Virus record (IMG/VR): IMGVR_UViG_3300045815_000012
Source of the DNA: an uncultured virus (IMG/VR IMGVR_UViG_3300045815_000012)
Lineage: Duplodnaviria > Heunggongvirae > Uroviricota > Caudoviricetes
Reading direction: 5' to 3' (one strand)
Length of the DNA: 34,856 nucleotides
Shown: positions 1 through 34,856 of the stretch, in pieces
Layout of the letters: the number at the start of each line of letters is the position of its first letter
How positions within the stretch are numbered: the first letter of the stretch is position 1
The notes under the pieces: model-generated
Databases searched by the model: none
The model's input: only the letters and a program-made list of their open reading frames with translations
Told to the model about the DNA's origin: nothing
Made by a program: the position numbers and the translations under genes

Positions 1-644
1 GCTTGAGCAAATCCAGAGCTGACAAAACCTGTGACAGATTTCATCGTGTTTTGGATTGTCTTCGGCATTGATTTCACTTTTTCAATCGGATTCTTGATTA
101 ACTCAAGCAATGAAGAACCGATAGATTTAAAGCCATTCTTTAAGTCGCCGAAGCTAGACTTTAGGTTGGACAAGCTATCCTTCATAGAAATAACGAGCGC
201 TCGATTCATTGCCTTGCTGTCTTTTGTCATTTCGTTGTAGGATACTTTCGCATCGCTCTTCATCTGATTGAACGTCTGCTTGCTATTTGATGATAAGACG
301 TTGTTTGAATTCGTAATCTTTGAAGTCAACGCCTGATAACCCTTTGTACCAGAACTAGTCATATCCGTAATTGCTTTCTTTGTGCTATTGAATGATTCAG
401 TAGTTTTGCTCACACGATCTTTTAGATCAGCGTAGCTAGCGACCATTGATTTCGTCGAACTTGAACCTCTCTTACCGAGTTCTTCCGCACGCTCGGCAAC
501 ACTACTAATTGTTCCCGCGAGTTCGGTTGCTTTTTCGCCAGTTCGTTCAAACCAACCGAAAAAAGAGGCCACAGCTTTCTCTGCTGGGCCACTATCTGCG
601 GTGATCGTTAGCTTCGCCCCACCTACGTTTACATCCTCTGCCAA
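1..644 (-). CDS. Tail tape measure protein, N-terminal part (runs off the window)
   Basis: Not in the ORF track. TTG start at 644 after RBS GAAGGGAG; open to the window edge (MAEDVNVGGAKLTITADSGPAEKAVASFFGWFERTGEKATELAG...). Ala/Ser/Lys-rich helical sequence directly downstream of the tail chaperone genes. Confidence 0.85.
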   Translation of the reverse strand, partial: MAEDVNVGGAKLTITADSGPAEKAVASFFGWFERTGEKATELAGTISSVAERAEELGKRGSSSTKSMVASYADLKDRVSKTTESFNSTKKAITDMTSSGTKGYQALTSKITNSNNVLSSNSKQTFNQMKSDAKVSYNEMTKDSKAMNRALVISMKDSLSNLKSSFGDLKNGFKSIGSSLLELIKNPIEKVKSMPKTIQNTMKSVTGFVSSGFAQ

Positions 645-671
645 TTGCTCAACTCCCTTCTATATGTATTT

Positions 672-1115
672 TTATTTCTTCCACCATTGAGTTGTATCAA
701 CGCCATCGTTGTTAGCAGACTCAGTTAACTGACCTTTCGCCTTTTCAATCGCTTCTTCATACGGCTTCATCAAGATTGACTCATAGCTATTTCCGCCAGT
801 CAGGTTACTCAAGAACATACTCACTGAATCAACTATCGCCATTTGAATCTCATACTGTCTTGATCTCCGAGCGTTATACTCTTGTTTATTTCCCCATTCA
901 TACTTCCGCTTCAACCAAGTAAATGTCTGGTCTAAAACATAATCCTCTGAGAGAGAGTAGAAATAAGAAACGTATTGGATTTGCTCTATTAAGCTTGTGG
1001 TGAAGGTTTCAATGGCACTACTGATTCCGGTTGATCCTGAGTGTCTGCTTTCGTTTTCCCTGCTGCGTTCATGTCCTCTTTCTTCACTGGTCGGAATTTC
1101 GGACGGATCTTTTTT
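672..1115 (-). CDS. Tail assembly chaperone, frameshifted C-terminal extension (gpGT-like T frame)
   Basis: The -1 frame relative to the upstream chaperone is open from the slippery heptamer A-AAA-AAG (1115-1109) to the stop at 672 and contains the track ORF 672..914, which has no good RBS. Confidence 0.8.
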   Translation of the reverse strand, partial: KKDPSEIPTSEERGHERSRENESRHSGSTGISSAIETFTTSLIEQIQYVSYFYSLSEDYVLDQTFTWLKRKYEWGNKQEYNARRSRQYEIQMAIVDSVSMFLSNLTGGNSYESILMKPYEEAIEKAKGQLTESANNDGVDTTQWWKK

Positions 1116-1573
1116 ACTAATGCAGTCAACTTATCAATCGGTGTATTATCTAAGAATGAAGTTACGATCAAAGCTGTGTCAAAGAAATCCATTTCCTCTG
1201 TTTCTTCAGCAGTATTACCAAGTACAATCGCAAGTATTTCCGCAATCTTCTCATCTGGTAAAATTTCTAGAGCAAACTCGACCGTTTGTTCCATAGATGG
1301 CGGTGTGAAGTCCCAGAGCAGGTTCTTATTCTCATCTTTCATTTGTTCCCCAGTCTTCTCGTCAATCGCTGGTTTTTTCTCAGTGTTCTCGCTTCTCCAC
1401 TTAACAAATCGGTCGTACATGATTACACCATCACCTGCTACAAATTTGATCAATCGCACCACTTTTCTATTTGTCAGTCGCGGCATTGGTACCTTTGAAC
1501 CATCGCTCAATTCAACCATTTTCATTTCAGTTACTACGCTGTTGATTTGTTCTACTGTTGTATTTCCAGTCAT
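989..1573 (-). CDS. Tail assembly chaperone (gpG-like)
   Basis: ATG at 1573 with AGGAG RBS (track ORF starts at 1612). Lies between the major tail and tape measure genes and carries an internal slippery site. Confidence 0.8.
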   Translation of the reverse strand: MTGNTTVEQINSVVTEMKMVELSDGSKVPMPRLTNRKVVRLIKFVAGDGVIMYDRFVKWRSENTEKKPAIDEKTGEQMKDENKNLLWDFTPPSMEQTVEFALEILPDEKIAEILAIVLGNTAEETEEMDFFDTALIVTSFLDNTPIDKLTALVKKIRPKFRPVKKEDMNAAGKTKADTQDQPESVVPLKPSPQA

Positions 1574-1594
1574 GTTTTTCTCCTTTTTTAGATA

Positions 1595-1624
1595 AAATAA
1601 AAGACCCTGCATTATAGCAAGGCC
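1595..1624 (-). terminator. Intrinsic terminator after the major tail gene
   Basis: Minus strand GGCCTTGC-TATAAT-GCAGGGTC followed by TTTTTATTT. Confidence 0.6.
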
Positions 1625-1630
1625 TTATGA

Positions 1631-2446
1631 TTACAATACTTGTTCTATTTCTTTAAATACATTTTCATCTTCTGGTAAATCATCCTGAGCAAAAGCTGAG
1701 AATGATACCGGGAGAGTTCCTTTTTCCTTACCGTGATTGGTTTCAACGTTATCACTAATTTTTGTTTCATAATAGTGAGCCATTAAGAACGTACCATCTT
1801 CTCTCTTAACAATGTTAGTTAAGCTGTATGAATCAACAGAAGTTGGCGCACCATAAGATACGGTTTTAGTCCCTAGTTCTTCAACAGGTGTTAGAGTATC
1901 AGATGTCGTGTACGCAGCGGTAACACCTTTTTTCAATGTAACAATGTCACCAGATACTTGAGATATTTCGATTGTTTCATCACCGACTTTAGCAAATTTC
2001 ACGGTTTCGAAACTTGCTCCTTTACCAGTTTCGACCTTAATCTTCTTGTTTCCTTTATTGACCGCAGCTGCCAATGTTGCTGGCGTTCCAAGCGTCGCTG
2101 CGGTTTCAGTGATACTACCACCAGCCCATGCTAGAACGCGGTTATCAATTGATGTTTCCATCATAGTTGTATTGAGTGTATTAGTCCATGAGGAAACAGT
2201 TGAATCAATTGGTACGACAGATTGATCAATCATTACATCCTCTGATTCGTAACCTCTTGCTCGAGCAATGCCTTCGGTTGTAGCACCTAAATCACGAAAG
2301 CCAGGTTGTAATTCATAGGTATCCATGTCCATAACGTCAGAGATTTTTGTTGGACGAACAGTGGTGTCTTCCCCAAGGATTAGTCGCCCAGCTCCACCTT
2401 GAATATCCTTTTTATTAAAACGATAAAATTGATCCTTTTTATTCAT
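1631..2446 (-). CDS. Major tail (tube) protein
   Basis: 271 aa with tube-like motifs (GGAGRL, DLGATTEG, LPVSFSA). Position after the tail terminator gene. Has an apparent inserted beta-rich domain. Confidence 0.8.
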   Translation of the reverse strand: MNKKDQFYRFNKKDIQGGAGRLILGEDTTVRPTKISDVMDMDTYELQPGFRDLGATTEGIARARGYESEDVMIDQSVVPIDSTVSSWTNTLNTTMMETSIDNRVLAWAGGSITETAATLGTPATLAAAVNKGNKKIKVETGKGASFETVKFAKVGDETIEISQVSGDIVTLKKGVTAAYTTSDTLTPVEELGTKTVSYGAPTSVDSYSLTNIVKREDGTFLMAHYYETKISDNVETNHGKEKGTLPVSFSAFAQDDLPEDENVFKEIEQVL

Positions 2447-2697
2447 TATTTATCTTCCCCCTTCTTTACCTCTTCGTAGCTCCACGAAGAACTAGAGACT
2501 TTCAGTTTTAGTAACTGCGCATCATTTAGTTCAAGAGTTTCTCCATGAATGATCTCCTTAGGAATACCTTCGATATTAACTTTAAGAGTCGTACCTGCAC
2601 CTGAATTCGATTTAGCCATCACTTTGACTTTCGATTCTTTCGTACCGAGTGCTCCTTGCTTTGTTTCCTGTTTCTTTTCTTGTGCTTTATCTGCCAA
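2446..2697 (-). CDS. Small hypothetical virion-module protein
   Basis: 83 aa, GAGGAA RBS, stop/start overlap with the major tail gene. Confidence 0.6.
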   Translation of the reverse strand: MADKAQEKKQETKQGALGTKESKVKVMAKSNSGAGTTLKVNIEGIPKEIIHGETLELNDAQLLKLKVSSSSWSYEEVKKGEDK

Positions 2698-2709
2698 AAT
2701 AGTTCCTCC

Positions 2710-3063
2710 TTAATTTTCAAAATAACTAATTCTCATATAGCACCATGCTTCGTTTTTCTTTGATTGATCATCAACATCAGGAGTTGGTGGCATCTGAAAA
2801 TCAACATCAAACACATTGACTCCCTCAATATCTGCAAAGTTACGTTTCAGAAAATTACCGACCTCAGTGCATTTCGTGAGAGCTTCAACGTCATCATCAG
2901 AACGCACAAGAAGCTGTAAACTACCCTTGCCAATCGGCTTGACAAGCAGACATGGTAGTTCTGCTCCTGCTTCAATTTTCCATATTCTGAATGATTTGAA
3001 CTCATCTTCAAACGCAGCCTTTAGAAATCCATGTATGCTGCTGGATGCATCTACATAGTCCAT
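2710..3063 (-). CDS. Putative tail terminator / tail completion protein
   Basis: 117 aa; size and position upstream of the major tail gene. Confidence 0.55.
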   Translation of the reverse strand: MDYVDASSSIHGFLKAAFEDEFKSFRIWKIEAGAELPCLLVKPIGKGSLQLLVRSDDDVEALTKCTEVGNFLKRNFADIEGVNVFDVDFQMPPTPDVDDQSKKNEAWCYMRISYFEN

Positions 3064-3072
3064 CTAGCCACC

Positions 3073-3507
3073 TCACATCCTGTTTTTGATGTACTTCTTG
3101 ATTGTTGTTTGACCCTGTGTTTTCATTCGGTTTAGCTCTGCGTCCAACGCCCGGCCAAAGATATTGAATCGTTTCTCTAGCGGCTTCGCGTAAATGACCC
3201 CAGAGCCGATTTCCAAAATAGTTTTACGACCTTCACTCGTCAAATTATGGATCACGGGCCCTACATCTGAACCGTTTGGACCCGATTCATGTCCCGCATA
3301 ACCGATAGAATTAATATAAGCAGCCGTGTCAATATGATGATCCGTTCGAGTGATATCTTTCGCACCATCTGCCCAAACACGTCCCATAGATTCAACAGCA
3401 AGCTCTCTAGCCTCATCAAGAACCCTCGGAAACTGTTTGGTGAACTTAGCCATATCATCGTCTAAATCGAAAGTTACCGAAGCATACTTGGCTTTTCCTT
3501 CAACCAT
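3073..3507 (-). CDS. Neck / tail-completion protein (HK97 gp10-like)
   Basis: IDTAAYINSI and EIGSGVIYAKPLE resemble the VDTG.L..SI and YA..vE motifs of this family; synteny. Confidence 0.7.
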   Translation of the reverse strand: MVEGKAKYASVTFDLDDDMAKFTKQFPRVLDEARELAVESMGRVWADGAKDITRTDHHIDTAAYINSIGYAGHESGPNGSDVGPVIHNLTSEGRKTILEIGSGVIYAKPLEKRFNIFGRALDAELNRMKTQGQTTIKKYIKNRM

Positions 3508-3508
3508 A

Positions 3509-3868
3509 TTATTCAGCTCCTTTTAGATAAATCTTATGATGATGTAGCTTTTTCCTTCCTGTTTGTCTAATAATTCGATCAACTTCAAGTTTGGCTGTGG
3601 TGATAGAATTCCCTTCATCATCAACTATGTTTAAAATATCCATTTCTGGATCAATCTCTGTTGTTTTCGGTACCAAAATATAGAGCGACCTCACCACATC
3701 AGAACCAGTGTTGTCTCTATTTCTGATCGTTTCTTCAACAAAGCGACAACGAGACTGAAACGGTTCTTTTGGTTTGGTTATCGGTCGTCCCCAGCCATCT
3801 TCTCCCACTTTTTCTTCACCAGGAAATTGAATGGTACAAAAATGAGGCAGCAAACGATCAAAAGACAC
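3509..3868 (-). CDS. Head closure / stopper protein
   Basis: GTG at 3868 after GAGGTGG (track ORF extends to 3940). DGWGRP motif and C-terminal LHHHKIYL; synteny. Confidence 0.7.
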   Translation of the reverse strand: MSFDRLLPHFCTIQFPGEEKVGEDGWGRPITKPKEPFQSRCRFVEETIRNRDNTGSDVVRSLYILVPKTTEIDPEMDILNIVDDEGNSITTAKLEVDRIIRQTGRKKLHHHKIYLKGAE

Positions 3869-4304
3869 GTTTACCACCTCTTTTCGGTTTTCTTCTTGTC
3901 GGACCACTGACATTGAAATAAGTTGGATTCTGCTTACCAACTGTTAATGCATCTAACAGCATATCCAACTCATAGTCTCCGGTAATACCAATCCCAACAT
4001 CATCACCAATTGATTTCACAGTGTACGAATAATCTCCGATGTTCTCGGATTTAATCCCCTCAAACCGGTTCTCCATATCCATCTCATTGTCACAGTAGTA
4101 GAGATAGTCGACTAAACGCCAAGTAATCGTTTTGAGTGATTGCATCGTGATTAGATTTTCAGTTTTTGAATAATCAAATCCCGTTCGTTGAGTCGTGTAA
4201 TTATCAGCACGATCCATCAACGAAGTAAAAGCCTCATCTTCTAGTTTGTCCAACTGATCTTTAAAGCGAGAATGAAGAAGAACTTCTTTTTTTTCAATGA
4301 ACAT
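3858..4304 (-). CDS. Head-tail adaptor/connector protein
   Basis: GIKSENIGDYSYT motif typical of adaptor proteins; follows the capsid gene. Confidence 0.75.
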   Translation of the reverse strand: MFIEKKEVLLHSRFKDQLDKLEDEAFTSLMDRADNYTTQRTGFDYSKTENLITMQSLKTITWRLVDYLYYCDNEMDMENRFEGIKSENIGDYSYTVKSIGDDVGIGITGDYELDMLLDALTVGKQNPTYFNVSGPTRRKPKRGGKRVF

Positions 4305-4556
4305 CTAGCTCACTTCCTTAATGAAACCTTCCTTGATGCGGGCTTTCAGTTCAGAAGAATACGGCTTTTCGATTGCTACATTTTCCCCGTATCTAATCAC
4401 AACACCCTTCGAAATGAACTGTTTATCTTCCACCGTGCAAGTCAATAACACTTCTTCAGAGTTCTTTTCATCCGCAACAACGTCTTCCTCTTTTGGTTCG
4501 ACTACTTTGTCTTCCAATACTTCTTCAGAATTCTTTTCATCCTTTTTCTTTGCCAT
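4305..4556 (-). CDS. Small acidic protein downstream of the capsid gene
   Basis: 83 aa, AGGAG RBS, internal DEKNSEEVL duplication. Confidence 0.65.
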   Translation of the reverse strand: MAKKKDEKNSEEVLEDKVVEPKEEDVVADEKNSEEVLLTCTVEDKQFISKGVVIRYGENVAIEKPYSSELKARIKEGFIKEVS

Positions 4557-4567
4557 AGAATTTCCTC

Positions 4568-5656
4568 CTAAAGAGACTTACTTAAATCCATGATCATACG
4601 AGCTTTAGTCTCAAACGGCACGTAATCAGAAGTCTTAGTCGTATACGATCCATCAATTTGAGTTTTCGCATTCCGTTCAGTCTCAGTGGAAAGAGCTTTG
4701 AAAACATACTCATTGATTGCAAATTTCGTATCGACAAACATAATTTGACCGTCAGGCATTTGCTTAGAAATAAACGGTTTTGAAGCTAACACATCAGGTG
4801 CAGTACCATTCAACTGATTTTGCAAGAAAATTGGCGTGCCTTGAGTAGTTTCGATTGATGTCCATTGCTTCGCTGTCTTACGGTTCATAACCGCACGATT
4901 AGGCGTGAATCCTGTTTCATCCTCCATATACGTCTGAGCGTCCCATGCATCCATGATGGTCAATTTTCCGACTGTTTCAACTCCGCGAACCTCTGGCGCG
5001 TCAGAGCCATCATCGAAGTATCCATTCATCAGTCGATCGACAACCATTCGTTCATCCGTTCGACCTAACACCAATCCTTGGCGATTGAAGAATGCAGCAA
5101 GCATATCGAATTTCATTGCTTTCGCTTCATCAGTTAATTCAATACCGCCTCCACGCTTGTATACTTGAATCATTTTCTTTTCGGCCAATTTAATGGTCAT
5201 TACCGGAATTGGTCCGCCTTGTGCTACTGTTTTGAAATCGAAGTCTTCATCATCGTATTCGTCAGCATAGTACCAAGATGTAGTCTGCTGATCGATGTTG
5301 ACGGTTCCCATTAACAATTCTGCCGCACGGCCAGTTTTTTCGAATACGCCACGTACATACGATTCTACTAACGTTTCAAATAATGGCTTTGTATTGTCGT
5401 TTGCTAGTAGTGATCCGACATTCGTACGAATCAACGAAGGATTTAACATCTTGCGGAAATCATCCATCGTCAAGTCGTTTTGATCTAAATAAGAACGCAC
5501 CATTAACGAGGTGTTCTTATTGATCAAATCTTGGCTGACACCATCTGCTTTTGCAGCTTTTCGAGCTTCTTCCCAAAATTCATGTTGCTGCGGCATTTCG
5601 ATGATTCGATTGCCGATAGCAAATTTATCTTTCTTGAATAATTTTAGTTCTGCCAT
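4568..5656 (-). CDS. Major capsid protein (HK97 fold)
   Basis: 362 aa with VAQGGPIP and YKRGGGIELTDEA motifs; position in the head module. Confidence 0.85.
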   Translation of the reverse strand: MAELKLFKKDKFAIGNRIIEMPQQHEFWEEARKAAKADGVSQDLINKNTSLMVRSYLDQNDLTMDDFRKMLNPSLIRTNVGSLLANDNTKPLFETLVESYVRGVFEKTGRAAELLMGTVNIDQQTTSWYYADEYDDEDFDFKTVAQGGPIPVMTIKLAEKKMIQVYKRGGGIELTDEAKAMKFDMLAAFFNRQGLVLGRTDERMVVDRLMNGYFDDGSDAPEVRGVETVGKLTIMDAWDAQTYMEDETGFTPNRAVMNRKTAKQWTSIETTQGTPIFLQNQLNGTAPDVLASKPFISKQMPDGQIMFVDTKFAINEYVFKALSTETERNAKTQIDGSYTTKTSDYVPFETKARMIMDLSKSL

Positions 5657-6027
5657 TAAATCAACACCTCCGCTGTTTTATCAGGATTCCCTTTCAAAAC
5701 AAGTAACCCTTTGTCATCTCCTGATTTGATGAACTTCCCGCTTGCATCAGCGATCACTCGATCACCCATCGCCACAACTGCATCAACCTCTACTTTGACA
5801 TTGCGAGACTTCCCAACTACATAAATTGAAACGGGATCACCTGCCTTGCCACCGACTTTTACAATACCATCCACTTTGTCGTCAACGGACAACGACACTC
5901 CATAGTCACCTTCCGCTGCATCGAATACCACAGGCTGACCAGAGACCACATCCGTCTTCGGATAAACTGTCAAGCTTAATCCATAATTCTCAGGGACGAT
6001 GCCCCCACGATTAAAAATTGCTCCCAT
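5656..6027 (-). CDS. Head decoration / cement protein
   Basis: 123 aa Gly/Val-rich beta protein (VAMGDRVIADASGK) directly upstream of the capsid gene. Confidence 0.65.
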   Translation of the reverse strand: MGAIFNRGGIVPENYGLSLTVYPKTDVVSGQPVVFDAAEGDYGVSLSVDDKVDGIVKVGGKAGDPVSIYVVGKSRNVKVEVDAVVAMGDRVIADASGKFIKSGDDKGLLVLKGNPDKTAEVLI

Positions 6028-6041
6028 ATTTTTCTTTCCTC

Positions 6042-7190
6042 CTATCGAAGTACCATGACTTCATCATCTTTTTCTTCTGATCCGATTTGCCGGCCACTGC
6101 TAAATTTTTTCGACTTCATTTTTTCGTAGCTTTCCCGTTCTTCTTTGATGAATTCTAAATCAGCGCGGGTCAACATAGACTTGTAACTCTCAGCATTGAA
6201 ATCTTCCCCTTGAACAGCAACACGTGCTTTAACAGCTGAATCAATCAAGTCCTCTTTGTACTTGCGGCCAGCTTCTGCCTCTTGCTTCATACGATTGATT
6301 GCTTCAACACTTGCGTTACCTTCTCCAAGAGCGTTACGGATAGCAACGTCCTCTTGAGATTCAAAACGGATTTCATGATCTTCCATAACTTTGCGGAGAT
6401 CAGTTACTGCTAATTTCCCATCAGTAATTGCACTACGAATTTCTTTAATGTCCACTTGCTTCACTCCTTTTGTTTTTTGTCTTTTTAATGCATCAAAAAA
6501 AGGCTTGTCCAACTCATCGAAACGAGTACCTAAGCCTTCCTGTAATACCGCTATTCTGTTTTCATCCATCAAACCATCATCAACCATCTGTCGTGCTTTC
6601 TGTATGTAAGCATTATGGTTTGATCCTTTGTATACCGTTGAAACTTCTCGCAGATGGGCGTTCTTAATCCAATAAAATACCTTTTGACCTTCTTCAGTCC
6701 GATCACCAGGGAAGTATGGAGACATCATCATGGATTTACCATCCACAGAACATATATAGTCTTCAATCCCGGCTGAGAACCCAACTGACAAATCTCTCGT
6801 GATCCCGCCTTCAATGTTACGAATAATATCATTCGTTGATCGTCCGTTTGAATTGCTATCTCTTAGCATGTAAAAGCTACCTGAGACCTTGGTCAGTTCA
6901 CCATCTTGGTAAATACTCGAATCAAATGAGCGAGCATAAGGCTCTCTATTCGTGTCGTGCCAGTCAATCATAGACACGCCTGACAATAAATCTGCTGCAT
7001 AATTTCTTAATGTCGTTTCAGGATCCATTCGAGTATCAAAGGTGTCTAGTGAGTCATCGCTGATCACACCTTCGAATGCAAATAACTCATTAGCATTGAA
7101 TGTCCTACGCGTGTGCTTATTGATTTTCGATAGCAGTTCATCGTCAATGTCCGTTGCATGAACTGACATTGGAAAACTGTTTTCTGTCAT
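6042..7190 (-). CDS. Prohead protease fused to a scaffold-like coiled coil
   Basis: ATG at 7190 after GGGGGTGA RBS. DWH, DLSVGF and LREVSTV protease motifs; helical charged C-terminus. Confidence 0.75.
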   Translation of the reverse strand: MTENSFPMSVHATDIDDELLSKINKHTRRTFNANELFAFEGVISDDSLDTFDTRMDPETTLRNYAADLLSGVSMIDWHDTNREPYARSFDSSIYQDGELTKVSGSFYMLRDSNSNGRSTNDIIRNIEGGITRDLSVGFSAGIEDYICSVDGKSMMMSPYFPGDRTEEGQKVFYWIKNAHLREVSTVYKGSNHNAYIQKARQMVDDGLMDENRIAVLQEGLGTRFDELDKPFFDALKRQKTKGVKQVDIKEIRSAITDGKLAVTDLRKVMEDHEIRFESQEDVAIRNALGEGNASVEAINRMKQEAEAGRKYKEDLIDSAVKARVAVQGEDFNAESYKSMLTRADLEFIKEERESYEKMKSKKFSSGRQIGSEEKDDEVMVLR

Positions 7191-7194
7191 CCTT

Positions 7195-7929
7195 TCACCC
7201 CCTTTCATCATTTCTCATTTCTTCTATTTTACTAATTTCATAAAGAGAAATATTTTCTGTTAAATTCTTAATTGCTCTGAGTAAATCAATATATTGATCG
7301 TAGGAAAGTAAGAAATCGTTTGATTTCAGGTCATCGTCTTGATTTTCTAATTTTGGCTCCTGATAAACATTAAAAAGATGATCGGAAATACTTCTTATAA
7401 TATCTAGAGAGGTTTTATGCTCATCAGGTAGCTTGAACCTGACAATTGTGAGATTAATCTCAAAAATTGCATCTAATCCTTTGTTTGCTATTCCTGTCAT
7501 TTTTTCTTCTAAAACTATTTTTTCTTTTTCGAGAATATCCAATCTATCGAGCTCGTGGATACGCTTTTCATAGCTCATTTTTCTCTGTTTTAGTGCATTT
7601 TTCTCATTTTCAAGTCTTTTTCTTAAATTCACCAACCTATTAGACAATGGATAAAGCTCATTAACAGTAGCATTCAATAAGAAAAGTGAGCTTTTAGCCT
7701 TTCTCAAATCATCAATCTCTTTTTGTTTTAAAAATAAATCTGTCTCAAGTCTGAGATTTGCTTCATTTTGTTTCTTTATTAAATAAATTGAACTTGCTGC
7801 TGCTAGTAATGCACCGATAAGTATACCAAGCAAATTTGTAGAAACTTGAATCCATTCTGGTGTTGCATATTCTATTTGTATCGGTGGAAATTGTTGTTCA
7901 GAAATTTTTTGAATAGTGTTAATAATCAT
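7195..7929 (-). CDS. Moron: membrane-anchored coiled-coil protein of unknown function
   Basis: 244 aa, one TM helix (LLGILIGALLAAASSIYLI), visibly AT-rich, AGGAGG RBS, apparently has its own promoter. Confidence 0.75.
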   Translation of the reverse strand: MIINTIQKISEQQFPPIQIEYATPEWIQVSTNLLGILIGALLAAASSIYLIKKQNEANLRLETDLFLKQKEIDDLRKAKSSLFLLNATVNELYPLSNRLVNLRKRLENEKNALKQRKMSYEKRIHELDRLDILEKEKIVLEEKMTGIANKGLDAIFEINLTIVRFKLPDEHKTSLDIIRSISDHLFNVYQEPKLENQDDDLKSNDFLLSYDQYIDLLRAIKNLTENISLYEISKIEEMRNDERG

Positions 7930-7950
7930 CTAAATCCCTCCTATTTGATA

Positions 7951-7979
7951 ATCATACCAAACGATACTCAGGTAAGGAA
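7951..7979 (-). promoter_or_regulatory. Putative sigmaA promoter of the head-module moron
   Basis: Minus strand TTCCTT-17 bp-TATGAT with a TG extension (TGGTATGAT). Confidence 0.5.
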
Positions 7980-8002
7980 GGTAGTATTAGCCTTTGCGAC
8001 AG

Positions 8003-8179
8003 CTAACGAGATGATGGATCACCAACCGTTCCGGCACTATCTGCCTTTCCAGAATGGTACAGTGAGTCCGGTGGTTTTCGTTTGTGTTCCAACATATTCA
8101 AGTGTGTTTTGTGGAATATGAGTAATAAACTTGTTAGTGTCATTGACTGAAAGATATCGCGGTTTTCTTGATTTTCCAT
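8003..8179 (-). CDS. Small hypothetical protein
   Basis: ATG at 8179 preceded by GAGGAG; 58 aa, directly after the minor head gene. Confidence 0.5.
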   Translation of the reverse strand: MENQENRDIFQSMTLTSLLLIFHKTHLNMLEHKRKPPDSLYHSGKADSAGTVGDPSSR

Positions 8180-8194
8180 AGCTTTCACTCCTCA

Positions 8195-9139
8195 TCAAGA
8201 TATTAATTGATTCAATTTATCTTCATCTAGGCCTTTCCAGAGCAACTGATAGGTGCAGCGGCACTGAATGACATTGTTTGCGCTCGCTCCCATTTCAGAG
8301 TCTCTTGGGTACATTAACAGTTCGCCATTAACAATGAATGGTTCGTAAAACTCTTTGAATTGACCATTCGCATGATGATGCCAATCACGCACTCTTGGAT
8401 AATCATTTGAATCTCGCCACACTTTGCCTAATAGTAAATCCTCTTCTGCGAATTTCATATCTGACCCGAATTGTCCGGTTGTCTGAGCTGTTAAAATCTC
8501 TGTTCTAGCTATAGAACGAGCACGATCATCACTGAACGCATAATCACGCTGCAATACAGATTGCACCTTGTCTATCGAATACGGACTATCTGAGATAGTG
8601 TCATAGATCAACTTACGGACACGGTCGGCAGAAGTTCCGACAATCTCTGATGCGCTGAACTTCGATCGCCACTCAATCCAATCTAATAGTTTGTCATCTA
8701 TGAAATCATACTTACCAAATACTCCCTCTGGACTGAACGGTATTTCAACAGGAATGTTCAAATAGTTGATCTCTCCGACCACCATGATCGTTCCGAGTAA
8801 CCACTCATTAAACAGCTTCTCCCAATCCTCAACCATTTTATCAATCGTTCGGTTGTTCAAAACATACTCTTCTACCCAGTCCTGAAAGTCTTTAGGATAA
8901 TCTGATAAATCGGCGCGGTTATTCGCAAAATTGGGTGGTTCTGGTGCATCGTTTAACGTGTCATGGATTAATTGTCGTTGATTAGATAAAACGTCTATAA
9001 ATGCCAAATAAGCCTGTTCAGCAACGATAGCAACATCTGCTGACCACGGCTCATTCATCTCAGCAACAAATGGATCACTACTTAGTTTTTTCTTTGAGGA
9101 AGATCTCGCTTGGGAAACGTCTGATTTGTCTGCCTTCAT
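8195..9139 (-). CDS. Minor head protein (SPP1 gp7 / Mu gpF-like)
   Basis: RARSIARTE, KVW, RVRDWH and NVIQCRC motifs. Likely ATG at 9139 after GAGGAGG (track start 9181). Confidence 0.85.
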   Translation of the reverse strand: MKADKSDVSQARSSSKKKLSSDPFVAEMNEPWSADVAIVAEQAYLAFIDVLSNQRQLIHDTLNDAPEPPNFANNRADLSDYPKDFQDWVEEYVLNNRTIDKMVEDWEKLFNEWLLGTIMVVGEINYLNIPVEIPFSPEGVFGKYDFIDDKLLDWIEWRSKFSASEIVGTSADRVRKLIYDTISDSPYSIDKVQSVLQRDYAFSDDRARSIARTEILTAQTTGQFGSDMKFAEEDLLLGKVWRDSNDYPRVRDWHHHANGQFKEFYEPFIVNGELLMYPRDSEMGASANNVIQCRCTYQLLWKGLDEDKLNQLIS

Positions 9140-10496
9140 CGTCGTCCTCCTCATCCTCTTTTGATTTTTGAGTATTGCCAAATAAATTAGAATAGCCTAC
9201 TTGTTGTTTAGGTTCTGATATTGCATCATGGCCAACCATCTCATTGGCTGCTTCGTCATTATCGATCCACCCTTGATTAACCTTAGCTATCAAGTTGTTA
9301 ATCTCCGTTGCTTCTGCGGTTGCTTCAGCTTGACGATCCTTCGAACGAACTTCATTAAATGTAACTGAAACACTAGACTGGCTACCTTTCACTCTTAAGG
9401 CAACTGTGTAGGCTTTTTCCAGTAGTCGCTTCGTCATGTTCTGAATGCTTCGAATACCTGCAACTTGTATTTCCCATTGAATGGACCCGTGTGTTTCTGT
9501 TGTAGACTGATTCTGTCCTAACATAATTGGCAACTGCTTAAGTGCGACAGTGACTTGTCGATCGAGGATATCTAAGAGAGATTTAAAATCAATACTCTTC
9601 CCACCCATACCGGAAACCTGCTCAACTTTGATCGTGTCATCATGATAGAAATCATCATCTATATCAATCTCTGCAAAAGCCGTTTCTATCGTATCCATAT
9701 AGTCATTAATGAACTTCTCAGAGCCTTCTTTATCGAATTGTAGCCGTTCAGGAATATTACTGACTATCGCCTCTGTTGAAACGGACACATCAAAACGGGG
9801 ATAGCCCATCTTGTGAGCGATAATCCGCAGATCGTTTAAGACCTCTGCTTGAAAGATAACTGCTTCAAGTGCTGGCAGCATTGGTGAACGACCATAAGGA
9901 TCGTCAATGTCAGGATCTAAAGGAACATAAAACACTTGCTCCGGATTCAATGTCAGCCATTTCCCGTCCGGTTGCCGCTGAGACAATTCAAGCTCGCCTG
10001 ATTCTTCATTGGGAATGAAGTCAACCTTTGACGGTTGAATCGGATGAAAGTCCACAATCTCAGTTAATGAATCATCAAGTTCAACTTCCAATGCTTCAGC
10101 GCCATAGGTAAATCCTGCTAGATTTAGGACATTCACTAATTGGTCAGTTCCACCACCGTATATCTTCCCAATTCGAGGAGCCAAATCCTCGTTGATGTAT
10201 TGCTGCATCTCTTCATCGTTTTCTCCATCAATACCAAATACCTGAACCTCATGTCCTTGGTTACCTAAACGGAGAAAGTTCCAGACTGCCATTGAAGCAT
10301 CCGGATTAATGTCTCTTAGTAACTTCAGCGAGTCGAGTATCTTCTTTTCTCGGTGCAACTCTCTTTTTACAGGTTGGTTCAATTGCTTAAGAAAACCATA
10401 GTCCCACTTCGCTTTCGTTTGCCTGCCGCTCTCGAACTTGCCCGCAACTACTTTTTTTAAAGTATCTTTGCGAATGTTTCCTAATACTTTGCGCAT
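9078..10496 (-). CDS. Portal protein
   Basis: 472 aa with DDPYGRSP motif; directly after terL. Confidence 0.85.
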   Translation of the reverse strand: MRKVLGNIRKDTLKKVVAGKFESGRQTKAKWDYGFLKQLNQPVKRELHREKKILDSLKLLRDINPDASMAVWNFLRLGNQGHEVQVFGIDGENDEEMQQYINEDLAPRIGKIYGGGTDQLVNVLNLAGFTYGAEALEVELDDSLTEIVDFHPIQPSKVDFIPNEESGELELSQRQPDGKWLTLNPEQVFYVPLDPDIDDPYGRSPMLPALEAVIFQAEVLNDLRIIAHKMGYPRFDVSVSTEAIVSNIPERLQFDKEGSEKFINDYMDTIETAFAEIDIDDDFYHDDTIKVEQVSGMGGKSIDFKSLLDILDRQVTVALKQLPIMLGQNQSTTETHGSIQWEIQVAGIRSIQNMTKRLLEKAYTVALRVKGSQSSVSVTFNEVRSKDRQAEATAEATEINNLIAKVNQGWIDNDEAANEMVGHDAISEPKQQVGYSNLFGNTQKSKEDEEDDDEGRQIRRFPSEIFLKEKTK

Positions 10497-10543
10497 ACGT
10501 TTTTGTTTTCTGTTACGTCTGAATCGTTCAATAGGTCCTATTG

Positions 10544-12007
10544 TTATTTCCTCCTTCCTCTTATCTTAGGCAGATTGGGTTTAACATCGTCTGGATCAAA
10601 AGGCTTATCCATCTTAACCAACGCCTGAGACATCGAATCCACATCGTCATCATGAGCTCCATTAGGGAATGCTTCTAACTCATCTAACACTTCATCAGTC
10701 CATGCTTTCCATAGCGGATGAGGTACGTAGACATTTCCTGACTCCCAAAATGGTGCCACTGCTTGTGCGCGCACTTCTTTACCTCCTTGAGGATTCACTG
10801 CAACCATGCCAGGGATCTTTTTTTGTAGCATTTCAATGACGGCAGTACCATTCGCCTTATCTTCGACTAGTTTTGCCGTTGCTTCCGGCCAACGAGCTGT
10901 CAATGATTGGATAGCTCGCATCGTTTCTACGATGCCCATTCGCTCATGATGCCGATCTAGTAAATAAAAATCAGCATTATCTCTTGCCCATACTTGACCA
11001 GCCACATAGTCAGAAGTGCTTTTGTCCTTAAAAGTACAATCCCAAGACTGTATCTGCTGACTAAAAGAACTAGGCATGACTTTTACATCATCGCCTAGTC
11101 CCAATCGCACTTTCATTTCAATGGAAGGCACATAATATTTCGCCCATGATCGTTTAAAGATATCTCCACCAGCAGGTGTTGGTCGCTGCTGGTACAATGA
11201 TGCCCAACCACGGGACCCAGTAACAGCTTTGGTTTGCTCCGCCCATTCTTCATCTTTACCAATTTCAGGGGCTAAAGCATCGCCGACCTTACGATCAAGC
11301 AAGTCCTTTTCCTCCGCAATAGCTGGTATTTTGATTTCGATCCAAGGTAATGTTTTTTCTTTTAATAAACGACCCGCTAAATCATCTTCATGCCAACGAG
11401 TCATAATAATGATTACAGAACCATTTGCCGATAAACGAGAATAAAACGTATCACGCCATTCAGAATAAATTTTATCTCGGATTGTCTTACTTTCTGCCTC
11501 AGCTCTGTTTTTTACAGGATCATCAATTATCAATAGATCGGAGCCACGGCCAGTTGCACCACCTAAGATAGATGTGCTGTATAACTGACCTAAATGATTA
11601 TCAATACCCCATTCAGAAACACTCGCTATCTCAGAACTTAGTTTCAAATCGAATAGTTCATCACTGTATAAACGAAATTTTTCTCGGTTTTTTCGTCCGA
11701 ACTTTTTGTAAAGTTCCTCTGAATATGAAACAACCATCGCCAATTTATCAGGATTCTTGCATAAAAAATAAGCTGGGAAGGTCTCTGTGATAAAAGTAGA
11801 TTTACCATGTTGTGGTGGTAACTCCACGATGATAAATAATCGTTCTCTATTTGCTATACGATCCAAGTAAGGTGATATATATAACTGGTGTCGTAATGGT
11901 TTAAATGTGCACCCGTGGGTATAGAAAAAGAAGTCAGCAAAATTTCTCCTCGCTAACTCCTTTAGTGATTCTTTTCTAATTATCTCAAGATCAACCATCT
12001 TGTTCAT
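10544..12007 (-). CDS. terL: Terminase large subunit
   Basis: Walker A PPQHGKS, Walker B IIDDP, TRWHEDDL, RNase H-like SWD and HDDDVD motifs. Confidence 0.95.
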   Translation of the reverse strand: MNKMVDLEIIRKESLKELARRNFADFFFYTHGCTFKPLRHQLYISPYLDRIANRERLFIIVELPPQHGKSTFITETFPAYFLCKNPDKLAMVVSYSEELYKKFGRKNREKFRLYSDELFDLKLSSEIASVSEWGIDNHLGQLYSTSILGGATGRGSDLLIIDDPVKNRAEAESKTIRDKIYSEWRDTFYSRLSANGSVIIIMTRWHEDDLAGRLLKEKTLPWIEIKIPAIAEEKDLLDRKVGDALAPEIGKDEEWAEQTKAVTGSRGWASLYQQRPTPAGGDIFKRSWAKYYVPSIEMKVRLGLGDDVKVMPSSFSQQIQSWDCTFKDKSTSDYVAGQVWARDNADFYLLDRHHERMGIVETMRAIQSLTARWPEATAKLVEDKANGTAVIEMLQKKIPGMVAVNPQGGKEVRAQAVAPFWESGNVYVPHPLWKAWTDEVLDELEAFPNGAHDDDVDSMSQALVKMDKPFDPDDVKPNLPKIRGRRK

Positions 12008-12413
12008 AGGCTAATCGCCTCAATTCTTCGGTGCTTAGTTCAGCATATGGATTTTTTGCTTTCACTTCACCGGATAACTCCAATTTCTTAGTGTATATTC
12101 CATCCATTTTGTTCAAAGTATCAATCGCTCGAATCTGGTCTCCTGGATACTCATCGTCATTAGCAATCTCTGAAAGCTTCACCATACGTTCCTTTCGGGT
12201 CATAATAGCTTCGTCTTGAGCTTCTTCTTGGAGTTCTTTATACCTAGCCAGAATCTCATTTTCTCTGAACAAAGCACTCGCCTTGTTGTCTACTGTAGCG
12301 TCTTTCCACCTATTGGCGGAAGCGAACGCCTCGCGATATGCTTTCCGTTGTGTCATGCCTGAAATTAGGCATTGAACGAACTTTTCATGTCTCGCGTTTT
12401 CTAATACAGACAT
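11991..12413 (-). CDS. terS: Terminase small subunit
   Basis: N-terminal HTH (RHEKFVQ..GMTQRKAYREA) and IRAIDTLNKMDG. ATG at 12413 after AGGAG. Confidence 0.9.
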   Translation of the reverse strand: MSVLENARHEKFVQCLISGMTQRKAYREAFASANRWKDATVDNKASALFRENEILARYKELQEEAQDEAIMTRKERMVKLSEIANDDEYPGDQIRAIDTLNKMDGIYTKKLELSGEVKAKNPYAELSTEELRRLAYEQDG

Positions 12414-12430
12414 GCTCTCAACTCCTTTGA

Positions 12431-12460
12431 AAAATAAAAAGACCACCCAATTGAGTGGTC
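12431..12460 (-). terminator. Intrinsic terminator-like hairpin just upstream of terS
   Basis: Minus strand GACCACTC-AATT-GGGTGGTC followed by TTTTTATTTTT. Confidence 0.6.
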
Positions 12461-12742
12461 CTGGTTATGTACTGGGCGGCACGTGAACTTTAAAGGAAGA
12501 GGAGCTATTCACTTCCTTCTTTATTTTTTTAATTGTGCCGCCTAAGATTGTAGAAACCGAGAGAGGAAGCTGTTCACCTCCTTCTGTTTTTTTATAGGTT
12601 ATGTGAGTAGCCTATAAAATATTTTGATGCTCTCTATAAAAACAGCTAGTTCAGATGGTTGTTCATTTACTCCACTTTTTAGCAGTTGTCCTGTTTATGA
12701 TGTTCGTCTGACTAGCTGTAAATATACTAATTTGATAATAAT

Positions 12743-12799
12743 AGTATATAGCAGAAAAACGTGATTAAACCGCCAAATATCCCGCAAAAAACCGCCAAA
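12743..12799 (-). promoter_or_regulatory. Late promoter with probable ArpU-binding direct repeats
   Basis: AAACCGCCAAA at 12767-12777 and 12789-12799 (22-bp period) just after the arpU stop. -10 TATACT at 12748-12743; no canonical -35. Confidence 0.65.
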
Positions 12800-12807
12800 A
12801 TAATTGT

Positions 12808-13224
12808 TCAACGATATGCGATCAATCTGCCTTTTTTATAAGCTTCAGCAAATTCAATTAGAGCTTCTGACATTAGTCTTTCAACGCTGCGCTCAGAGTA
12901 GCCAATTTCACGGCCGATTTTATAATTAGAATAACTATCAGGTGCACAGTAGCGGTAATAGAGAACTTGACGACTTGTTATTCCCAAAGACATCAAAGCT
13001 GCTAAAATAGCATCTCTTTCAGCTTCAGCTTCCATAAATTGGATCATTCCGTCTTCCGCCTTGTTCCCCCATCTATCGCCTTTTGGCATGTCTGACATGA
13101 CTGGTGATTTAATATCTATCATTGACTTTCCCGCTATACGTACCCACTTACGATAATTTTTCAATATTTTTCTTGCATTACATTTAGTTTGATAAAAATC
13201 GACTTCTCTCAATAGCGCTATCAT
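12808..13224 (-). CDS. ArpU-family late transcriptional activator
   Basis: IKSPVMSDMPK and C-terminal HTH ...EALIEFAEAY; position upstream of terS. Confidence 0.9.
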   Translation of the reverse strand: MIALLREVDFYQTKCNARKILKNYRKWVRIAGKSMIDIKSPVMSDMPKGDRWGNKAEDGMIQFMEAEAERDAILAALMSLGITSRQVLYYRYCAPDSYSNYKIGREIGYSERSVERLMSEALIEFAEAYKKGRLIAYR

Positions 13225-13251
13225 GCCATCCGCTCCTTGTGCTATAATGTT

Positions 13252-13298
13252 ATTGACTAGATAACGTTTAGCACTGAGTGAAAGCTTGGTGTTTTTTT
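13252..13298 (+). ncRNA. Candidate small RNA 1 (antisense to early transcription)
   Basis: Extended -10 TGCTATAAT at 13240-13248; terminator GCACTGAG/CTTGGTGT plus T-run. Confidence 0.4.
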
Positions 13299-13312
13299 AT
13301 GATATAATTGTT

Positions 13313-13390
13313 GTGAGCTAGGCTTTTCCTTCAATGGGCGCAAGCATATTTCAACTAGCTCACTGGCAACCGACCACTGGTTGCTTTTTT
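13313..13390 (+). ncRNA. Candidate small RNA 2
   Basis: Extended -10 TGATATAAT at 13300-13308; 9-bp stem GTGAGCTAG/CTAGCTCAC; terminator GCAACC/GGTTGC plus T6. Confidence 0.5.
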
Positions 13391-13418
13391 CTATGCAGTT
13401 GACGACGTTAGCGGAACG

Positions 13419-13613
13419 CTAACACTCTTCTTCAAACAACTTATTCATATCTATTTCACTAAACTTCTCTTTGATCCTGACCAATATCTCAAAACTTGGC
13501 TTCCTGAAATCATTCTCCATTTGTCGGTAGTATCCATACGAAAGATTTAATGCTTCGGCCATTTGACGCTGAGTTAATCCTGCTTGCTGACGAAAACTTT
13601 TTAAATATTCCAT
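13419..13613 (-). CDS. XRE-family HTH protein
   Basis: LKSFRQQAGLTQRQMAEAL...ENDFRKPS. Confidence 0.85.
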   Translation of the reverse strand: MEYLKSFRQQAGLTQRQMAEALNLSYGYYRQMENDFRKPSFEILVRIKEKFSEIDMNKLFEEEC

Positions 13614-13676
13614 GTCTACACCTCCATGTGGTGCTTAACTCCAATACGGGTCATTTTATAGAGCTTTTTCTGCTCT

Positions 13677-14108
13677 CTAAACTATGACGGTTTCAATATT
13701 TCCAATCGTGTAGCATGTTGGATTGTATTTATATTTTTCAAACCAATTGATAATCAAACTCTCTAGTTCATTTTTATGTTCTTCCAAAACATCATCCAAA
13801 TAGTCTTCAGCGACTTCTCCGCATTGATCATACACACCTGCGGCAATCCCCTCTAGAATATAACCAGCATCAATATCAAGACTTGGGCAAAAACACTGAC
13901 CAACGGCAAAACTGACAATCTTCACATCTTCCTTGAACCAATCACCGAGTATGTCTTCGATTTCTGTATCAGTGTTTCCTTGGTTCCACTGAGATATGAC
14001 TTTTTTTCCTGCTTCAATAGCCGCTTCTTTTGTTTCAAAATATTCAGTAGACTTCCAAATATCACAGTCTGCAGACGGGGCGCAAACCCATTCTTTATCA
14101 TGACTCAT
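13677..14108 (-). CDS. Hypothetical phage protein
   Basis: 143 aa acidic protein, AGGAGG RBS, FETKEAAIEAG motif. Confidence 0.75.
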   Translation of the reverse strand: MSHDKEWVCAPSADCDIWKSTEYFETKEAAIEAGKKVISQWNQGNTDTEIEDILGDWFKEDVKIVSFAVGQCFCPSLDIDAGYILEGIAAGVYDQCGEVAEDYLDDVLEEHKNELESLIINWFEKYKYNPTCYTIGNIETVIV

Positions 14109-14154
14109 AAAAATTTCCTCCTTTATCTATGCAATCGCTTCGGTTACCGGATCT

Positions 14155-14340
14155 TTAGTGATACAGCATATTTTGGCTGACTATGTTAATTTCAATTATC
14201 CTGAACAAGTTTCCTTCACTAGATAAATGATCTATGTAAAACTCACTTGCTTCTTTTCCCGTAGTAAAAGTTTCAGGAAATAGTTTCCATGGCTTGCCTA
14301 CTCCTGCGCATGTCATGATTCCGTAGCAGTCTACATTCAT
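14155..14340 (-). CDS. Hypothetical phage protein
   Basis: ATG at 14340 after GAGGTGG, overlapping the upstream stop (ATGA). Confidence 0.65.
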   Translation of the reverse strand: MNVDCYGIMTCAGVGKPWKLFPETFTTGKEASEFYIDHLSSEGNLFRIIEINIVSQNMLYH

Positions 14341-14732
14341 TCCGCCACCTCTTTCATTCCCCATTCCGCGAAGGCTGCTAGGACTTGGGTCTGCTGATCT
14401 GGTGTCAATGCTATATATGCTAGAGAAACGGAATCGAGTGATTCTCCAAGTACAAGCAAGTAAACAGCGTCCATAGGAGAAACTCCTTGCTCTTCAACAG
14501 ACCACTTCAACCACTCCAACACGACCTGCTGGTTTTCGTTGAGTTCATACGGCAATATTTTTCTAAACATTTCAGTATTTTCTCTGATCCAATCTCTCAA
14601 ATATGGATTGTCAATGTAGTAATGTCCGTTGTTAGTAAGCGTATCTGTCAATACAGACTCATACGATTTTCTTGTTAAACGATGCTTCACTATCCAATTT
14701 CTGACAAACTCAATCGTGATATTCTCTTCCAT
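14337..14732 (-). CDS. Hypothetical phage protein
   Basis: Coupled ORF; LNENQQVVLEWLK-type C-terminal region common in enterococcal phage early genes. Confidence 0.7.
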   Translation of the reverse strand: MEENITIEFVRNWIVKHRLTRKSYESVLTDTLTNNGHYYIDNPYLRDWIRENTEMFRKILPYELNENQQVVLEWLKWSVEEQGVSPMDAVYLLVLGESLDSVSLAYIALTPDQQTQVLAAFAEWGMKEVAE

Positions 14733-14734
14733 TC

Positions 14735-15226
14735 TCACACCCACACTTTCTCGACTGTACCATTAAAGAATATTGTCAGCGCTTCTGCTTTAGATTCATC
14801 GGTGAATCTATAAGCCCTTTTCTCCCCTCCCAAGAGCGGTTCCATTTCTTCGTTGAATCTGGTAAAATACATCCCGCTTTGATGTTTTAGTACCCACTTC
14901 GGTTCTTCCTCAACCTCGTCTGGAATATGAAGTTCAGTAAAATGTGTCTTATACTTTGGAAAATCGTCATCTAGTGGTGTGCCGCAATATGGTGGTTCTT
15001 CGACTGGGAAATCCCACCAGAGAACAGGACCAATGTCTTCGTGCCATTTTCCGGCCAAATGAGCAATCACTTTCGTCGGTTCGTCTAGTTGATTAACAAT
15101 TCCGATAATGTCATCGGAGGCATCATTGTATCCTTCCTTATAATCCGATCTGTCCAGTGACGTCCACGGTTTTGAAAAATCATATTTTTCTTTATTAATT
15201 TCTTTGATTAAATCTTGTTTTTCCAT
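14735..15226 (-). CDS. Mosaic hypothetical phage protein (possibly DUF1642-like)
   Basis: 163 aa, GAGGG RBS, central WHEDIGPVLWW..PVEEPPYCGTPLD module. Confidence 0.7.
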   Translation of the reverse strand: MEKQDLIKEINKEKYDFSKPWTSLDRSDYKEGYNDASDDIIGIVNQLDEPTKVIAHLAGKWHEDIGPVLWWDFPVEEPPYCGTPLDDDFPKYKTHFTELHIPDEVEEEPKWVLKHQSGMYFTRFNEEMEPLLGGEKRAYRFTDESKAEALTIFFNGTVEKVWV

Positions 15227-15258
15227 TTCATCCCTCTTTTCTTACTTGATAGGCTGAG

Positions 15259-16014
15259 TTAATTAACCTTTAATTCATTACGAACCTGATTGAAAATATC
15301 CTTAATCAGACTGAATGGGATATTTGAACGAGCGTTATATGCTCCGCCCTTCCGGTCCAACCTCTTGACTCCTAGCTCATTTGGTATATTGGCTTTTCTC
15401 AAGCCTAAATCGATATTACTTTTAAACTTAGTCGCTTTCTTTGCTGGGTAGCCGTAATTGTTGTAGTAAGTCAAATTGTCGAATGGAATACTAAAACCCA
15501 GAACTTTTTCGATGTATTCCCACATCCTGCTGCTGGTTGGATTCTCAATAATATAAATCTGAGGATCGTACCGCTTAATAATCTGTATCGTGTTGAAGGT
15601 GCATAGCTCGCCGTTTATTCTATTCAACAAAGATTTCTCCGGCTTATATTGATACCGATCATAGTCTCTATAATCCCTGATAGTAAAACGTGACAACGGA
15701 GTTTGAGACTCAAACAACCCGTCTCCTTTTTCCTGTTTCCATGAAGCATTACCATCTTTCATTGCGCTAGCTACACTCCAGCTCTCACAAGGAGGACTCG
15801 CAATGATCAAATCTGGGTCTGGTAACTGATCTAATGTTTCAAACAATCCATTTTGTCCAAACAGATGGGAGTAATCAGCTAGATTTAAACTAATGAAATG
15901 GTCATGCTTACCTTCTATATCTAATCCGACACTGTACAATTCTATATATGGAAACTCTTTTGCTGCTTGGGCATAGCAACCATTTCCGCTATCAAACAAC
16001 GCCCATACTATCAA
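15259..16014 (-). CDS. Short DNA cytosine-C5 methyltransferase-like protein
   Basis: Motif I-like LFDSGNG, catalytic motif IV ASPPCES and motif VI IIENP. Confidence 0.75.
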   Translation of the reverse strand: MIVWALFDSGNGCYAQAAKEFPYIELYSVGLDIEGKHDHFISLNLADYSHLFGQNGLFETLDQLPDPDLIIASPPCESWSVASAMKDGNASWKQEKGDGLFESQTPLSRFTIRDYRDYDRYQYKPEKSLLNRINGELCTFNTIQIIKRYDPQIYIIENPTSSRMWEYIEKVLGFSIPFDNLTYYNNYGYPAKKATKFKSNIDLGLRKANIPNELGVKRLDRKGGAYNARSNIPFSLIKDIFNQVRNELKVN

Positions 16015-16043
16015 TTGCTATCCCTCCTTTAAAATGAAGATTT

Positions 16044-16280
16044 ATGATGATATACTCATTTGTAAATACTATGACTGAAAGGAGTGTCTCAATAATGAGC
16101 ACAAATAATGAAACCACTCAGCCACAACAATCTCATCTGTACAAGCAAGAACATATAAAGGGAACTGGTACAGGAGATTACGAATGTATCCGTTGTGGAC
16201 ACGTTACCTCAAATAAAGACCTAGACACCACTAAATGTGAGCCAAAAGATGATAAGGAAAACCACATGTCTGACTATTGA
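16044..16280 (+). CDS. Small Cys-rich (Zn-ribbon-like) protein, inverted relative to neighbours
   Basis: CIRC...C..H residues. AGGAG RBS suggests a start at 16095. Followed by terminator GACTATTGA/TCAATAGTC plus T-run (16272-16300). Confidence 0.6.
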   Translation: MMIYSFVNTMTERSVSIMSTNNETTQPQQSHLYKQEHIKGTGTGDYECIRCGHVTSNKDLDTTKCEPKDDKENHMSDY

Positions 16281-16324
16281 TTGCTCAATAGTCTTTTTTT
16301 ACTTAATTGGTGTGGTTACCGGAA

Positions 16325-16480
16325 CTATTCGTCCATTTCATTAATAATTTTTACAACTTCTGACTTAGCGGATTTACTTAATCTGTAAAAAATAATCTGA
16401 TTTCTGTTTCTAAATTTCATGTTTGCATATTCTCTTCCAAGCGCTATGCCTAAAATGAATAGAATAATGGTCCATGTCAT
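16325..16480 (-). CDS. Small membrane protein (51 aa, not in ORF track)
   Basis: MTWTIILFILGIALGREYANMK...EMDE*; GAGGA RBS. Confidence 0.6.
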   Translation of the reverse strand: MTWTIILFILGIALGREYANMKFRNRNQIIFYRLSKSAKSEVVKIINEMDE

Positions 16481-16491
16481 TCGCCGTCCTC

Positions 16492-16728
16492 CTAATCACT
16501 CAAACTCTCACTAATCATTTTTTCTAATTCCATCATAATTTCATGTGGCAAATTCACTTCTACATCGATACCTTTATCAAAGCAATTCATTCGTAATAGA
16601 TAGGTGACATCTTCGTCGCTAACTTCCTTAACTATTCCAAGTTTGTATAAATTGCAGTTGTTCACTACGACGTTTTTTTGTAAGTCGTGCAAACTAGTTT
16701 TGTTTTCGTATCTCACTTCATAGCTCAT
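16492..16728 (-). CDS. Hypothetical phage protein
   Basis: 78 aa, AGGAGG RBS. Confidence 0.7.
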   Translation of the reverse strand: MSYEVRYENKTSLHDLQKNVVVNNCNLYKLGIVKEVSDEDVTYLLRMNCFDKGIDVEVNLPHEIMMELEKMISESLSD

Positions 16729-16764
16729 GATTTAAATCCTCCTTGATTGTTGTCGTTAGCAGAA

Positions 16765-17007
16765 CTAGCCTGCATCATAAACTAAATCAACATTTTTAAA
16801 CCTATTCCACATAATCGGAACTTTTGACGTGTCAATTTCTGTATTGAAATTAAATTTTGGTCTAAAATCCCCGTCTCCATCACAGTGGAATCCAATCATT
16901 CGTGAGCCTCCGATACTTCCGTAATACTCCATATGTTCTAACATTGAAATAAAATAAGTTAGCCATCTTTCTTCCATTTCGACATCGATAGTTATCTTTT
17001 TTCTCAT
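16765..17007 (-). CDS. Hypothetical phage protein
   Basis: 80 aa, GSIGGSR..DGDGDFRPKF motif, GAGGTGG RBS. Confidence 0.75.
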   Translation of the reverse strand: MRKKITIDVEMEERWLTYFISMLEHMEYYGSIGGSRMIGFHCDGDGDFRPKFNFNTEIDTSKVPIMWNRFKNVDLVYDAG

Positions 17008-17041
17008 TCATTCCACCTCGTTTCCTCTTCTATGTCTTCCG

Positions 17042-17509
17042 TTACATGAACTGCACACAGCCATCTTCACTTGCTAATTCAAATGCTTTTTTAAAGTTCA
17101 AATACGTTTCCATGTCATAGTCATCCAACTGCTCTCTAGCGATTTTTTCTAAATCTTTAAAATCTTTAGCCAATTTTTTTGATACAACGGGACCGATAAA
17201 TCCTTCGCAGTCGGAGAACATTATTAACTCGAATAATTGTGAGTTCGACGCCATTTTTTCCAATTTTTCTCTGAAACGGTTGTAATGCGAGTAAGCTCCT
17301 GCACTAAAACTAAATGAATCGTCAGAAGAATACACACCAGTGACTAGACCTTGTGTCCGTCCTTTAAAGTGCTCTTCTGTATAGTCTAGTGTCGGTTGAT
17401 TGATTTCTACTAGTTTATCCCAATCTACTAAACAACCATCCTCATCTCTTTTTGGATTATCAACTTTCATCATTTTTTTATAAGCTTCTACATCTAAACC
17501 CATTATCAT
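17042..17509 (-). CDS. Hypothetical phage protein (MGLD-start family)
   Basis: 155 aa, MGLD N-terminus, FSDCEG motif. Confidence 0.75.
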   Translation of the reverse strand: MIMGLDVEAYKKMMKVDNPKRDEDGCLVDWDKLVEINQPTLDYTEEHFKGRTQGLVTGVYSSDDSFSFSAGAYSHYNRFREKLEKMASNSQLFELIMFSDCEGFIGPVVSKKLAKDFKDLEKIAREQLDDYDMETYLNFKKAFELASEDGCVQFM

Positions 17510-17581
17510 TCCTTCTTTCTTTTTCTCTGCTAATGCCCCATGTAAGTGAGCTTTGTTCCCTGAATTTCTCCAATAGCGTAT

Positions 17582-17827
17582 CTATTTATTTGAAATAAAA
17601 AAACTTTCTGCCTGTTCATCGTCACCGTACTTTTCCGCCATCATAACTTCAATTTCATTCTTGTAAACAGACATCACTCTATTGATTCCCCAAAGAGGAT
17701 GACTCTCGCGCCATTTTTTATACTCTTGCGTTTTCTCAAGTTCTTGAATAAGTTGATGTTCTATATCATCCAATTCGTCCTTTTGGGTTTGCCATTTTTC
17801 AGCTAGTACTCTTTTTTCTTGTTTCAT
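17582..17827 (-). CDS. Hypothetical phage protein
   Basis: 81 aa, AAGGAG RBS. Confidence 0.7.
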   Translation of the reverse strand: MKQEKRVLAEKWQTQKDELDDIEHQLIQELEKTQEYKKWRESHPLWGINRVMSVYKNEIEVMMAEKYGDDEQAESFFISNK

Positions 17828-17867
17828 ATCAAATCTCCTTCCCTATGCAAATGCTCCAGTTAGCGGA

Positions 17868-18065
17868 CTATCCAATAAATTTCTCTTTCTTATATCCAAC
17901 TTCGATCAGAAACTCTTCTCGCTGATTCAACGCTGTTCGATAACTCGTTTTCGATTCAATACTCTTAGCTATTTGTTGTGCTTTATCAATGCTGGTATAG
18001 CAGAACAGTTTTCTATCTTCGTCTGCTACGATTGCTGCAATCTTATCGTGATATATGCGATACAT
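17868..18065 (-). CDS. Hypothetical phage protein
   Basis: 65 aa, GAGGTG RBS. Confidence 0.7.
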   Translation of the reverse strand: MYRIYHDKIAAIVADEDRKLFCYTSIDKAQQIAKSIESKTSYRTALNQREEFLIEVGYKKEKFIG

Positions 18066-18100
18066 AGAATCACCTCGAATTTAGTTTGATGCCATAACTC

Positions 18101-18283
18101 TCATTTTTTCATTAGCTTTTTTGTATTGCTATTCCACTCAAATAGTTCACAGGTTCTTAAATCTACGACAACAGCTACCCCGTCTGCAATTGCAGAATAA
18201 TGCCGATTGTCCCATTGACGATATTTTTTAACTTCGCAATATCCATAACGCTGAATCAGCTCTTTAATCCTCTTTTTTTGCAC
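18101..18283 (-). CDS. Hypothetical phage protein
   Basis: 60 aa, GTG start after GAGG, overlaps the DUF1064-like gene. Confidence 0.65.
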   Translation of the reverse strand: MQKKRIKELIQRYGYCEVKKYRQWDNRHYSAIADGVAVVVDLRTCELFEWNSNTKKLMKK

Positions 18284-18695
18284 TAACTATAAACGCCTCT
18301 TTTCTCTTGTTTGCTGGCATGTTGAACGGATAGTGAATAAAGCCATATCGTGTCTTCTTAGCCAGTTCAATTACTATGCCTAACTCTTTAGCTATCATCT
18401 TTGCTTTAAGCTTGAAATCCTTCGTTTCCACGCCTTTAACGTCAACCAGTCGAATAAGTTCACCTTTGTCATAAAAAGCATAGTCAGCGACGTATTGAGT
18501 CTTTCTAATGGCCCATTGATTAAGTTTTAACGTCGGCAAAATATCTAGACGATCTTGAAGTTTAAGCTCATATCCGTGATCCTTGGCATAAGCGACAGCG
18601 ATTGGATAATAATCAGCCTCAGCAATCGAATCAAACCAGCGTCCATTACGATATACTTTCTTATTGCCATATTTCGATCTTGAGCGATATTTCAT
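18264..18695 (-). CDS. DUF1064-like PD-(D/E)XK endonuclease (putative resolvase)
   Basis: SKYGNKK, FDSIAEA, YVADY, VDVKGVET motifs. Confidence 0.85.
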   Translation of the reverse strand: MKYRSRSKYGNKKVYRNGRWFDSIAEADYYPIAVAYAKDHGYELKLQDRLDILPTLKLNQWAIRKTQYVADYAFYDKGELIRLVDVKGVETKDFKLKAKMIAKELGIVIELAKKTRYGFIHYPFNMPANKRKEAFIVSAKKED

Positions 18696-18955
18696 GCAGG
18701 CACCTCAGCATTCAATCGACTAGTGAGAAATGTGAGATAGTAATCGGCATTTAATTTGCTGTAATCTACTTGTTTAGTGACGTATCGAAGAATATAGCAA
18801 GTGATCATTAGGCAGAAGCGGTGTTCAATTTCTTCGTGAGAACAATCAATTCGAACCATCTTTCTTAAACGTTCATAGTACGAACGTAATAATTCTTTCT
18901 CATCCTCGTTACTCGCTGTTTCGCCTAATTTGCTAATGATCTCAAGAAATCGCAT
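18692..18955 (-). CDS. Hypothetical protein downstream of the initiator
   Basis: 87 aa, coupled to both neighbours. Confidence 0.65.
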   Translation of the reverse strand: MRFLEIISKLGETASNEDEKELLRSYYERLRKMVRIDCSHEEIEHRFCLMITCYILRYVTKQVDYSKLNADYYLTFLTSRLNAEVPA

Positions 18956-19820
18956 GTTCCATCCCCCGCTTCTTAATTTCTTCGGTCAGTATTCCCAATT
19001 CTTGCTCTGTGACACTATACTTTTCTGCAAAATAATCTAGCGAAGGGTGTCCACCCATCTTTTCAGCCCACCAATAGTCAAATAGTTTTTTAGGCGTCCA
19101 TTTGCTTTTAGAATTACGAGCTGAATTATTTTTGTTATAGTGTCCATCCAAAAAGTGTTGGACCTTTTCTAACGAATCTAGACCTTGTGATTCCCATGAT
19201 TTAAGAATTTTCTCAAGGTATTTATAGCTACGAGCATTGTTCTTTAGCATCTCATCAATAGCAGCGATCACGATCGCATCATCACCAAAGTCATTGACCC
19301 AATGGCCTAAAGACTGAACGATGAATGGCGCTTCTGCTGGGTTCACTTGATTGAGCCAATAACGTACAGCGCTCTCTTCTGAATTTTTAGTAATACTAGA
19401 TTCAGAAGCATTATTACTTTGTTTAGTTTTGTTTTGTTTAGTCTTGTTTATATAAGCTGAAGTATCTACTGAAGAAACTACTGAACTATTTACTGAAGTA
19501 TCTACTGAACAATCTACTGTAGTCTTTACTGTAAAATTTCCAGTTATATCAGATAAGATATAAATTCCAGCTTTTGTTCTACCACGCTTTTTATATTGAA
19601 GGAGCCCGTTTTGGATTAACTGATTCCTATTATTAATCAATGTTTTCTCAGACGTTTTAGTCATTGATTGTAGCCTTGTATTTGAAATAGATAACTCCTT
19701 CTGCCAACCGCTCAGGTTTGCTACTCGCATAAGCTTGTACCAAAGCAACTGTGCCCCAGGCCCGATGTCATTAAACTCATTCAAATTTTCGAAAGCGTTA
19801 ATCTGTCTGATGTAGTCCAA
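18942..19820 (-). CDS. Replication initiator (wHTH + DnaD/DnaB_2 domain)
   Basis: MDYIRQINAF..AQLLWYKL wHTH, YKYLEKILKSW DnaD motif, internal iterons. Confidence 0.9.
   Translation of the reverse strand: MDYIRQINAFENLNEFNDIGPGAQLLWYKLMRVANLSGWQKELSISNTRLQSMTKTSEKTLINNRNQLIQNGLLQYKKRGRTKAGIYILSDITGNFTVKTTVDCSVDTSVNSSVVSSVDTSAYINKTKQNKTKQSNNASESSITKNSEESAVRYWLNQVNPAEAPFIVQSLGHWVNDFGDDAIVIAAIDEMLKNNARSYKYLEKILKSWESQGLDSLEKVQHFLDGHYNKNNSARNSKSKWTPKKLFDYWWAEKMGGHPSLDYFAEKYSVTEQELGILTEEIKKRGMEHAIS
19456..19539. repeat. Seven tandem 12-bp iterons (ACTGAAGTATCT-like), probable replication origin
   Basis: gctgaagtatct actgaagaaact actgaactattt actgaagtatct actgaacaatct actgtagtcttt actgtaaaattt, next to an AT-rich TTTGT/TTTAG repeat tract (~19418-19450). 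Confidence 0.8.
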
Positions 19821-19835
19821 AATCGTTACTCCTTT

Positions 19836-20636
19836 CTATAGATCATTCATATTGATGAAACCAGTGATTCGTTTGTGACCTCTGCAGTAATCGCATTGAC
19901 CACATTGAATAGGTTCTTCTTGTCCCATCTTCACTCGATGGATATGATCAATGTTTTCTTCTAATCTCGATAGTTCTGATTGCATTTTTGATTCATCTAA
20001 AGTAATTAGACCAACATCACTAGGTGTCTGCTTACTGACTGCTGCAATGAATGGAACGAATTGTTTATTGTATTGTTGCTCTAGCAACTCTCGATAGACA
20101 GCCATTTGAAGCGCATATCCGTAACGTTCAATGAAGTTAGCTCTAGGGCCCCAATAAAGGTCATACTTCTTTTCATGTATATCTTTTGTTGTCTTGATAT
20201 CAACAAAGTAACCATCATTTAGATTTAAACAATCAATCTTGCCTTTCCATTCGATTCCAAATAATTCACCAGTCACAATGACTTCCTTATCTCCTTGATA
20301 AATCTGATTGAATGCGGGTTCCTGTTTTAGTCGATCAATCATTTGTTCTGCGATTTGAAAGTCTTTTAAAAGTCCGAATGGGTTGCGACTGGAGAACATT
20401 TTTTCTTTGTTTTCTTCTTTAAATGCTTCGTGTGCTGCTGATGATTCAAAATAAGAATGAACATAGTTTCCAACTAACAAAGGTTTCTTGTCATGATCAG
20501 GCTCCCATTCCCCTTTTAATTCTGCTAATGCCGCAACTTCACAATTTAAAAAGTTTTTATATTGGCTGACTGACATATAATGCCAATCAGCCTCATTTGA
20601 ATAGTAGTTTTCATCAGAAAGGATATCCGTCTCCAT
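19836..20636 (-). CDS. RecE-like PD-(D/E)XK exonuclease (DUF3799-like)
   Basis: ENYYS..MSVSQYK, KGKIDCL, FVDIKTT, YALQMAVY and C-terminal CGQCDYC. Start uncertain (20636-20681). Confidence 0.85.
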   Translation of the reverse strand: METDILSDENYYSNEADWHYMSVSQYKNFLNCEVAALAELKGEWEPDHDKKPLLVGNYVHSYFESSAAHEAFKEENKEKMFSSRNPFGLLKDFQIAEQMIDRLKQEPAFNQIYQGDKEVIVTGELFGIEWKGKIDCLNLNDGYFVDIKTTKDIHEKKYDLYWGPRANFIERYGYALQMAVYRELLEQQYNKQFVPFIAAVSKQTPSDVGLITLDESKMQSELSRLEENIDHIHRVKMGQEEPIQCGQCDYCRGHKRITGFINMNDL

Positions 20637-21411
20637 CTTCATCAATTGGAGCCACTTCCTCTCTATCGAAATTAATTGCATTTGGATCTTTATAGTTAAG
20701 GTCTAATGATTCTTGCTCAGGTTCATTTTCTAGCTCGACTACATCAGCTTCTCTAGGACCATTCACAGCATTGCTAAAGAATTTATTTTCTAGTTCCTGT
20801 GTTTTTTCAGGTTCAGGCGTTACTTGTTTAGCATTTGTTTGTTGCAGTTTTACGTTTTGGTCATCTTCTGTATACATAGCTCCCAAAGCTTCTGGAAAGG
20901 CTTCTCTTAATGCGTTAACGATTGCTGTTTTTCTAATCATTGTGTTTGGCATGTTCTTCCAAGTAGCTTGTCCTTTAGAAAATTCTTCCAATGCTACTTG
21001 AGAGACAATAGGCATCGTTCTATCTTTTCTATAAACCTTAGCCCAGCCGCCGATTAACACATCTTTAGGCAATTTAATCGCTCCAGCCAATTCCTTAATG
21101 TCCTCACCACGTTGGACAACGATTCCTGCTTCAAATCCATCATATTGAGGATGACTTTCTGCTCGTTTCATAAAAGCTTCTTTTGAAACAATAATTTGTG
21201 CAGGTTGTGTTCCGAACTTGACTAAATATGCTTCATTCAAGAATGGATTTAGCTTTTGATACTTAGCCAATTGTAGAAACATTACTAACTCTTGGTCCGT
21301 CACATTCCCATTTCCAGAAACAAGATATTGTTTAACCATGTTTCCGGTAAGTTTTACTTCTTCACCGTTTACTTCATATTCAATCGGTTTTTCTAGAATT
21401 TCATTACTCAC
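20614..21411 (-). CDS. bet: Single-strand annealing recombinase (Bet/RecT family)
   Basis: KLNPFLNEAYLVKF and WKNMPNTMIRKTAIVNALREAFP; acidic C-terminal tail DGDGYPF. Confidence 0.9.
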   Translation of the reverse strand: MSNEILEKPIEYEVNGEEVKLTGNMVKQYLVSGNGNVTDQELVMFLQLAKYQKLNPFLNEAYLVKFGTQPAQIIVSKEAFMKRAESHPQYDGFEAGIVVQRGEDIKELAGAIKLPKDVLIGGWAKVYRKDRTMPIVSQVALEEFSKGQATWKNMPNTMIRKTAIVNALREAFPEALGAMYTEDDQNVKLQQTNAKQVTPEPEKTQELENKFFSNAVNGPREADVVELENEPEQESLDLNYKDPNAINFDREEVAPIDEDGDGYPF

Positions 21412-21733
21412 GATCCAACACTCCTTCTAGTTTCTTCTGTAGGTATTCTCTGCCTTCAATAGCAAAGCTGTAATCTTGATACACAATGCCGATATCATCG
21501 ATCAATTCCACGTAATTATCGATCACTACGTATTTAGCAAAAGTGACTTTTACTATTCTGTCTTGTGTGATTTGTCTTTTCGAAAAAACTACTTTCATAA
21601 CTAAATCACTGTCATAAACCTGAGTGCCATAATCATCGAACATATAATCATATTCAGTATTGATATTGCTTTGACTAACGTTTGTAAAAATATGGCTCTT
21701 TGTATCTGCCATTGCACGATCGTAATTAAACAT
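21404..21733 (-). CDS. Hypothetical phage protein
   Basis: ATG at 21733 after AGGGGG. Confidence 0.7.
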   Translation of the reverse strand: MFNYDRAMADTKSHIFTNVSQSNINTEYDYMFDDYGTQVYDSDLVMKVVFSKRQITQDRIVKVTFAKYVVIDNYVELIDDIGIVYQDYSFAIEGREYLQKKLEGVLDRE

Positions 21734-21806
21734 TGTTATTTCCCCCTTCATTTGTTAAAATGAGGTCAAATAGATTAACCTTTTGCGACTTACTTTTGCT
21801 GTCAGG

Positions 21807-22007
21807 CTAGTAAGTCTCTTTTTTTGTGCGTTGTTCGTATTCTTTCTCGTCGTAGATCATAGTAGTTGGGATTAAAACGCTTGCTGCTGCTATGCAAATG
21901 ATCATTACTAAAACTTTTAACGATTGGATCGAGCTGAGTTTCAGCATCAGTACTAGTCCAGCAACAAAGGCTATTCCAAATCCACGAATAATTTTTATTT
22001 TCTTCAT
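21807..22007 (-). CDS. Small two-TM membrane protein
   Basis: Two hydrophobic segments; AGGAGG RBS. Confidence 0.7.
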   Translation of the reverse strand: MKKIKIIRGFGIAFVAGLVLMLKLSSIQSLKVLVMIICIAAASVLIPTTMIYDEKEYEQRTKKETY

Positions 22008-22018
22008 GCTTGCGCCTC

Positions 22019-22480
22019 CTACTGGCCCAACTCGTTTACTTTTTGTTGGCTCAAATTTGCTAACTCCGCCATGCGTGCGTCTTTTTGTGCTGAATCATTT
22101 TGAGCGTTAGATAGTTCATTACGCAGCTTATCCGCCTCTTGCTGTTTCTGCGTGACTTCCTGTTGCTTAGATTCGACTTCACGTTGTTTGGCTTCGATCT
22201 CAGACTGCTTCGCATTGACCTCGTTTTGTTTGTTTGCCAATTGCTGTTTCAGGCTGTCTAGTTGATCTTGAAGGTTCTTTTGTTGCCCCGTCGTTTGATC
22301 AAGTTTGCTTTGAACGTCTGCAGCCTTCTGTTTGTTCTGCGTAGCAATGTTAGCCAGTTTGTAGATGTTCTGTTCAACAGTTGTTGCGTTATCGAAGAAA
22401 CCAACGCCTGCCGCGAATCCTACAGTCGATCCTAGAAATAATGCAGCGCTAACTCCTAGTGCGATTTTTTTGTTTTTCAT
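22019..22480 (-). CDS. Signal/TM-anchored Gln/Lys-rich coiled-coil protein
   Basis: MKNKKIALGVSAALFLG N-terminus, then heptad repeats (KQNEVNA KQSEIEA KQREVES KQQEVTQ). Confidence 0.8.
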   Translation of the reverse strand: MKNKKIALGVSAALFLGSTVGFAAGVGFFDNATTVEQNIYKLANIATQNKQKAADVQSKLDQTTGQQKNLQDQLDSLKQQLANKQNEVNAKQSEIEAKQREVESKQQEVTQKQQEADKLRNELSNAQNDSAQKDARMAELANLSQQKVNELGQ

Positions 22481-22737
22481 GCTGTTCCCTCCTTTTTCAT
22501 TTCCAAAATATTTTTGTTTAGTTTTGATAACTCTTTGCGCTGTTTTTCTTCTGAAATCACATTTCTAAAACTTTTTCCTGCATTTTCGAATAAAAACCTT
22601 TCGGCTTCACGTATACTAACCAGTTTTTGAGAACTAAATTGAACTGTCTTTATCAAACCTAAGTCGACCAAAATGTAAATGTTATCTTTTGACGTTCTGT
22701 ACTCACTAGCTAATTCCGGTAATGTGTACGCAAGCAT
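22477..22737 (-). CDS. Excisionase-like winged-HTH protein
   Basis: LAYTLPELA..TSKDNIYILVDLGLIK resembles HTH_17/Xis; early operon position. Confidence 0.65.
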   Translation of the reverse strand: MLAYTLPELASEYRTSKDNIYILVDLGLIKTVQFSSQKLVSIREAERFLFENAGKSFRNVISEEKQRKELSKLNKNILEMKKEGTA

Positions 22738-23265
22738 TTAATCATTCCTTTCTCTCGATTCTGCATCCTTGACGATTGCTCTTGAATTGAAATTGTATCG
22801 ATCGCAAACTGAGTTAAAAACTGCAATTTCTGATGAAATCTCGTCTACCACTTCCAACAACCAGAGTTTTATTTCAGTTCTTTCATCGTGACTGATTTCT
22901 TCATTAGATATCGATAGTAAATCCCAAATTTCATATTTCTTTTCTACTTCAATTCTTTCAATTTCTTCTTTGTCTTGACCAACCATTTTTGAAAGTGGAT
23001 GCGCATCTCGACGTTTTCGATTTAATGGTTTTGGTGTATAGAACATCGCAGCAGCTACCTCGAAATCTGTTTCTGGATTTTGCAAGTAATCAGCAATTTC
23101 TACAACTCTTTCTAATCCCATCGTCCGTCTACCATTTAACATGTGACTTAGATTCTGCGCTGAGAAGTTCAGGTGATCAGCCATGACTCTTTGGTTCAAA
23201 GCCTGTTTGTCAACTTCCTGTCTAAAAATAGATGCGACTTGCTTCTCCATCGAAGAAACTCCCAT
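22738..23265 (-). CDS. XRE-HTH domain protein with C-terminal extension
   Basis: NQRVMADHLNFSAQNLSHMLNGRR; ATG at 23265 after AGGAGTG. Confidence 0.75.
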   Translation of the reverse strand: MGVSSMEKQVASIFRQEVDKQALNQRVMADHLNFSAQNLSHMLNGRRTMGLERVVEIADYLQNPETDFEVAAAMFYTPKPLNRKRRDAHPLSKMVGQDKEEIERIEVEKKYEIWDLLSISNEEISHDERTEIKLWLLEVVDEISSEIAVFNSVCDRYNFNSRAIVKDAESRERND

Positions 23266-23330
23266 ATTAATCACTCCTTTTGTATTCAATTGTCATTTTT
23301 CATAGCAGTCATACTGCTATAAACTGTTTA

Positions 23331-23492
23331 TTAGAAGTAGAACATCATGTCTTCAATCAGACGGTCATCCTGTTGACTCTCAACTTCATACAGTTGATTG
23401 ATGAACTGATCCGATTTTGTTTCTAAGTAGGCTTTAGTTAAGTGATCGCCTAAACGTTTAAGTATGAACTCAATTTTTTCTTGTTTTGACAT
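23331..23492 (-). CDS. Small hypothetical protein
   Basis: ATG at 23492 after GGAGGTG; 53 aa. Confidence 0.7.
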   Translation of the reverse strand: MSKQEKIEFILKRLGDHLTKAYLETKSDQFINQLYEVESQQDDRLIEDMMFYF

Positions 23493-23542
23493 TAGATCAC
23501 CTCCATAATTTCTAGTTATTTTTGATTGTACAAACAAACTGG

Positions 23543-23770
23543 TTAATCAATTTGTTCCGTTTTAGTTAACTCCGTTTCCAAAAAAATATCATCTGGTTCT
23601 TTACCGAAAACCAAAGCAATTTTTACGGCATTCTCATAAGAAAGCCTTCTTTTACCTTTTTCGATCATCCAGTAAAATTCCTTTGTAAGTCCAGCGGCAT
23701 CAGCGACCTGTTGAAAAGTTTTTCCATTCTCTTTTCTTATTGTTTCTAAATTTTGCAAAACCATTACCAT
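23543..23770 (-). CDS. cro: Cro-like repressor
   Basis: 75 aa XRE HTH, divergent from cI. Confidence 0.85.
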   Translation of the reverse strand: MVMVLQNLETIRKENGKTFQQVADAAGLTKEFYWMIEKGKRRLSYENAVKIALVFGKEPDDIFLETELTKTEQID

Positions 23771-23782
23771 CCCTCCTTCTAA

Positions 23783-23899
23783 GTTAACCTGATGTTAACT
23801 ACAGTATAGTTAACCGCAAGTTAATTGTCAACTATTTTTATACTCATTTAGTTAACTTTTTTCCAATCAATTGAGTTAACTGTTTGTTAACGGTAAAAT
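23783..23899. promoter_or_regulatory. Lysis/lysogeny switch: divergent promoters and GTTAAC-N5-GTTAAC operators
   Basis: Operators at 23783-23799, 23809-23825 and 23875-23891. Lytic promoter (minus) TTGACA-17-TATACT at 23831-23803; cI promoter (plus) TTGAGT-17-TAAAAT at 23871-23899. Confidence 0.85.
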
Positions 23900-23922
23900 A
23901 ATAAAAGAAACGAGGTGTTAAC

Positions 23923-24579
23923 ATGGACTTTGGATCTCGATTAAAAGAATTACGAGTTTCAAAAAAACTTACTCAACAACAATTAGGAGATAAGATTCAC
24001 GTTTCTAAAGTATCAATTTCTGGTTATGAACGTGGTGAACGTAGTCCTGATAGAGAAACTCTCACTTCTCTCGCAGATTTTTTTGATGTATCTACAGACT
24101 TTCTGTTAGGACGTGAACCTAAAGACATTAATAATTCTGTTGGTATCGGTGGAGTCATTCCAGAGGACTATTCAATTCCTATTTTAGGTAGGATTGCAGC
24201 TTCATCGCCAGCTGGTTTAGTAAGCGATTACGAAGGAGAAATTTTCATACAGCCCTCTACTATAAAAAAGTATGGTAGACACGATATTTTCGCTTTACGA
24301 GTTTTAGGCGATTCAATGAATCGAATCATTCCTGATGGCGCAATCGCAGTAATCAGAAAAAGTTGCGATTGGGAAGATGGAGATATCTGCGCTGTAACAA
24401 TTAATGGAGATGACGCAACTCTCAAACAAGTTCATAAAACAAACCGTGGAATTAGATTTTCACCATTAACTTACTCACGTTTCCACACACCATGGGAATA
24501 TATTAAAGATGAGGACGATGTTGACGTTATCATCCATGGAGTTTTTTTATATGGCATAATACCAACTGATAAAATGTAG
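23923..24579 (+). CDS. cI: CI repressor (XRE HTH + S24 autopeptidase)
   Basis: N-terminal HTH; IPILGRIAAS cleavage region; GDSMN catalytic Ser and TLK catalytic Lys. Confidence 0.92.
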   Translation: MDFGSRLKELRVSKKLTQQQLGDKIHVSKVSISGYERGERSPDRETLTSLADFFDVSTDFLLGREPKDINNSVGIGGVIPEDYSIPILGRIAASSPAGLVSDYEGEIFIQPSTIKKYGRHDIFALRVLGDSMNRIIPDGAIAVIRKSCDWEDGDICAVTINGDDATLKQVHKTNRGIRFSPLTYSRFHTPWEYIKDEDDVDVIIHGVFLYGIIPTDKM

Positions 24580-24594
24580 AATGGAGTGTTAAAT

Positions 24595-25665
24595 ATGGAA
24601 ATGGAAAAATTTAAAGATGATTTAAAACAATTGGGAAAGCGCGTAATAAAGCTAAAAGACAATATTGGTACGGAAGAAGCAACTAAAACTTCACTCATTA
24701 TGCCTTTTTTTGCAGCGTTGGGCTATGATCTATTCGATCCCACTGAATTTGTTCCAGAGTTCACTGCAGACGTGGGTATTAAAAAAGGTGAAAAAGTCGA
24801 TTATGCTATTGTTATCGATAGTAAGCCTACTATTCTAATTGAAGCGAAGTCAATTAATGAAAAATTAACAAAACATGATTCACAACTTTTTAGATACTTT
24901 GGGACTACAGAATCTAAATTCGGGATCTTAACGAATGGTCAAGAATACAAATTTTTTACTGATCTAGATGAACCTAATAAAATGGATTTAGCACCCTTCC
25001 TTACAATAGATATAACAAATATTAAAGACAACCAAGTTCCTGAGTTAGCTAAGTTTCATAAGGAAAATTTTGATGTTGACAAGATTACTAGTTCTGCCGC
25101 TGAGCTTAAATACTTGAGTCGTTTAAAGGATTATTTATCGTCTGAGCTTGACAATCCTAATGATGAGTTTATTAAGTTCCTTCTTGGTGAAATTTATGAT
25201 GGGATGAAAACAAAACAGATCATTGATAAATTTAAACCAATTATAAAAAAAGGACTCAATCAGTTTATCTCTGAAAAGGTAAATGATAAATTAAGCGCTG
25301 CATTAAAATCATCAGTCTCAGTAGATGAATTAGATACTAAATCAGAATCAAATACTACAGAAATTGACGAACCTGAAGTTATTACAACACCTGAAGAACT
25401 AGAGTCATATACTATTGTCAAGGTGGTTTTAAAAGATGTAATTCCTCTTGATCGTTTATTCTATCGTGATAATCGCAGTTACTTCAATATTTTATTAGAT
25501 GATAATATTCGCAAGTGGATTCTAAGAGTACGATTCAATACTAATGGTATGAAGATTGAATTAAATGATGAAAAACACTCTGTGTTTGAATTATCTCAAC
25601 CGATGGATATTAATAATTACGCCAAAGAAATAATCACAATTGTAAATAGATTTAATCAGAAGTAG
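24595..25665 (+). CDS. HsdR_N-type PD-(D/E)XK nuclease-domain protein
   Basis: TEEATK..LIMPF..LGYD, PEF, KVDYAI, IEAK, QLFRYF and ILTNG motifs; no helicase motor. ATG at 24595 after GGAG (track start 24586). Confidence 0.85.
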   Translation: MEMEKFKDDLKQLGKRVIKLKDNIGTEEATKTSLIMPFFAALGYDLFDPTEFVPEFTADVGIKKGEKVDYAIVIDSKPTILIEAKSINEKLTKHDSQLFRYFGTTESKFGILTNGQEYKFFTDLDEPNKMDLAPFLTIDITNIKDNQVPELAKFHKENFDVDKITSSAAELKYLSRLKDYLSSELDNPNDEFIKFLLGEIYDGMKTKQIIDKFKPIIKKGLNQFISEKVNDKLSAALKSSVSVDELDTKSESNTTEIDEPEVITTPEELESYTIVKVVLKDVIPLDRLFYRDNRSYFNILLDDNIRKWILRVRFNTNGMKIELNDEKHSVFELSQPMDINNYAKEIITIVNRFNQK

Positions 25666-25681
25666 AAAAGAGTGGGTTTTT

Positions 25682-26293
25682 ATGGTTGATTGGAAAGATT
25701 TAGGAAAAAGAACCTTCGATGCAACGAAAGATATCACAGAAAAGACAGTCGACTCATTTCAAGAATGGAAAGATGATCCTGAACGAATTGCTAAAGTTGA
25801 AACGAAAAAGGCTACAAAGAAAGCACAGAAAAAAATTGAGAAAGCTGAAAAAATGCAGAAAAAGGAAATCAAAAGAGTAAAAAGCGAACCGGATCATGAT
25901 TATTATTTTACTGAGAAAACATTTGAACCTTTCTCTTCTAAAGGCGTAGTTGAAGAATCGACATATAAAAAGATTAAAAGAGTAAAGCTTTCGAAAATCA
26001 CTCAAGAAGAACCTAATAGAATTTCTATAAAACAAGGTAGAAAAAAAATTGATTTTTTATTGGAAAAAATTGAATTCTCCGACAAAAAAAATTCAACTGG
26101 TGGCGCATTACTCGGTGTTGCAATTGCTGGAACTGCTGGTGCTGTTATTGGTAGCTCGATGAACTCAAGTAAAGTCTATGCAAACTTATACGTCCGTCCA
26201 TTAGATGAAAAAGGAGTGCTACATGTAATTCGTTTTTATGCTGACAATAAAGAAGCTGCTCAACTCTTAAGACTTCAGGCAACGGAGGATTAA
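25682..26293 (+). CDS. Hypothetical protein with glycine-zipper segment
   Basis: 203 aa; GGALLGVAIAGTAGAVIG. Confidence 0.75.
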   Translation: MVDWKDLGKRTFDATKDITEKTVDSFQEWKDDPERIAKVETKKATKKAQKKIEKAEKMQKKEIKRVKSEPDHDYYFTEKTFEPFSSKGVVEESTYKKIKRVKLSKITQEEPNRISIKQGRKKIDFLLEKIEFSDKKNSTGGALLGVAIAGTAGAVIGSSMNSSKVYANLYVRPLDEKGVLHVIRFYADNKEAAQLLRLQATED

Positions 26294-26294
26294 A

Positions 26295-27233
26295 ATGAAA
26301 AAACTAACGATTGTATTCTTACTCTGCTCTACCCTGCTCTTATCAGCATGTTCGGGCGATAAGAAGGCTGATACGACTGATTCGACTAGAACTAAACTTA
26401 CAACGAGTAGTTCAACTCAGAAAAAAGAAGCGATAAGTTTGGATTCTATATTGGAAAAGTTCAAGGATGATGGATTAACAGTTGATGAGGCTAAATCCAT
26501 GAACAAGGAAGATTTCGGTATGGCTCCAATGTCTGCTAAAGAAGCGAAGATTTTTGGTATTCAAAAAGATGATTCAGGCGACTACATGAATGGCAGAATT
26601 TTTCTGTTTGAAAAAGAAAAAGACCTAACTAAAACAAAAGACTATTATGATGAACTTGGTAAAGAGTCGGCAATGGCCTTCTCTTACACTGCAGCAAATG
26701 AAAAGAAATTAGTTCTAATGCAGTTCAATGGAGATTTACCTCAGGATCTAGTTCAAAAATATGCTGACTCTGCTGAACTCGAGTTTACTCATTCTAATTT
26801 CACTAGTTCACATGATTCAACAAGTAACTCTAGCAAGCAAAGCAACGGTAACTTGACTAACAATACCAATACACAATCTTCAGCGTCACAGGGCCTAGGC
26901 TATGGTGATCATAATGCGAACATTAGAGACGCAAGGTATCAAGAAGCTATTGAAAAAGGCGCTACTGAACAAGAAGCTACTGATTTTGCAAACGGAAGCG
27001 AGCCAACATACGTTCCAAAAACTCCTGAACCATCTGCGGACGCACAAGGTTCTAGCGCTCAACAAGATGCCGACACCTTATCTCTTACAGACTTTGTAAA
27101 TAAGTACGGCATGTCACCTGCAGCTTGGAAAGTGCAAAATGGAATGTCAGAGGAAGAAGCGTTAAGAAGCACCCAAAATCTTACCTCTGGTGAGATGCAA
27201 CTCGCCTTTTCGAAGTACGGAATTCAGAAGTAA
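26295..27233 (+). CDS. Lipoprotein (possible superinfection exclusion)
   Basis: Lipobox LSAC after a signal peptide; Ser/Thr-rich linkers; located in the lysogeny module. Confidence 0.8.
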   Translation: MKKLTIVFLLCSTLLLSACSGDKKADTTDSTRTKLTTSSSTQKKEAISLDSILEKFKDDGLTVDEAKSMNKEDFGMAPMSAKEAKIFGIQKDDSGDYMNGRIFLFEKEKDLTKTKDYYDELGKESAMAFSYTAANEKKLVLMQFNGDLPQDLVQKYADSAELEFTHSNFTSSHDSTSNSSKQSNGNLTNNTNTQSSASQGLGYGDHNANIRDARYQEAIEKGATEQEATDFANGSEPTYVPKTPEPSADAQGSSAQQDADTLSLTDFVNKYGMSPAAWKVQNGMSEEEALRSTQNLTSGEMQLAFSKYGIQK

Positions 27234-27321
27234 TTGATTTCCAATAACTCTGGTAAGTTTGTTTAACTGGTGGCTACTTCTACCTGCCATAATTGGGAGT
27301 TAAAATGATTTTTTTTGGAGG

Positions 27322-28566
27322 ATGCATATGGCAACTTTGTTAGTGTTAGTAGGATTTTTTGGATTTATTTTTGGTGTAGTAAGACTAATTAGAGCGTTTT
27401 TCAAGAAAACACCTAAGAAGCCAGAACTTTTAATTATTCTTGGTACTGTTATTGTATTTTTTGCTGGTGGAACTCTCTTAGAACCATCTGAACAAAAGTC
27501 AGCAGAAACAACCATAAGCAGCACACAGCAAAGTAAAACTGGAAACAAATCTTCATCCAGCTCTAGTGAAACAAAAAAAGAACAAGACAAATCTTCGGAT
27601 GAAAAGAATAAGCAAAAACAAGCACTTATCTCTTTTAATGATCGTGTGAAGCAAGATAATACTAATCTTGCAAATATGGAATACAATGGCACGCAAACGA
27701 TTGAAATTAATGATAATAATCCAACGTTTTCGGAAGATGATTTATCTTTGGCCAATAAAGCTTGGGAAAAATACGGGGACCTTGATCAACTAAACCGTGC
27801 TACTTCTGCCGAAGCTATGCTGAATCAATCATTGATGCCTGCAGCTAAACGTGGAGATATTTCTAATGTTAAGCCTACTGGCTGGCATAATAAGAAAATT
27901 GGTAAAGGATATCTCTATAATCGATCTCATTTGATTGGCTATACCCTTTCTGGTGAAAACGATAATTGGAAGAATCTGATCACAGGAACAGCACAGTTAA
28001 ATAATCCAGAGATGCTTCGCTATGAAATGGATATAAAATATTATCTGGAAAAAAGTAAAGATAACTATGTACGGTACTCAGTAACTCCTGTATTCCGTGG
28101 TGATGAATTACTTGCTCGCGGCGTTCATTTAATGGCTCAATCAATTAAATCTGACGACATTAAATTTAATGTTTATATCTTCAATGTACAAGATGATGTA
28201 ACTTTGAATTATTTAGATGGAACAAGCCAAACTAAAAGCGAGATTCTTGCTGCTCAACAAAAAGAAGAAGAAAGAAAAAATGCTGAAATTAAAGCTCAAC
28301 AAGCTGCTGAAGAACAACAGCGAATTGAAGCTCAAAAGCAAGCTGAGGCAGCTCAAAGCGCAGCGAATGAACAACAAGCAGCCGCTACTCAAACAAATGG
28401 TCCAGAATACGTTGATGCCAACGGGAACGGATTAATCAAAGGTTCTAACAACGGAATATATCACGTTCCAGGGAGCAGATATTATGATAAAACAACTAAT
28501 CCAGCAGCTTTGTTTAAAACAGTTGATGAAGCTGAAAGAGCCGGATATCGCGCTCCTAGAAATTAG
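27322..28566 (+). CDS. Membrane-anchored DNA/RNA non-specific endonuclease (EndA/streptodornase-like)
   Basis: Two N-terminal TMs; [25 protein letters not shown] and YSVTPVF motifs; C-terminal [19 protein letters not shown] domain. Confidence 0.88.
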
Positions 28567-28571
28567 TACTG

Positions 28572-28600
28572 CCTCCCCACCTAACTCTGCAAGTTCGATT
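28572..28600 (+). repeat. Truncated copy of the tRNA-like element
   Basis: CCTCCCCACCTAACTCTGCAAGTTCGATT aligns ungapped with 28789-28817. Confidence 0.6.
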
Positions 28601-28629
28601 AGATCCAAAAAGAAAGAAGGTGAATCGAA

Positions 28630-28782
28630 ATGTCAGATGAAGAAATTAGAAAAGCGGCTCACGATCTAGCGATCATTTATTTGGAAAAAGTGGACTTAGA
28701 TCACAAATCTGCCAAGCAAGTAGCTAACTACTACGTGCAAGCGAAAAAAGACATTGAAAAAGTTTTACGAGAAAAAGATTAG
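28630..28782 (+). CDS. Small 50-aa protein (not in ORF track)
   Basis: GAAGGTG RBS; MSDEEIRKAAHDLAIIYLEKVDLDHKSAKQVANYYVQAKKDIEKVLREKD*. Confidence 0.7.
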   Translation: MSDEEIRKAAHDLAIIYLEKVDLDHKSAKQVANYYVQAKKDIEKVLREKD

Positions 28783-28790
28783 CTCTACCC

Positions 28791-28830
28791 TCCCCGCCTG
28801 GCGCCGCCGGTTCGATTCCGGTTCGGGGAA
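28791..28830 (+). ncRNA. tRNA-like minihelix (acceptor stem + T-arm only)
   Basis: TCCCCG pairs with CGGGGA; T-arm GCCGG-TTCGATT-CCGGT; an 8-nt linker replaces the D and anticodon arms. Confidence 0.55.
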
Positions 28831-28862
28831 TAAAAAATGCAGTGAAGTGAAAGGAAATTTAT

Positions 28863-30629
28863 ATGGCTTGGAAGAATCCACAACATTATTATATTTCAAA
28901 TGCAACTTTTGAGAATTTTAGAATCATCAACAATATCAATTTTAAACCAGCGAAACATTTAAATATTTTAGCGGGAAAAAACGGGACTGCAAAATCAACG
29001 ATTCTTGGTATGATTGCACAAGGCTTCTCATTTAATCCAAAAATTATTTATGACATATCAAAAACAGAGTATGAAACTATTAATTCGAAAACAAACCCCA
29101 CCCCTGCTGAAATAGAAAAGATGCAACTATTCGAGAGTATTACTACTTATAATGAGAAAAATTTTGAATCCCGTGCAGATGAACACTTCAAGCTTTCGAC
29201 AGCAGATGTTAAAAGGAAAAGGCATGCCTCTATTACCATGAAAGCAAATCAGAACAATAAGCCAGACATCAATTACTTAATTGAAAGCAATGATTATGCT
29301 GATCGTCGAAATCCTAGATTAGTTACCAGAAGAATAAACAATATAGATGAAAGTTCTACGGATACTTCATCTTCAAATATTATATTTCCAGTGATATATC
29401 TTGGCTTAAAAAGAGTTAATCCGATTGTTCAAGAACGAGGACTAAAGGAAAAAAACTATGGATTACCTGAATCCGATATTGAAGAAATTTTTGATTTATA
29501 TCAATCAATTTTATTAAAAAAATACAATTCTAATTTTATTGGAATTAGTAATAATAACGATAAGAGGACTGCTGCCTTTATTCCTAAAGAAAGATCCATC
29601 GAAATGATTTCCTCTGGAGAGGATAACATTGGACAAATCTTACTGGCATTATATTCATTTAAAAAACTTAAAAAAAATTATGATGAATATTCTGGTGGAA
29701 TTTTGTTAATTGATGAAATTGACGTCACTTTATATCCAGCAGCACAAATAAGGTTATTAAAAATACTATATAGCAAGGCAAAAGAATTTGGTATCCAAAT
29801 TTTTTGCACTACACATTCACTTGAACTAATAGAGTACGCAATGGACTTAAAATTAAGTCCAAATAATAGAAATTTAATTGAGTTGTTTAATCTAAATATC
29901 GAACATCGTGATCTAGGCATTATGCCTATCACCAACATAAATACGATAAAAAATCAGTTTTTTGTCGCAGCCGAAAAGGAAATGAGTAGTGAAAAAATTC
30001 CTGTATACTTTGAAGATAAAGAAGCAATCTATGTTTTTAAAGGGCTAGTTACTAAGAAGAAAATTCTGTCATATTTAAATATTCAAAACAGTTTTTCTCT
30101 CGGTTGCACAGAATTATTAAAATTGCACAAATTTAAAATCCCTGAATTCAACGCTAGATCAATTGTCTGTTTGGATGGAGACAATGTCGCACCAAAAAAT
30201 ATTAAAAATTATATAAATCTACCATCTGAAAATAAATATCCTCCAGAACGATTTGTTTTTGAAATACTTGACGATAATAATTCTGAGTACTGGGATAATA
30301 CCAAAAATTATTCCCACGAAATATTTATGAATAATCCACATTACGACATTATCAAACGTATCTTGCGTGATACATACGCAAATGATGATGGCCCATATAA
30401 CATTGTCCATTCTGATTATTATAAAAAGAAACCTCGTGAAGTTTGGAAAATGTGGTTTAAACACGAACAATTAAATTGGAAAGGCCCTAACAATCCCGTT
30501 AAGTTTTGGAAAAGTAAAAACAATCTATCTCCAAGTCTCGAAAAATTCTATGAGGATTTAAAGAAATCAATCGAATATGTTGCAAATAAAAGTGGTATTG
30601 ACATTAGCGATATTGAACATCTATTGTAA
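28863..30629 (+). CDS. ABC-type ATPase fused to TOPRIM-like nuclease domain (OLD/PARIS-like)
   Basis: Walker A GKNGTAKS, signature SSGE, Walker B ILLIDEID, H-loop TTHS; C-terminal VYFEDKEA, CLDGD (DxD) and PPE. AT-rich. Confidence 0.85.
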   Translation: MAWKNPQHYYISNATFENFRIINNINFKPAKHLNILAGKNGTAKSTILGMIAQGFSFNPKIIYDISKTEYETINSKTNPTPAEIEKMQLFESITTYNEKNFESRADEHFKLSTADVKRKRHASITMKANQNNKPDINYLIESNDYADRRNPRLVTRRINNIDESSTDTSSSNIIFPVIYLGLKRVNPIVQERGLKEKNYGLPESDIEEIFDLYQSILLKKYNSNFIGISNNNDKRTAAFIPKERSIEMISSGEDNIGQILLALYSFKKLKKNYDEYSGGILLIDEIDVTLYPAAQIRLLKILYSKAKEFGIQIFCTTHSLELIEYAMDLKLSPNNRNLIELFNLNIEHRDLGIMPITNINTIKNQFFVAAEKEMSSEKIPVYFEDKEAIYVFKGLVTKKKILSYLNIQNSFSLGCTELLKLHKFKIPEFNARSIVCLDGDNVAPKNIKNYINLPSENKYPPERFVFEILDDNNSEYWDNTKNYSHEIFMNNPHYDIIKRILRDTYANDDGPYNIVHSDYYKKKPREVWKMWFKHEQLNWKGPNNPVKFWKSKNNLSPSLEKFYEDLKKSIEYVANKSGIDISDIEHLL

Positions 30630-30675
30630 TAGATTATTGGCCAAAAGACATTTAATTTGATAATATGGAATTGAG

Positions 30676-31560
30676 GTGATCATAATGCCACACACAAAAT
30701 CCCCGCTTAGGTATCCAGGTGGGAAAACTCAGTTATGGAAGTTTGTAGATTCGACAATTAAGCAGAACAATATAATCGCTCCAATCTATTGCGAGCCTTT
30801 TGCGGGTGGGGCCGGGGTGGCCATTGAATTACTTCTTATTAAAAAAGTTGAAGAAATTATCATAAATGATTTTGACCCCGCTATTTATAATTTTTGGAGA
30901 GCTATTATAAATGATACAGATAAATTTATTCAGTTAATCAATACTACTGAAATTTCTATCGAAGAATGGCATAATCAAAAAGAAATATATAGTAATTGCG
31001 GCAGAGTCATAGGCTCATTAGAAGGTGCATTTGCTACCTTCTTTCTGAATCGGACAAACGTTAGCGGTATTATTTCTGGCGGTCCCATTGGTGGACGCAA
31101 TCAAAATGGAAAATACAAAATTGACTGCCGTTTTAATAAGTTAAATCTAATAAAAAAAATCAGAAATATTGCTGAGCAAAAAGACAAAATTCATTTGTAC
31201 AATGAAGATGCTGCAAATCTTGTTGAATTACTAAAAAAAGAGTATCCAAAAGATCGTCTTTTCATTTTCTTTGATCCCCCATACTACGTTCAAGGACAAT
31301 CCTTGTATCTATCTTTTTATAAAAAATATCAACATCAACTTATTAGAGATAAAATATTAAGTATGGATGATTATTATTGGATTTTAACTTATGACAAGGC
31401 TCCACAAATTTCTGAACTCTATTCTAAAGCTGATAAAGGGTTTCAATACTCTTTAAATTATTCAGCTAATAAGAAGCGCGTGGCTAATGAATATATTTTT
31501 GCCAGTTCTGTAACACGCCTACTTTCGACTAATAAAGTTGATCTTCAACCAATTACTTAA
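30676..31560 (+). CDS. Dam-like (D12 class) DNA adenine methyltransferase
   Basis: SPLRYPGGK, EPFAGGA, IIND, FFLNR and DPPYY motifs. Start 30676 or 30685. Confidence 0.92.
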   Translation: MIIMPHTKSPLRYPGGKTQLWKFVDSTIKQNNIIAPIYCEPFAGGAGVAIELLLIKKVEEIIINDFDPAIYNFWRAIINDTDKFIQLINTTEISIEEWHNQKEIYSNCGRVIGSLEGAFATFFLNRTNVSGIISGGPIGGRNQNGKYKIDCRFNKLNLIKKIRNIAEQKDKIHLYNEDAANLVELLKKEYPKDRLFIFFDPPYYVQGQSLYLSFYKKYQHQLIRDKILSMDDYYWILTYDKAPQISELYSKADKGFQYSLNYSANKKRVANEYIFASSVTRLLSTNKVDLQPIT

Positions 31561-31565
31561 AGATT

Positions 31566-31585
31566 AGCCTTCGGGCTTTTCTTTT
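31566..31585 (+). terminator. Terminator after the methylase gene
   Basis: AGCC-TTCG-GGCT followed by TTTCTTTT. Confidence 0.55.
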
Positions 31586-31595
31586 AACATCAAAA

Positions 31596-31609
31596 AGAAC
31601 ATACGTTTG
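31596..31609 (+). promoter_or_regulatory. LexA (Cheo)-like box upstream of int
   Basis: AGAACATACGTTTG versus consensus CGAAC-N4-GTTCG. Confidence 0.45.
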
Positions 31610-31650
31610 TTTACATCAATACCAATCTGAATACAAAAGGAGCGTTTGTT

Positions 31651-32802
31651 ATGAATGGACATGTAAGAAAAATCGGCAACAAATGGCACTATACCATCGA
31701 AATGGCAAAAGTTGGCGGTAAACGTCAGCGTATACAAAAAGGTGGATGGAATACAAAAACTGAGGCACAAGAACATCTAAGAGAAGCGCTGAACGAATAT
31801 AAACGTGGCGGTAAAGTGGATTTAACGGATATTAGTGTTTCTGATTATTTTGATTACTGGTTTGAAAATTATGTTGAGAAGAAACTTAAGTATAATACGC
31901 AAAAAAACTATAAAAATGTAATTGATAAATACGTGAAGCCAGAAATTGGGAAATACCTACTTCAATCAATAGGCCCTGCGAAATTGCAGGAGCTTGTAAA
32001 TAAACTACCTGAAGGATTTAATAAACAGCTCTCAAAACATTCTGTAGAGATTATCTTCACTGTCCTAAAAGGTGCATTTCGAAGAGCAGTCTTCCCTTAT
32101 CAACTAATTAATAGCAATCCAATGGACTATGTCGAAATGCCGGCATTCCCTTCTAAACCAAAACAGTCAAGAGATGATATGAAAATTATAACAATGGATC
32201 AGTACCTTAAAATTTTAGATAACACCCCTATTTCGGATTCTTTTCACATTCCTCTTGTCATTGCTTTCCACACAGGGTTGCGTCGCGGCGAAGTTTGTGG
32301 GATGACCTGGGACAATGTGTCATTTGAAGATCAGACTTTAACTATCACTAAAATTATGTTACAAGACAAGAATGGGATACAAATAGGAACACCCAAAACG
32401 CAGGCTAGTTATCGAACCATCAGTATTGATGACATGCTGCTTGAAGAGTTAAAAAGCCATAAAAAAAGACAATTAGAAAACAGAATGAGATATGGAAAGT
32501 TTTATTATGAAAGTTCATTTGTATGTACTAAAGAAAACGGACAGCCTGTCACACCAAATTCAATAAAATGGTCAGCAAGTAAAATCAAGAAGAATTTAGG
32601 TATTAACTTTAACTTCCATTCTTTGAGACACACGCATGCAACAATGCTCTTAGAGGATGGAGTAAAACCGAAAATTGTTCAAGAAAGACTCGGCCATTCG
32701 AGGATTTCTACTACTATGGATAAATATGTACATGTTACTAAGAAAATGAGAACTGAAGCCGTTGATATTTTCGCCGAACGTCTTCGCCGTTCAATGAACT
32801 AA
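31651..32802 (+). CDS. int: Tyrosine integrase
   Basis: N-terminal arm-binding domain; TGLRRGE, PKT, HSLRHTHAT, LGHS and catalytic Y (MDKYVH). Confidence 0.97.
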   Translation: MNGHVRKIGNKWHYTIEMAKVGGKRQRIQKGGWNTKTEAQEHLREALNEYKRGGKVDLTDISVSDYFDYWFENYVEKKLKYNTQKNYKNVIDKYVKPEIGKYLLQSIGPAKLQELVNKLPEGFNKQLSKHSVEIIFTVLKGAFRRAVFPYQLINSNPMDYVEMPAFPSKPKQSRDDMKIITMDQYLKILDNTPISDSFHIPLVIAFHTGLRRGEVCGMTWDNVSFEDQTLTITKIMLQDKNGIQIGTPKTQASYRTISIDDMLLEELKSHKKRQLENRMRYGKFYYESSFVCTKENGQPVTPNSIKWSASKIKKNLGINFNFHSLRHTHATMLLEDGVKPKIVQERLGHSRISTTMDKYVHVTKKMRTEAVDIFAERLRRSMN

Positions 32803-32823
32803 ATTCGCTCTTTTTCATTAAAA

Positions 32824-33129
32824 ATGTTCGCCCAAATAAAACATCGGGCGAACATTGGGCGAATTTTTATGAAAATCACAATCATTCATAGCGGATATTT
32901 TCAAACAAACCCTTATTTCTTCTTGGGTTCATCCTCATCCATTTTCAGAACGGCCATGAATGCCTCTTATCTTATTTCCTGATTCACAAAGGTTTAAGAG
33001 TTCCTCAAGAGGTTTAATAATACCTAGACAAATATACTTCATCAGGTAACAAATATCAAATTCAAGCTCTAACGATATTGGTGATTACTCATGCAGTTTT
33101 TAGCTTTGGGCGGCGATATGACGAACAAT
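32824..33129. other. attP-type attachment site with replacement lepA 3' end
   Basis: Minus strand 32966-32913 encodes EAFMAVLKMDEDEPKKK*, like the LepA C-terminus. Arm-type GGGCGAACA repeats at 32824-32865, degenerate copies at 33107-33129. Confidence 0.8.
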
Positions 33130-33151
33130 CAAATTTAATAAATTGTTCCCC

Positions 33152-33180
33152 TTCACAACCGGAACATATGTTTGTATGAT
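33152..33180 (+). promoter_or_regulatory. Putative SOS-regulated promoter
   Basis: TTCACA-17-TATGAT with GGAACATATGTTTG (LexA-like) in the spacer. Confidence 0.6.
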
Positions 33181-33208
33181 ATAAATATCTTATTCTAGGG
33201 GTGATCGT

Positions 33209-33463
33209 ATGAAATCGTTAAATGGTATTGTAAGTAGCGTAAAAATTCTTAAGTATTCTGAACGTCCCCTCGTCTATTTTAAGCTTGATGATACTAGCTG
33301 TTTGATTGCTGGTCACTCGTTGAATTTTTTTGCAGATGTAGAGGATGGAATGCGGATCGCTGTTGCTGGCGAGTACAATAGTAGGAAACAGTTCATTGTG
33401 CGGAAATATAGTGTGATCGGAGAAACTAGAATCATGTTAGAGTTAAATCGATTGTCAGTTTAA
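33209..33463 (+). CDS. Small OB-fold-like protein, probably SOS-induced
   Basis: 84 aa beta-rich protein (GIVSSVKILK..PLVYFKL..IAVAGEYNSRKQFIV); GGGGTG RBS. Confidence 0.7.
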   Translation: MKSLNGIVSSVKILKYSERPLVYFKLDDTSCLIAGHSLNFFADVEDGMRIAVAGEYNSRKQFIVRKYSVIGETRIMLELNRLSV

Positions 33464-33517
33464 TTCTAAATTGCTATTGTTCTGATTATTTTTATAAAGT
33501 ATCATATAGAAAGAAAG

Positions 33518-34420
33518 GTGGTAAAAGTGTTGGCAAAGTACGAATTTTCTGTAAGATATGCAGGAGAAGCTTTGGTTGATGGAAGGATTCCTATCAGAGA
33601 CTTGGCTCCTTCTTTGTTAGCTCTTTCTGAAGCCTTTCAAGAAATACAACAGATCACTCATCCATATCAACAACCTGTTTCACTAGATATTAAGGCTTCT
33701 GAAAAAGGATCGTTTATTGTTGATTTAATATTAGCAAATGGAAACGATTTGTTGTCGAGTGCTATTGATTTACTAAATGGAAATGAATCAGAAGCTTTAA
33801 GAAATTTAATTGAACTGGCTACTGGTTTCACAGCAGCAGTTATTTTCATTACCAAAGTAGGTAAAAAGAAAATAAAAAGAAAAAAAGAATTGCCTGAAGG
33901 AGAAGTAAAGATTACTTTGGACGATGAAACTTCAATTACTGTTTCCAAAGATGTTTTTGAAGCATATAGAAATGTTGAATTTAGAAAAACGACTAAGGAA
34001 TTTGTTCGGCCGTTAGAATCAGAAGGTATTGAAGCAATTGAATTTTCAACTGAGAAAAATGCTTCTGTGTCAATATCTAAGCAAGATGTCTCAGCTTTTG
34101 ATGTTCCAGAGATTGAAGATAAAGAATTCCCTTCAACTGAAAGTACTGTATATTTGCAAATTATCAATATTTCATTTGCGAATGAAAAATGGAAACTGAC
34201 TGATGGTAACAAACCTTTTTGGGCAAAAATTGAAGATGAAGAATTTCTCACTTCTATTGAAAATAATCAACAACAATTCGGTGCTAGTGATGCTCTAAAA
34301 GTTATACTGGAGACACAGCAAAAGTTTACTGACAATGGTTTGAAAACGGAGTATTCTGTAAAAAAAGTAATCGAACACATTAAAGGGCCCAAACAATTAA
34401 AATTGGATTTTGAAGAATAA
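33518..34420 (+). CDS. Hypothetical acidic protein (moron-like)
   Basis: ~300 aa with YAGEAL.DG.I..RDLAPSLLAL and GSFIVDL motifs. Followed by terminator TACCTTCTCT/AGAGGAGGTA plus T-run (34435-34463). Confidence 0.8.
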   Translation: MVKVLAKYEFSVRYAGEALVDGRIPIRDLAPSLLALSEAFQEIQQITHPYQQPVSLDIKASEKGSFIVDLILANGNDLLSSAIDLLNGNESEALRNLIELATGFTAAVIFITKVGKKKIKRKKELPEGEVKITLDDETSITVSKDVFEAYRNVEFRKTTKEFVRPLESEGIEAIEFSTEKNASVSISKQDVSAFDVPEIEDKEFPSTESTVYLQIINISFANEKWKLTDGNKPFWAKIEDEEFLTSIENNQQQFGASDALKVILETQQKFTDNGLKTEYSVKKVIEHIKGPKQLKLDFEE

Positions 34421-34474
34421 TCATTCTTTTTGCGTACCTTCTCTAAAAGAGGAGGTATTTTTTATGTACCCTGT

Positions 34475-34546
34475 AGGGCCTTGTAGGACTCGAACCCGCA
34501 TCTTCCGATATGAACCGGAGTATTCTACCAATTGAACTAGGAATAC
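34475..34546 (-). pseudogene. Degenerate tRNA (CAT anticodon, Met/Ile2-like)
   Basis: D-arm TAGTTCAATTGGTAGAATA, anticodon arm TCCGG-TTCATA-TCGGA (6-nt loop), T-arm GCGGG-TTCGAGT-CCTAC. The acceptor stem does not pair. Confidence 0.7.
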
Positions 34547-34591
34547 TCTTAAATAAGGATTATTATTTTTAAAACGTGTTATAATACAGAA

Positions 34592-34656
34592 TAGAACGTC
34601 AGATCTTCCCCACAGTCCACTTCCCCAAGTAACTGTATCTGACGTTCCCTTTTTTT
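34592..34656 (+). ncRNA. Candidate small RNA with two CUUCCCCA motifs
   Basis: Extended -10 TGTTATAAT at 34577-34585; 11-bp stem GAACGTCAGAT/ATCTGACGTTC; terminal T7. Confidence 0.6.
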
Positions 34657-34744
34657 ATGGGCGAGTGACTTCCCATTAAAATTAACTTACCCATAAAACG
34701 TTTACTTTGCAAATGATACACTCATGACAAAGTGATACACTACA

Positions 34745-34835
34745 CAAAGAAACAACCAGCCCGCACACGACTGGTTGCCGATCAAGATGAAACTTAGTTA
34801 TGAAAAAGAAGTAAGTTCTGGCAAAACTTACACAT
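34745..34835 (-). ncRNA. Candidate small RNA
   Basis: Minus-strand hairpin GTAAGTT/AACTTAC, U-rich linker, terminator CAACCAG/CTGGTTG plus TTTCTTT. Confidence 0.35.
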
Positions 34836-34856
34836 TCATAATAGCTCTTTTGTTAA

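Follow-up and report, generated by a model that had tools for sequence, protein, structure and literature searches.

A one-directional motif at gene ends of the early region

Seven early genes of an Enterococcus prophage carry a one-directional signal at their ends, which raises the question of what a sequence repeated in this position might do. The prophage lies in a stretch of 34,856 nucleotides of uncultured viral DNA (IMG/VR record IMGVR_UViG_3300045815_000012, hereafter the window), where a variable early region is flanked by a resolvase-like gene and a late regulator (Table 1). The replication genes and the late regulator enclose all of the sites, and the motif is missing from half of the region's gene ends. 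The first-pass annotation had listed ten sites of 11-6-11 bp geometry here, and had proposed an integron-like or dif-module-like system that moves cassettes of one to three genes by means of a host Xer, the phage Int or microhomology.

Each confirmed site is a coding-strand sequence of approximately 30 bases in contact with a stop codon. A shared nine-base core is followed by a six-base central block and then by a looser right part, which merges into the next ribosome-binding site or into a hairpin. The exact core is present four times in the window (13407-13415, 14143-14151, 16315-16323 and 17859-17867), always on the minus strand and 0-3 bases past a stop codon, where approximately 0.3 copies are expected by hand arithmetic from base composition. 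With at most one mismatch there are 18 matches, compared with 6.83 ± 2.74 in 100 shuffles, none of which reached 18; the motif is thus enriched over shuffled sequence. A repeat search found the family independently, as five copies of 34 nt. Scoring of the window and of relatives with a weight matrix of 18 bases gave five strong window sites (18.8-25.0, starting at 17867, 16763, 16323, 14151 and 13415), while the next sense match scored 10.8 and the sole antisense match 13.0. Two more degenerate sites (2 and 5) are positioned, as judged by eye, exactly as the conserved class order described below predicts.

The five strong and two weaker sites (17052 and 15259) of the original ten are therefore retained, that at 17583 is doubtful, and those at 13654 and 18099 are unsupported, neither reaching a weight-matrix score of 8. 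For the supported sites the single orientation and the contact with stop codons were borne out. A seven-base right-hand block does recur in three sites at identical spacing, as had been noticed, although by itself this block occurs no more often than predicted (34 matches, 34.08 expected).

Table 1. Features of the early region and its surroundings. Positions are those of the window; scores are from the weight matrix.
Feature	Position	Strand	Core	Score	Remarks
ArpU-like late transcription regulator	12808..13224	-			Downstream anchor of array
Variable early region	13419..18283	-			Approximately 14 small genes, seven slots
Boundary site 7	13391..13418	-	13415-13407	20.5	34-nt repeat copy 13385-13418; after stop of small HTH gene 13419-13613; final site before late-regulator gene; with the gene end forms 17-base palindrome at 13407-13423; matches of relatives begin at 13415/13416 or stop at 13399
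Boundary site 6	14127..14154	-	14151-14143	21.7	34-nt repeat copy 14121-14154; after stop of gene 14155-14364
Third boundary family	14735..14752	-			End of gene 14735-15226, start of gene 14337-14744
Boundary site 5	15240..15269	-	15266-15258, degenerate	9.9	Inner stop triplet is stop of DNA methyltransferase gene 15259-16014; central block and right part same as sites in L060, L063, L143 and L049; other phage contigs from same samples match only 15224-15267
Boundary site 4	16299..16326	-	16323-16315	25.0	34-nt repeat copy 16293-16326; after stop of gene 16325-16480, then hairpin shared with convergent small ORF 16044-16280; L053, L063 and L069 matches end at 16292-16300
Second boundary family	16477..16492	-			Between genes 16492-16728 and 16325-16480
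Boundary site 3	16739..16766	-	16763-16755, one mismatch	19.5	After stop of gene 16765-17007; L069 match begins at 16743
Boundary site 2	17019..17052	-	17049-17041, degenerate	<8	Class 2; 34-nt repeat copy 17019-17052; 65% copy of repeat family D2; contains stop codon of gene 17042-17509; central block that of relatives' class 2 (by eye); L053 match ends at 17042
Boundary site 1	17843..17870	-	17867-17859	18.8	Class 1 in conserved order; 34-nt repeat copy 17837-17870; after stop of gene 17868-18065; homology with L046, L074 and L076 stops at 17855-17859
Holliday-junction-resolvase-like gene (DUF1064)	18264..18695	-			Upstream anchor of array
Exonuclease (19836-20681) and RecT-like single-strand annealing protein (20614-21411)	19836..21411	-			Phage-encoded pair for homologous recombination
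Prophage integrase, tyrosine recombinase with arm-binding domain	31651..32802	+			Approximately 14 kb from array

Distribution of the motif in related phages

Matches form one-strand clusters of approximately 3-6 kb in the window and in five further phage records, of which four have a completeness rating of 94% or more. At a weight-matrix score of 14 there are 75 sense unique contexts and one antisense. Across 11 loci there are 35 sense matches within 8 kb upstream of the late regulator and one within 8 kb downstream; together with the weight-matrix scan this confirms the earlier remark that the motif is missing from the structural genes. An ORF end lies within -12 to +15 bases of 65 of the 76 unique sites, compared with 5500 of 82000 random positions. 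The stop triplet of the core is the actual stop codon in 15 of the 76, a further 22 have an in-frame stop three codons upstream of that triplet, and the distance from site to next start is preferentially 13-16 or 22-26 bases.

The reach of the motif is narrow. In Enterococcus phages of a sister group (72 loci, 1.06 Mb) there were four sense matches and one antisense, which is background, and five Enterococcus genomes gave only 0-3 pattern matches each. In 134 Enterococcaceae genomes, matches were about as frequent as those to a reversed control pattern, except for prophage-like hits in near relatives. The family was recovered in enterococcal phage relatives, and in these host genomes it was not found outside prophages. 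Neither motif nor architecture was found in the deposited phage genomes or the literature searched.

No protein travels with the motif, since those of the window vary or are absent across the five other motif-bearing phages. Repressor identity is 29-48%, none of the five has the window's RecT, four lack the late regulator (two of these being rated complete), and no window protein is common to three or more of them, bar an integrase of 25-27% identity. An annealing protein of some kind was present in all phages examined, with a RecT-like protein and exonuclease in the window, G006, G007 and G008 and a Sak4-like protein in G002.

A fixed place at stop codons, with one orientation relative to transcription, could mean that the core is mainly a gene-expression signal on RNA or DNA, read by a host or phage factor in termination-reinitiation, transcript processing or operator-like binding, with recombination a by-product. 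The frequent use of the core's triplet as the stop codon itself, the fusion of the right part with the next ribosome-binding site at preferred start distances, and a core that is kept across slots and better conserved than its flanks all fit this explanation, and the cited passages on Cluster K start-associated sequences (PMC3203893) and stoperators (PMC9283540) provide precedents. However, Rfam gave no match at E up to 1, neither covariation nor a hairpin was found in the site, and complementarity to 16S rRNA of the host genus was no better than that of shuffled sites (91-245 of 300 shuffles reached the observed value). No promoter-like match falls on a site. The immunity operators (23770-23923) have another sequence, which is palindromic, and phages with the same motif carry different repressors. 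As host chromosomes contain the motif only in prophages, a general host factor is unlikely, and half of the region's gene ends do without it. We therefore regard a primary role in expression as quite improbable.

Sites coincide with mosaic breakpoints and follow a fixed order

The same site joins unrelated genes in related Enterococcus phages, and homology breakpoints fall inside it. Of the site pairs with a flank in common, 36 have it upstream only, 39 downstream only and 17 on both sides, although these contexts are not independent events because the loci are related. In two loci from one metagenome (L063 and L073), blocks of 99-100% identity have all four of their borders inside sites. Site windows occupy 2.15% of the sequence, take in 44 of the 251 gene ends and contain 20 of the 80 ends of matches of at least 97% identity; 15 match ends fall at the remaining 207 gene ends and 45 elsewhere. 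This coincidence is somewhat inflated, since alignments extend through any conserved motif. As three quarters of the high-identity breakpoints lie outside them, the sites are preferred and not exclusive.

The central blocks fall into seven classes, which across 28 arrays gave 207 concordant, 5 discordant and 8 same-class pairs; none of 2000 shuffles reached the observed order, the largest value being 150. The block is identical in 17 of 28 upstream-only pairs and 24 of 29 downstream-only pairs, compared with 323 of 5674 unrelated pairs, and when counted by eye its class is the same in 26 of 28 and 28 of 29, respectively. Fourteen diverged orthologous pairs, which are few and non-independent, have 1-5% mismatches in the site and 9-14% in the flanks. 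A position-specific central block and a fixed order of seven classes point to slot-by-slot replacement and not to integron-like free insertion.

We conclude with considerable confidence that the sites are the borders of exchangeable slots. This agrees with the proposal that they delimit exchangeable units of one to three genes, and in relatives the breakpoints of gain, loss and replacement do fall inside them. Chance, or plain common descent of neighbouring 3' ends without any role, might be entertained given that the loci are related and that AT-rich intergenic DNA is full of stop triplets, but the shuffles of the window, the excess of sense contexts, the joining of unrelated genes by one site and the class order each refute it, and it is scarcely credible.

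Proposed homology-directed exchange of ordered slots

Our preferred explanation, to which we give slightly less than an even chance as a whole, is that conserved linkers split the variable early region of an Enterococcus temperate-phage family into seven ordered slots. Each linker begins at or just past the stop codon of a slot's last gene, with a core common to all slots and six central bases particular to one slot border. Two related phages meeting in one cell would recombine within a site of the same class, so that the contents of a slot, one to three genes, could be replaced without disturbing gene order, stop codons or translation signals. The likeliest step would be homology-directed exchange across 20-35 shared bases, by the annealing-protein and exonuclease pairs of the phages or by host RecA, with selection retaining only products whose junctions lie in this harmless punctuation. 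Of the three routes originally offered, microhomology thus becomes the leading one, with the same reserve as the account of which it is part. Slot exchange is read here from genome mosaics, while we infer both the enzyme of exchange and the reason for conservation of the core. Plain use of homology leaves a common core with distinct central blocks in seven linkers unexplained, and this combination points to a factor that reads the core.

Such a factor might be a predicted phage-encoded Xer-like tyrosine recombinase, here termed Y-early (approximately 336 aa, with Phage_integrase and SAM-like domains). Among curated family models it matches XerA, XerC and XerD best, each below cut-off; the closest relative with a solved structure is XerD (E 2.6e-19), to which the catalytic residues R, K, H, R, H and Y align. 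The core would be its binding arm and the six central bases the overlap that must match between partners, so that same-class sites of co-resident phages would recombine in a counterpart of recombinase-mediated cassette exchange; with its own overlap at each border, sites in one genome would not delete one another, and phages lacking the gene, such as that of the window, would be passive partners served in trans. The statement that no dedicated recombinase is adjacent holds for the window and not for many relatives, where the gene lies approximately 760 bases downstream of the resolvase gene and upstream of the array. All 14 viral Y-early loci with at least 9.9 kb of downstream sequence have 2-7 sense sites, every one downstream of the gene and none in up to 10 kb upstream, and in each of the 14 genomic loci with a homologue of 54% identity or more, 1-5 sense sites follow downstream. 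Sister-group loci lack both gene and motif, and a clade whose recombinase is 58-61% identical has a changed core. The layout of conserved arm, six position-specific bases and looser arm, with class order kept, is that of a tyrosine-recombinase site, the central block travels with both flanks, and only with a six-base spacer is there a weak two-fold symmetry (3.68 of 9 matches, compared with 2.28 ± 0.15 in shuffles). Homologues at 32-34% identity occur in four loci, and the one that is annotated sits among the type I restriction-modification genes hsdM, hsdS and hsdR; recombinases of this kind are described as inverting hsdS segments at short repeats (PMC7096588, in the part cited).

Against this, the window has seven well-conserved sites and no Y-early gene, the gene is also absent from G002, and in G004 it is split into two ORFs although the five sites there score 21-26. 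In G008 approximately 2.3 kb and several genes separate it from the first site. There is no palindrome in the inner arms, most of the weak symmetry comes from the ribosome-binding site, gene and motif may merely share ancestry in one phage population, and two other boundary families (see below) do a similar job with no resemblance to the main site. Given the separate, position-specific six bases and the Xer-like recombinase in many relatives, a site-specific mechanism of this other kind is a live rival and the main one, though less probable than homology-directed exchange.

Comparison with known systems

An integron or dif-module system, with host XerC/XerD (or XerS) or the prophage integrase as its enzyme and with free insertion and excision, would account for the 11-6-11-like layout with its inner stop triplet and for direct repeats flanking units of one to three genes. 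Like integron attC cassettes, this is a one-orientation array of small genes with a recombination-prone site at each stop codon. However, no folded attC-like hairpin and no integron integrase was detected, the Xer-like protein scoring 67 bits against an integron-integrase cut-off of 265, and the fixed site order means that cassettes are replaced in place and not captured at one end. Host Xer/dif is not supported, given the asymmetric inner arms, the seven sites per phage and the background-level matches in host genomes outside prophages and in sister-group phages. The phage Int is an arm-binding integrase at the prophage end, and integrases vary between motif-bearing phages. We consider such a system very unlikely. 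From the proposed geometry, the six central bases survive as a separate position-specific unit, but clear two-fold symmetry does not.

More broadly, tyrosine-recombinase sites (Xer/dif, lox-type heterospecific spacers and hsdS invertons, as far as described in PMC7096588 and PMC7672463) share the order of arm, six bases and arm, central bases as the unit of compatibility and, in many relatives, an Xer-like gene nearby. They differ in that here the inner arms are not palindromic, the predicted recombinase is absent from the window, and the sites form direct-repeat arrays instead of one site or inverted pairs.

The linker idea of modular phage evolution reportedly originates with Susskind and Botstein and with Clark et al. 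Boundary or 'linker' sequences are cited as a proposed mechanism for lambdoid phages (PMC3029335), where short conserved border sequences are common to unrelated modules and homologous recombination is thought to swap modules while leaving genes intact. In contrast, the present sites form one defined family: they have a core in common, a six-base centre that depends on position and seven classes in order, and they hug stop codons within a single region. In the passages cited, conserved linkers could not be found at most mosaic borders (PMC3029335), so clear cases are rare.

PeSL cassettes of T4-type phages, as portrayed in the sections cited (PMC2839356, PMC4122927), are likewise intergenic motifs that recur through a hyperplastic region whose small genes are non-essential; they span the upstream stop codon to the next ribosome-binding site and mediate modular shuffling. 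They comprise a sigma-70 promoter and a stem-loop terminator, neither of which is present at these sites, and those sections describe no position specificity for them; PeSL mini-circles have been demonstrated physically.

Stoperators have one orientation relative to transcription and lie in short intergenic gaps near stop codons. According to the excerpts cited, those of Cluster A mycobacteriophages are short asymmetric sites, many per genome, that match the immunity repressor's operator genome-wide (PMC9283540, PMC3029335), whereas here the operators are another palindrome, the repressor varies at 29-48% and the sites span 3-6 kb. Cluster K start-associated sequences (PMC3203893) and halovirus HF2 intergenic repeats (PMC8707807) are also lineage-specific, one-orientation border motifs, but in the portions cited they are at gene starts or promoter-bearing, whereas the present motif is bound to the upstream stop codon and has no promoter-like match.

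Two further families of boundary sequence

The border role is not tied to one sequence, as two unrelated families also join varied genes. The third family was found in 15 unique contexts, and other contigs from the same samples match the window only at 14725-14763. The second, which consists of a ribosome-binding site with overlapping start and stop and is unrelated to the main motif, has 29 unique contexts among oriented loci. The L069 locus has two extra genes inserted at that point, flanked by three direct copies of this second sequence.

A recurring motif at gene ends of the early region

The window is a temperate siphophage-like prophage whose late regulator has its closest named relatives in prophages of Enterococcus hailinensis (100%), E. 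dongliensis (94%) and E. viikkiensis (92%). Its landmarks are listed in the table, together with the Xer-like genes of relatives that are considered further below.

Landmarks of the window, and Xer-like genes in loci of relatives (L-numbers)
Feature	Location	Strand	Remark
Cro-like gene	23543-23770	-	start of early genes
RecT-like gene	20614-21411	-	
Exonuclease gene	19836-20681	-	
DnaD-like gene	18942-19820	-	
Resolvase-like gene	18264-18695	-	
About 14 small genes	after the resolvase-like gene, down to 13419	-	
ArpU-like late regulator	12808-13224		structural genes next
CI-like repressor	23923-24579	+	
Integrase	31651-32802	+	several defence-like genes also on + strand
Xer-like gene	L163:12861-13871	+	
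Xer-like gene	L162:5306-6316	-	
Xer-like gene	L160:9492-10502	-	
Xer-like gene	L158:6368-7222	-	

Between the resolvase-like gene and the late regulator lies an array of seven sites, each consisting of a nine-base core, six central bases and a looser right-hand part. The core has four exact copies, which all lie on the minus strand in a stretch of 4.5 kb, in each case 0-3 bases past a stop codon. When one mismatch was allowed the core matched 18 times, against 6.83 +/- 2.74 in shuffled sequence, and none of 100 shuffles reached 18. An unprompted repeat search returned a five-member family of 34 bases at the same places, and a weight matrix derived from relatives recovered five window sites with scores of 18.8-25.0. 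Two weaker sites are degenerate in the core (17049-17041 and 15266-15258); judged by eye, their central and right-hand parts recur in relatives, and both stand exactly where the conserved class order described below predicts. The first-pass annotation had listed ten sites, of which these seven stood, while the one at 17583 is doubtful and those at 13654 and 18099 are without support; the seven-base right-hand block common to three sites is not enriched when taken alone. We conclude that the boundary motif is a real, strongly non-random feature, for which chance is a most improbable explanation.

Anatomy of the site

The composition of the site was analysed over 75-76 unique contexts from the window and its relatives. 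Six of the nine core positions are nearly invariant; the core is followed by five to six variable bases closing on a conserved C, and then by a three-base W-A-T. The right end is a looser stretch, which in some sites is the ribosome-binding site of the next gene and in others a block that finishes with a stop triplet. The stop codon of the preceding gene usually lies three bases ahead of the core, and otherwise a stop triplet inside the core serves as the stop. Offsets from motif start to ORF end include -8 (15 sites), +1 (22 sites) and 0 (8 sites). An ORF ends within -12 to +15 of the site in 65 of 76 cases, compared with 6.7% of random positions.

Placed in this way at stop codons and ribosome-binding sites, the motif might be primarily an expression signal, a reading we consider unlikely. 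A promoter scan gave 26 promoter-like matches where 34.3 +/- 6.7 were expected, with no overlap between any of them and a site, and an Rfam search of 12000-24500 at E up to 1 returned nothing. No hairpin was found within the site, although a separate one follows some sites, and the potential to pair with a related host's 16S rRNA, scored as a test for a reinitiation signal, was not above that of shuffles.

The first-pass annotation had proposed an integron-like or dif-module-like cassette system. Sites of the Xer/dif type have two inverted arms of approximately 11 bp with palindromic inner ends and a centre of 6-8 bp, and occur once per replicon, including in the host chromosome; integron attC sites are imperfect palindromes that fold into a hairpin, and their cassettes are captured in variable order. 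The enterococcal site is some 30 bases long without an inverted repeat, and internal pairing or covariation did not exceed expectation (top mutual information 0.37). Mirror symmetry at a spacer of 6 amounted to 3.68 of nine positions, compared with 2.28 +/- 0.15 in shuffles, but this resides in the outer positions, which are largely ribosome-binding site, and the inner positions do not mirror each other as Xer/dif-type arms would. The integron-like version is likewise not supported, as there is no folded attC, the window encodes no integron integrase and the class order is fixed rather than variable.

Distribution of the motif

At a score of 14, the unique contexts comprise 75 in the sense orientation and one in antisense. 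In 11 loci anchored on the late regulator there are 35 sense matches in the 8 kb upstream and one in the 8 kb downstream, and in the window and five further phage records, four of them rated at least 94% complete, the matches are gathered on one strand in a single cluster of 3-6 kb. A sister group of Enterococcus phages (72 loci, 1.06 Mb; late regulator 67% identical) is without the motif, having four sense matches and one antisense match. A longer motif pattern run over viral contigs gave 41 stretches, about half of them chance single matches in GC-richer DNA, and these were left out of the counts.

Apart from prophage-like places, the motif is absent from host chromosomes. Five Enterococcus genomes contain 0-3 pattern matches each and 134 Enterococcaceae genomes have near-background counts, which, set beside seven sites per phage, does not fit a host Xer/dif site. 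Taken together with the anatomy of the site, we regard the host-Xer or integron version of the system as highly improbable.

None of 50,697 deposited phage genome records has the motif. Megablast of the 5.6-kb region against deposited phage genomes gave no match and blastn matched the methylase gene alone, while two queries with site sequences of 43 bases (E up to 10) found only chance matches of 17-25 bases in unrelated phages. Text searches of the literature for the two variants of the core returned nothing but unrelated primer lists, and a search on conserved intergenic or module sequences in Enterococcus prophages, in a library with few subscription journals, gave no description of the motif.

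Gene content changes at the sites and their order does not

Among motif-bearing phages the same site can follow one gene yet precede different genes, and vice versa: of the site pairs with a common flank, 36 share the upstream side only, 39 the downstream side only and 17 both. Matches of relatives to the window end inside sites, at 17855-17859, 17042, 16743, 16292-16300, 13415/13416 and 13399. The clearest case is that of two phages from one metagenome, L063 and L073, where blocks that are 99-100% identical are interrupted by unrelated DNA and the four block borders all fall inside sites.

Where matches of at least 97% identity end, 20 of 80 ends lie in site windows, which make up 2.15% of the sequence, 15 at other gene ends and 45 elsewhere, indicating that the sites are preferred, but not exclusive, as breakpoints. 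The site windows account for 44 of 251 gene ends, giving 0.45 breakpoints per motif-bearing gene end against 0.07 for each of the other 207, in a set of loci that are related to one another. Some of this coincidence is built in, since an alignment tends to extend through whatever conserved motif it reaches.

By their six central bases the sites sort into seven classes, which follow one order along the array. Across 28 arrays, 207 pairs were concordant with this order, five discordant and eight of the same class; with the order re-derived each time, none of 2000 shuffles came close, the largest value being 150. The window has all seven classes, once each, in the conserved order. The central block is also retained when a flank is exchanged, being identical in 17 of 28 upstream-only and 24 of 29 downstream-only pairs, compared with 323 of 5674 unrelated pairs, and the remaining one-flank pairs are mostly one base apart and of the same class. 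As the class order is fixed and the centres are kept in one-flank pairs, we describe the array as seven slots whose contents are replaced in place.

In 14 diverged orthologous pairs, which are few and not independent, mismatches amount to 1-5% in the site and to 9-14% in its flanks, so that the site is the better conserved part. The borders of identity range from position 6 to position 33 on one side and from -8 to 8 on the other; both ranges include the centre, and the spread is compatible with both homology and a recombinase. Contigs from four ant metagenome and metatranscriptome sets, which cannot show rare forms, contained no deletion or circle joint at the sites and no informative RNA ends, and a missing joint or uncovered part in them is no evidence against such forms; the joints listed in these sets are other phage contigs that share only junction stretches of 25-40 bases.

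Other boundary sequences behave alike

The motif is not the only conserved sequence at gene borders in these phages. A second boundary family, in which a ribosome-binding site is combined with an overlapping start and stop, occurs at 16492-16477 (-) in the window. It has 29 unique contexts, a number of which belong to the sister group, where a one-base variant is present. In a relative (L069:303-790), three direct copies of this second family flank two extra genes that are inserted between the counterparts of the window's genes 16492-16728 and 16325-16480. A third family lies at 14752-14735 (-), at the overlap of genes 14735-15226 and 14337-14744, and has 15 unique contexts; part of it encodes a common C-terminal peptide. 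A de novo k-mer search, aimed at an analogue of the motif in the sister group, was too noisy to interpret but also flagged this third family.

Contigs of other phages in the same samples share with the window only stretches of the second and third families and site 5, with different DNA between them (on short sides). These shared junction stretches are only a hint of exchange. Since two unrelated boundary families behave alike, exchange at conserved punctuation is general in this phage population, with no one sequence needed.

A Xer-like recombinase accompanies many arrays

We found no protein common to all motif-bearing phages. In five other such phages the repressor is 29-48% identical to that of the window, the window's RecT was found in none, and the only window protein common to at least three is an integrase, at 25-27% identity. 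Two records rated complete lack the late regulator, and a third has it at 40% identity. Every phage examined encodes some annealing protein.

The first-pass annotation had noted that no dedicated recombinase is adjacent to the array. This is so in the window, but the early region of many motif-bearing relatives encodes, upstream of the array, a Xer-like tyrosine recombinase of approximately 336 aa. Its catalytic residues align with those of XerD and are intact, it scored 67 bits against the integron-integrase model (cut-off 265), and it is distinct from the prophage integrase, both being present in two phage records (G007 and G008). Where the homologue is at least 54% identical, a sense-oriented motif lies downstream in 14 of 14 viral and 14 of 14 genomic loci with enough downstream sequence, and the clade with a recombinase 58-61% identical has a changed core. 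None of four further loci with homologues at 32-34% identity has the motif downstream; the one of these distant homologues that is annotated sits among type I restriction-modification genes, the kind of place where hsdS-inverting recombinases occur (PMC7096588). A second, different Xer-like gene of 273 aa is present in phage record G004 (L158:9730-10551).

Such a recombinase could exchange slots at the sites, a reading that we consider less likely than not. A site-specific enzyme is favoured by the layout, in which one core is shared while the centres differ by position and are kept apart, and by the better conservation of the site than of its flanks. Against this, the window, record G002 and a number of further phages with the motif lack the gene, the copy in G004 is broken into two ORFs, and gene and motif may simply share ancestry. 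It is possible, if on the doubtful side, that a common arm and a position-specific overlap of six bases create seven mutually incompatible classes as targets of the Xer-like recombinase; there would then be no deletion within a genome, slots would be swapped between co-resident phages, and phages without the recombinase would act as passive partners. We favour homology-directed exchange at the sites, because boundary sequences are general, the site lacks two-fold symmetry and arrays without a recombinase exist, and put its probability a little below even.

Relation to known systems

Integrons capture cassettes in variable order, whereas the enterococcal array shows the opposite, replacement in place. 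Like the stoperators of other phages, the sites have one orientation. However, stoperators match the operator of the immunity repressor and co-vary with it, whereas the enterococcal operators are a different palindromic hexamer pair and the motif is constant while the repressor diverges to 29-48% identity. Stoperators are, in addition, spread genome-wide over early and late operons, in contrast to the single 3-6 kb cluster seen here.

A closer likeness is to the linker sequences of mosaic phages, which are also short conserved border sequences with unrelated flanks and coinciding breakpoints. In linker systems exchange proceeds by general or phage-encoded homologous recombination; the phages examined here have genes for annealing proteins. 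The nearest concept is the boundary or linker sequence of modular theory (PMC3029335); according to the same review, such linkers cannot be found at most mosaic borders. The nearest worked example is the PeSL cassette of T4-type phages (PMC2839356), whose sigma-70-type promoter and stem-loop terminator the enterococcal motif lacks.

Phage genomes are mosaic, but module swapping at conserved linkers is an old idea with few clear examples. The enterococcal case offers a sharply defined linker family, with statistics, seven position-specific classes in a fixed order and exchanges between co-occurring phages that are visibly recent, so that a long-standing modular model becomes testable by simple crosses. 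It also raises the question of whether a virus-encoded Xer-like enzyme runs slot exchange; if so, this would be a new viral route for trading accessory genes (methylases and possible anti-defence genes) and a natural instance of heterospecific-site cassette exchange in viruses. In practical terms, the sites predict where enterococcal phages tolerate foreign genes without harm.

Further features of the genome

A palindromic hexamer occurs at least five times in the immunity region (23770-23923), with several of the copies in a 6-5-6 arrangement, and amid them lies a near-consensus promoter (23831-23803, -); the hexamers are presumably CI/Cro operators. At 13407-13423, site 7 and the end of a small HTH gene together form a perfect 6-5-6 palindrome with the same geometry as the repressor operators and a half-site one base different, which is kept in a 93%-identical orthologue; the 64-aa HTH protein, whose gene lies immediately upstream, may use this palindrome as an operator. 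Five tandem 12-base repeats at 19457-19540, within the DnaD-like replisome-organiser gene, look like origin iterons.

From repressor to integrase (24586-31560, +) there is a run of defence-like or moron genes, encoding an HSDR_N-type endonuclease, a Dam-type methyltransferase, an AAA_21/SMC-like ATPase (588 aa) and a fusion of a non-specific endonuclease with a membrane-associated tail; two genes of the run have no Pfam match, only PHROG families of unknown function. Within the array, a 78-aa ORF with no family match (16044-16280, +) is convergent to the early operon, adjoins a C5-methyltransferase-like gene (15259-16014) and has its own terminator-like hairpin at 16272-16293, directly after site 4.

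The ant metatranscriptome contigs cover the whole early region (12500-19000; 98-99% of sampled words), which may reflect transcription or carried-over DNA, between which contigs do not discriminate. A 1340-base contig filed under a Streptomyces assembly (L151) encodes a 62%-identical ArpU-like protein and is most likely Firmicutes phage DNA contaminating that assembly.

What the first reader, a model, noticed from the sequence alone, without database searches (positions are those of the whole stretch)
28572..28830. Duplicated tRNA-minihelix element flanking a 50-aa ORF directly upstream of the ATPase-TOPRIM gene
Seen: 28791-28830 is a GC-rich island folding as an acceptor stem (TCCCCG/CGGGGA) stacked on a canonical T-arm (GCCGG-TTCGATT-CCGGT), with only 8 nt in place of the D and anticodon arms. 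A second copy (28572-28600) aligns ungapped (CCTCCCC-R-CCT...GC..GTTCGATT) but stops after the T-loop. Each copy starts 5-6 nt after a TAG stop, bracketing an unannotated 50-aa gene. A possible third remnant is TAACTCTGGTAAGTTTG near 27245. Established: acceptor/T-arm minihelices are substrates for RNase P and RNase Z, and the PARIS TOPRIM effector AriB cleaves tRNA. Inference: an mRNA-processing signal that segments the lysogeny operon, a tRNA-mimic antitoxin or decoy for the adjacent nuclease, or a recombination boundary for moron exchange.
Basis: partly seen in the sequence, partly recalled or inferred. Interest (0 to 1): 0.75.

Follow-up and report, generated by a model that had tools for sequence, protein, structure and literature searches.

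The report
tRNA-like element heading prophage defence cassette
A 40-base stretch that folds like the top half of a tRNA is kept, once per virus, in dormant Enterococcus viruses just in front of their swappable anti-virus defence genes, most likely as a cutting signal for the cell's tRNA-trimming enzymes.

Summary
Window 28791-28830 is an acceptor-stem/T-arm minihelix with an 8-nt linker. It is not a tRNA gene and matches no Rfam family. It belongs to a conserved family: across 26 distinct relatives, 96.9% of stem positions pair and 6 of 11 pairs show two-sided compensatory changes.

The copy at 28572-28600 is a real but decayed homologue. It sits exactly where related phages carry the intact element. 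A third remnant at 27245-27265 has weaker support.

The element is not tied to the ATPase gene. The same element precedes SIR2, TIR, HipA-like, PDC-S19, ParA-like and ATPase+methylase cassettes. It occurs once per phage, co-oriented with the cI-to-int lysogeny operon, at the left edge of the variable cassette. So the antitoxin idea fails.

No tRNA in 185,579 species genomes carries this 3' end, so it is not a plain att scar.

Best reading (about 0.4, inferred): a t-element-like RNase P/Z processing signal that separates the repressor operon transcript from whichever defence cassette follows. The main rival is a DNA-level exchange junction. No RNA ends were mapped.

Similar minihelices, with the same core but different covarying stems, occur in unrelated environmental phage contigs.

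The parts
28789..28830 (+). Intact tRNA-like minihelix. Acceptor-like stem 28791-28796 with 28824-28829. Unpaired C 28797 opposite T 28823. Linker CTGGCGCC 28798-28805. T-stem 28806-28810 with 28818-28822 (the outer pair is G.T). T-loop TTCGATT 28811-28817. Discriminator-like A 28830.
   Evidence: The fold is the MFE structure. It is the only covariance-model hit in the window, 70.7 bits, E 7e-15. Pairing is kept in relatives.
28572..28613 (+). Decayed copy of the element, A-type 5' strand CCTCCCCA. Recognisable through the T-loop (28572-28600); the 3' part is eroded.
   Evidence: 22 of 29 identity, the best in the window. 15 of the 19 differences over 42 nt are G/C to A/T. It lies 5 nt after the endonuclease stop, exactly where L088, L090, L091 and L092 carry an intact A-type element. 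No fold and no model hit.
27245..27265 (+). Possible third, older remnant after the lipoprotein gene.
   Evidence: It aligns with the decayed copy (17 of 20 positions plus one gap; score 20; 8 of 2000 shuffles) but not with the intact element. L021 and L086 carry the intact element directly after the homologous lipoprotein gene.
28630..28782 (+). 50-aa ORF lying between the decayed and the intact copy.
   Evidence: Conserved at 88-100% amino-acid identity in 11 viral loci. No Pfam or PADLOC family.
28863..31560 (+). Variable defence cassette of this phage: a 588-aa ABC-type ATPase (28863-30629) and a D12 adenine methylase (30676-31560).
   Evidence: AAA_21 and AAA_15 domains. GajA/PtuA/AriA-like ATPase models match; the methylase matches PD-Lambda-5_B at 2e-111. 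No TOPRIM by Pfam.
31566..31585 (+). Terminator-like hairpin AGCC-TTCG-GGCT plus a T-run at the right edge of the cassette, 85 nt before int.
   Evidence: The same hairpin lies 85-94 nt before int in 11 of 11 loci with a related integrase; in 2 of them (L125, L128) the first base differs. In cassette-less relatives it directly follows the 50-aa ORF. The tool's terminator scan, which needs 5 or more stem pairs, does not list it.
31651..32802 (+). Tyrosine integrase, the last gene of the plus-strand lysogeny operon that starts with the S24/HTH repressor at 23923.
   Evidence: Phage_integrase, SAM_3 and Arm-DNA-bind_4 domains.
27322..28566 (+). Membrane-anchored DNA/RNA non-specific endonuclease gene, the upstream neighbour of the decayed copy.
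   Evidence: Endonuclea_NS_2, 6.6e-36.

Best explanation
The element is a cis-acting RNA signal that mimics the top half of a tRNA: acceptor stem stacked on the T-arm, with a short GG-containing linker in place of the D-loop. It is transcribed as part of the long repressor-to-integrase lysogeny transcript.

Proposed mechanism (inferred, not shown): the host tRNA-maturation enzymes recognise it. RNase P cuts at its 5' edge, before T28791. RNase Z cuts after the discriminator-like A28830. This separates the upstream repressor/conversion-gene RNA from the RNA of whichever defence cassette sits between the element and int. Cassettes can then be swapped without changing the upstream message, and each arrives with a ready expression context but no promoter of its own. 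A roughly 40-nt tRNA-like RNA would be released as a by-product.

Shown: the fold, its conservation, its position and its orientation. Inferred: cleavage and its consequence.
For: Fold and covariation.
- 26 distinct sequences give 96.9% of 286 stem cells paired.
- 6 of 11 pairs change on both sides; only 1 of 500 shuffles reaches 6.
- Partners slid by 1-3 columns pair at 65% or less.
- The acceptor strands were not part of the metagenome pattern or the second viral pattern. The acceptor 5' strand and 3' strand were part of the earlier patterns.

tRNA-like sequence features.
- Members found by the model rather than by a pattern (L117, L125) keep TTCGATT and CTGG while changing both stems compensatorily: TCTCTA/TAGAGA, GTCGG/CCGAC, GACGG/CCGTC.
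- The T-arm fits GGTTCRANYCC, the motif used to find plant-mitochondrial t-elements, which are cut by RNase P/Z (PMC1920247, passages read).
- In true tRNAs hit by the same pattern, CCTG is the anticodon-stem 3' strand and GCGNC is the variable loop. The element therefore looks like a tRNA with about positions 8-39 removed.

Position and orientation.
- It is co-oriented with both flanking genes in every Enterococcus-type locus examined.
- Only 32 nt separate it from the ATPase start, and no promoter-like or terminator-like site lies nearby, so the cassette must be read through it.
- It occurs once per phage: 8 of 8 viral records have exactly one full hit, and the window has one. Displaced older copies have decayed, which argues that one copy at this position is under selection.

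Precedent. RNase P is known to cut phage C4 antisense RNA precursors and polycistronic mRNAs (PMC11143913, passage read).
Against: - No RNA end was mapped. All four RNA runs are assembled contigs, which cannot show ends. Two of them bridge the element in a single 7.4-kb contig.
- Folding energy is not better than shuffles.
- Processing alone does not explain why the linker CTGG is so conserved. An elbow mimic is my inference.
- Wobble pairs do not settle the strand. About 9 cells pair only on the plus strand (G.U), against 4-5 cells that would pair only on the minus strand.
- Some members have a mismatch at the sixth acceptor pair: T.T in L104, L108 and L109; G.G in L043.
- The element is dispensable. 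L006/L018 carry a TIR cassette behind a variant that lacks the T-arm.
- 6 of 11 phages with a related integrase have no element, and four of those six (L123, L126, L127, L129) still carry extra genes before int.
- Much of the apparent invariance of the linker and T-arm comes from the search patterns used.
Confidence: 0.4

Rival explanations
1. DNA-level exchange junction. The G+C-rich 40-bp island, together with the terminator-like hairpin next to it, is the left-hand recombination site at which defence cassettes are swapped or added between related phages. Exchange would occur by short-homology recombination or by a site-specific enzyme that uses the T-arm (5-bp inverted repeat around a 7-bp spacer) as a core site.
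For: - Homology between phages starts or stops exactly at the element's edges. The upstream genes differ in L032, L021, L051 and L057; the downstream genes differ in L009, L013, L027 and L020.
- Fossil copies after the lipoprotein and endonuclease genes look like a record of successive additions at this site.
- The cassette is bracketed by copies of the same hairpin: directly 5' of the element in L071, L079 and L018, and before int in 11 of 11 loci, first base differing in 2.
- Three cassette-less relatives have the hairpin alone and no element.
- The element always lies 0.6-5.5 kb from a record end. In the Enterococcus-type loci int follows the cassette, and in L078 int lies 1.8 kb away.
Against: - Double-stranded recombination sites do not need compensatory changes between a 5' and a 3' strand. 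The stem covaries through four or more different sequences.
- G-type and A-type elements never appear as chimeras (A with C, or G with T) at the sixth pair among 26 distinct sequences, which does not fit frequent crossovers inside the element.
- The same element occurs with two unrelated integrase types, 383 aa and 406 aa. It also occurs in a chromosomal intergenic region with no integrase within 1.5 kb either side.
- There is only one copy per phage, not one per cassette.
- Boundaries at the edge of a variable segment are expected whatever the element does.
Confidence: 0.22
2. Trans-acting tRNA mimic. The released, possibly CCA-tailed minihelix is itself the functional product in lysogens. 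It could be a decoy or sensor for enzymes that bind or attack the tRNA acceptor/T-arm or elbow, from the host, from incoming phages or from defence effectors in general. It could also be a small regulator, like the RNase P-processed C4 RNA of P1/P7.
For: - Sequence, and not only pairing, is conserved in the T-loop and in CTGG of the linker, even in model-found divergent members. This suggests recognition by tRNA-binding proteins beyond simple cleavage.
- It is expressed from the lysogeny operon next to defence genes.
- Minihelices with the same core and other stems occur in unrelated phage contigs.
- There is precedent for processed phage regulatory RNAs (PMC11143913).
Against: - There is no evidence that a stable small RNA accumulates.
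- No complementary target site was looked for or found.
- The variety of neighbouring cassettes argues against a partner-specific role.
- It is dispensable in L006/L018.
Confidence: 0.13
3. Functionless relic. The element is the remains of a tRNA gene or of an old attachment-site repeat (a tRNA 3' end left by integration), carried along passively.
For: - The linker, T-arm and 3' strand look like the last roughly 33 nt of a tRNA.
- True att-type 3' fragments were seen with the same pattern, for example the second match in L039, and L062.
- Older copies in the window do decay.
Against: - No tRNA with this T-arm 3' half plus acceptor 3' strand exists in one genome of each of 185,579 species. There were 7 hits; 3 are the Enterococcus element itself, 4 lie in G+C-rich MAG contigs, and 0 of 7 is a tRNA.
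- No tRNA in three Enterococcus genomes lies within 2 mismatches of the linker plus T-arm.
- An att scar has no reason to carry a complementary 5' strand, still less a covarying one.
- The element lies inside the prophage, not at its end. The end is near 32966.
- It is kept at 90% or higher identity while both flanks are replaced.
Confidence: 0.07
4. Antitoxin or decoy specific to the adjacent ATPase(-TOPRIM) defence protein, by analogy with PARIS.
For: Only adjacency in this window and in L032/L075. The ATPase matches AriA/GajA/PtuA-type ATPase models.
Against: - The identical or near-identical element precedes SIR2 (PDC-S25), TIR (PDC-S66), PDC-S19, HipA_2+DUF3037 (PDC-M66), ParA-like and small-ORF cassettes.
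- Pfam finds no TOPRIM domain in the protein.
- The methylase partner points to a PD-Lambda-5-like pair instead.
Confidence: 0.02

Closest known systems
t-elements of plant mitochondria (Forner et al. 2007, PMC1920247; passages read)
   Same: Non-coding tRNA-like structures inside longer transcripts. They carry the GGTTCRANYCC T-arm motif and an acceptor-like stem, lie between or beside protein genes, and their ends coincide with mRNA ends made by RNase P and RNase Z.
   Different: t-elements sit in organelle genomes, are non-canonical cloverleaves of varied shape, and are not tied to mobile cassettes. Cleavage has been mapped for them. Here nothing has been mapped, the element is a strict two-helix minihelix, and it sits at a prophage defence hotspot.
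tRNA-like domain of tmRNA and synthetic acceptor/T-arm minihelices (recalled textbook knowledge; tmRNA is listed among RNase P substrates in PMC11143913)
   Same: Acceptor stem coaxial with a T-arm, a reduced D-loop substitute, and recognition by RNase P and other tRNA enzymes.
   Different: In tmRNA the two strands of the acceptor stem are about 300 nt apart and enclose an mRNA-like part. ARAGORN finds no tmRNA here. There is no encoded CCA and no G3:U70-type identity pair.
RNase P-processed phage regulatory RNAs (C4 antisense RNA of P1/P7; reference list and passage in PMC11143913)
   Same: A small structured RNA embedded in a temperate phage's immunity or lysogeny transcript and released by a host tRNA-processing enzyme.
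   Different: C4 acts by base-pairing to target sites in the same operon. No target complementarity was examined here, and there is no sequence relation.
tRNA 3'-end repeats (attL/attR) left by tyrosine-integrase prophages and islands (general knowledge; examples seen in L039 and L062)
   Same: Contains a tRNA-type variable-loop, T-arm and acceptor 3' strand. Lies in a prophage near an integrase gene.
   Different: No matching tRNA exists. It carries a covarying 5' acceptor strand. It is internal to the prophage. It is the same element across two integrase types.
Defence hotspots of P2-like phages and P4-like satellites
   Same: A fixed position in a temperate element where unrelated anti-phage systems replace one another between conserved flanks.
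   Different: In my recollection those hotspots are bounded by conserved protein genes. Here the left boundary is a conserved tRNA-like non-coding element and the right boundary is a conserved hairpin before int.

Membership tests
tRNA gene | Full cloverleaf with D-arm and anticodon arm, detectable by tRNA finders and by Rfam RF00005 | tested here: not met
   ARAGORN finds 0 genes in the window. Rfam at E up to 10 over 27000-29200 gives 4 chance matches, none tRNA. Only 8 nt lie between the acceptor 5' strand and the T-stem.
t-element-like tRNA mimic (works-like class, not a sequence family) | T-arm with the GGTTCRANYCC motif | tested here: met
   GGTTCGATTCC at 28809-28819. The same loop is kept in all 26 distinct relatives, including L117 and L125, which were found by the model rather than by a pattern.
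t-element-like tRNA mimic (works-like class, not a sequence family) | Acceptor-like stem directly abutting the T-stem and maintained by selection | tested here: met
   5 of 6 acceptor pairs show two-sided changes and 95.5% of cells are paired. Exceptions are listed in the report.
t-element-like tRNA mimic (works-like class, not a sequence family) | Transcript ends coincide with the element's ends (RNase P / RNase Z cleavage) | not testable with these tools
   Only assembled RNA contigs were available. They cannot show ends.
Integration scar (tRNA 3' end repeat) | Identity to the 3' part of a host tRNA gene | tested here: not met
   0 of 7 exact-pattern hits in 185,579 species genomes is a tRNA. 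The Enterococcus genomes G002-G004 hold only the element itself within 2 mismatches.
Integration scar (tRNA 3' end repeat) | Located at a prophage or island end as one of two direct repeats | tested here: not met
   The 21-nt 3' half occurs once in the window at up to 3 mismatches. The prophage end is near 32966, about 4.1 kb downstream.
Integron attC-type cassette site | One site per cassette in an array, served by an IntI-type integrase (features recalled) | tested here: not met
   There is one full copy per phage. The integrases are ordinary phage integrases with an arm-binding domain, and of two different types.
Intrinsic terminator | G+C-rich hairpin followed by a T-run on the transcribed strand | tested here: not met
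   The element is followed by AATAAAAAA, and nothing is listed at this place by the scan.
RNA partner of the adjacent ATPase defence protein (PARIS-like idea) | Consistent genomic linkage of the element with that protein family | tested here: not met
   At least eight different cassette types follow the element.
Any Rfam family | Match at or near the gathering score | tested here: not met
   Best overlapping match is 20.2 bits to SNORD22 (gathering score 50), on the minus strand.

The most novel reading that the evidence does not exclude
Temperate phages of Enterococcus, and by the look of freshwater and actinobacterial contigs other phages too, carry a portable tRNA-top-half 'socket'. It is a conserved minihelix placed right after an operon's terminator-like hairpin. 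Host RNase P and RNase Z would cut there, turning read-through transcription into a separate message for any promoterless defence cassette plugged in behind it. The cut would also release a CCA-tailed tRNA mimic that acts in its own right, for example as a decoy or sensor for tRNA-directed weapons. If so, tRNA mimicry would be a general organising principle of prophage defence hotspots.
Probability: 0.15. Interest if true: 0.8.

Novelty: new variant of a known kind. Interest (0 to 1): 0.6.

Why it matters
Prophage defence hotspots are known as places where anti-phage systems replace one another. How a newly arrived, promoterless cassette gets expressed without disturbing the repressor operon is not understood.

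A conserved tRNA-like processing signal at the entry of such a hotspot would give a concrete, testable answer. It would also extend the 't-element' way of punctuating transcripts from organelles to bacterial viruses.

Practically, the 42-nt covariance model is a cheap marker for finding variable defence cassettes in Enterococcus prophages. Here it pointed to eight cassette types, several of them only 'PDC' candidates or unannotated.

If instead the element is a recombination junction, it marks where these phages exchange immunity genes. Either way, the family is not in Rfam. I also found no description of it in four full-text searches, which cover open-access papers and preprints only.

Tried and rejected
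- Folding energy as evidence: the z-score is 0.10 on the plus strand and 0.21 on the minus strand, so it is uninformative.
- Rfam: only chance hits to eukaryotic families.
- BLAST of the region and of 26000-34856 against 50,697 phage records: no match. The nearest held virus record, G001, lacks the region. The window's own assembly is not held.
- Promoter inside or just after the element: none was listed. My own look for a -35 box upstream of the TATAAT that follows the element in L020, L035 and L037 found none.
- RNA evidence. Four metatranscriptome runs hold the region only as contigs. In X17 the contigs stop at 28790 and restart at 28846. In X23 they stop at 28704 and restart at 28819. X1 and X3 bridge 25545-32966 in one contig. 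The stops are not at one place, so this is no evidence for or against cleavage. In X1 and X3 the lysogeny-operon contigs have 2-3 times the word depth of the lytic-gene contigs, which is a poor measure.
- Wobble pairs as a strand test: about 9 against 4-5 cells, not decisive.
- Third remnant against the intact element: ungapped best in that spacer is 17 of 42, which is background; 21-23 occur elsewhere by chance. MAFFT suggested another register at 27262-27305 against L021, which I could not evaluate statistically.
- Strict rule 'element present if and only if a cassette is present': rejected. L123, L126, L127 and L129 carry extra genes before int without the element, and the window's own HSDR_N-like gene follows cI without one.
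- Look-up of earlier scan notes by sequence: nothing.
- Reading the 5' strand as an anticodon loop (TCC or GCC in the middle): positions 33 and 37 do not fit a tRNA loop, so I dropped it.
Full report
**1. Setting.**

- The window is most of a temperate siphovirus-type prophage.
- Genes from 1 to about 23770 run on the minus strand.
- From 23923 a plus-strand lysogeny operon runs in this order:
  - S24/HTH repressor, 23923-24579
  - HSDR_N nuclease-like gene
  - two genes without a Pfam family above its cut-off, one with a lipoprotein-like N-terminus (26295-27233)
  - membrane-anchored non-specific endonuclease, 27322-28566
  - 50-aa ORF, 28630-28782
  - 588-aa ABC-type ATPase, 28863-30629
  - D12 adenine methylase, 30676-31560
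  - tyrosine integrase, 31651-32802
- Between 23500 and 33300 the scan lists no terminator-like site on the plus strand before 31291 and no promoter-like site next to the element.
- Contigs of three RNA libraries diverge from the window after 32966, so the prophage end lies about there.

**2. The observation.**

- Its minimum-free-energy fold is the proposed minihelix: a 6-bp acceptor-like stem, an unpaired C opposite an unpaired T, an 8-nt linker, a 5-bp stem and a TTCGATT loop.
- The energy is no better than that of shuffles (z 0.10), so energy is not evidence.
- ARAGORN finds no tRNA or tmRNA in the window.
- Rfam gives only chance matches.
- The second copy is real.
  - CCTCCCCRCCT occurs twice, against 0.12 expected, each time followed 21 nt later by GTTCGATT.
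  - 28572-28600 matches at 22 of 29, the best place in the window on either strand; the next best is 18.
  - It has lost the fold.
  - 15 of its 19 differences over 42 nt are G/C to A/T.
- The third remnant (27245-27265) resembles the decayed copy (8 of 2000 shuffles reach the score) but not the intact one.
- Pfam does not find a TOPRIM domain in the ATPase.

**3. Relatives and ascertainment.**

Relatives were collected in three ways.

(a) Exact degenerate patterns.
- Viral contigs gave 3, 8 and 15 loci.
- Species genomes gave 7 loci.
- Metagenomes gave 35 loci, which break down as follows:
  - 15 are true tRNA-Phe or tRNA-Arg genes
  - 6 are tRNA 3' fragments or unclear tRNA-like ends (L036, L048, L049, L054, L055, L062)
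  - 2 appear to lie in G+C-rich coding sequence and form no minihelix (L033, L059)
  - 6 are Enterococcus-type elements (L035, L037, L046, L051, L052, L057)
  - 6 are minihelices of another kind (L041, L043, L044, L047, L064, L066)
- In the true tRNAs, CCTG is the 3' strand of the anticodon stem and GCGNC is the variable loop. The element's linker, T-arm and 3' strand therefore look like the last third of a tRNA joined to a 5' acceptor strand.

(b) Protein anchors, which do not depend on the element.
- 50-aa ORF. Eleven close loci were found and 8 have downstream sequence.
  - 4 have the full element.
  - 1 (L006) has a variant lacking 11 nt between two CCGGTTCG repeats, that is, no T-arm.
  - 3 (L010, L011, L014) have only a terminator-like hairpin.
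- Endonuclease. Ten full-length loci were found.
  - 4 have an intact element directly after the stop.
  - 5 have the decayed copy followed by the 50-aa ORF.
  - 1 ends at the contig edge.
- Integrase. Eleven loci have 75% or higher identity.
  - 4 have the full element.
  - 1 has the T-arm-less variant.
  - 6 have none.

(c) A covariance model, R1, built from 21 sequences.
- It found divergent members in two further Enterococcaceae genomes (L116/L117, 39.6 bits).
- It also found divergent members in L125 and L128 (42 bits).

Census.
- 11 of 134 Enterococcaceae species genomes carry a pattern match. There are 12 matches and none is a tRNA.
- 3 of 151 sampled Lactobacillales genomes have a model hit.

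**4. Structure support.**

- On 30 sequences (26 distinct), 96.9% of 286 stem cells form standard pairs. Controls with the 3' partner slid by 1-3 columns give 27-65%.
- 6 of 11 pairs change on both sides; 1 of 500 shuffles reaches that number.
- Acceptor stems seen are TCCCCG/CGGGGA, TCCCCA/TGGGGA, TCCCCT/AGGGGA, TCTCTA/TAGAGA, GCCCTG/CAGGGC and GCCTGA/TCAGGC.
- The second T-stem pair is C-G, U-G, U-A or A-U.
- Rows dropped before the counts: true tRNAs, tRNA fragments, coding hits, the truncated L041 and exact duplicates.
- Exceptions within the counts:
  - T.T at the sixth acceptor pair in L104, L108 and L109
  - G.G at the sixth acceptor pair in L043
  - C.A in L044 and L047, and in the T-stem of L109
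  - A.C in L113
  - C.A at pair 1 in L125
- The invariance of the linker and T-arm in pattern-found rows is by construction. It is meaningful only in the anchor-found and model-found rows, which keep TTCGATT and CTGG.
- Wobble pairs do not decide the strand: about 9 cells favour the plus strand and 4-5 the minus strand.

**5. What it accompanies.**

- The element stands once per phage.
  - 8 of 8 viral records have exactly one full hit, 0.6-5.5 kb from a record end.
  - The window has one hit.
- It is co-oriented with both neighbours in every Enterococcus-type locus read.
- The upstream neighbour varies: the 50-aa ORF, the endonuclease, the lipoprotein, an ImmA-like gene or others.
- The downstream neighbour is a variable cassette that ends at a conserved hairpin before int:
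  - ATPase plus PD-Lambda-5_B-like methylase: window, L032, L020, L035/L037
  - SIR2 PDC-S25: L027, L046, L057, L125
  - TIR PDC-S66: L071, and L018 with the variant element
  - PDC-S19: L021
  - HipA_2 plus DUF3037, PDC-M66: L009
  - ParA-like plus two ORFs: L013, L079, L091
  - small ORFs: L019, L086
  - an unassigned gene: L051
- This breaks the link to the ATPase that the antitoxin idea needs.
- The hairpin AGCC-TTCG-GGCT plus T-run lies 85-94 nt before int in 11 of 11 integrase-anchored loci; in L125 and L128 its first base differs.
  - In cassette-less L010, L011 and L014 it follows the 50-aa ORF directly.
  - In L071, L079 and L018 a copy lies immediately 5' of the element without its T-run.
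- The element is not obligatory for extra genes. L123, L126, L127 and L129 have genes before int without it.

**6. Fossil copies.**

- Related phages carry the intact element after the lipoprotein gene (L021, L086), after the endonuclease gene (L019, L020, L046, L088-L092) or after the 50-aa ORF (window, L009, L013, L027, L035).
- In the window, the first two positions hold a faint and a clear decayed copy respectively.
- The leader of the 50-aa ORF in L014 is another decayed copy. By my reading of the sequences, it differs from the element's linker and T-arm only by transitions to A/T.
- So genes have been added at this point repeatedly. Only the copy next to the cassette stays intact.

**7. 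Not an att scar.**

- No genome among 185,579 species representatives has a tRNA ending in this T-arm 3' half plus acceptor 3' strand: 7 hits, 0 tRNAs.
- Three Enterococcus genomes hold nothing but the element within 2 mismatches of the linker plus T-arm.
- The element is internal to the prophage and has a covarying 5' strand.

**8. Beyond Enterococcus.**

- Freshwater-type contigs (L043, L044, L047, L064, and L082 in the viral set), L066, and a G+C-rich viral contig (L078) carry the same core with other, pairing acceptor stems.
- In the freshwater group it follows a strong terminator by 3-8 nt and precedes a small secreted-protein gene.
- In L078 it follows an HTH_17 excisionase-like gene, and an integrase lies 1.8 kb away.
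- Because these were found with a pattern that fixes the core, only their stems are independent evidence.
- L117 is a chromosomal intergenic copy upstream of a 250-aa membrane protein, followed by a small hairpin.

**9. Mechanism.**

- I commit, at about 0.4, to a t-element-like processing signal. The read-through lysogeny transcript would be cut by RNase P at the 5' edge and by RNase Z after the discriminator-like A. This would uncouple the repressor-operon RNA from the RNA of the exchangeable cassette.
- The upstream RNA would then end shortly after a hairpin in those phages that have one there.
- Shown: the fold, covariation, a tRNA-type T-loop, co-orientation, single copy, position, and the absence of a promoter in the 32 nt before the ATPase start.
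- Inferred: transcription through the element, cleavage, and the benefit.
- From recalled knowledge:
  - Acceptor/T-arm minihelices are substrates of RNase P, RNase Z and the CCA-adding enzyme.
  - GG in the D-loop pairs with the T-loop to form the elbow, which may explain the conserved CTGG.
  - 5'-proximal hairpins stabilise Firmicute mRNAs, which may explain the small hairpin seen a few nt after the element in L019, L071, L018, L086, L112, L113 and L117.
- Read here: t-elements (PMC1920247, passages), and RNase P substrates including phage C4 RNA and polycistronic mRNAs (PMC11143913, passages and reference list).
- The main rival is a DNA-level exchange junction (0.22). It explains the boundaries and the fossils, but not the covariation or the missing chimeras.
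- A trans-acting tRNA mimic (0.13) is compatible with the best reading and is not excluded.

**10. Novelty.**

- The family is absent from Rfam.
- I found no description in four full-text searches. These cover open-access papers and preprints only, and supplements were not searched.
- Earlier notes of this scan report similar tRNA top-half mimics in other viruses (e1-5744610, e1-3435932). These are unchecked AI notes and not independent support.
- I rate the finding a new variant of a known kind (a tRNA-like processing element), now tied to a prophage defence hotspot. Interest is 0.6, because function is unproven while the conservation, position and breadth are solid.

Noticed in passing
window 30676-31560 with 28863-30629: The methylase matches PADLOC PD-Lambda-5_B at 2e-111, and the ATPase matches generic GajA/PtuA/AriA ATPase models. 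The pair is probably a PD-Lambda-5-like system. The ATPase's C-terminal 258 aa have no Pfam match, so TOPRIM is not confirmed.
   Followed up: partly
window 31566-31585; also L010, L014, L018-L021, L027, L119-L129: A conserved hairpin AGCC-TTCG-GGCT plus T-run, followed by AAAAGAACATACGTTTG-like sequence, lies 85-94 nt before int in 11 of 11 related loci (first base differs in 2). Copies of the hairpin also end other genes of the operon.
   Followed up: partly
window about 32966: Contigs of three RNA libraries (X1, X3, X17) leave the window's sequence right after 32966. This is likely the prophage/host junction or a strain difference.
   Followed up: no
L006/L018 (viral contig), element position: A variant element lacks 11 nt between two CCGGTTCG direct repeats. 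The T-arm is gone but the outer stem remains, and the phage still carries a TIR cassette.
   Followed up: partly
L043, L044, L047, L064, L066, L078, L082: Minihelices with the same linker and T-arm but different, pairing acceptor stems occur in G+C-rich freshwater-type and actinobacterial-type phage contigs, mostly just after a terminator.
   Followed up: partly
L117 1501-1543 (and L116): A divergent member (39.6 bits) lies in an A+T-rich chromosomal spacer upstream of a 250-aa membrane protein. No phage gene was recognised within 1.5 kb, though these ORFs were not scanned against any family library.
   Followed up: partly
L019, L071, L018, L086, L112, L113, L117: 5-12 nt after the element: A small hairpin (for example ACCGTG...CACGGT) often follows the element and precedes the ribosome-binding site of the next gene. 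It is absent in the window.
   Followed up: no
L039/L056 (sediment metagenome contig) 471-493 and 3001-3023: A genuine tRNA-Phe and, 2.5 kb downstream, a repeat of its 3' part from the anticodon stem onward. This is a textbook integration scar and a useful contrast to the element.
   Followed up: no
window 24586-25665: An HSDR_N/PD-(D/E)XK nuclease-like gene sits directly after the repressor. Homologues hold the pre-int position in L126, L127 and L129 without any tRNA-like element.
   Followed up: no
window 16000-32966 in RNA libraries X1 and X3: Contigs over the lysogeny operon have about 70-90 word depth against 20-45 over the lytic genes. This fits lysogenic expression, but depth of contigs is a poor measure.
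   Followed up: no

Follow-up and report, generated by a model that had tools for sequence, protein, structure and literature searches.

A prophage cassette pairing an OLD-like ABC ATPase with a C-terminal TOPRIM-like domain and a PD-Lambda-5_B methylase: a candidate methylation-coupled defense

Introduction

PD-lambda-5, from a prophage of E. coli ECOR7, is an experimentally validated broad defense (Vassallo et al. 2022; PMC9519451) whose A component is a ParB-like/HEPN protein (PMC9519451, Tables S1 and S3). As described in the same report, its cloning required a host deleted for mcrBC-hsd-mrr (PMC9519451), which implies that the PD-lambda-5 methylase is active in vivo. HEC-04 is an ATPase-TOPRIM fusion that defends E. 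coli as a single gene, depends on its Walker A lysine and on an E/D/D site, and also occurs embedded in Hma systems (Payne et al. 2024; bioRxiv 10.1101/2024.01.29.577857). The order of an ABC ATPase head followed by TOPRIM is likewise found in the OLD family, the classes of which are set by the neighboring gene: none in class 1 (P2 Old), a UvrD-like helicase in class 2 (Gabija GajA), and a retron RT in class 3; a methylase partner belongs to none of classes 1–3 as they are set out in a 2023 review (PMC10568477).

ABC ATPase and TOPRIM logic also operates in PARIS, which is triggered by Ocr (PMC12839542) and in which AriA and AriB are separate proteins, and in Campylobacter RloAB, which is split and sits in type I RM loci (PMC13064643). 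Lactococcal AbiL is similarly divided between two proteins, AbiLi and AbiLii, and PARIS, RloAB as described, and AbiL have no dedicated methylase. The MADS operon of Pseudomonas aeruginosa (mad1-8) is reported to join methylation-based self/non-self discrimination to an OLD-related ATPase-nuclease module, MAD3-MAD4, in which ATPase and nuclease are split (PMC13662399). In the family precedents PARIS, P2 Old, and RloAB, what is sensed is a phage protein or damage to DNA and not methylation, which runs against the reading that we favor below. What licenses the nuclease in OLD-type defenses is still being worked out, and the partner gene described here suggests a testable answer, methylation.

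Results and Discussion

A two-gene cassette between cI and int

The window is the whole stretch of DNA analyzed here, 34,856 nucleotides from an uncultured virus of the Caudoviricetes (IMG/VR record IMGVR_UViG_3300045815_000012). The prophage is P335-like, and the gene pair lies with int inside the cI-int interval. The main features are as follows.

23923..24579, same strand as int: cI-like repressor with HTH_3 and Peptidase_S24 domains
28778..28835, + strand: 58-bp element similar to the 3′ end of a tRNA (GGTTCGATTCC T-loop), at the left cassette border
28788..31613, + strand: two-gene cassette of 2.8 kb (ATPase-TOPRIM, methylase, and terminator), defined by homology to phage L029
28863..30629, + strand: ATPase-TOPRIM ORF, the candidate effector, 588 aa, an ABC ATPase with a C-terminal TOPRIM-like domain
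30676..31560, + strand: methylase ORF, 294 aa counted from GTG, D12-class (alpha), PD-Lambda-5_B family
31559..31593, + strand: hairpin and U-tract, a probable intrinsic terminator just inside the right border of the cassette
31651..32802, + strand: tyrosine integrase (int; Phage_integrase, 5.5e-28) with SAM-like and arm-binding domains, outside the cassette

An earlier note on this DNA, made from the letters alone, had described an AT-rich unit of two ORFs directly upstream of int, in the int-cI interval, with a terminator after the methylase. The two ORFs were recovered at exactly the same coordinates and the setting proved to be as described, with a GC fraction of 0.295–0.317 across 29001–31500 vs. 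about 0.35–0.43 elsewhere in the window. The cassette is 99.54% identical in nucleotide sequence to phage L029 over 2827 bp, whereas the L029 integrase is an unrelated protein only 23% identical to that of the window, and because the homology begins and ends at 28788 and 31613 this segment is a discrete unit. The tRNA-like element at its left border is 89.7% conserved at locus L114, where it lies upstream of a different ATPase allele, and ARAGORN and Rfam searches call nothing there. At the right border, the hairpin at 31559–31584 (core AGCC-UUCG-GGCU, with the U-tract next to it) has a predicted folding energy of −10.6 kcal/mol (z −3.5; equaled in 2 of 200 shuffles) and is absent from the output of a simple pattern scan. 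A promoter scan returned 17 sites vs. 22.9 expected and so gives no evidence that the methylase has a promoter of its own. One contig spans 25545–32966 with zero differences in four metatranscriptome libraries; it does not show transcription because lytic genes are also covered and such libraries can contain DNA. A megablast search of 28600–32900 against phage records produced no match.

The ATPase head and its closest relatives

The candidate effector divides into three parts.

28863..29867, + strand: ABC ATPase head, residues 1–335, delimited by AAA_21 at residues 33–324 and by invariant alignment columns
29985..30227, + strand: TOPRIM-like core, residues 375–455, with a strand followed by E384, a strand followed by D438xD440, and L453-P454
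30228..30626, + strand: C-terminal helical region with invariant R525 and K529

The head matches Pfam AAA_21 (7e-12) and AAA_15 (5e-8). Across 72 homologs, Walker A (G38-K39-N40-(G41)-..K44-S45), Q53, the signature (S250-G252-(E253)-D254), Walker B (D284-E285), and H318 are invariant or nearly so, and the protein thus has the N-terminal ABC ATPase of the OLD family with Walker A and B, Q-loop, signature, and H-loop. The same alignment shows a conserved beta-rich insert within the head, with invariant H108, D115, R152, R156, N172, P176, and R184. With a model of the full protein (pLDDT 89.6), Foldseek found PtuA (6e-11), GajA (7e-11), and Thermus OLD (3e-9), and PDB profile matches were to PtuA, OLD, and AriA. 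These observations, with Foldseek matches at 1e-9 to 1e-11, support an OLD/PtuA/GajA-like ATPase and agree with the earlier note, which had credited the protein with all ABC core motifs and had cited OLD and GajA for the ATPase-TOPRIM architecture.

Models of individual defense systems fit the protein only in part. AriA matches the head at 6e-14 and AbiLi at 3.6e-11, and AriB aligns structurally at Z 4.7–4.9 over 159–176 residues; however, the window protein is a fusion whereas AriA/AriB and AbiLi/AbiLii are split, and the matches of a fused AriAB HMM are confined to N-terminal stretches. The GajA HMM covers just residues 244–319, and the cassette contains no helicase gene, unlike Gabija. MADS would resemble the pair in coupling methylation discrimination to an OLD-related module, but the window has two genes where MADS is reported to have eight, and MAD3 gives only a trace match over the Walker A region (E 0.088). 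The closest validated relative is HEC-04, an ABC ATPase-TOPRIM fusion of the same predicted architecture; the HEC-04 model matches the whole protein weakly, in two stretches (1.1e-11, 42 bits), and its C-terminal part at 6e-4. HEC-04 is a lone gene, whereas the window ATPase family is paired with a D12 methylase. Judged from these profile scores, the window ATPase appears to belong to a sister family of HEC-04 rather than to HEC-04 itself.

The C-terminal TOPRIM-like domain

The C-terminal half contains E384-D385-x-E387 (YFEDKEA) after one predicted strand and D438-x-D440 (LDGD) after another, and E384, D438, and D440 are invariant in 40 relatives. In the model these residues occupy the positions expected of a TOPRIM fold, in which the Glu follows strand 1 and the DxD strand 3. 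HEC-04 was the sole PADLOC family matching the C-terminal half of the window protein, and it is the only one that recurrently matches C-terminal domains of the family, over the stretch containing HEC-04 E319, D375, and D377: its HMM is matched by 18 of 40 such domains (best E 4.9e-9), and the window core aligns with HMM positions 312–411 (E 6e-4). The longest and best structural matches, spanning 144–176 residues, were to the TOPRIM nucleases of OLD, AriB, and retron-Eco2, at a modest Z of 4.5–5.3 (VIA), and they include an alignment of the helical region with the helical part of OLD C-terminal regions; CheY-like receiver domains tie at the same Z of 4.5–5.3 (VIA), aligned over only ~90 residues. 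With the C-terminal model, the best Foldseek matches were OLD C-terminal regions of Xanthomonas and Burkholderia (best E 0.014).

None of the 40 family C-terminal domains (0/40) matched any Pfam family, OLD-like_TOPRIM included. ESM Atlas features for the domain were DUF4435 at 0.84 and OLD-like_TOPRIM at 0.83, both below the 0.9 level and of use as a lead only, and an hhalign comparison of the C-terminal profile with a thin four-sequence DUF4435 profile from Bacillota was not significant (probability 0.1%), with only the strand-Glu motif aligned. Taken with their modest scores, the HEC-04 and structural matches support the C-terminal domain as TOPRIM-like, in line with the earlier description of an E...DGD TOPRIM-like domain. 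No domain that would read a methyl mark was identified in the ATPase-TOPRIM protein.

A methylase of the PD-Lambda-5_B family

The methylase more likely starts at ATG 30685, which is preceded by a GAGGTG ribosome-binding site; its homologs begin MPxT..PLRYPGGK. It is a D12-class protein (PF02086, 4e-21) in which E-P-F-A-G-G-A-G and D200-P-P-Y203 are invariant across 32 relatives, and the earlier claim of an intact enzyme stands. Its description as Dam-like is not secure, since it scores 69.3 bits against the NCBIfam Dam model TIGR00571, the cut-off of which is 114.85. Its closest solved relative, much closer than Dam or M.DpnII, is M.CbeI (PDB 7m6b; profile E 1.8e-31, single-sequence E 5e-17), which we take to be part of a classical type II system. 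M.CbeI, from Caldicellulosiruptor bescii, is described as an alpha-class N4-cytosine methylase that carries DPPY too (PMC8616854), so the N6-adenine specificity given in the note is not settled, and the product may be m6A or m4C. Identity to M.CbeI is only about 30%, and we therefore transfer neither its target base nor its motif.

Residues 4–285 of the methylase align with positions 1–278 of the 291-position PD-Lambda-5_B profile (PDLC04018, 2e-111), and the protein also fits MTase_II (PDLC03358, 8e-94), although no REase family matches its ATPase partner, as a type II RM system would have. Like PD-lambda-5, the cassette is a prophage-borne pair in the order effector then methylase, and its methylase is a full-length PD-Lambda-5_B match, but the PD-lambda-5 effector is a ParB/HEPN protein whereas that of the window is an ABC ATPase-TOPRIM fusion. 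No PD-Lambda-5_A model occurs among the best 25 of the 78 PADLOC families matching the ATPase, and BLASTP detected no similarity between the ATPase and a bona fide PD-Lambda-5_A (E 0.19, locus L140). The nearest virus record, G001, a 16.5-kb fragment, likewise gave no match to the PD-Lambda-5_A model. The earlier note had not recognized the pairing as a named system: no named system with exactly this ATPase-TOPRIM and methylase pairing was found in PADLOC-DB 2.0.0 or the literature searched, but the methylase half is itself PD-Lambda-5_B, and its place in a named, validated system lowers the novelty of the pair. The neighbor also sets the pair apart from OLD classes 1–3 as reviewed, in that a D12 methylase takes the place of a UvrD-like helicase or retron. 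A Xanthomonas Tn-seq paper considered as a precedent has its OLD gene and RM system at separate loci and is not relevant.

The two genes form a conserved module

A methylase is present at 93 of 105 loci with a substantial ATPase relative and lies within 700 bp at 90 of them, in 80 cases downstream on the same strand, in 7 upstream on the same strand, and in 3 downstream on the opposite strand. In eight of the 12 loci lacking it the sequence runs out no more than 119 bp from the ATPase gene, leaving 97 informative loci, of which 93 hold both genes; the earlier note had proposed co-occurrence as a check, and homologs do co-occur. The informative loci come from Pseudomonadota, Actinomycetota, Bacillota, and Fusobacteriota, with gene gaps mostly of about 50–200 bp and order and strand mostly kept. 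A one-genome-per-species collection gave 21 informative loci, 18 of them with the pair, across Pseudomonadota, Mycobacterium, Collinsella/Eggerthellaceae, Clostridia, Selenomonas, and Fusobacterium. Starting instead from the methylase, an ATPase relative adjoins it in 59 of the best 80 viral loci; among the other methylase-centered loci, 13 of the 16 neighbors scanned are PD-Lambda-5_A (E 1e-75 to 1e-244). A complex prediction of the ATPase with the methylase scored 0.00, which is no verdict and bears neither way.

The two genes might instead be independent morons traveling together, a stand-alone OLD/HEC-04-like defense gene beside a methylase that protects the phage genome against restriction by the host. 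Orphan methylases are common in phages, and four ATPase relatives have no methylase despite full flanks (L009, L018, L020, and L105), from which it follows that an ATPase-TOPRIM effector can exist without this partner. HEC-04 and class 1 OLD proteins, moreover, function as single genes (bioRxiv 10.1101/2024.01.29.577857; PMC10568477). Chance hitch-hiking would, however, not outlast the divergence seen across pairs (26–33% identity for the ATPase, 36–53% for the methylase), nor does it suit a pair kept across phyla, mostly in one order and strand, or a methylase clade that otherwise pairs with PD-Lambda-5_A at the same position. We consider independent morons very improbable, and the linkage supports a real conserved module that is a functional unit.

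Partner exchange, cassette mobility, and decay

In a methylase tree of 132 rows, labels for an ATPase or a PD-Lambda-5_A partner require at least eight changes. An exchange is visible between L186, which has a PD-Lambda-5_A partner, and L146 and L166, which have the ATPase: their methylase genes are 87–88% identical in nucleotide sequence, and the homology starts exactly at the methylase start. Between L114 and the window, the ATPase allele alone has been replaced (25% identity), with the methylase at 74% and int at 91%. The cassette as a whole is common to two phages with different integrases (the window and L029, 99.5%).

Five of 130 distinct paired loci have a disrupted ATPase frame and one a disrupted methylase frame, the latter being a locus with both disrupted, and L171 has a 1.2-kb deletion in the ATPase with the methylase intact; this asymmetry (4 vs. 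0, plus one deletion) is not significant when the twofold greater length of the ATPase gene is allowed for. Loss of the nuclease frame with the methylase kept, and never the reverse, suits the methylation-gated reading favored below and is also what would be expected if the pair were mainly a selfish addiction module, with the methylase as antidote and the ATPase-TOPRIM nuclease as toxin, in which post-segregational killing stabilizes the cassette or prophage and defense is secondary. Transfer of the cassette between phages as a unit would suit such a module, as would the toxicity of HEC-04 on induction (bioRxiv 10.1101/2024.01.29.577857). Yet addiction is fully compatible with restriction-like defense and hard to separate from it, classical RM systems behaving alike, and the position in the int-cI moron region and kinship to two validated defense proteins favor defense. 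Addiction as the main role strikes us as improbable.

A candidate methylation-gated defense

We give an even chance to the reading in which the pair is a methylation-gated, restriction-like defense with an OLD-type effector. The two genes would form an anti-phage cassette that is coupled to methylation and carried as a moron expressed in the lysogen, in effect a system of the PD-lambda-5 type whose ParB/HEPN effector has given way to an OLD/HEC-04-like ABC-ATPase-TOPRIM protein. The methylase would mark a short motif in the DNA of host and prophage, as m6A or m4C, and the ATPase-TOPRIM protein would sense unmarked incoming DNA through its ABC head and, we infer, the conserved beta-rich insert. 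ATP binding or hydrolysis would license the putative two-metal site (E384, D438, and D440), which would cut nucleic acid, either unmarked DNA in direct restriction or tRNA with an abortive outcome; tRNA cleavage has recently been reported for P2 Old and PARIS AriB.

That tRNA cleavage would also suit a PrrC/PARIS-style guard or "RM+Abi" arrangement, a guard being the second of the two mechanisms proposed in the earlier note, beside a restriction-like one. Here a latent suicide nuclease, probably a tRNase, would be restrained by or complexed with the methylase and would be set off once the methylase is bound or inhibited by an anti-restriction or DNA-mimic protein of a phage; the self/non-self signal would not be methylation itself. 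ABC-ATPase and TOPRIM modules are repeatedly tied to RM or BREX loci as backups, for example RloAB and PARIS (PMC13064643, PMC12839542), and fast turnover of ATPase alleles beside a conserved methylase fits an arms race with phage triggers. However, the cassette has no restriction enzyme for a phage to inhibit, and an orphan type II-like methylase would be an odd bait; the catalytic DPPY and AdoMet motifs are moreover strictly conserved, an argument that selection acts on methyl transfer as such. We regard a guard of this kind as unlikely.

Returning to methylation-gated defense, the PD-lambda-5 methylase tolerates a wholly different effector, and hence what the two effector types share is probably the methylase or the mark it sets. 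More tentatively, and with a confidence somewhat short of even, we propose a widespread, unnamed RM-like immunity class in which one conserved alpha-class methylase sets the self mark and interchangeable effectors, OLD-type ABC-ATPase-TOPRIM or ParB/HEPN, read it. The OLD-type version would be the first OLD-family member with a self/non-self decision set by methylation, and it may cut tRNA, as an abortive nuclease gated by methylation, and not DNA.

The family is widely distributed: the C-terminal domain is carried by 871 cluster representatives, an ATPase relative is encoded in 161 viral-contig stretches, and named homologs include proteins of Streptococcus pneumoniae, Pseudomonas aeruginosa, Listeria, and Lactococcus. 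The pair may be one more prophage-borne phage barrier in lactic acid bacteria used in dairy or associated with insects. An enterobacterial version, which makes bench testing easy, occurs in 85 of 5426 complete E. coli genomes, where the pair is labeled only "AAA family ATPase | DNA adenine methylase" and is thus missed by current defense annotation.

Genomic Setting of the ATPase-Methylase Pair

The window holds a temperate siphophage that has integrated into a low-GC Firmicute; the large terminase of this phage is 80% identical to the counterpart from Lactococcus phage ul36. Portal, capsid, and replication genes are encoded on the minus strand and the lysogeny module on the plus strand.

Features of the lysogeny module and the cassette
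23923-24579, +, cI-like repressor (HTH_3 and Peptidase_S24), first gene of the lysogeny module
24586-25665, +, 359-aa HSDR_N/PD-(D/E)XK-like protein with an N-terminal nuclease domain (1e-15), directly after cI
25682-26293, +, 203-aa protein rich in lysine, C-terminal part with a hydrophobic stretch, no family match
26295-27233, +, 312-aa protein whose leader resembles that of a lipoprotein (…LLLSAC), no family match
27322-28566, +, 414-aa non-specific nuclease (Endonuclea_NS_2, 6.6e-36) with an N-terminal membrane anchor, immediately 5′ of the cassette
between the nuclease and ATPase genes, +, 50-aa ORF
28778-28835, +, 58-bp element like a tRNA 3′ part (T-arm GGTTCGATTCC and acceptor strand), exactly at the cassette left border
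28863-30629, +, 588-aa ABC ATPase with a TOPRIM-like C-terminal domain
30676-31560, +, 294-aa D12-class methylase
31651-32802, +, tyrosine integrase, last gene of the module, after the pair

ORF calling recovered both members of the pair where the earlier note had placed them; the true start of the methylase is probably ATG 30685. Agreement with the window ends at ~32955-32966 in contigs of four libraries, with a single shared divergent continuation beyond, and this common end point places the probable prophage/attachment boundary ~160 bp past int. The gene order from cI through the pair to int, together with this prophage end, puts the pair within the moron interval between int and cI, in agreement with the earlier note. 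The HSDR_N/PD-(D/E)XK-like protein is another defense-moron candidate in the interval, and the 203-aa and 312-aa proteins could be morons of the superinfection-exclusion type. Beyond the boundary, a 300-aa protein (33518-34420, +) matches both the PADLOC candidate PDC-S42 (4e-76) and the NCBIfam "LAPAL motif-containing putative phage structural protein" (7e-72). A degenerate tRNA-like sequence at 34466-34545 (-), where ARAGORN calls no tRNA, has the T-loop GGTTCGAGTCC and a possible CAT anticodon loop.

The AT richness and terminator described from the sequence were both recovered: GC content falls to 0.30-0.32 across the pair, and a terminator-like hairpin with a U-tract follows the methylase (-10.6 kcal/mol, z -3.5). 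Positions 28788-31613 share 99.5% identity with phage L029, which has an integrase only 23% identical to that of the window; this match defines a 2.8-kb unit. The 58-bp tRNA-like element is kept upstream of both the window's ATPase and the divergent allele of a sister phage (L114), and may serve as a recombination anchor or a regulatory element, or be the relic of an att core. From these comparisons, the cassette is mobile and modular.

An OLD-Like ATPase with a Likely TOPRIM Domain

The 588-aa protein contains the full set of core ABC ATPase motifs, as first read, and GKNGTxKS, Q53, the SxGED signature, D284-E285, and H318 are invariant or nearly so in 72 homologs. The ATPase head is akin to PtuA, GajA, Thermus OLD, AriA, and Rad50 in its sequence profile as well as in its fold (Foldseek 6e-11 to 3e-9; model pLDDT 89.6). 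For residues 335-588, Pfam returned nothing for any of the 40 family members searched. Modeled separately (pLDDT 87.7), this C-terminal domain has a four-stranded α/β core in which the invariant E384 ends one strand and D438-x-D440 another, followed by a helical region carrying invariant R525 and K529. The top three Foldseek matches were the Xanthomonas OLD C-terminal region, weak at E 0.014-0.044. VIA-align matches covering 144-176 residues were without exception TOPRIM nucleases, with modest Z scores (retron Eco2 5.3, Xanthomonas OLD 5.3, AriB 4.7-4.9, and Burkholderia OLD 4.5); CheY-like receivers score equally, yet over only ~90 residues. The sole recurrent defense family was HEC-04, matched by 18 of the 40 members (best E 4.9e-9; the window's own domain, 6e-4) across the stretch holding HEC-04 E319/D375/D377, residues described as experimentally essential in the accessible text of the preprint (bioRxiv 10.1101/2024.01.29.577857). 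A protein language model look-up returned DUF4435 and OLD-like_TOPRIM, both under the trust level, and no significance was reached when the domain profile was aligned against four DUF4435 proteins. The topology and motifs agree with a TOPRIM, and several individually weak lines of evidence point the same way, with no single strong test among them; the domain is likely to be the TOPRIM that the earlier note predicted. At E ≤ 1e-3 its profile retrieves 871 cluster representatives, and at E ≤ 1e-30 it retrieves 135; the majority are 500-615 aa long, with the domain located C-terminally.

A PD-lambda-5-Type Methylase with an Unrelated Effector

The 294-aa protein belongs to the D12 class of methylases, and its AdoMet and DPPY motifs are invariant. 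The earlier description of an intact Dam-like N6-adenine methylase holds for intactness but is less secure as to Dam and N6-adenine: by the NCBIfam cut-off, the protein is not Dam. The nearest solved structure is M.CbeI (profile E 1.8e-31, vs. 1.6e-12 for M.DpnII and ~1e-4 for Dam), an α-class N4-cytosine methylase that shares the DPPY motif. PADLOC PD-Lambda-5_B matches the window's methylase at full length (2e-111). PD-lambda-5, in the accessible text of its report (PMC9519451), protects E. coli broadly as a validated two-gene prophage system; its A protein is ParB-like/HEPN, and the system was cloned in a host devoid of mcrBC-hsd-mrr. The window's ATPase is unrelated to the A protein. We class the pair as a module of the PD-lambda-5 type that carries an OLD/HEC-04-type effector.

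The pairing, which the earlier note had not recognized as a named system, is not one in PADLOC-DB 2.0.0 either: the ATPase effector gave generic ATPase-head matches only, whereas the methylase belongs to a known family (PD-Lambda-5_B/MTase_II). NCBIfam has no specific model, and the RefSeq annotation for the version in E. coli reads "AAA family ATPase | DNA adenine methylase". Full-text literature search found no description of an ATPase-TOPRIM protein paired with a D12 methylase, nor does the pairing appear in the accessible portions of the OLD review, HEC preprint, BREX survey, MADS structure paper, or lactococcal Abi review. The methylase-linked context lies outside classes 1-3 of the OLD family as given in the accessible text of the 2023 review, which also mentions a class 4.

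ATPase and Methylase Co-Occur across Phyla

The 108 loci collected (26 one-genome-per-species contigs, 80 viral contigs, and 2 annotated phages) include 105 with a substantial ATPase relative, at 26-100% identity, and 93 of these also encode a methylase relative; it comes immediately after the ATPase gene and in the same orientation in 80, directly upstream in 7, and downstream but convergent in 3. Among the 12 loci without a methylase, the contig ends within 119 bp in 8, and the gene is absent despite full flanks in L009, L018, L020, and L105. Since near-copies are frequent among the viral loci (the 106 hits hold 96 distinct ATPase DNA sequences), the species-level set gives the fairer figure: the methylase accompanies the ATPase in 18 of 21 informative loci from at least four phyla. 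Homologs therefore co-occur, in agreement with the two-gene unit first proposed, and gene neighborhoods indicate that the pairing is real. That the two genes are independent morons fits this linkage poorly and is highly improbable.

Seven public phage records match the ATPase, six with the methylase alongside; one of the six, Citrobacter phage phiNP, likewise has the pair immediately next to its integrase. The window's cassette recurs without differences in contigs from 20 public runs, 19 of which are labeled ant metagenome; six are RNA libraries, where presence is no proof of transcription. Of the loci lacking the methylase, L105 has its ATPase relative after a cI-like repressor. In L020 (4162-6449), a distant relative that lacks a D12 methylase shares its border with the end of a gene for a restriction endonuclease of the NgoPII type (RE_NgoPII, 2.6e-111), the two overlapping, a layout that is another link between the ATPase family and restriction loci.

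Effector Exchange, Decay, and Possible Modes of Action

In the sister phage L114, the integrase (91% protein identity), methylase (74% protein identity), and upstream nuclease gene (27322-28566; 90% DNA identity) resemble those of the window, whereas the ATPase protein is only 25% identical; the effector alone has been replaced. The divergent allele keeps the C-terminal domain (hhalign probability 98.3%), with VYCEDE, ILDGD, and LP retained. Viewed from the methylase, the closest 80 of 542 viral loci have an ATPase-type neighbor in 59 and are cut off upstream in 3; 16 other neighbors were scanned, giving 13 PD-Lambda-5_A, one HerA-like, one PDC-S22, and one without assignment. Two loci outside the scan, L141 and L149, copy the ORF layouts of L140 and L147. 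When the two partner labels were mapped onto a rapid maximum-likelihood tree built from 132 methylases, no fewer than 8 changes were required, against a mean of 13.5 and a minimum of 11 after label shuffling; the tree has many open forks and long branches, and the change count alone is used from it. In the clearest case, the methylase genes of L186, which has a PD-Lambda-5_A partner, and of L146 and L166, with ATPase partners, share 87-88% nucleotide identity, and homology starts at the methylase start codon. The methylase is thus the constant part and the effector the exchangeable one.

Single-gene frame breaks affect only the ATPase in four loci and only the methylase in none, and between the near-identical viral loci L171 and L174, a 1.2-kb deletion in L171 removes most of the ATPase gene, leaves the methylase untouched, and puts a PDC-S22 gene beside it; this asymmetry towards ATPase loss is suggestive, not significant. 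Separately, a viral contig (L030) with 99.7% identity to window positions 28464-34856 and the same phage end has its ATPase frame in two pieces (residues 1-222 and 228-588) and an intact methylase; the split is a natural knock-out or else a product of misassembly.

We favor, at roughly an even chance, a methylation-gated, restriction-like defense, because the invariant motifs place methyl transfer under strict selection, the methylase of PD-lambda-5 shows activity in vivo, one methylase can work with either of two unrelated effectors, and decay tends to strike the ATPase. An addiction module would overlap with this restriction-like defense and seems quite improbable. The main rival, a PrrC/PARIS-like guard with the methylase as the guarded partner, has precedent within the family, but an orphan methylase would be weak bait, and we consider it unlikely. 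Under restriction-like defense, by analogy, cleavage at the TOPRIM site would be as likely to have an abortive outcome as to restrict DNA, since P2 Old and AriB are reported as tRNases in the accessible text of the sources.
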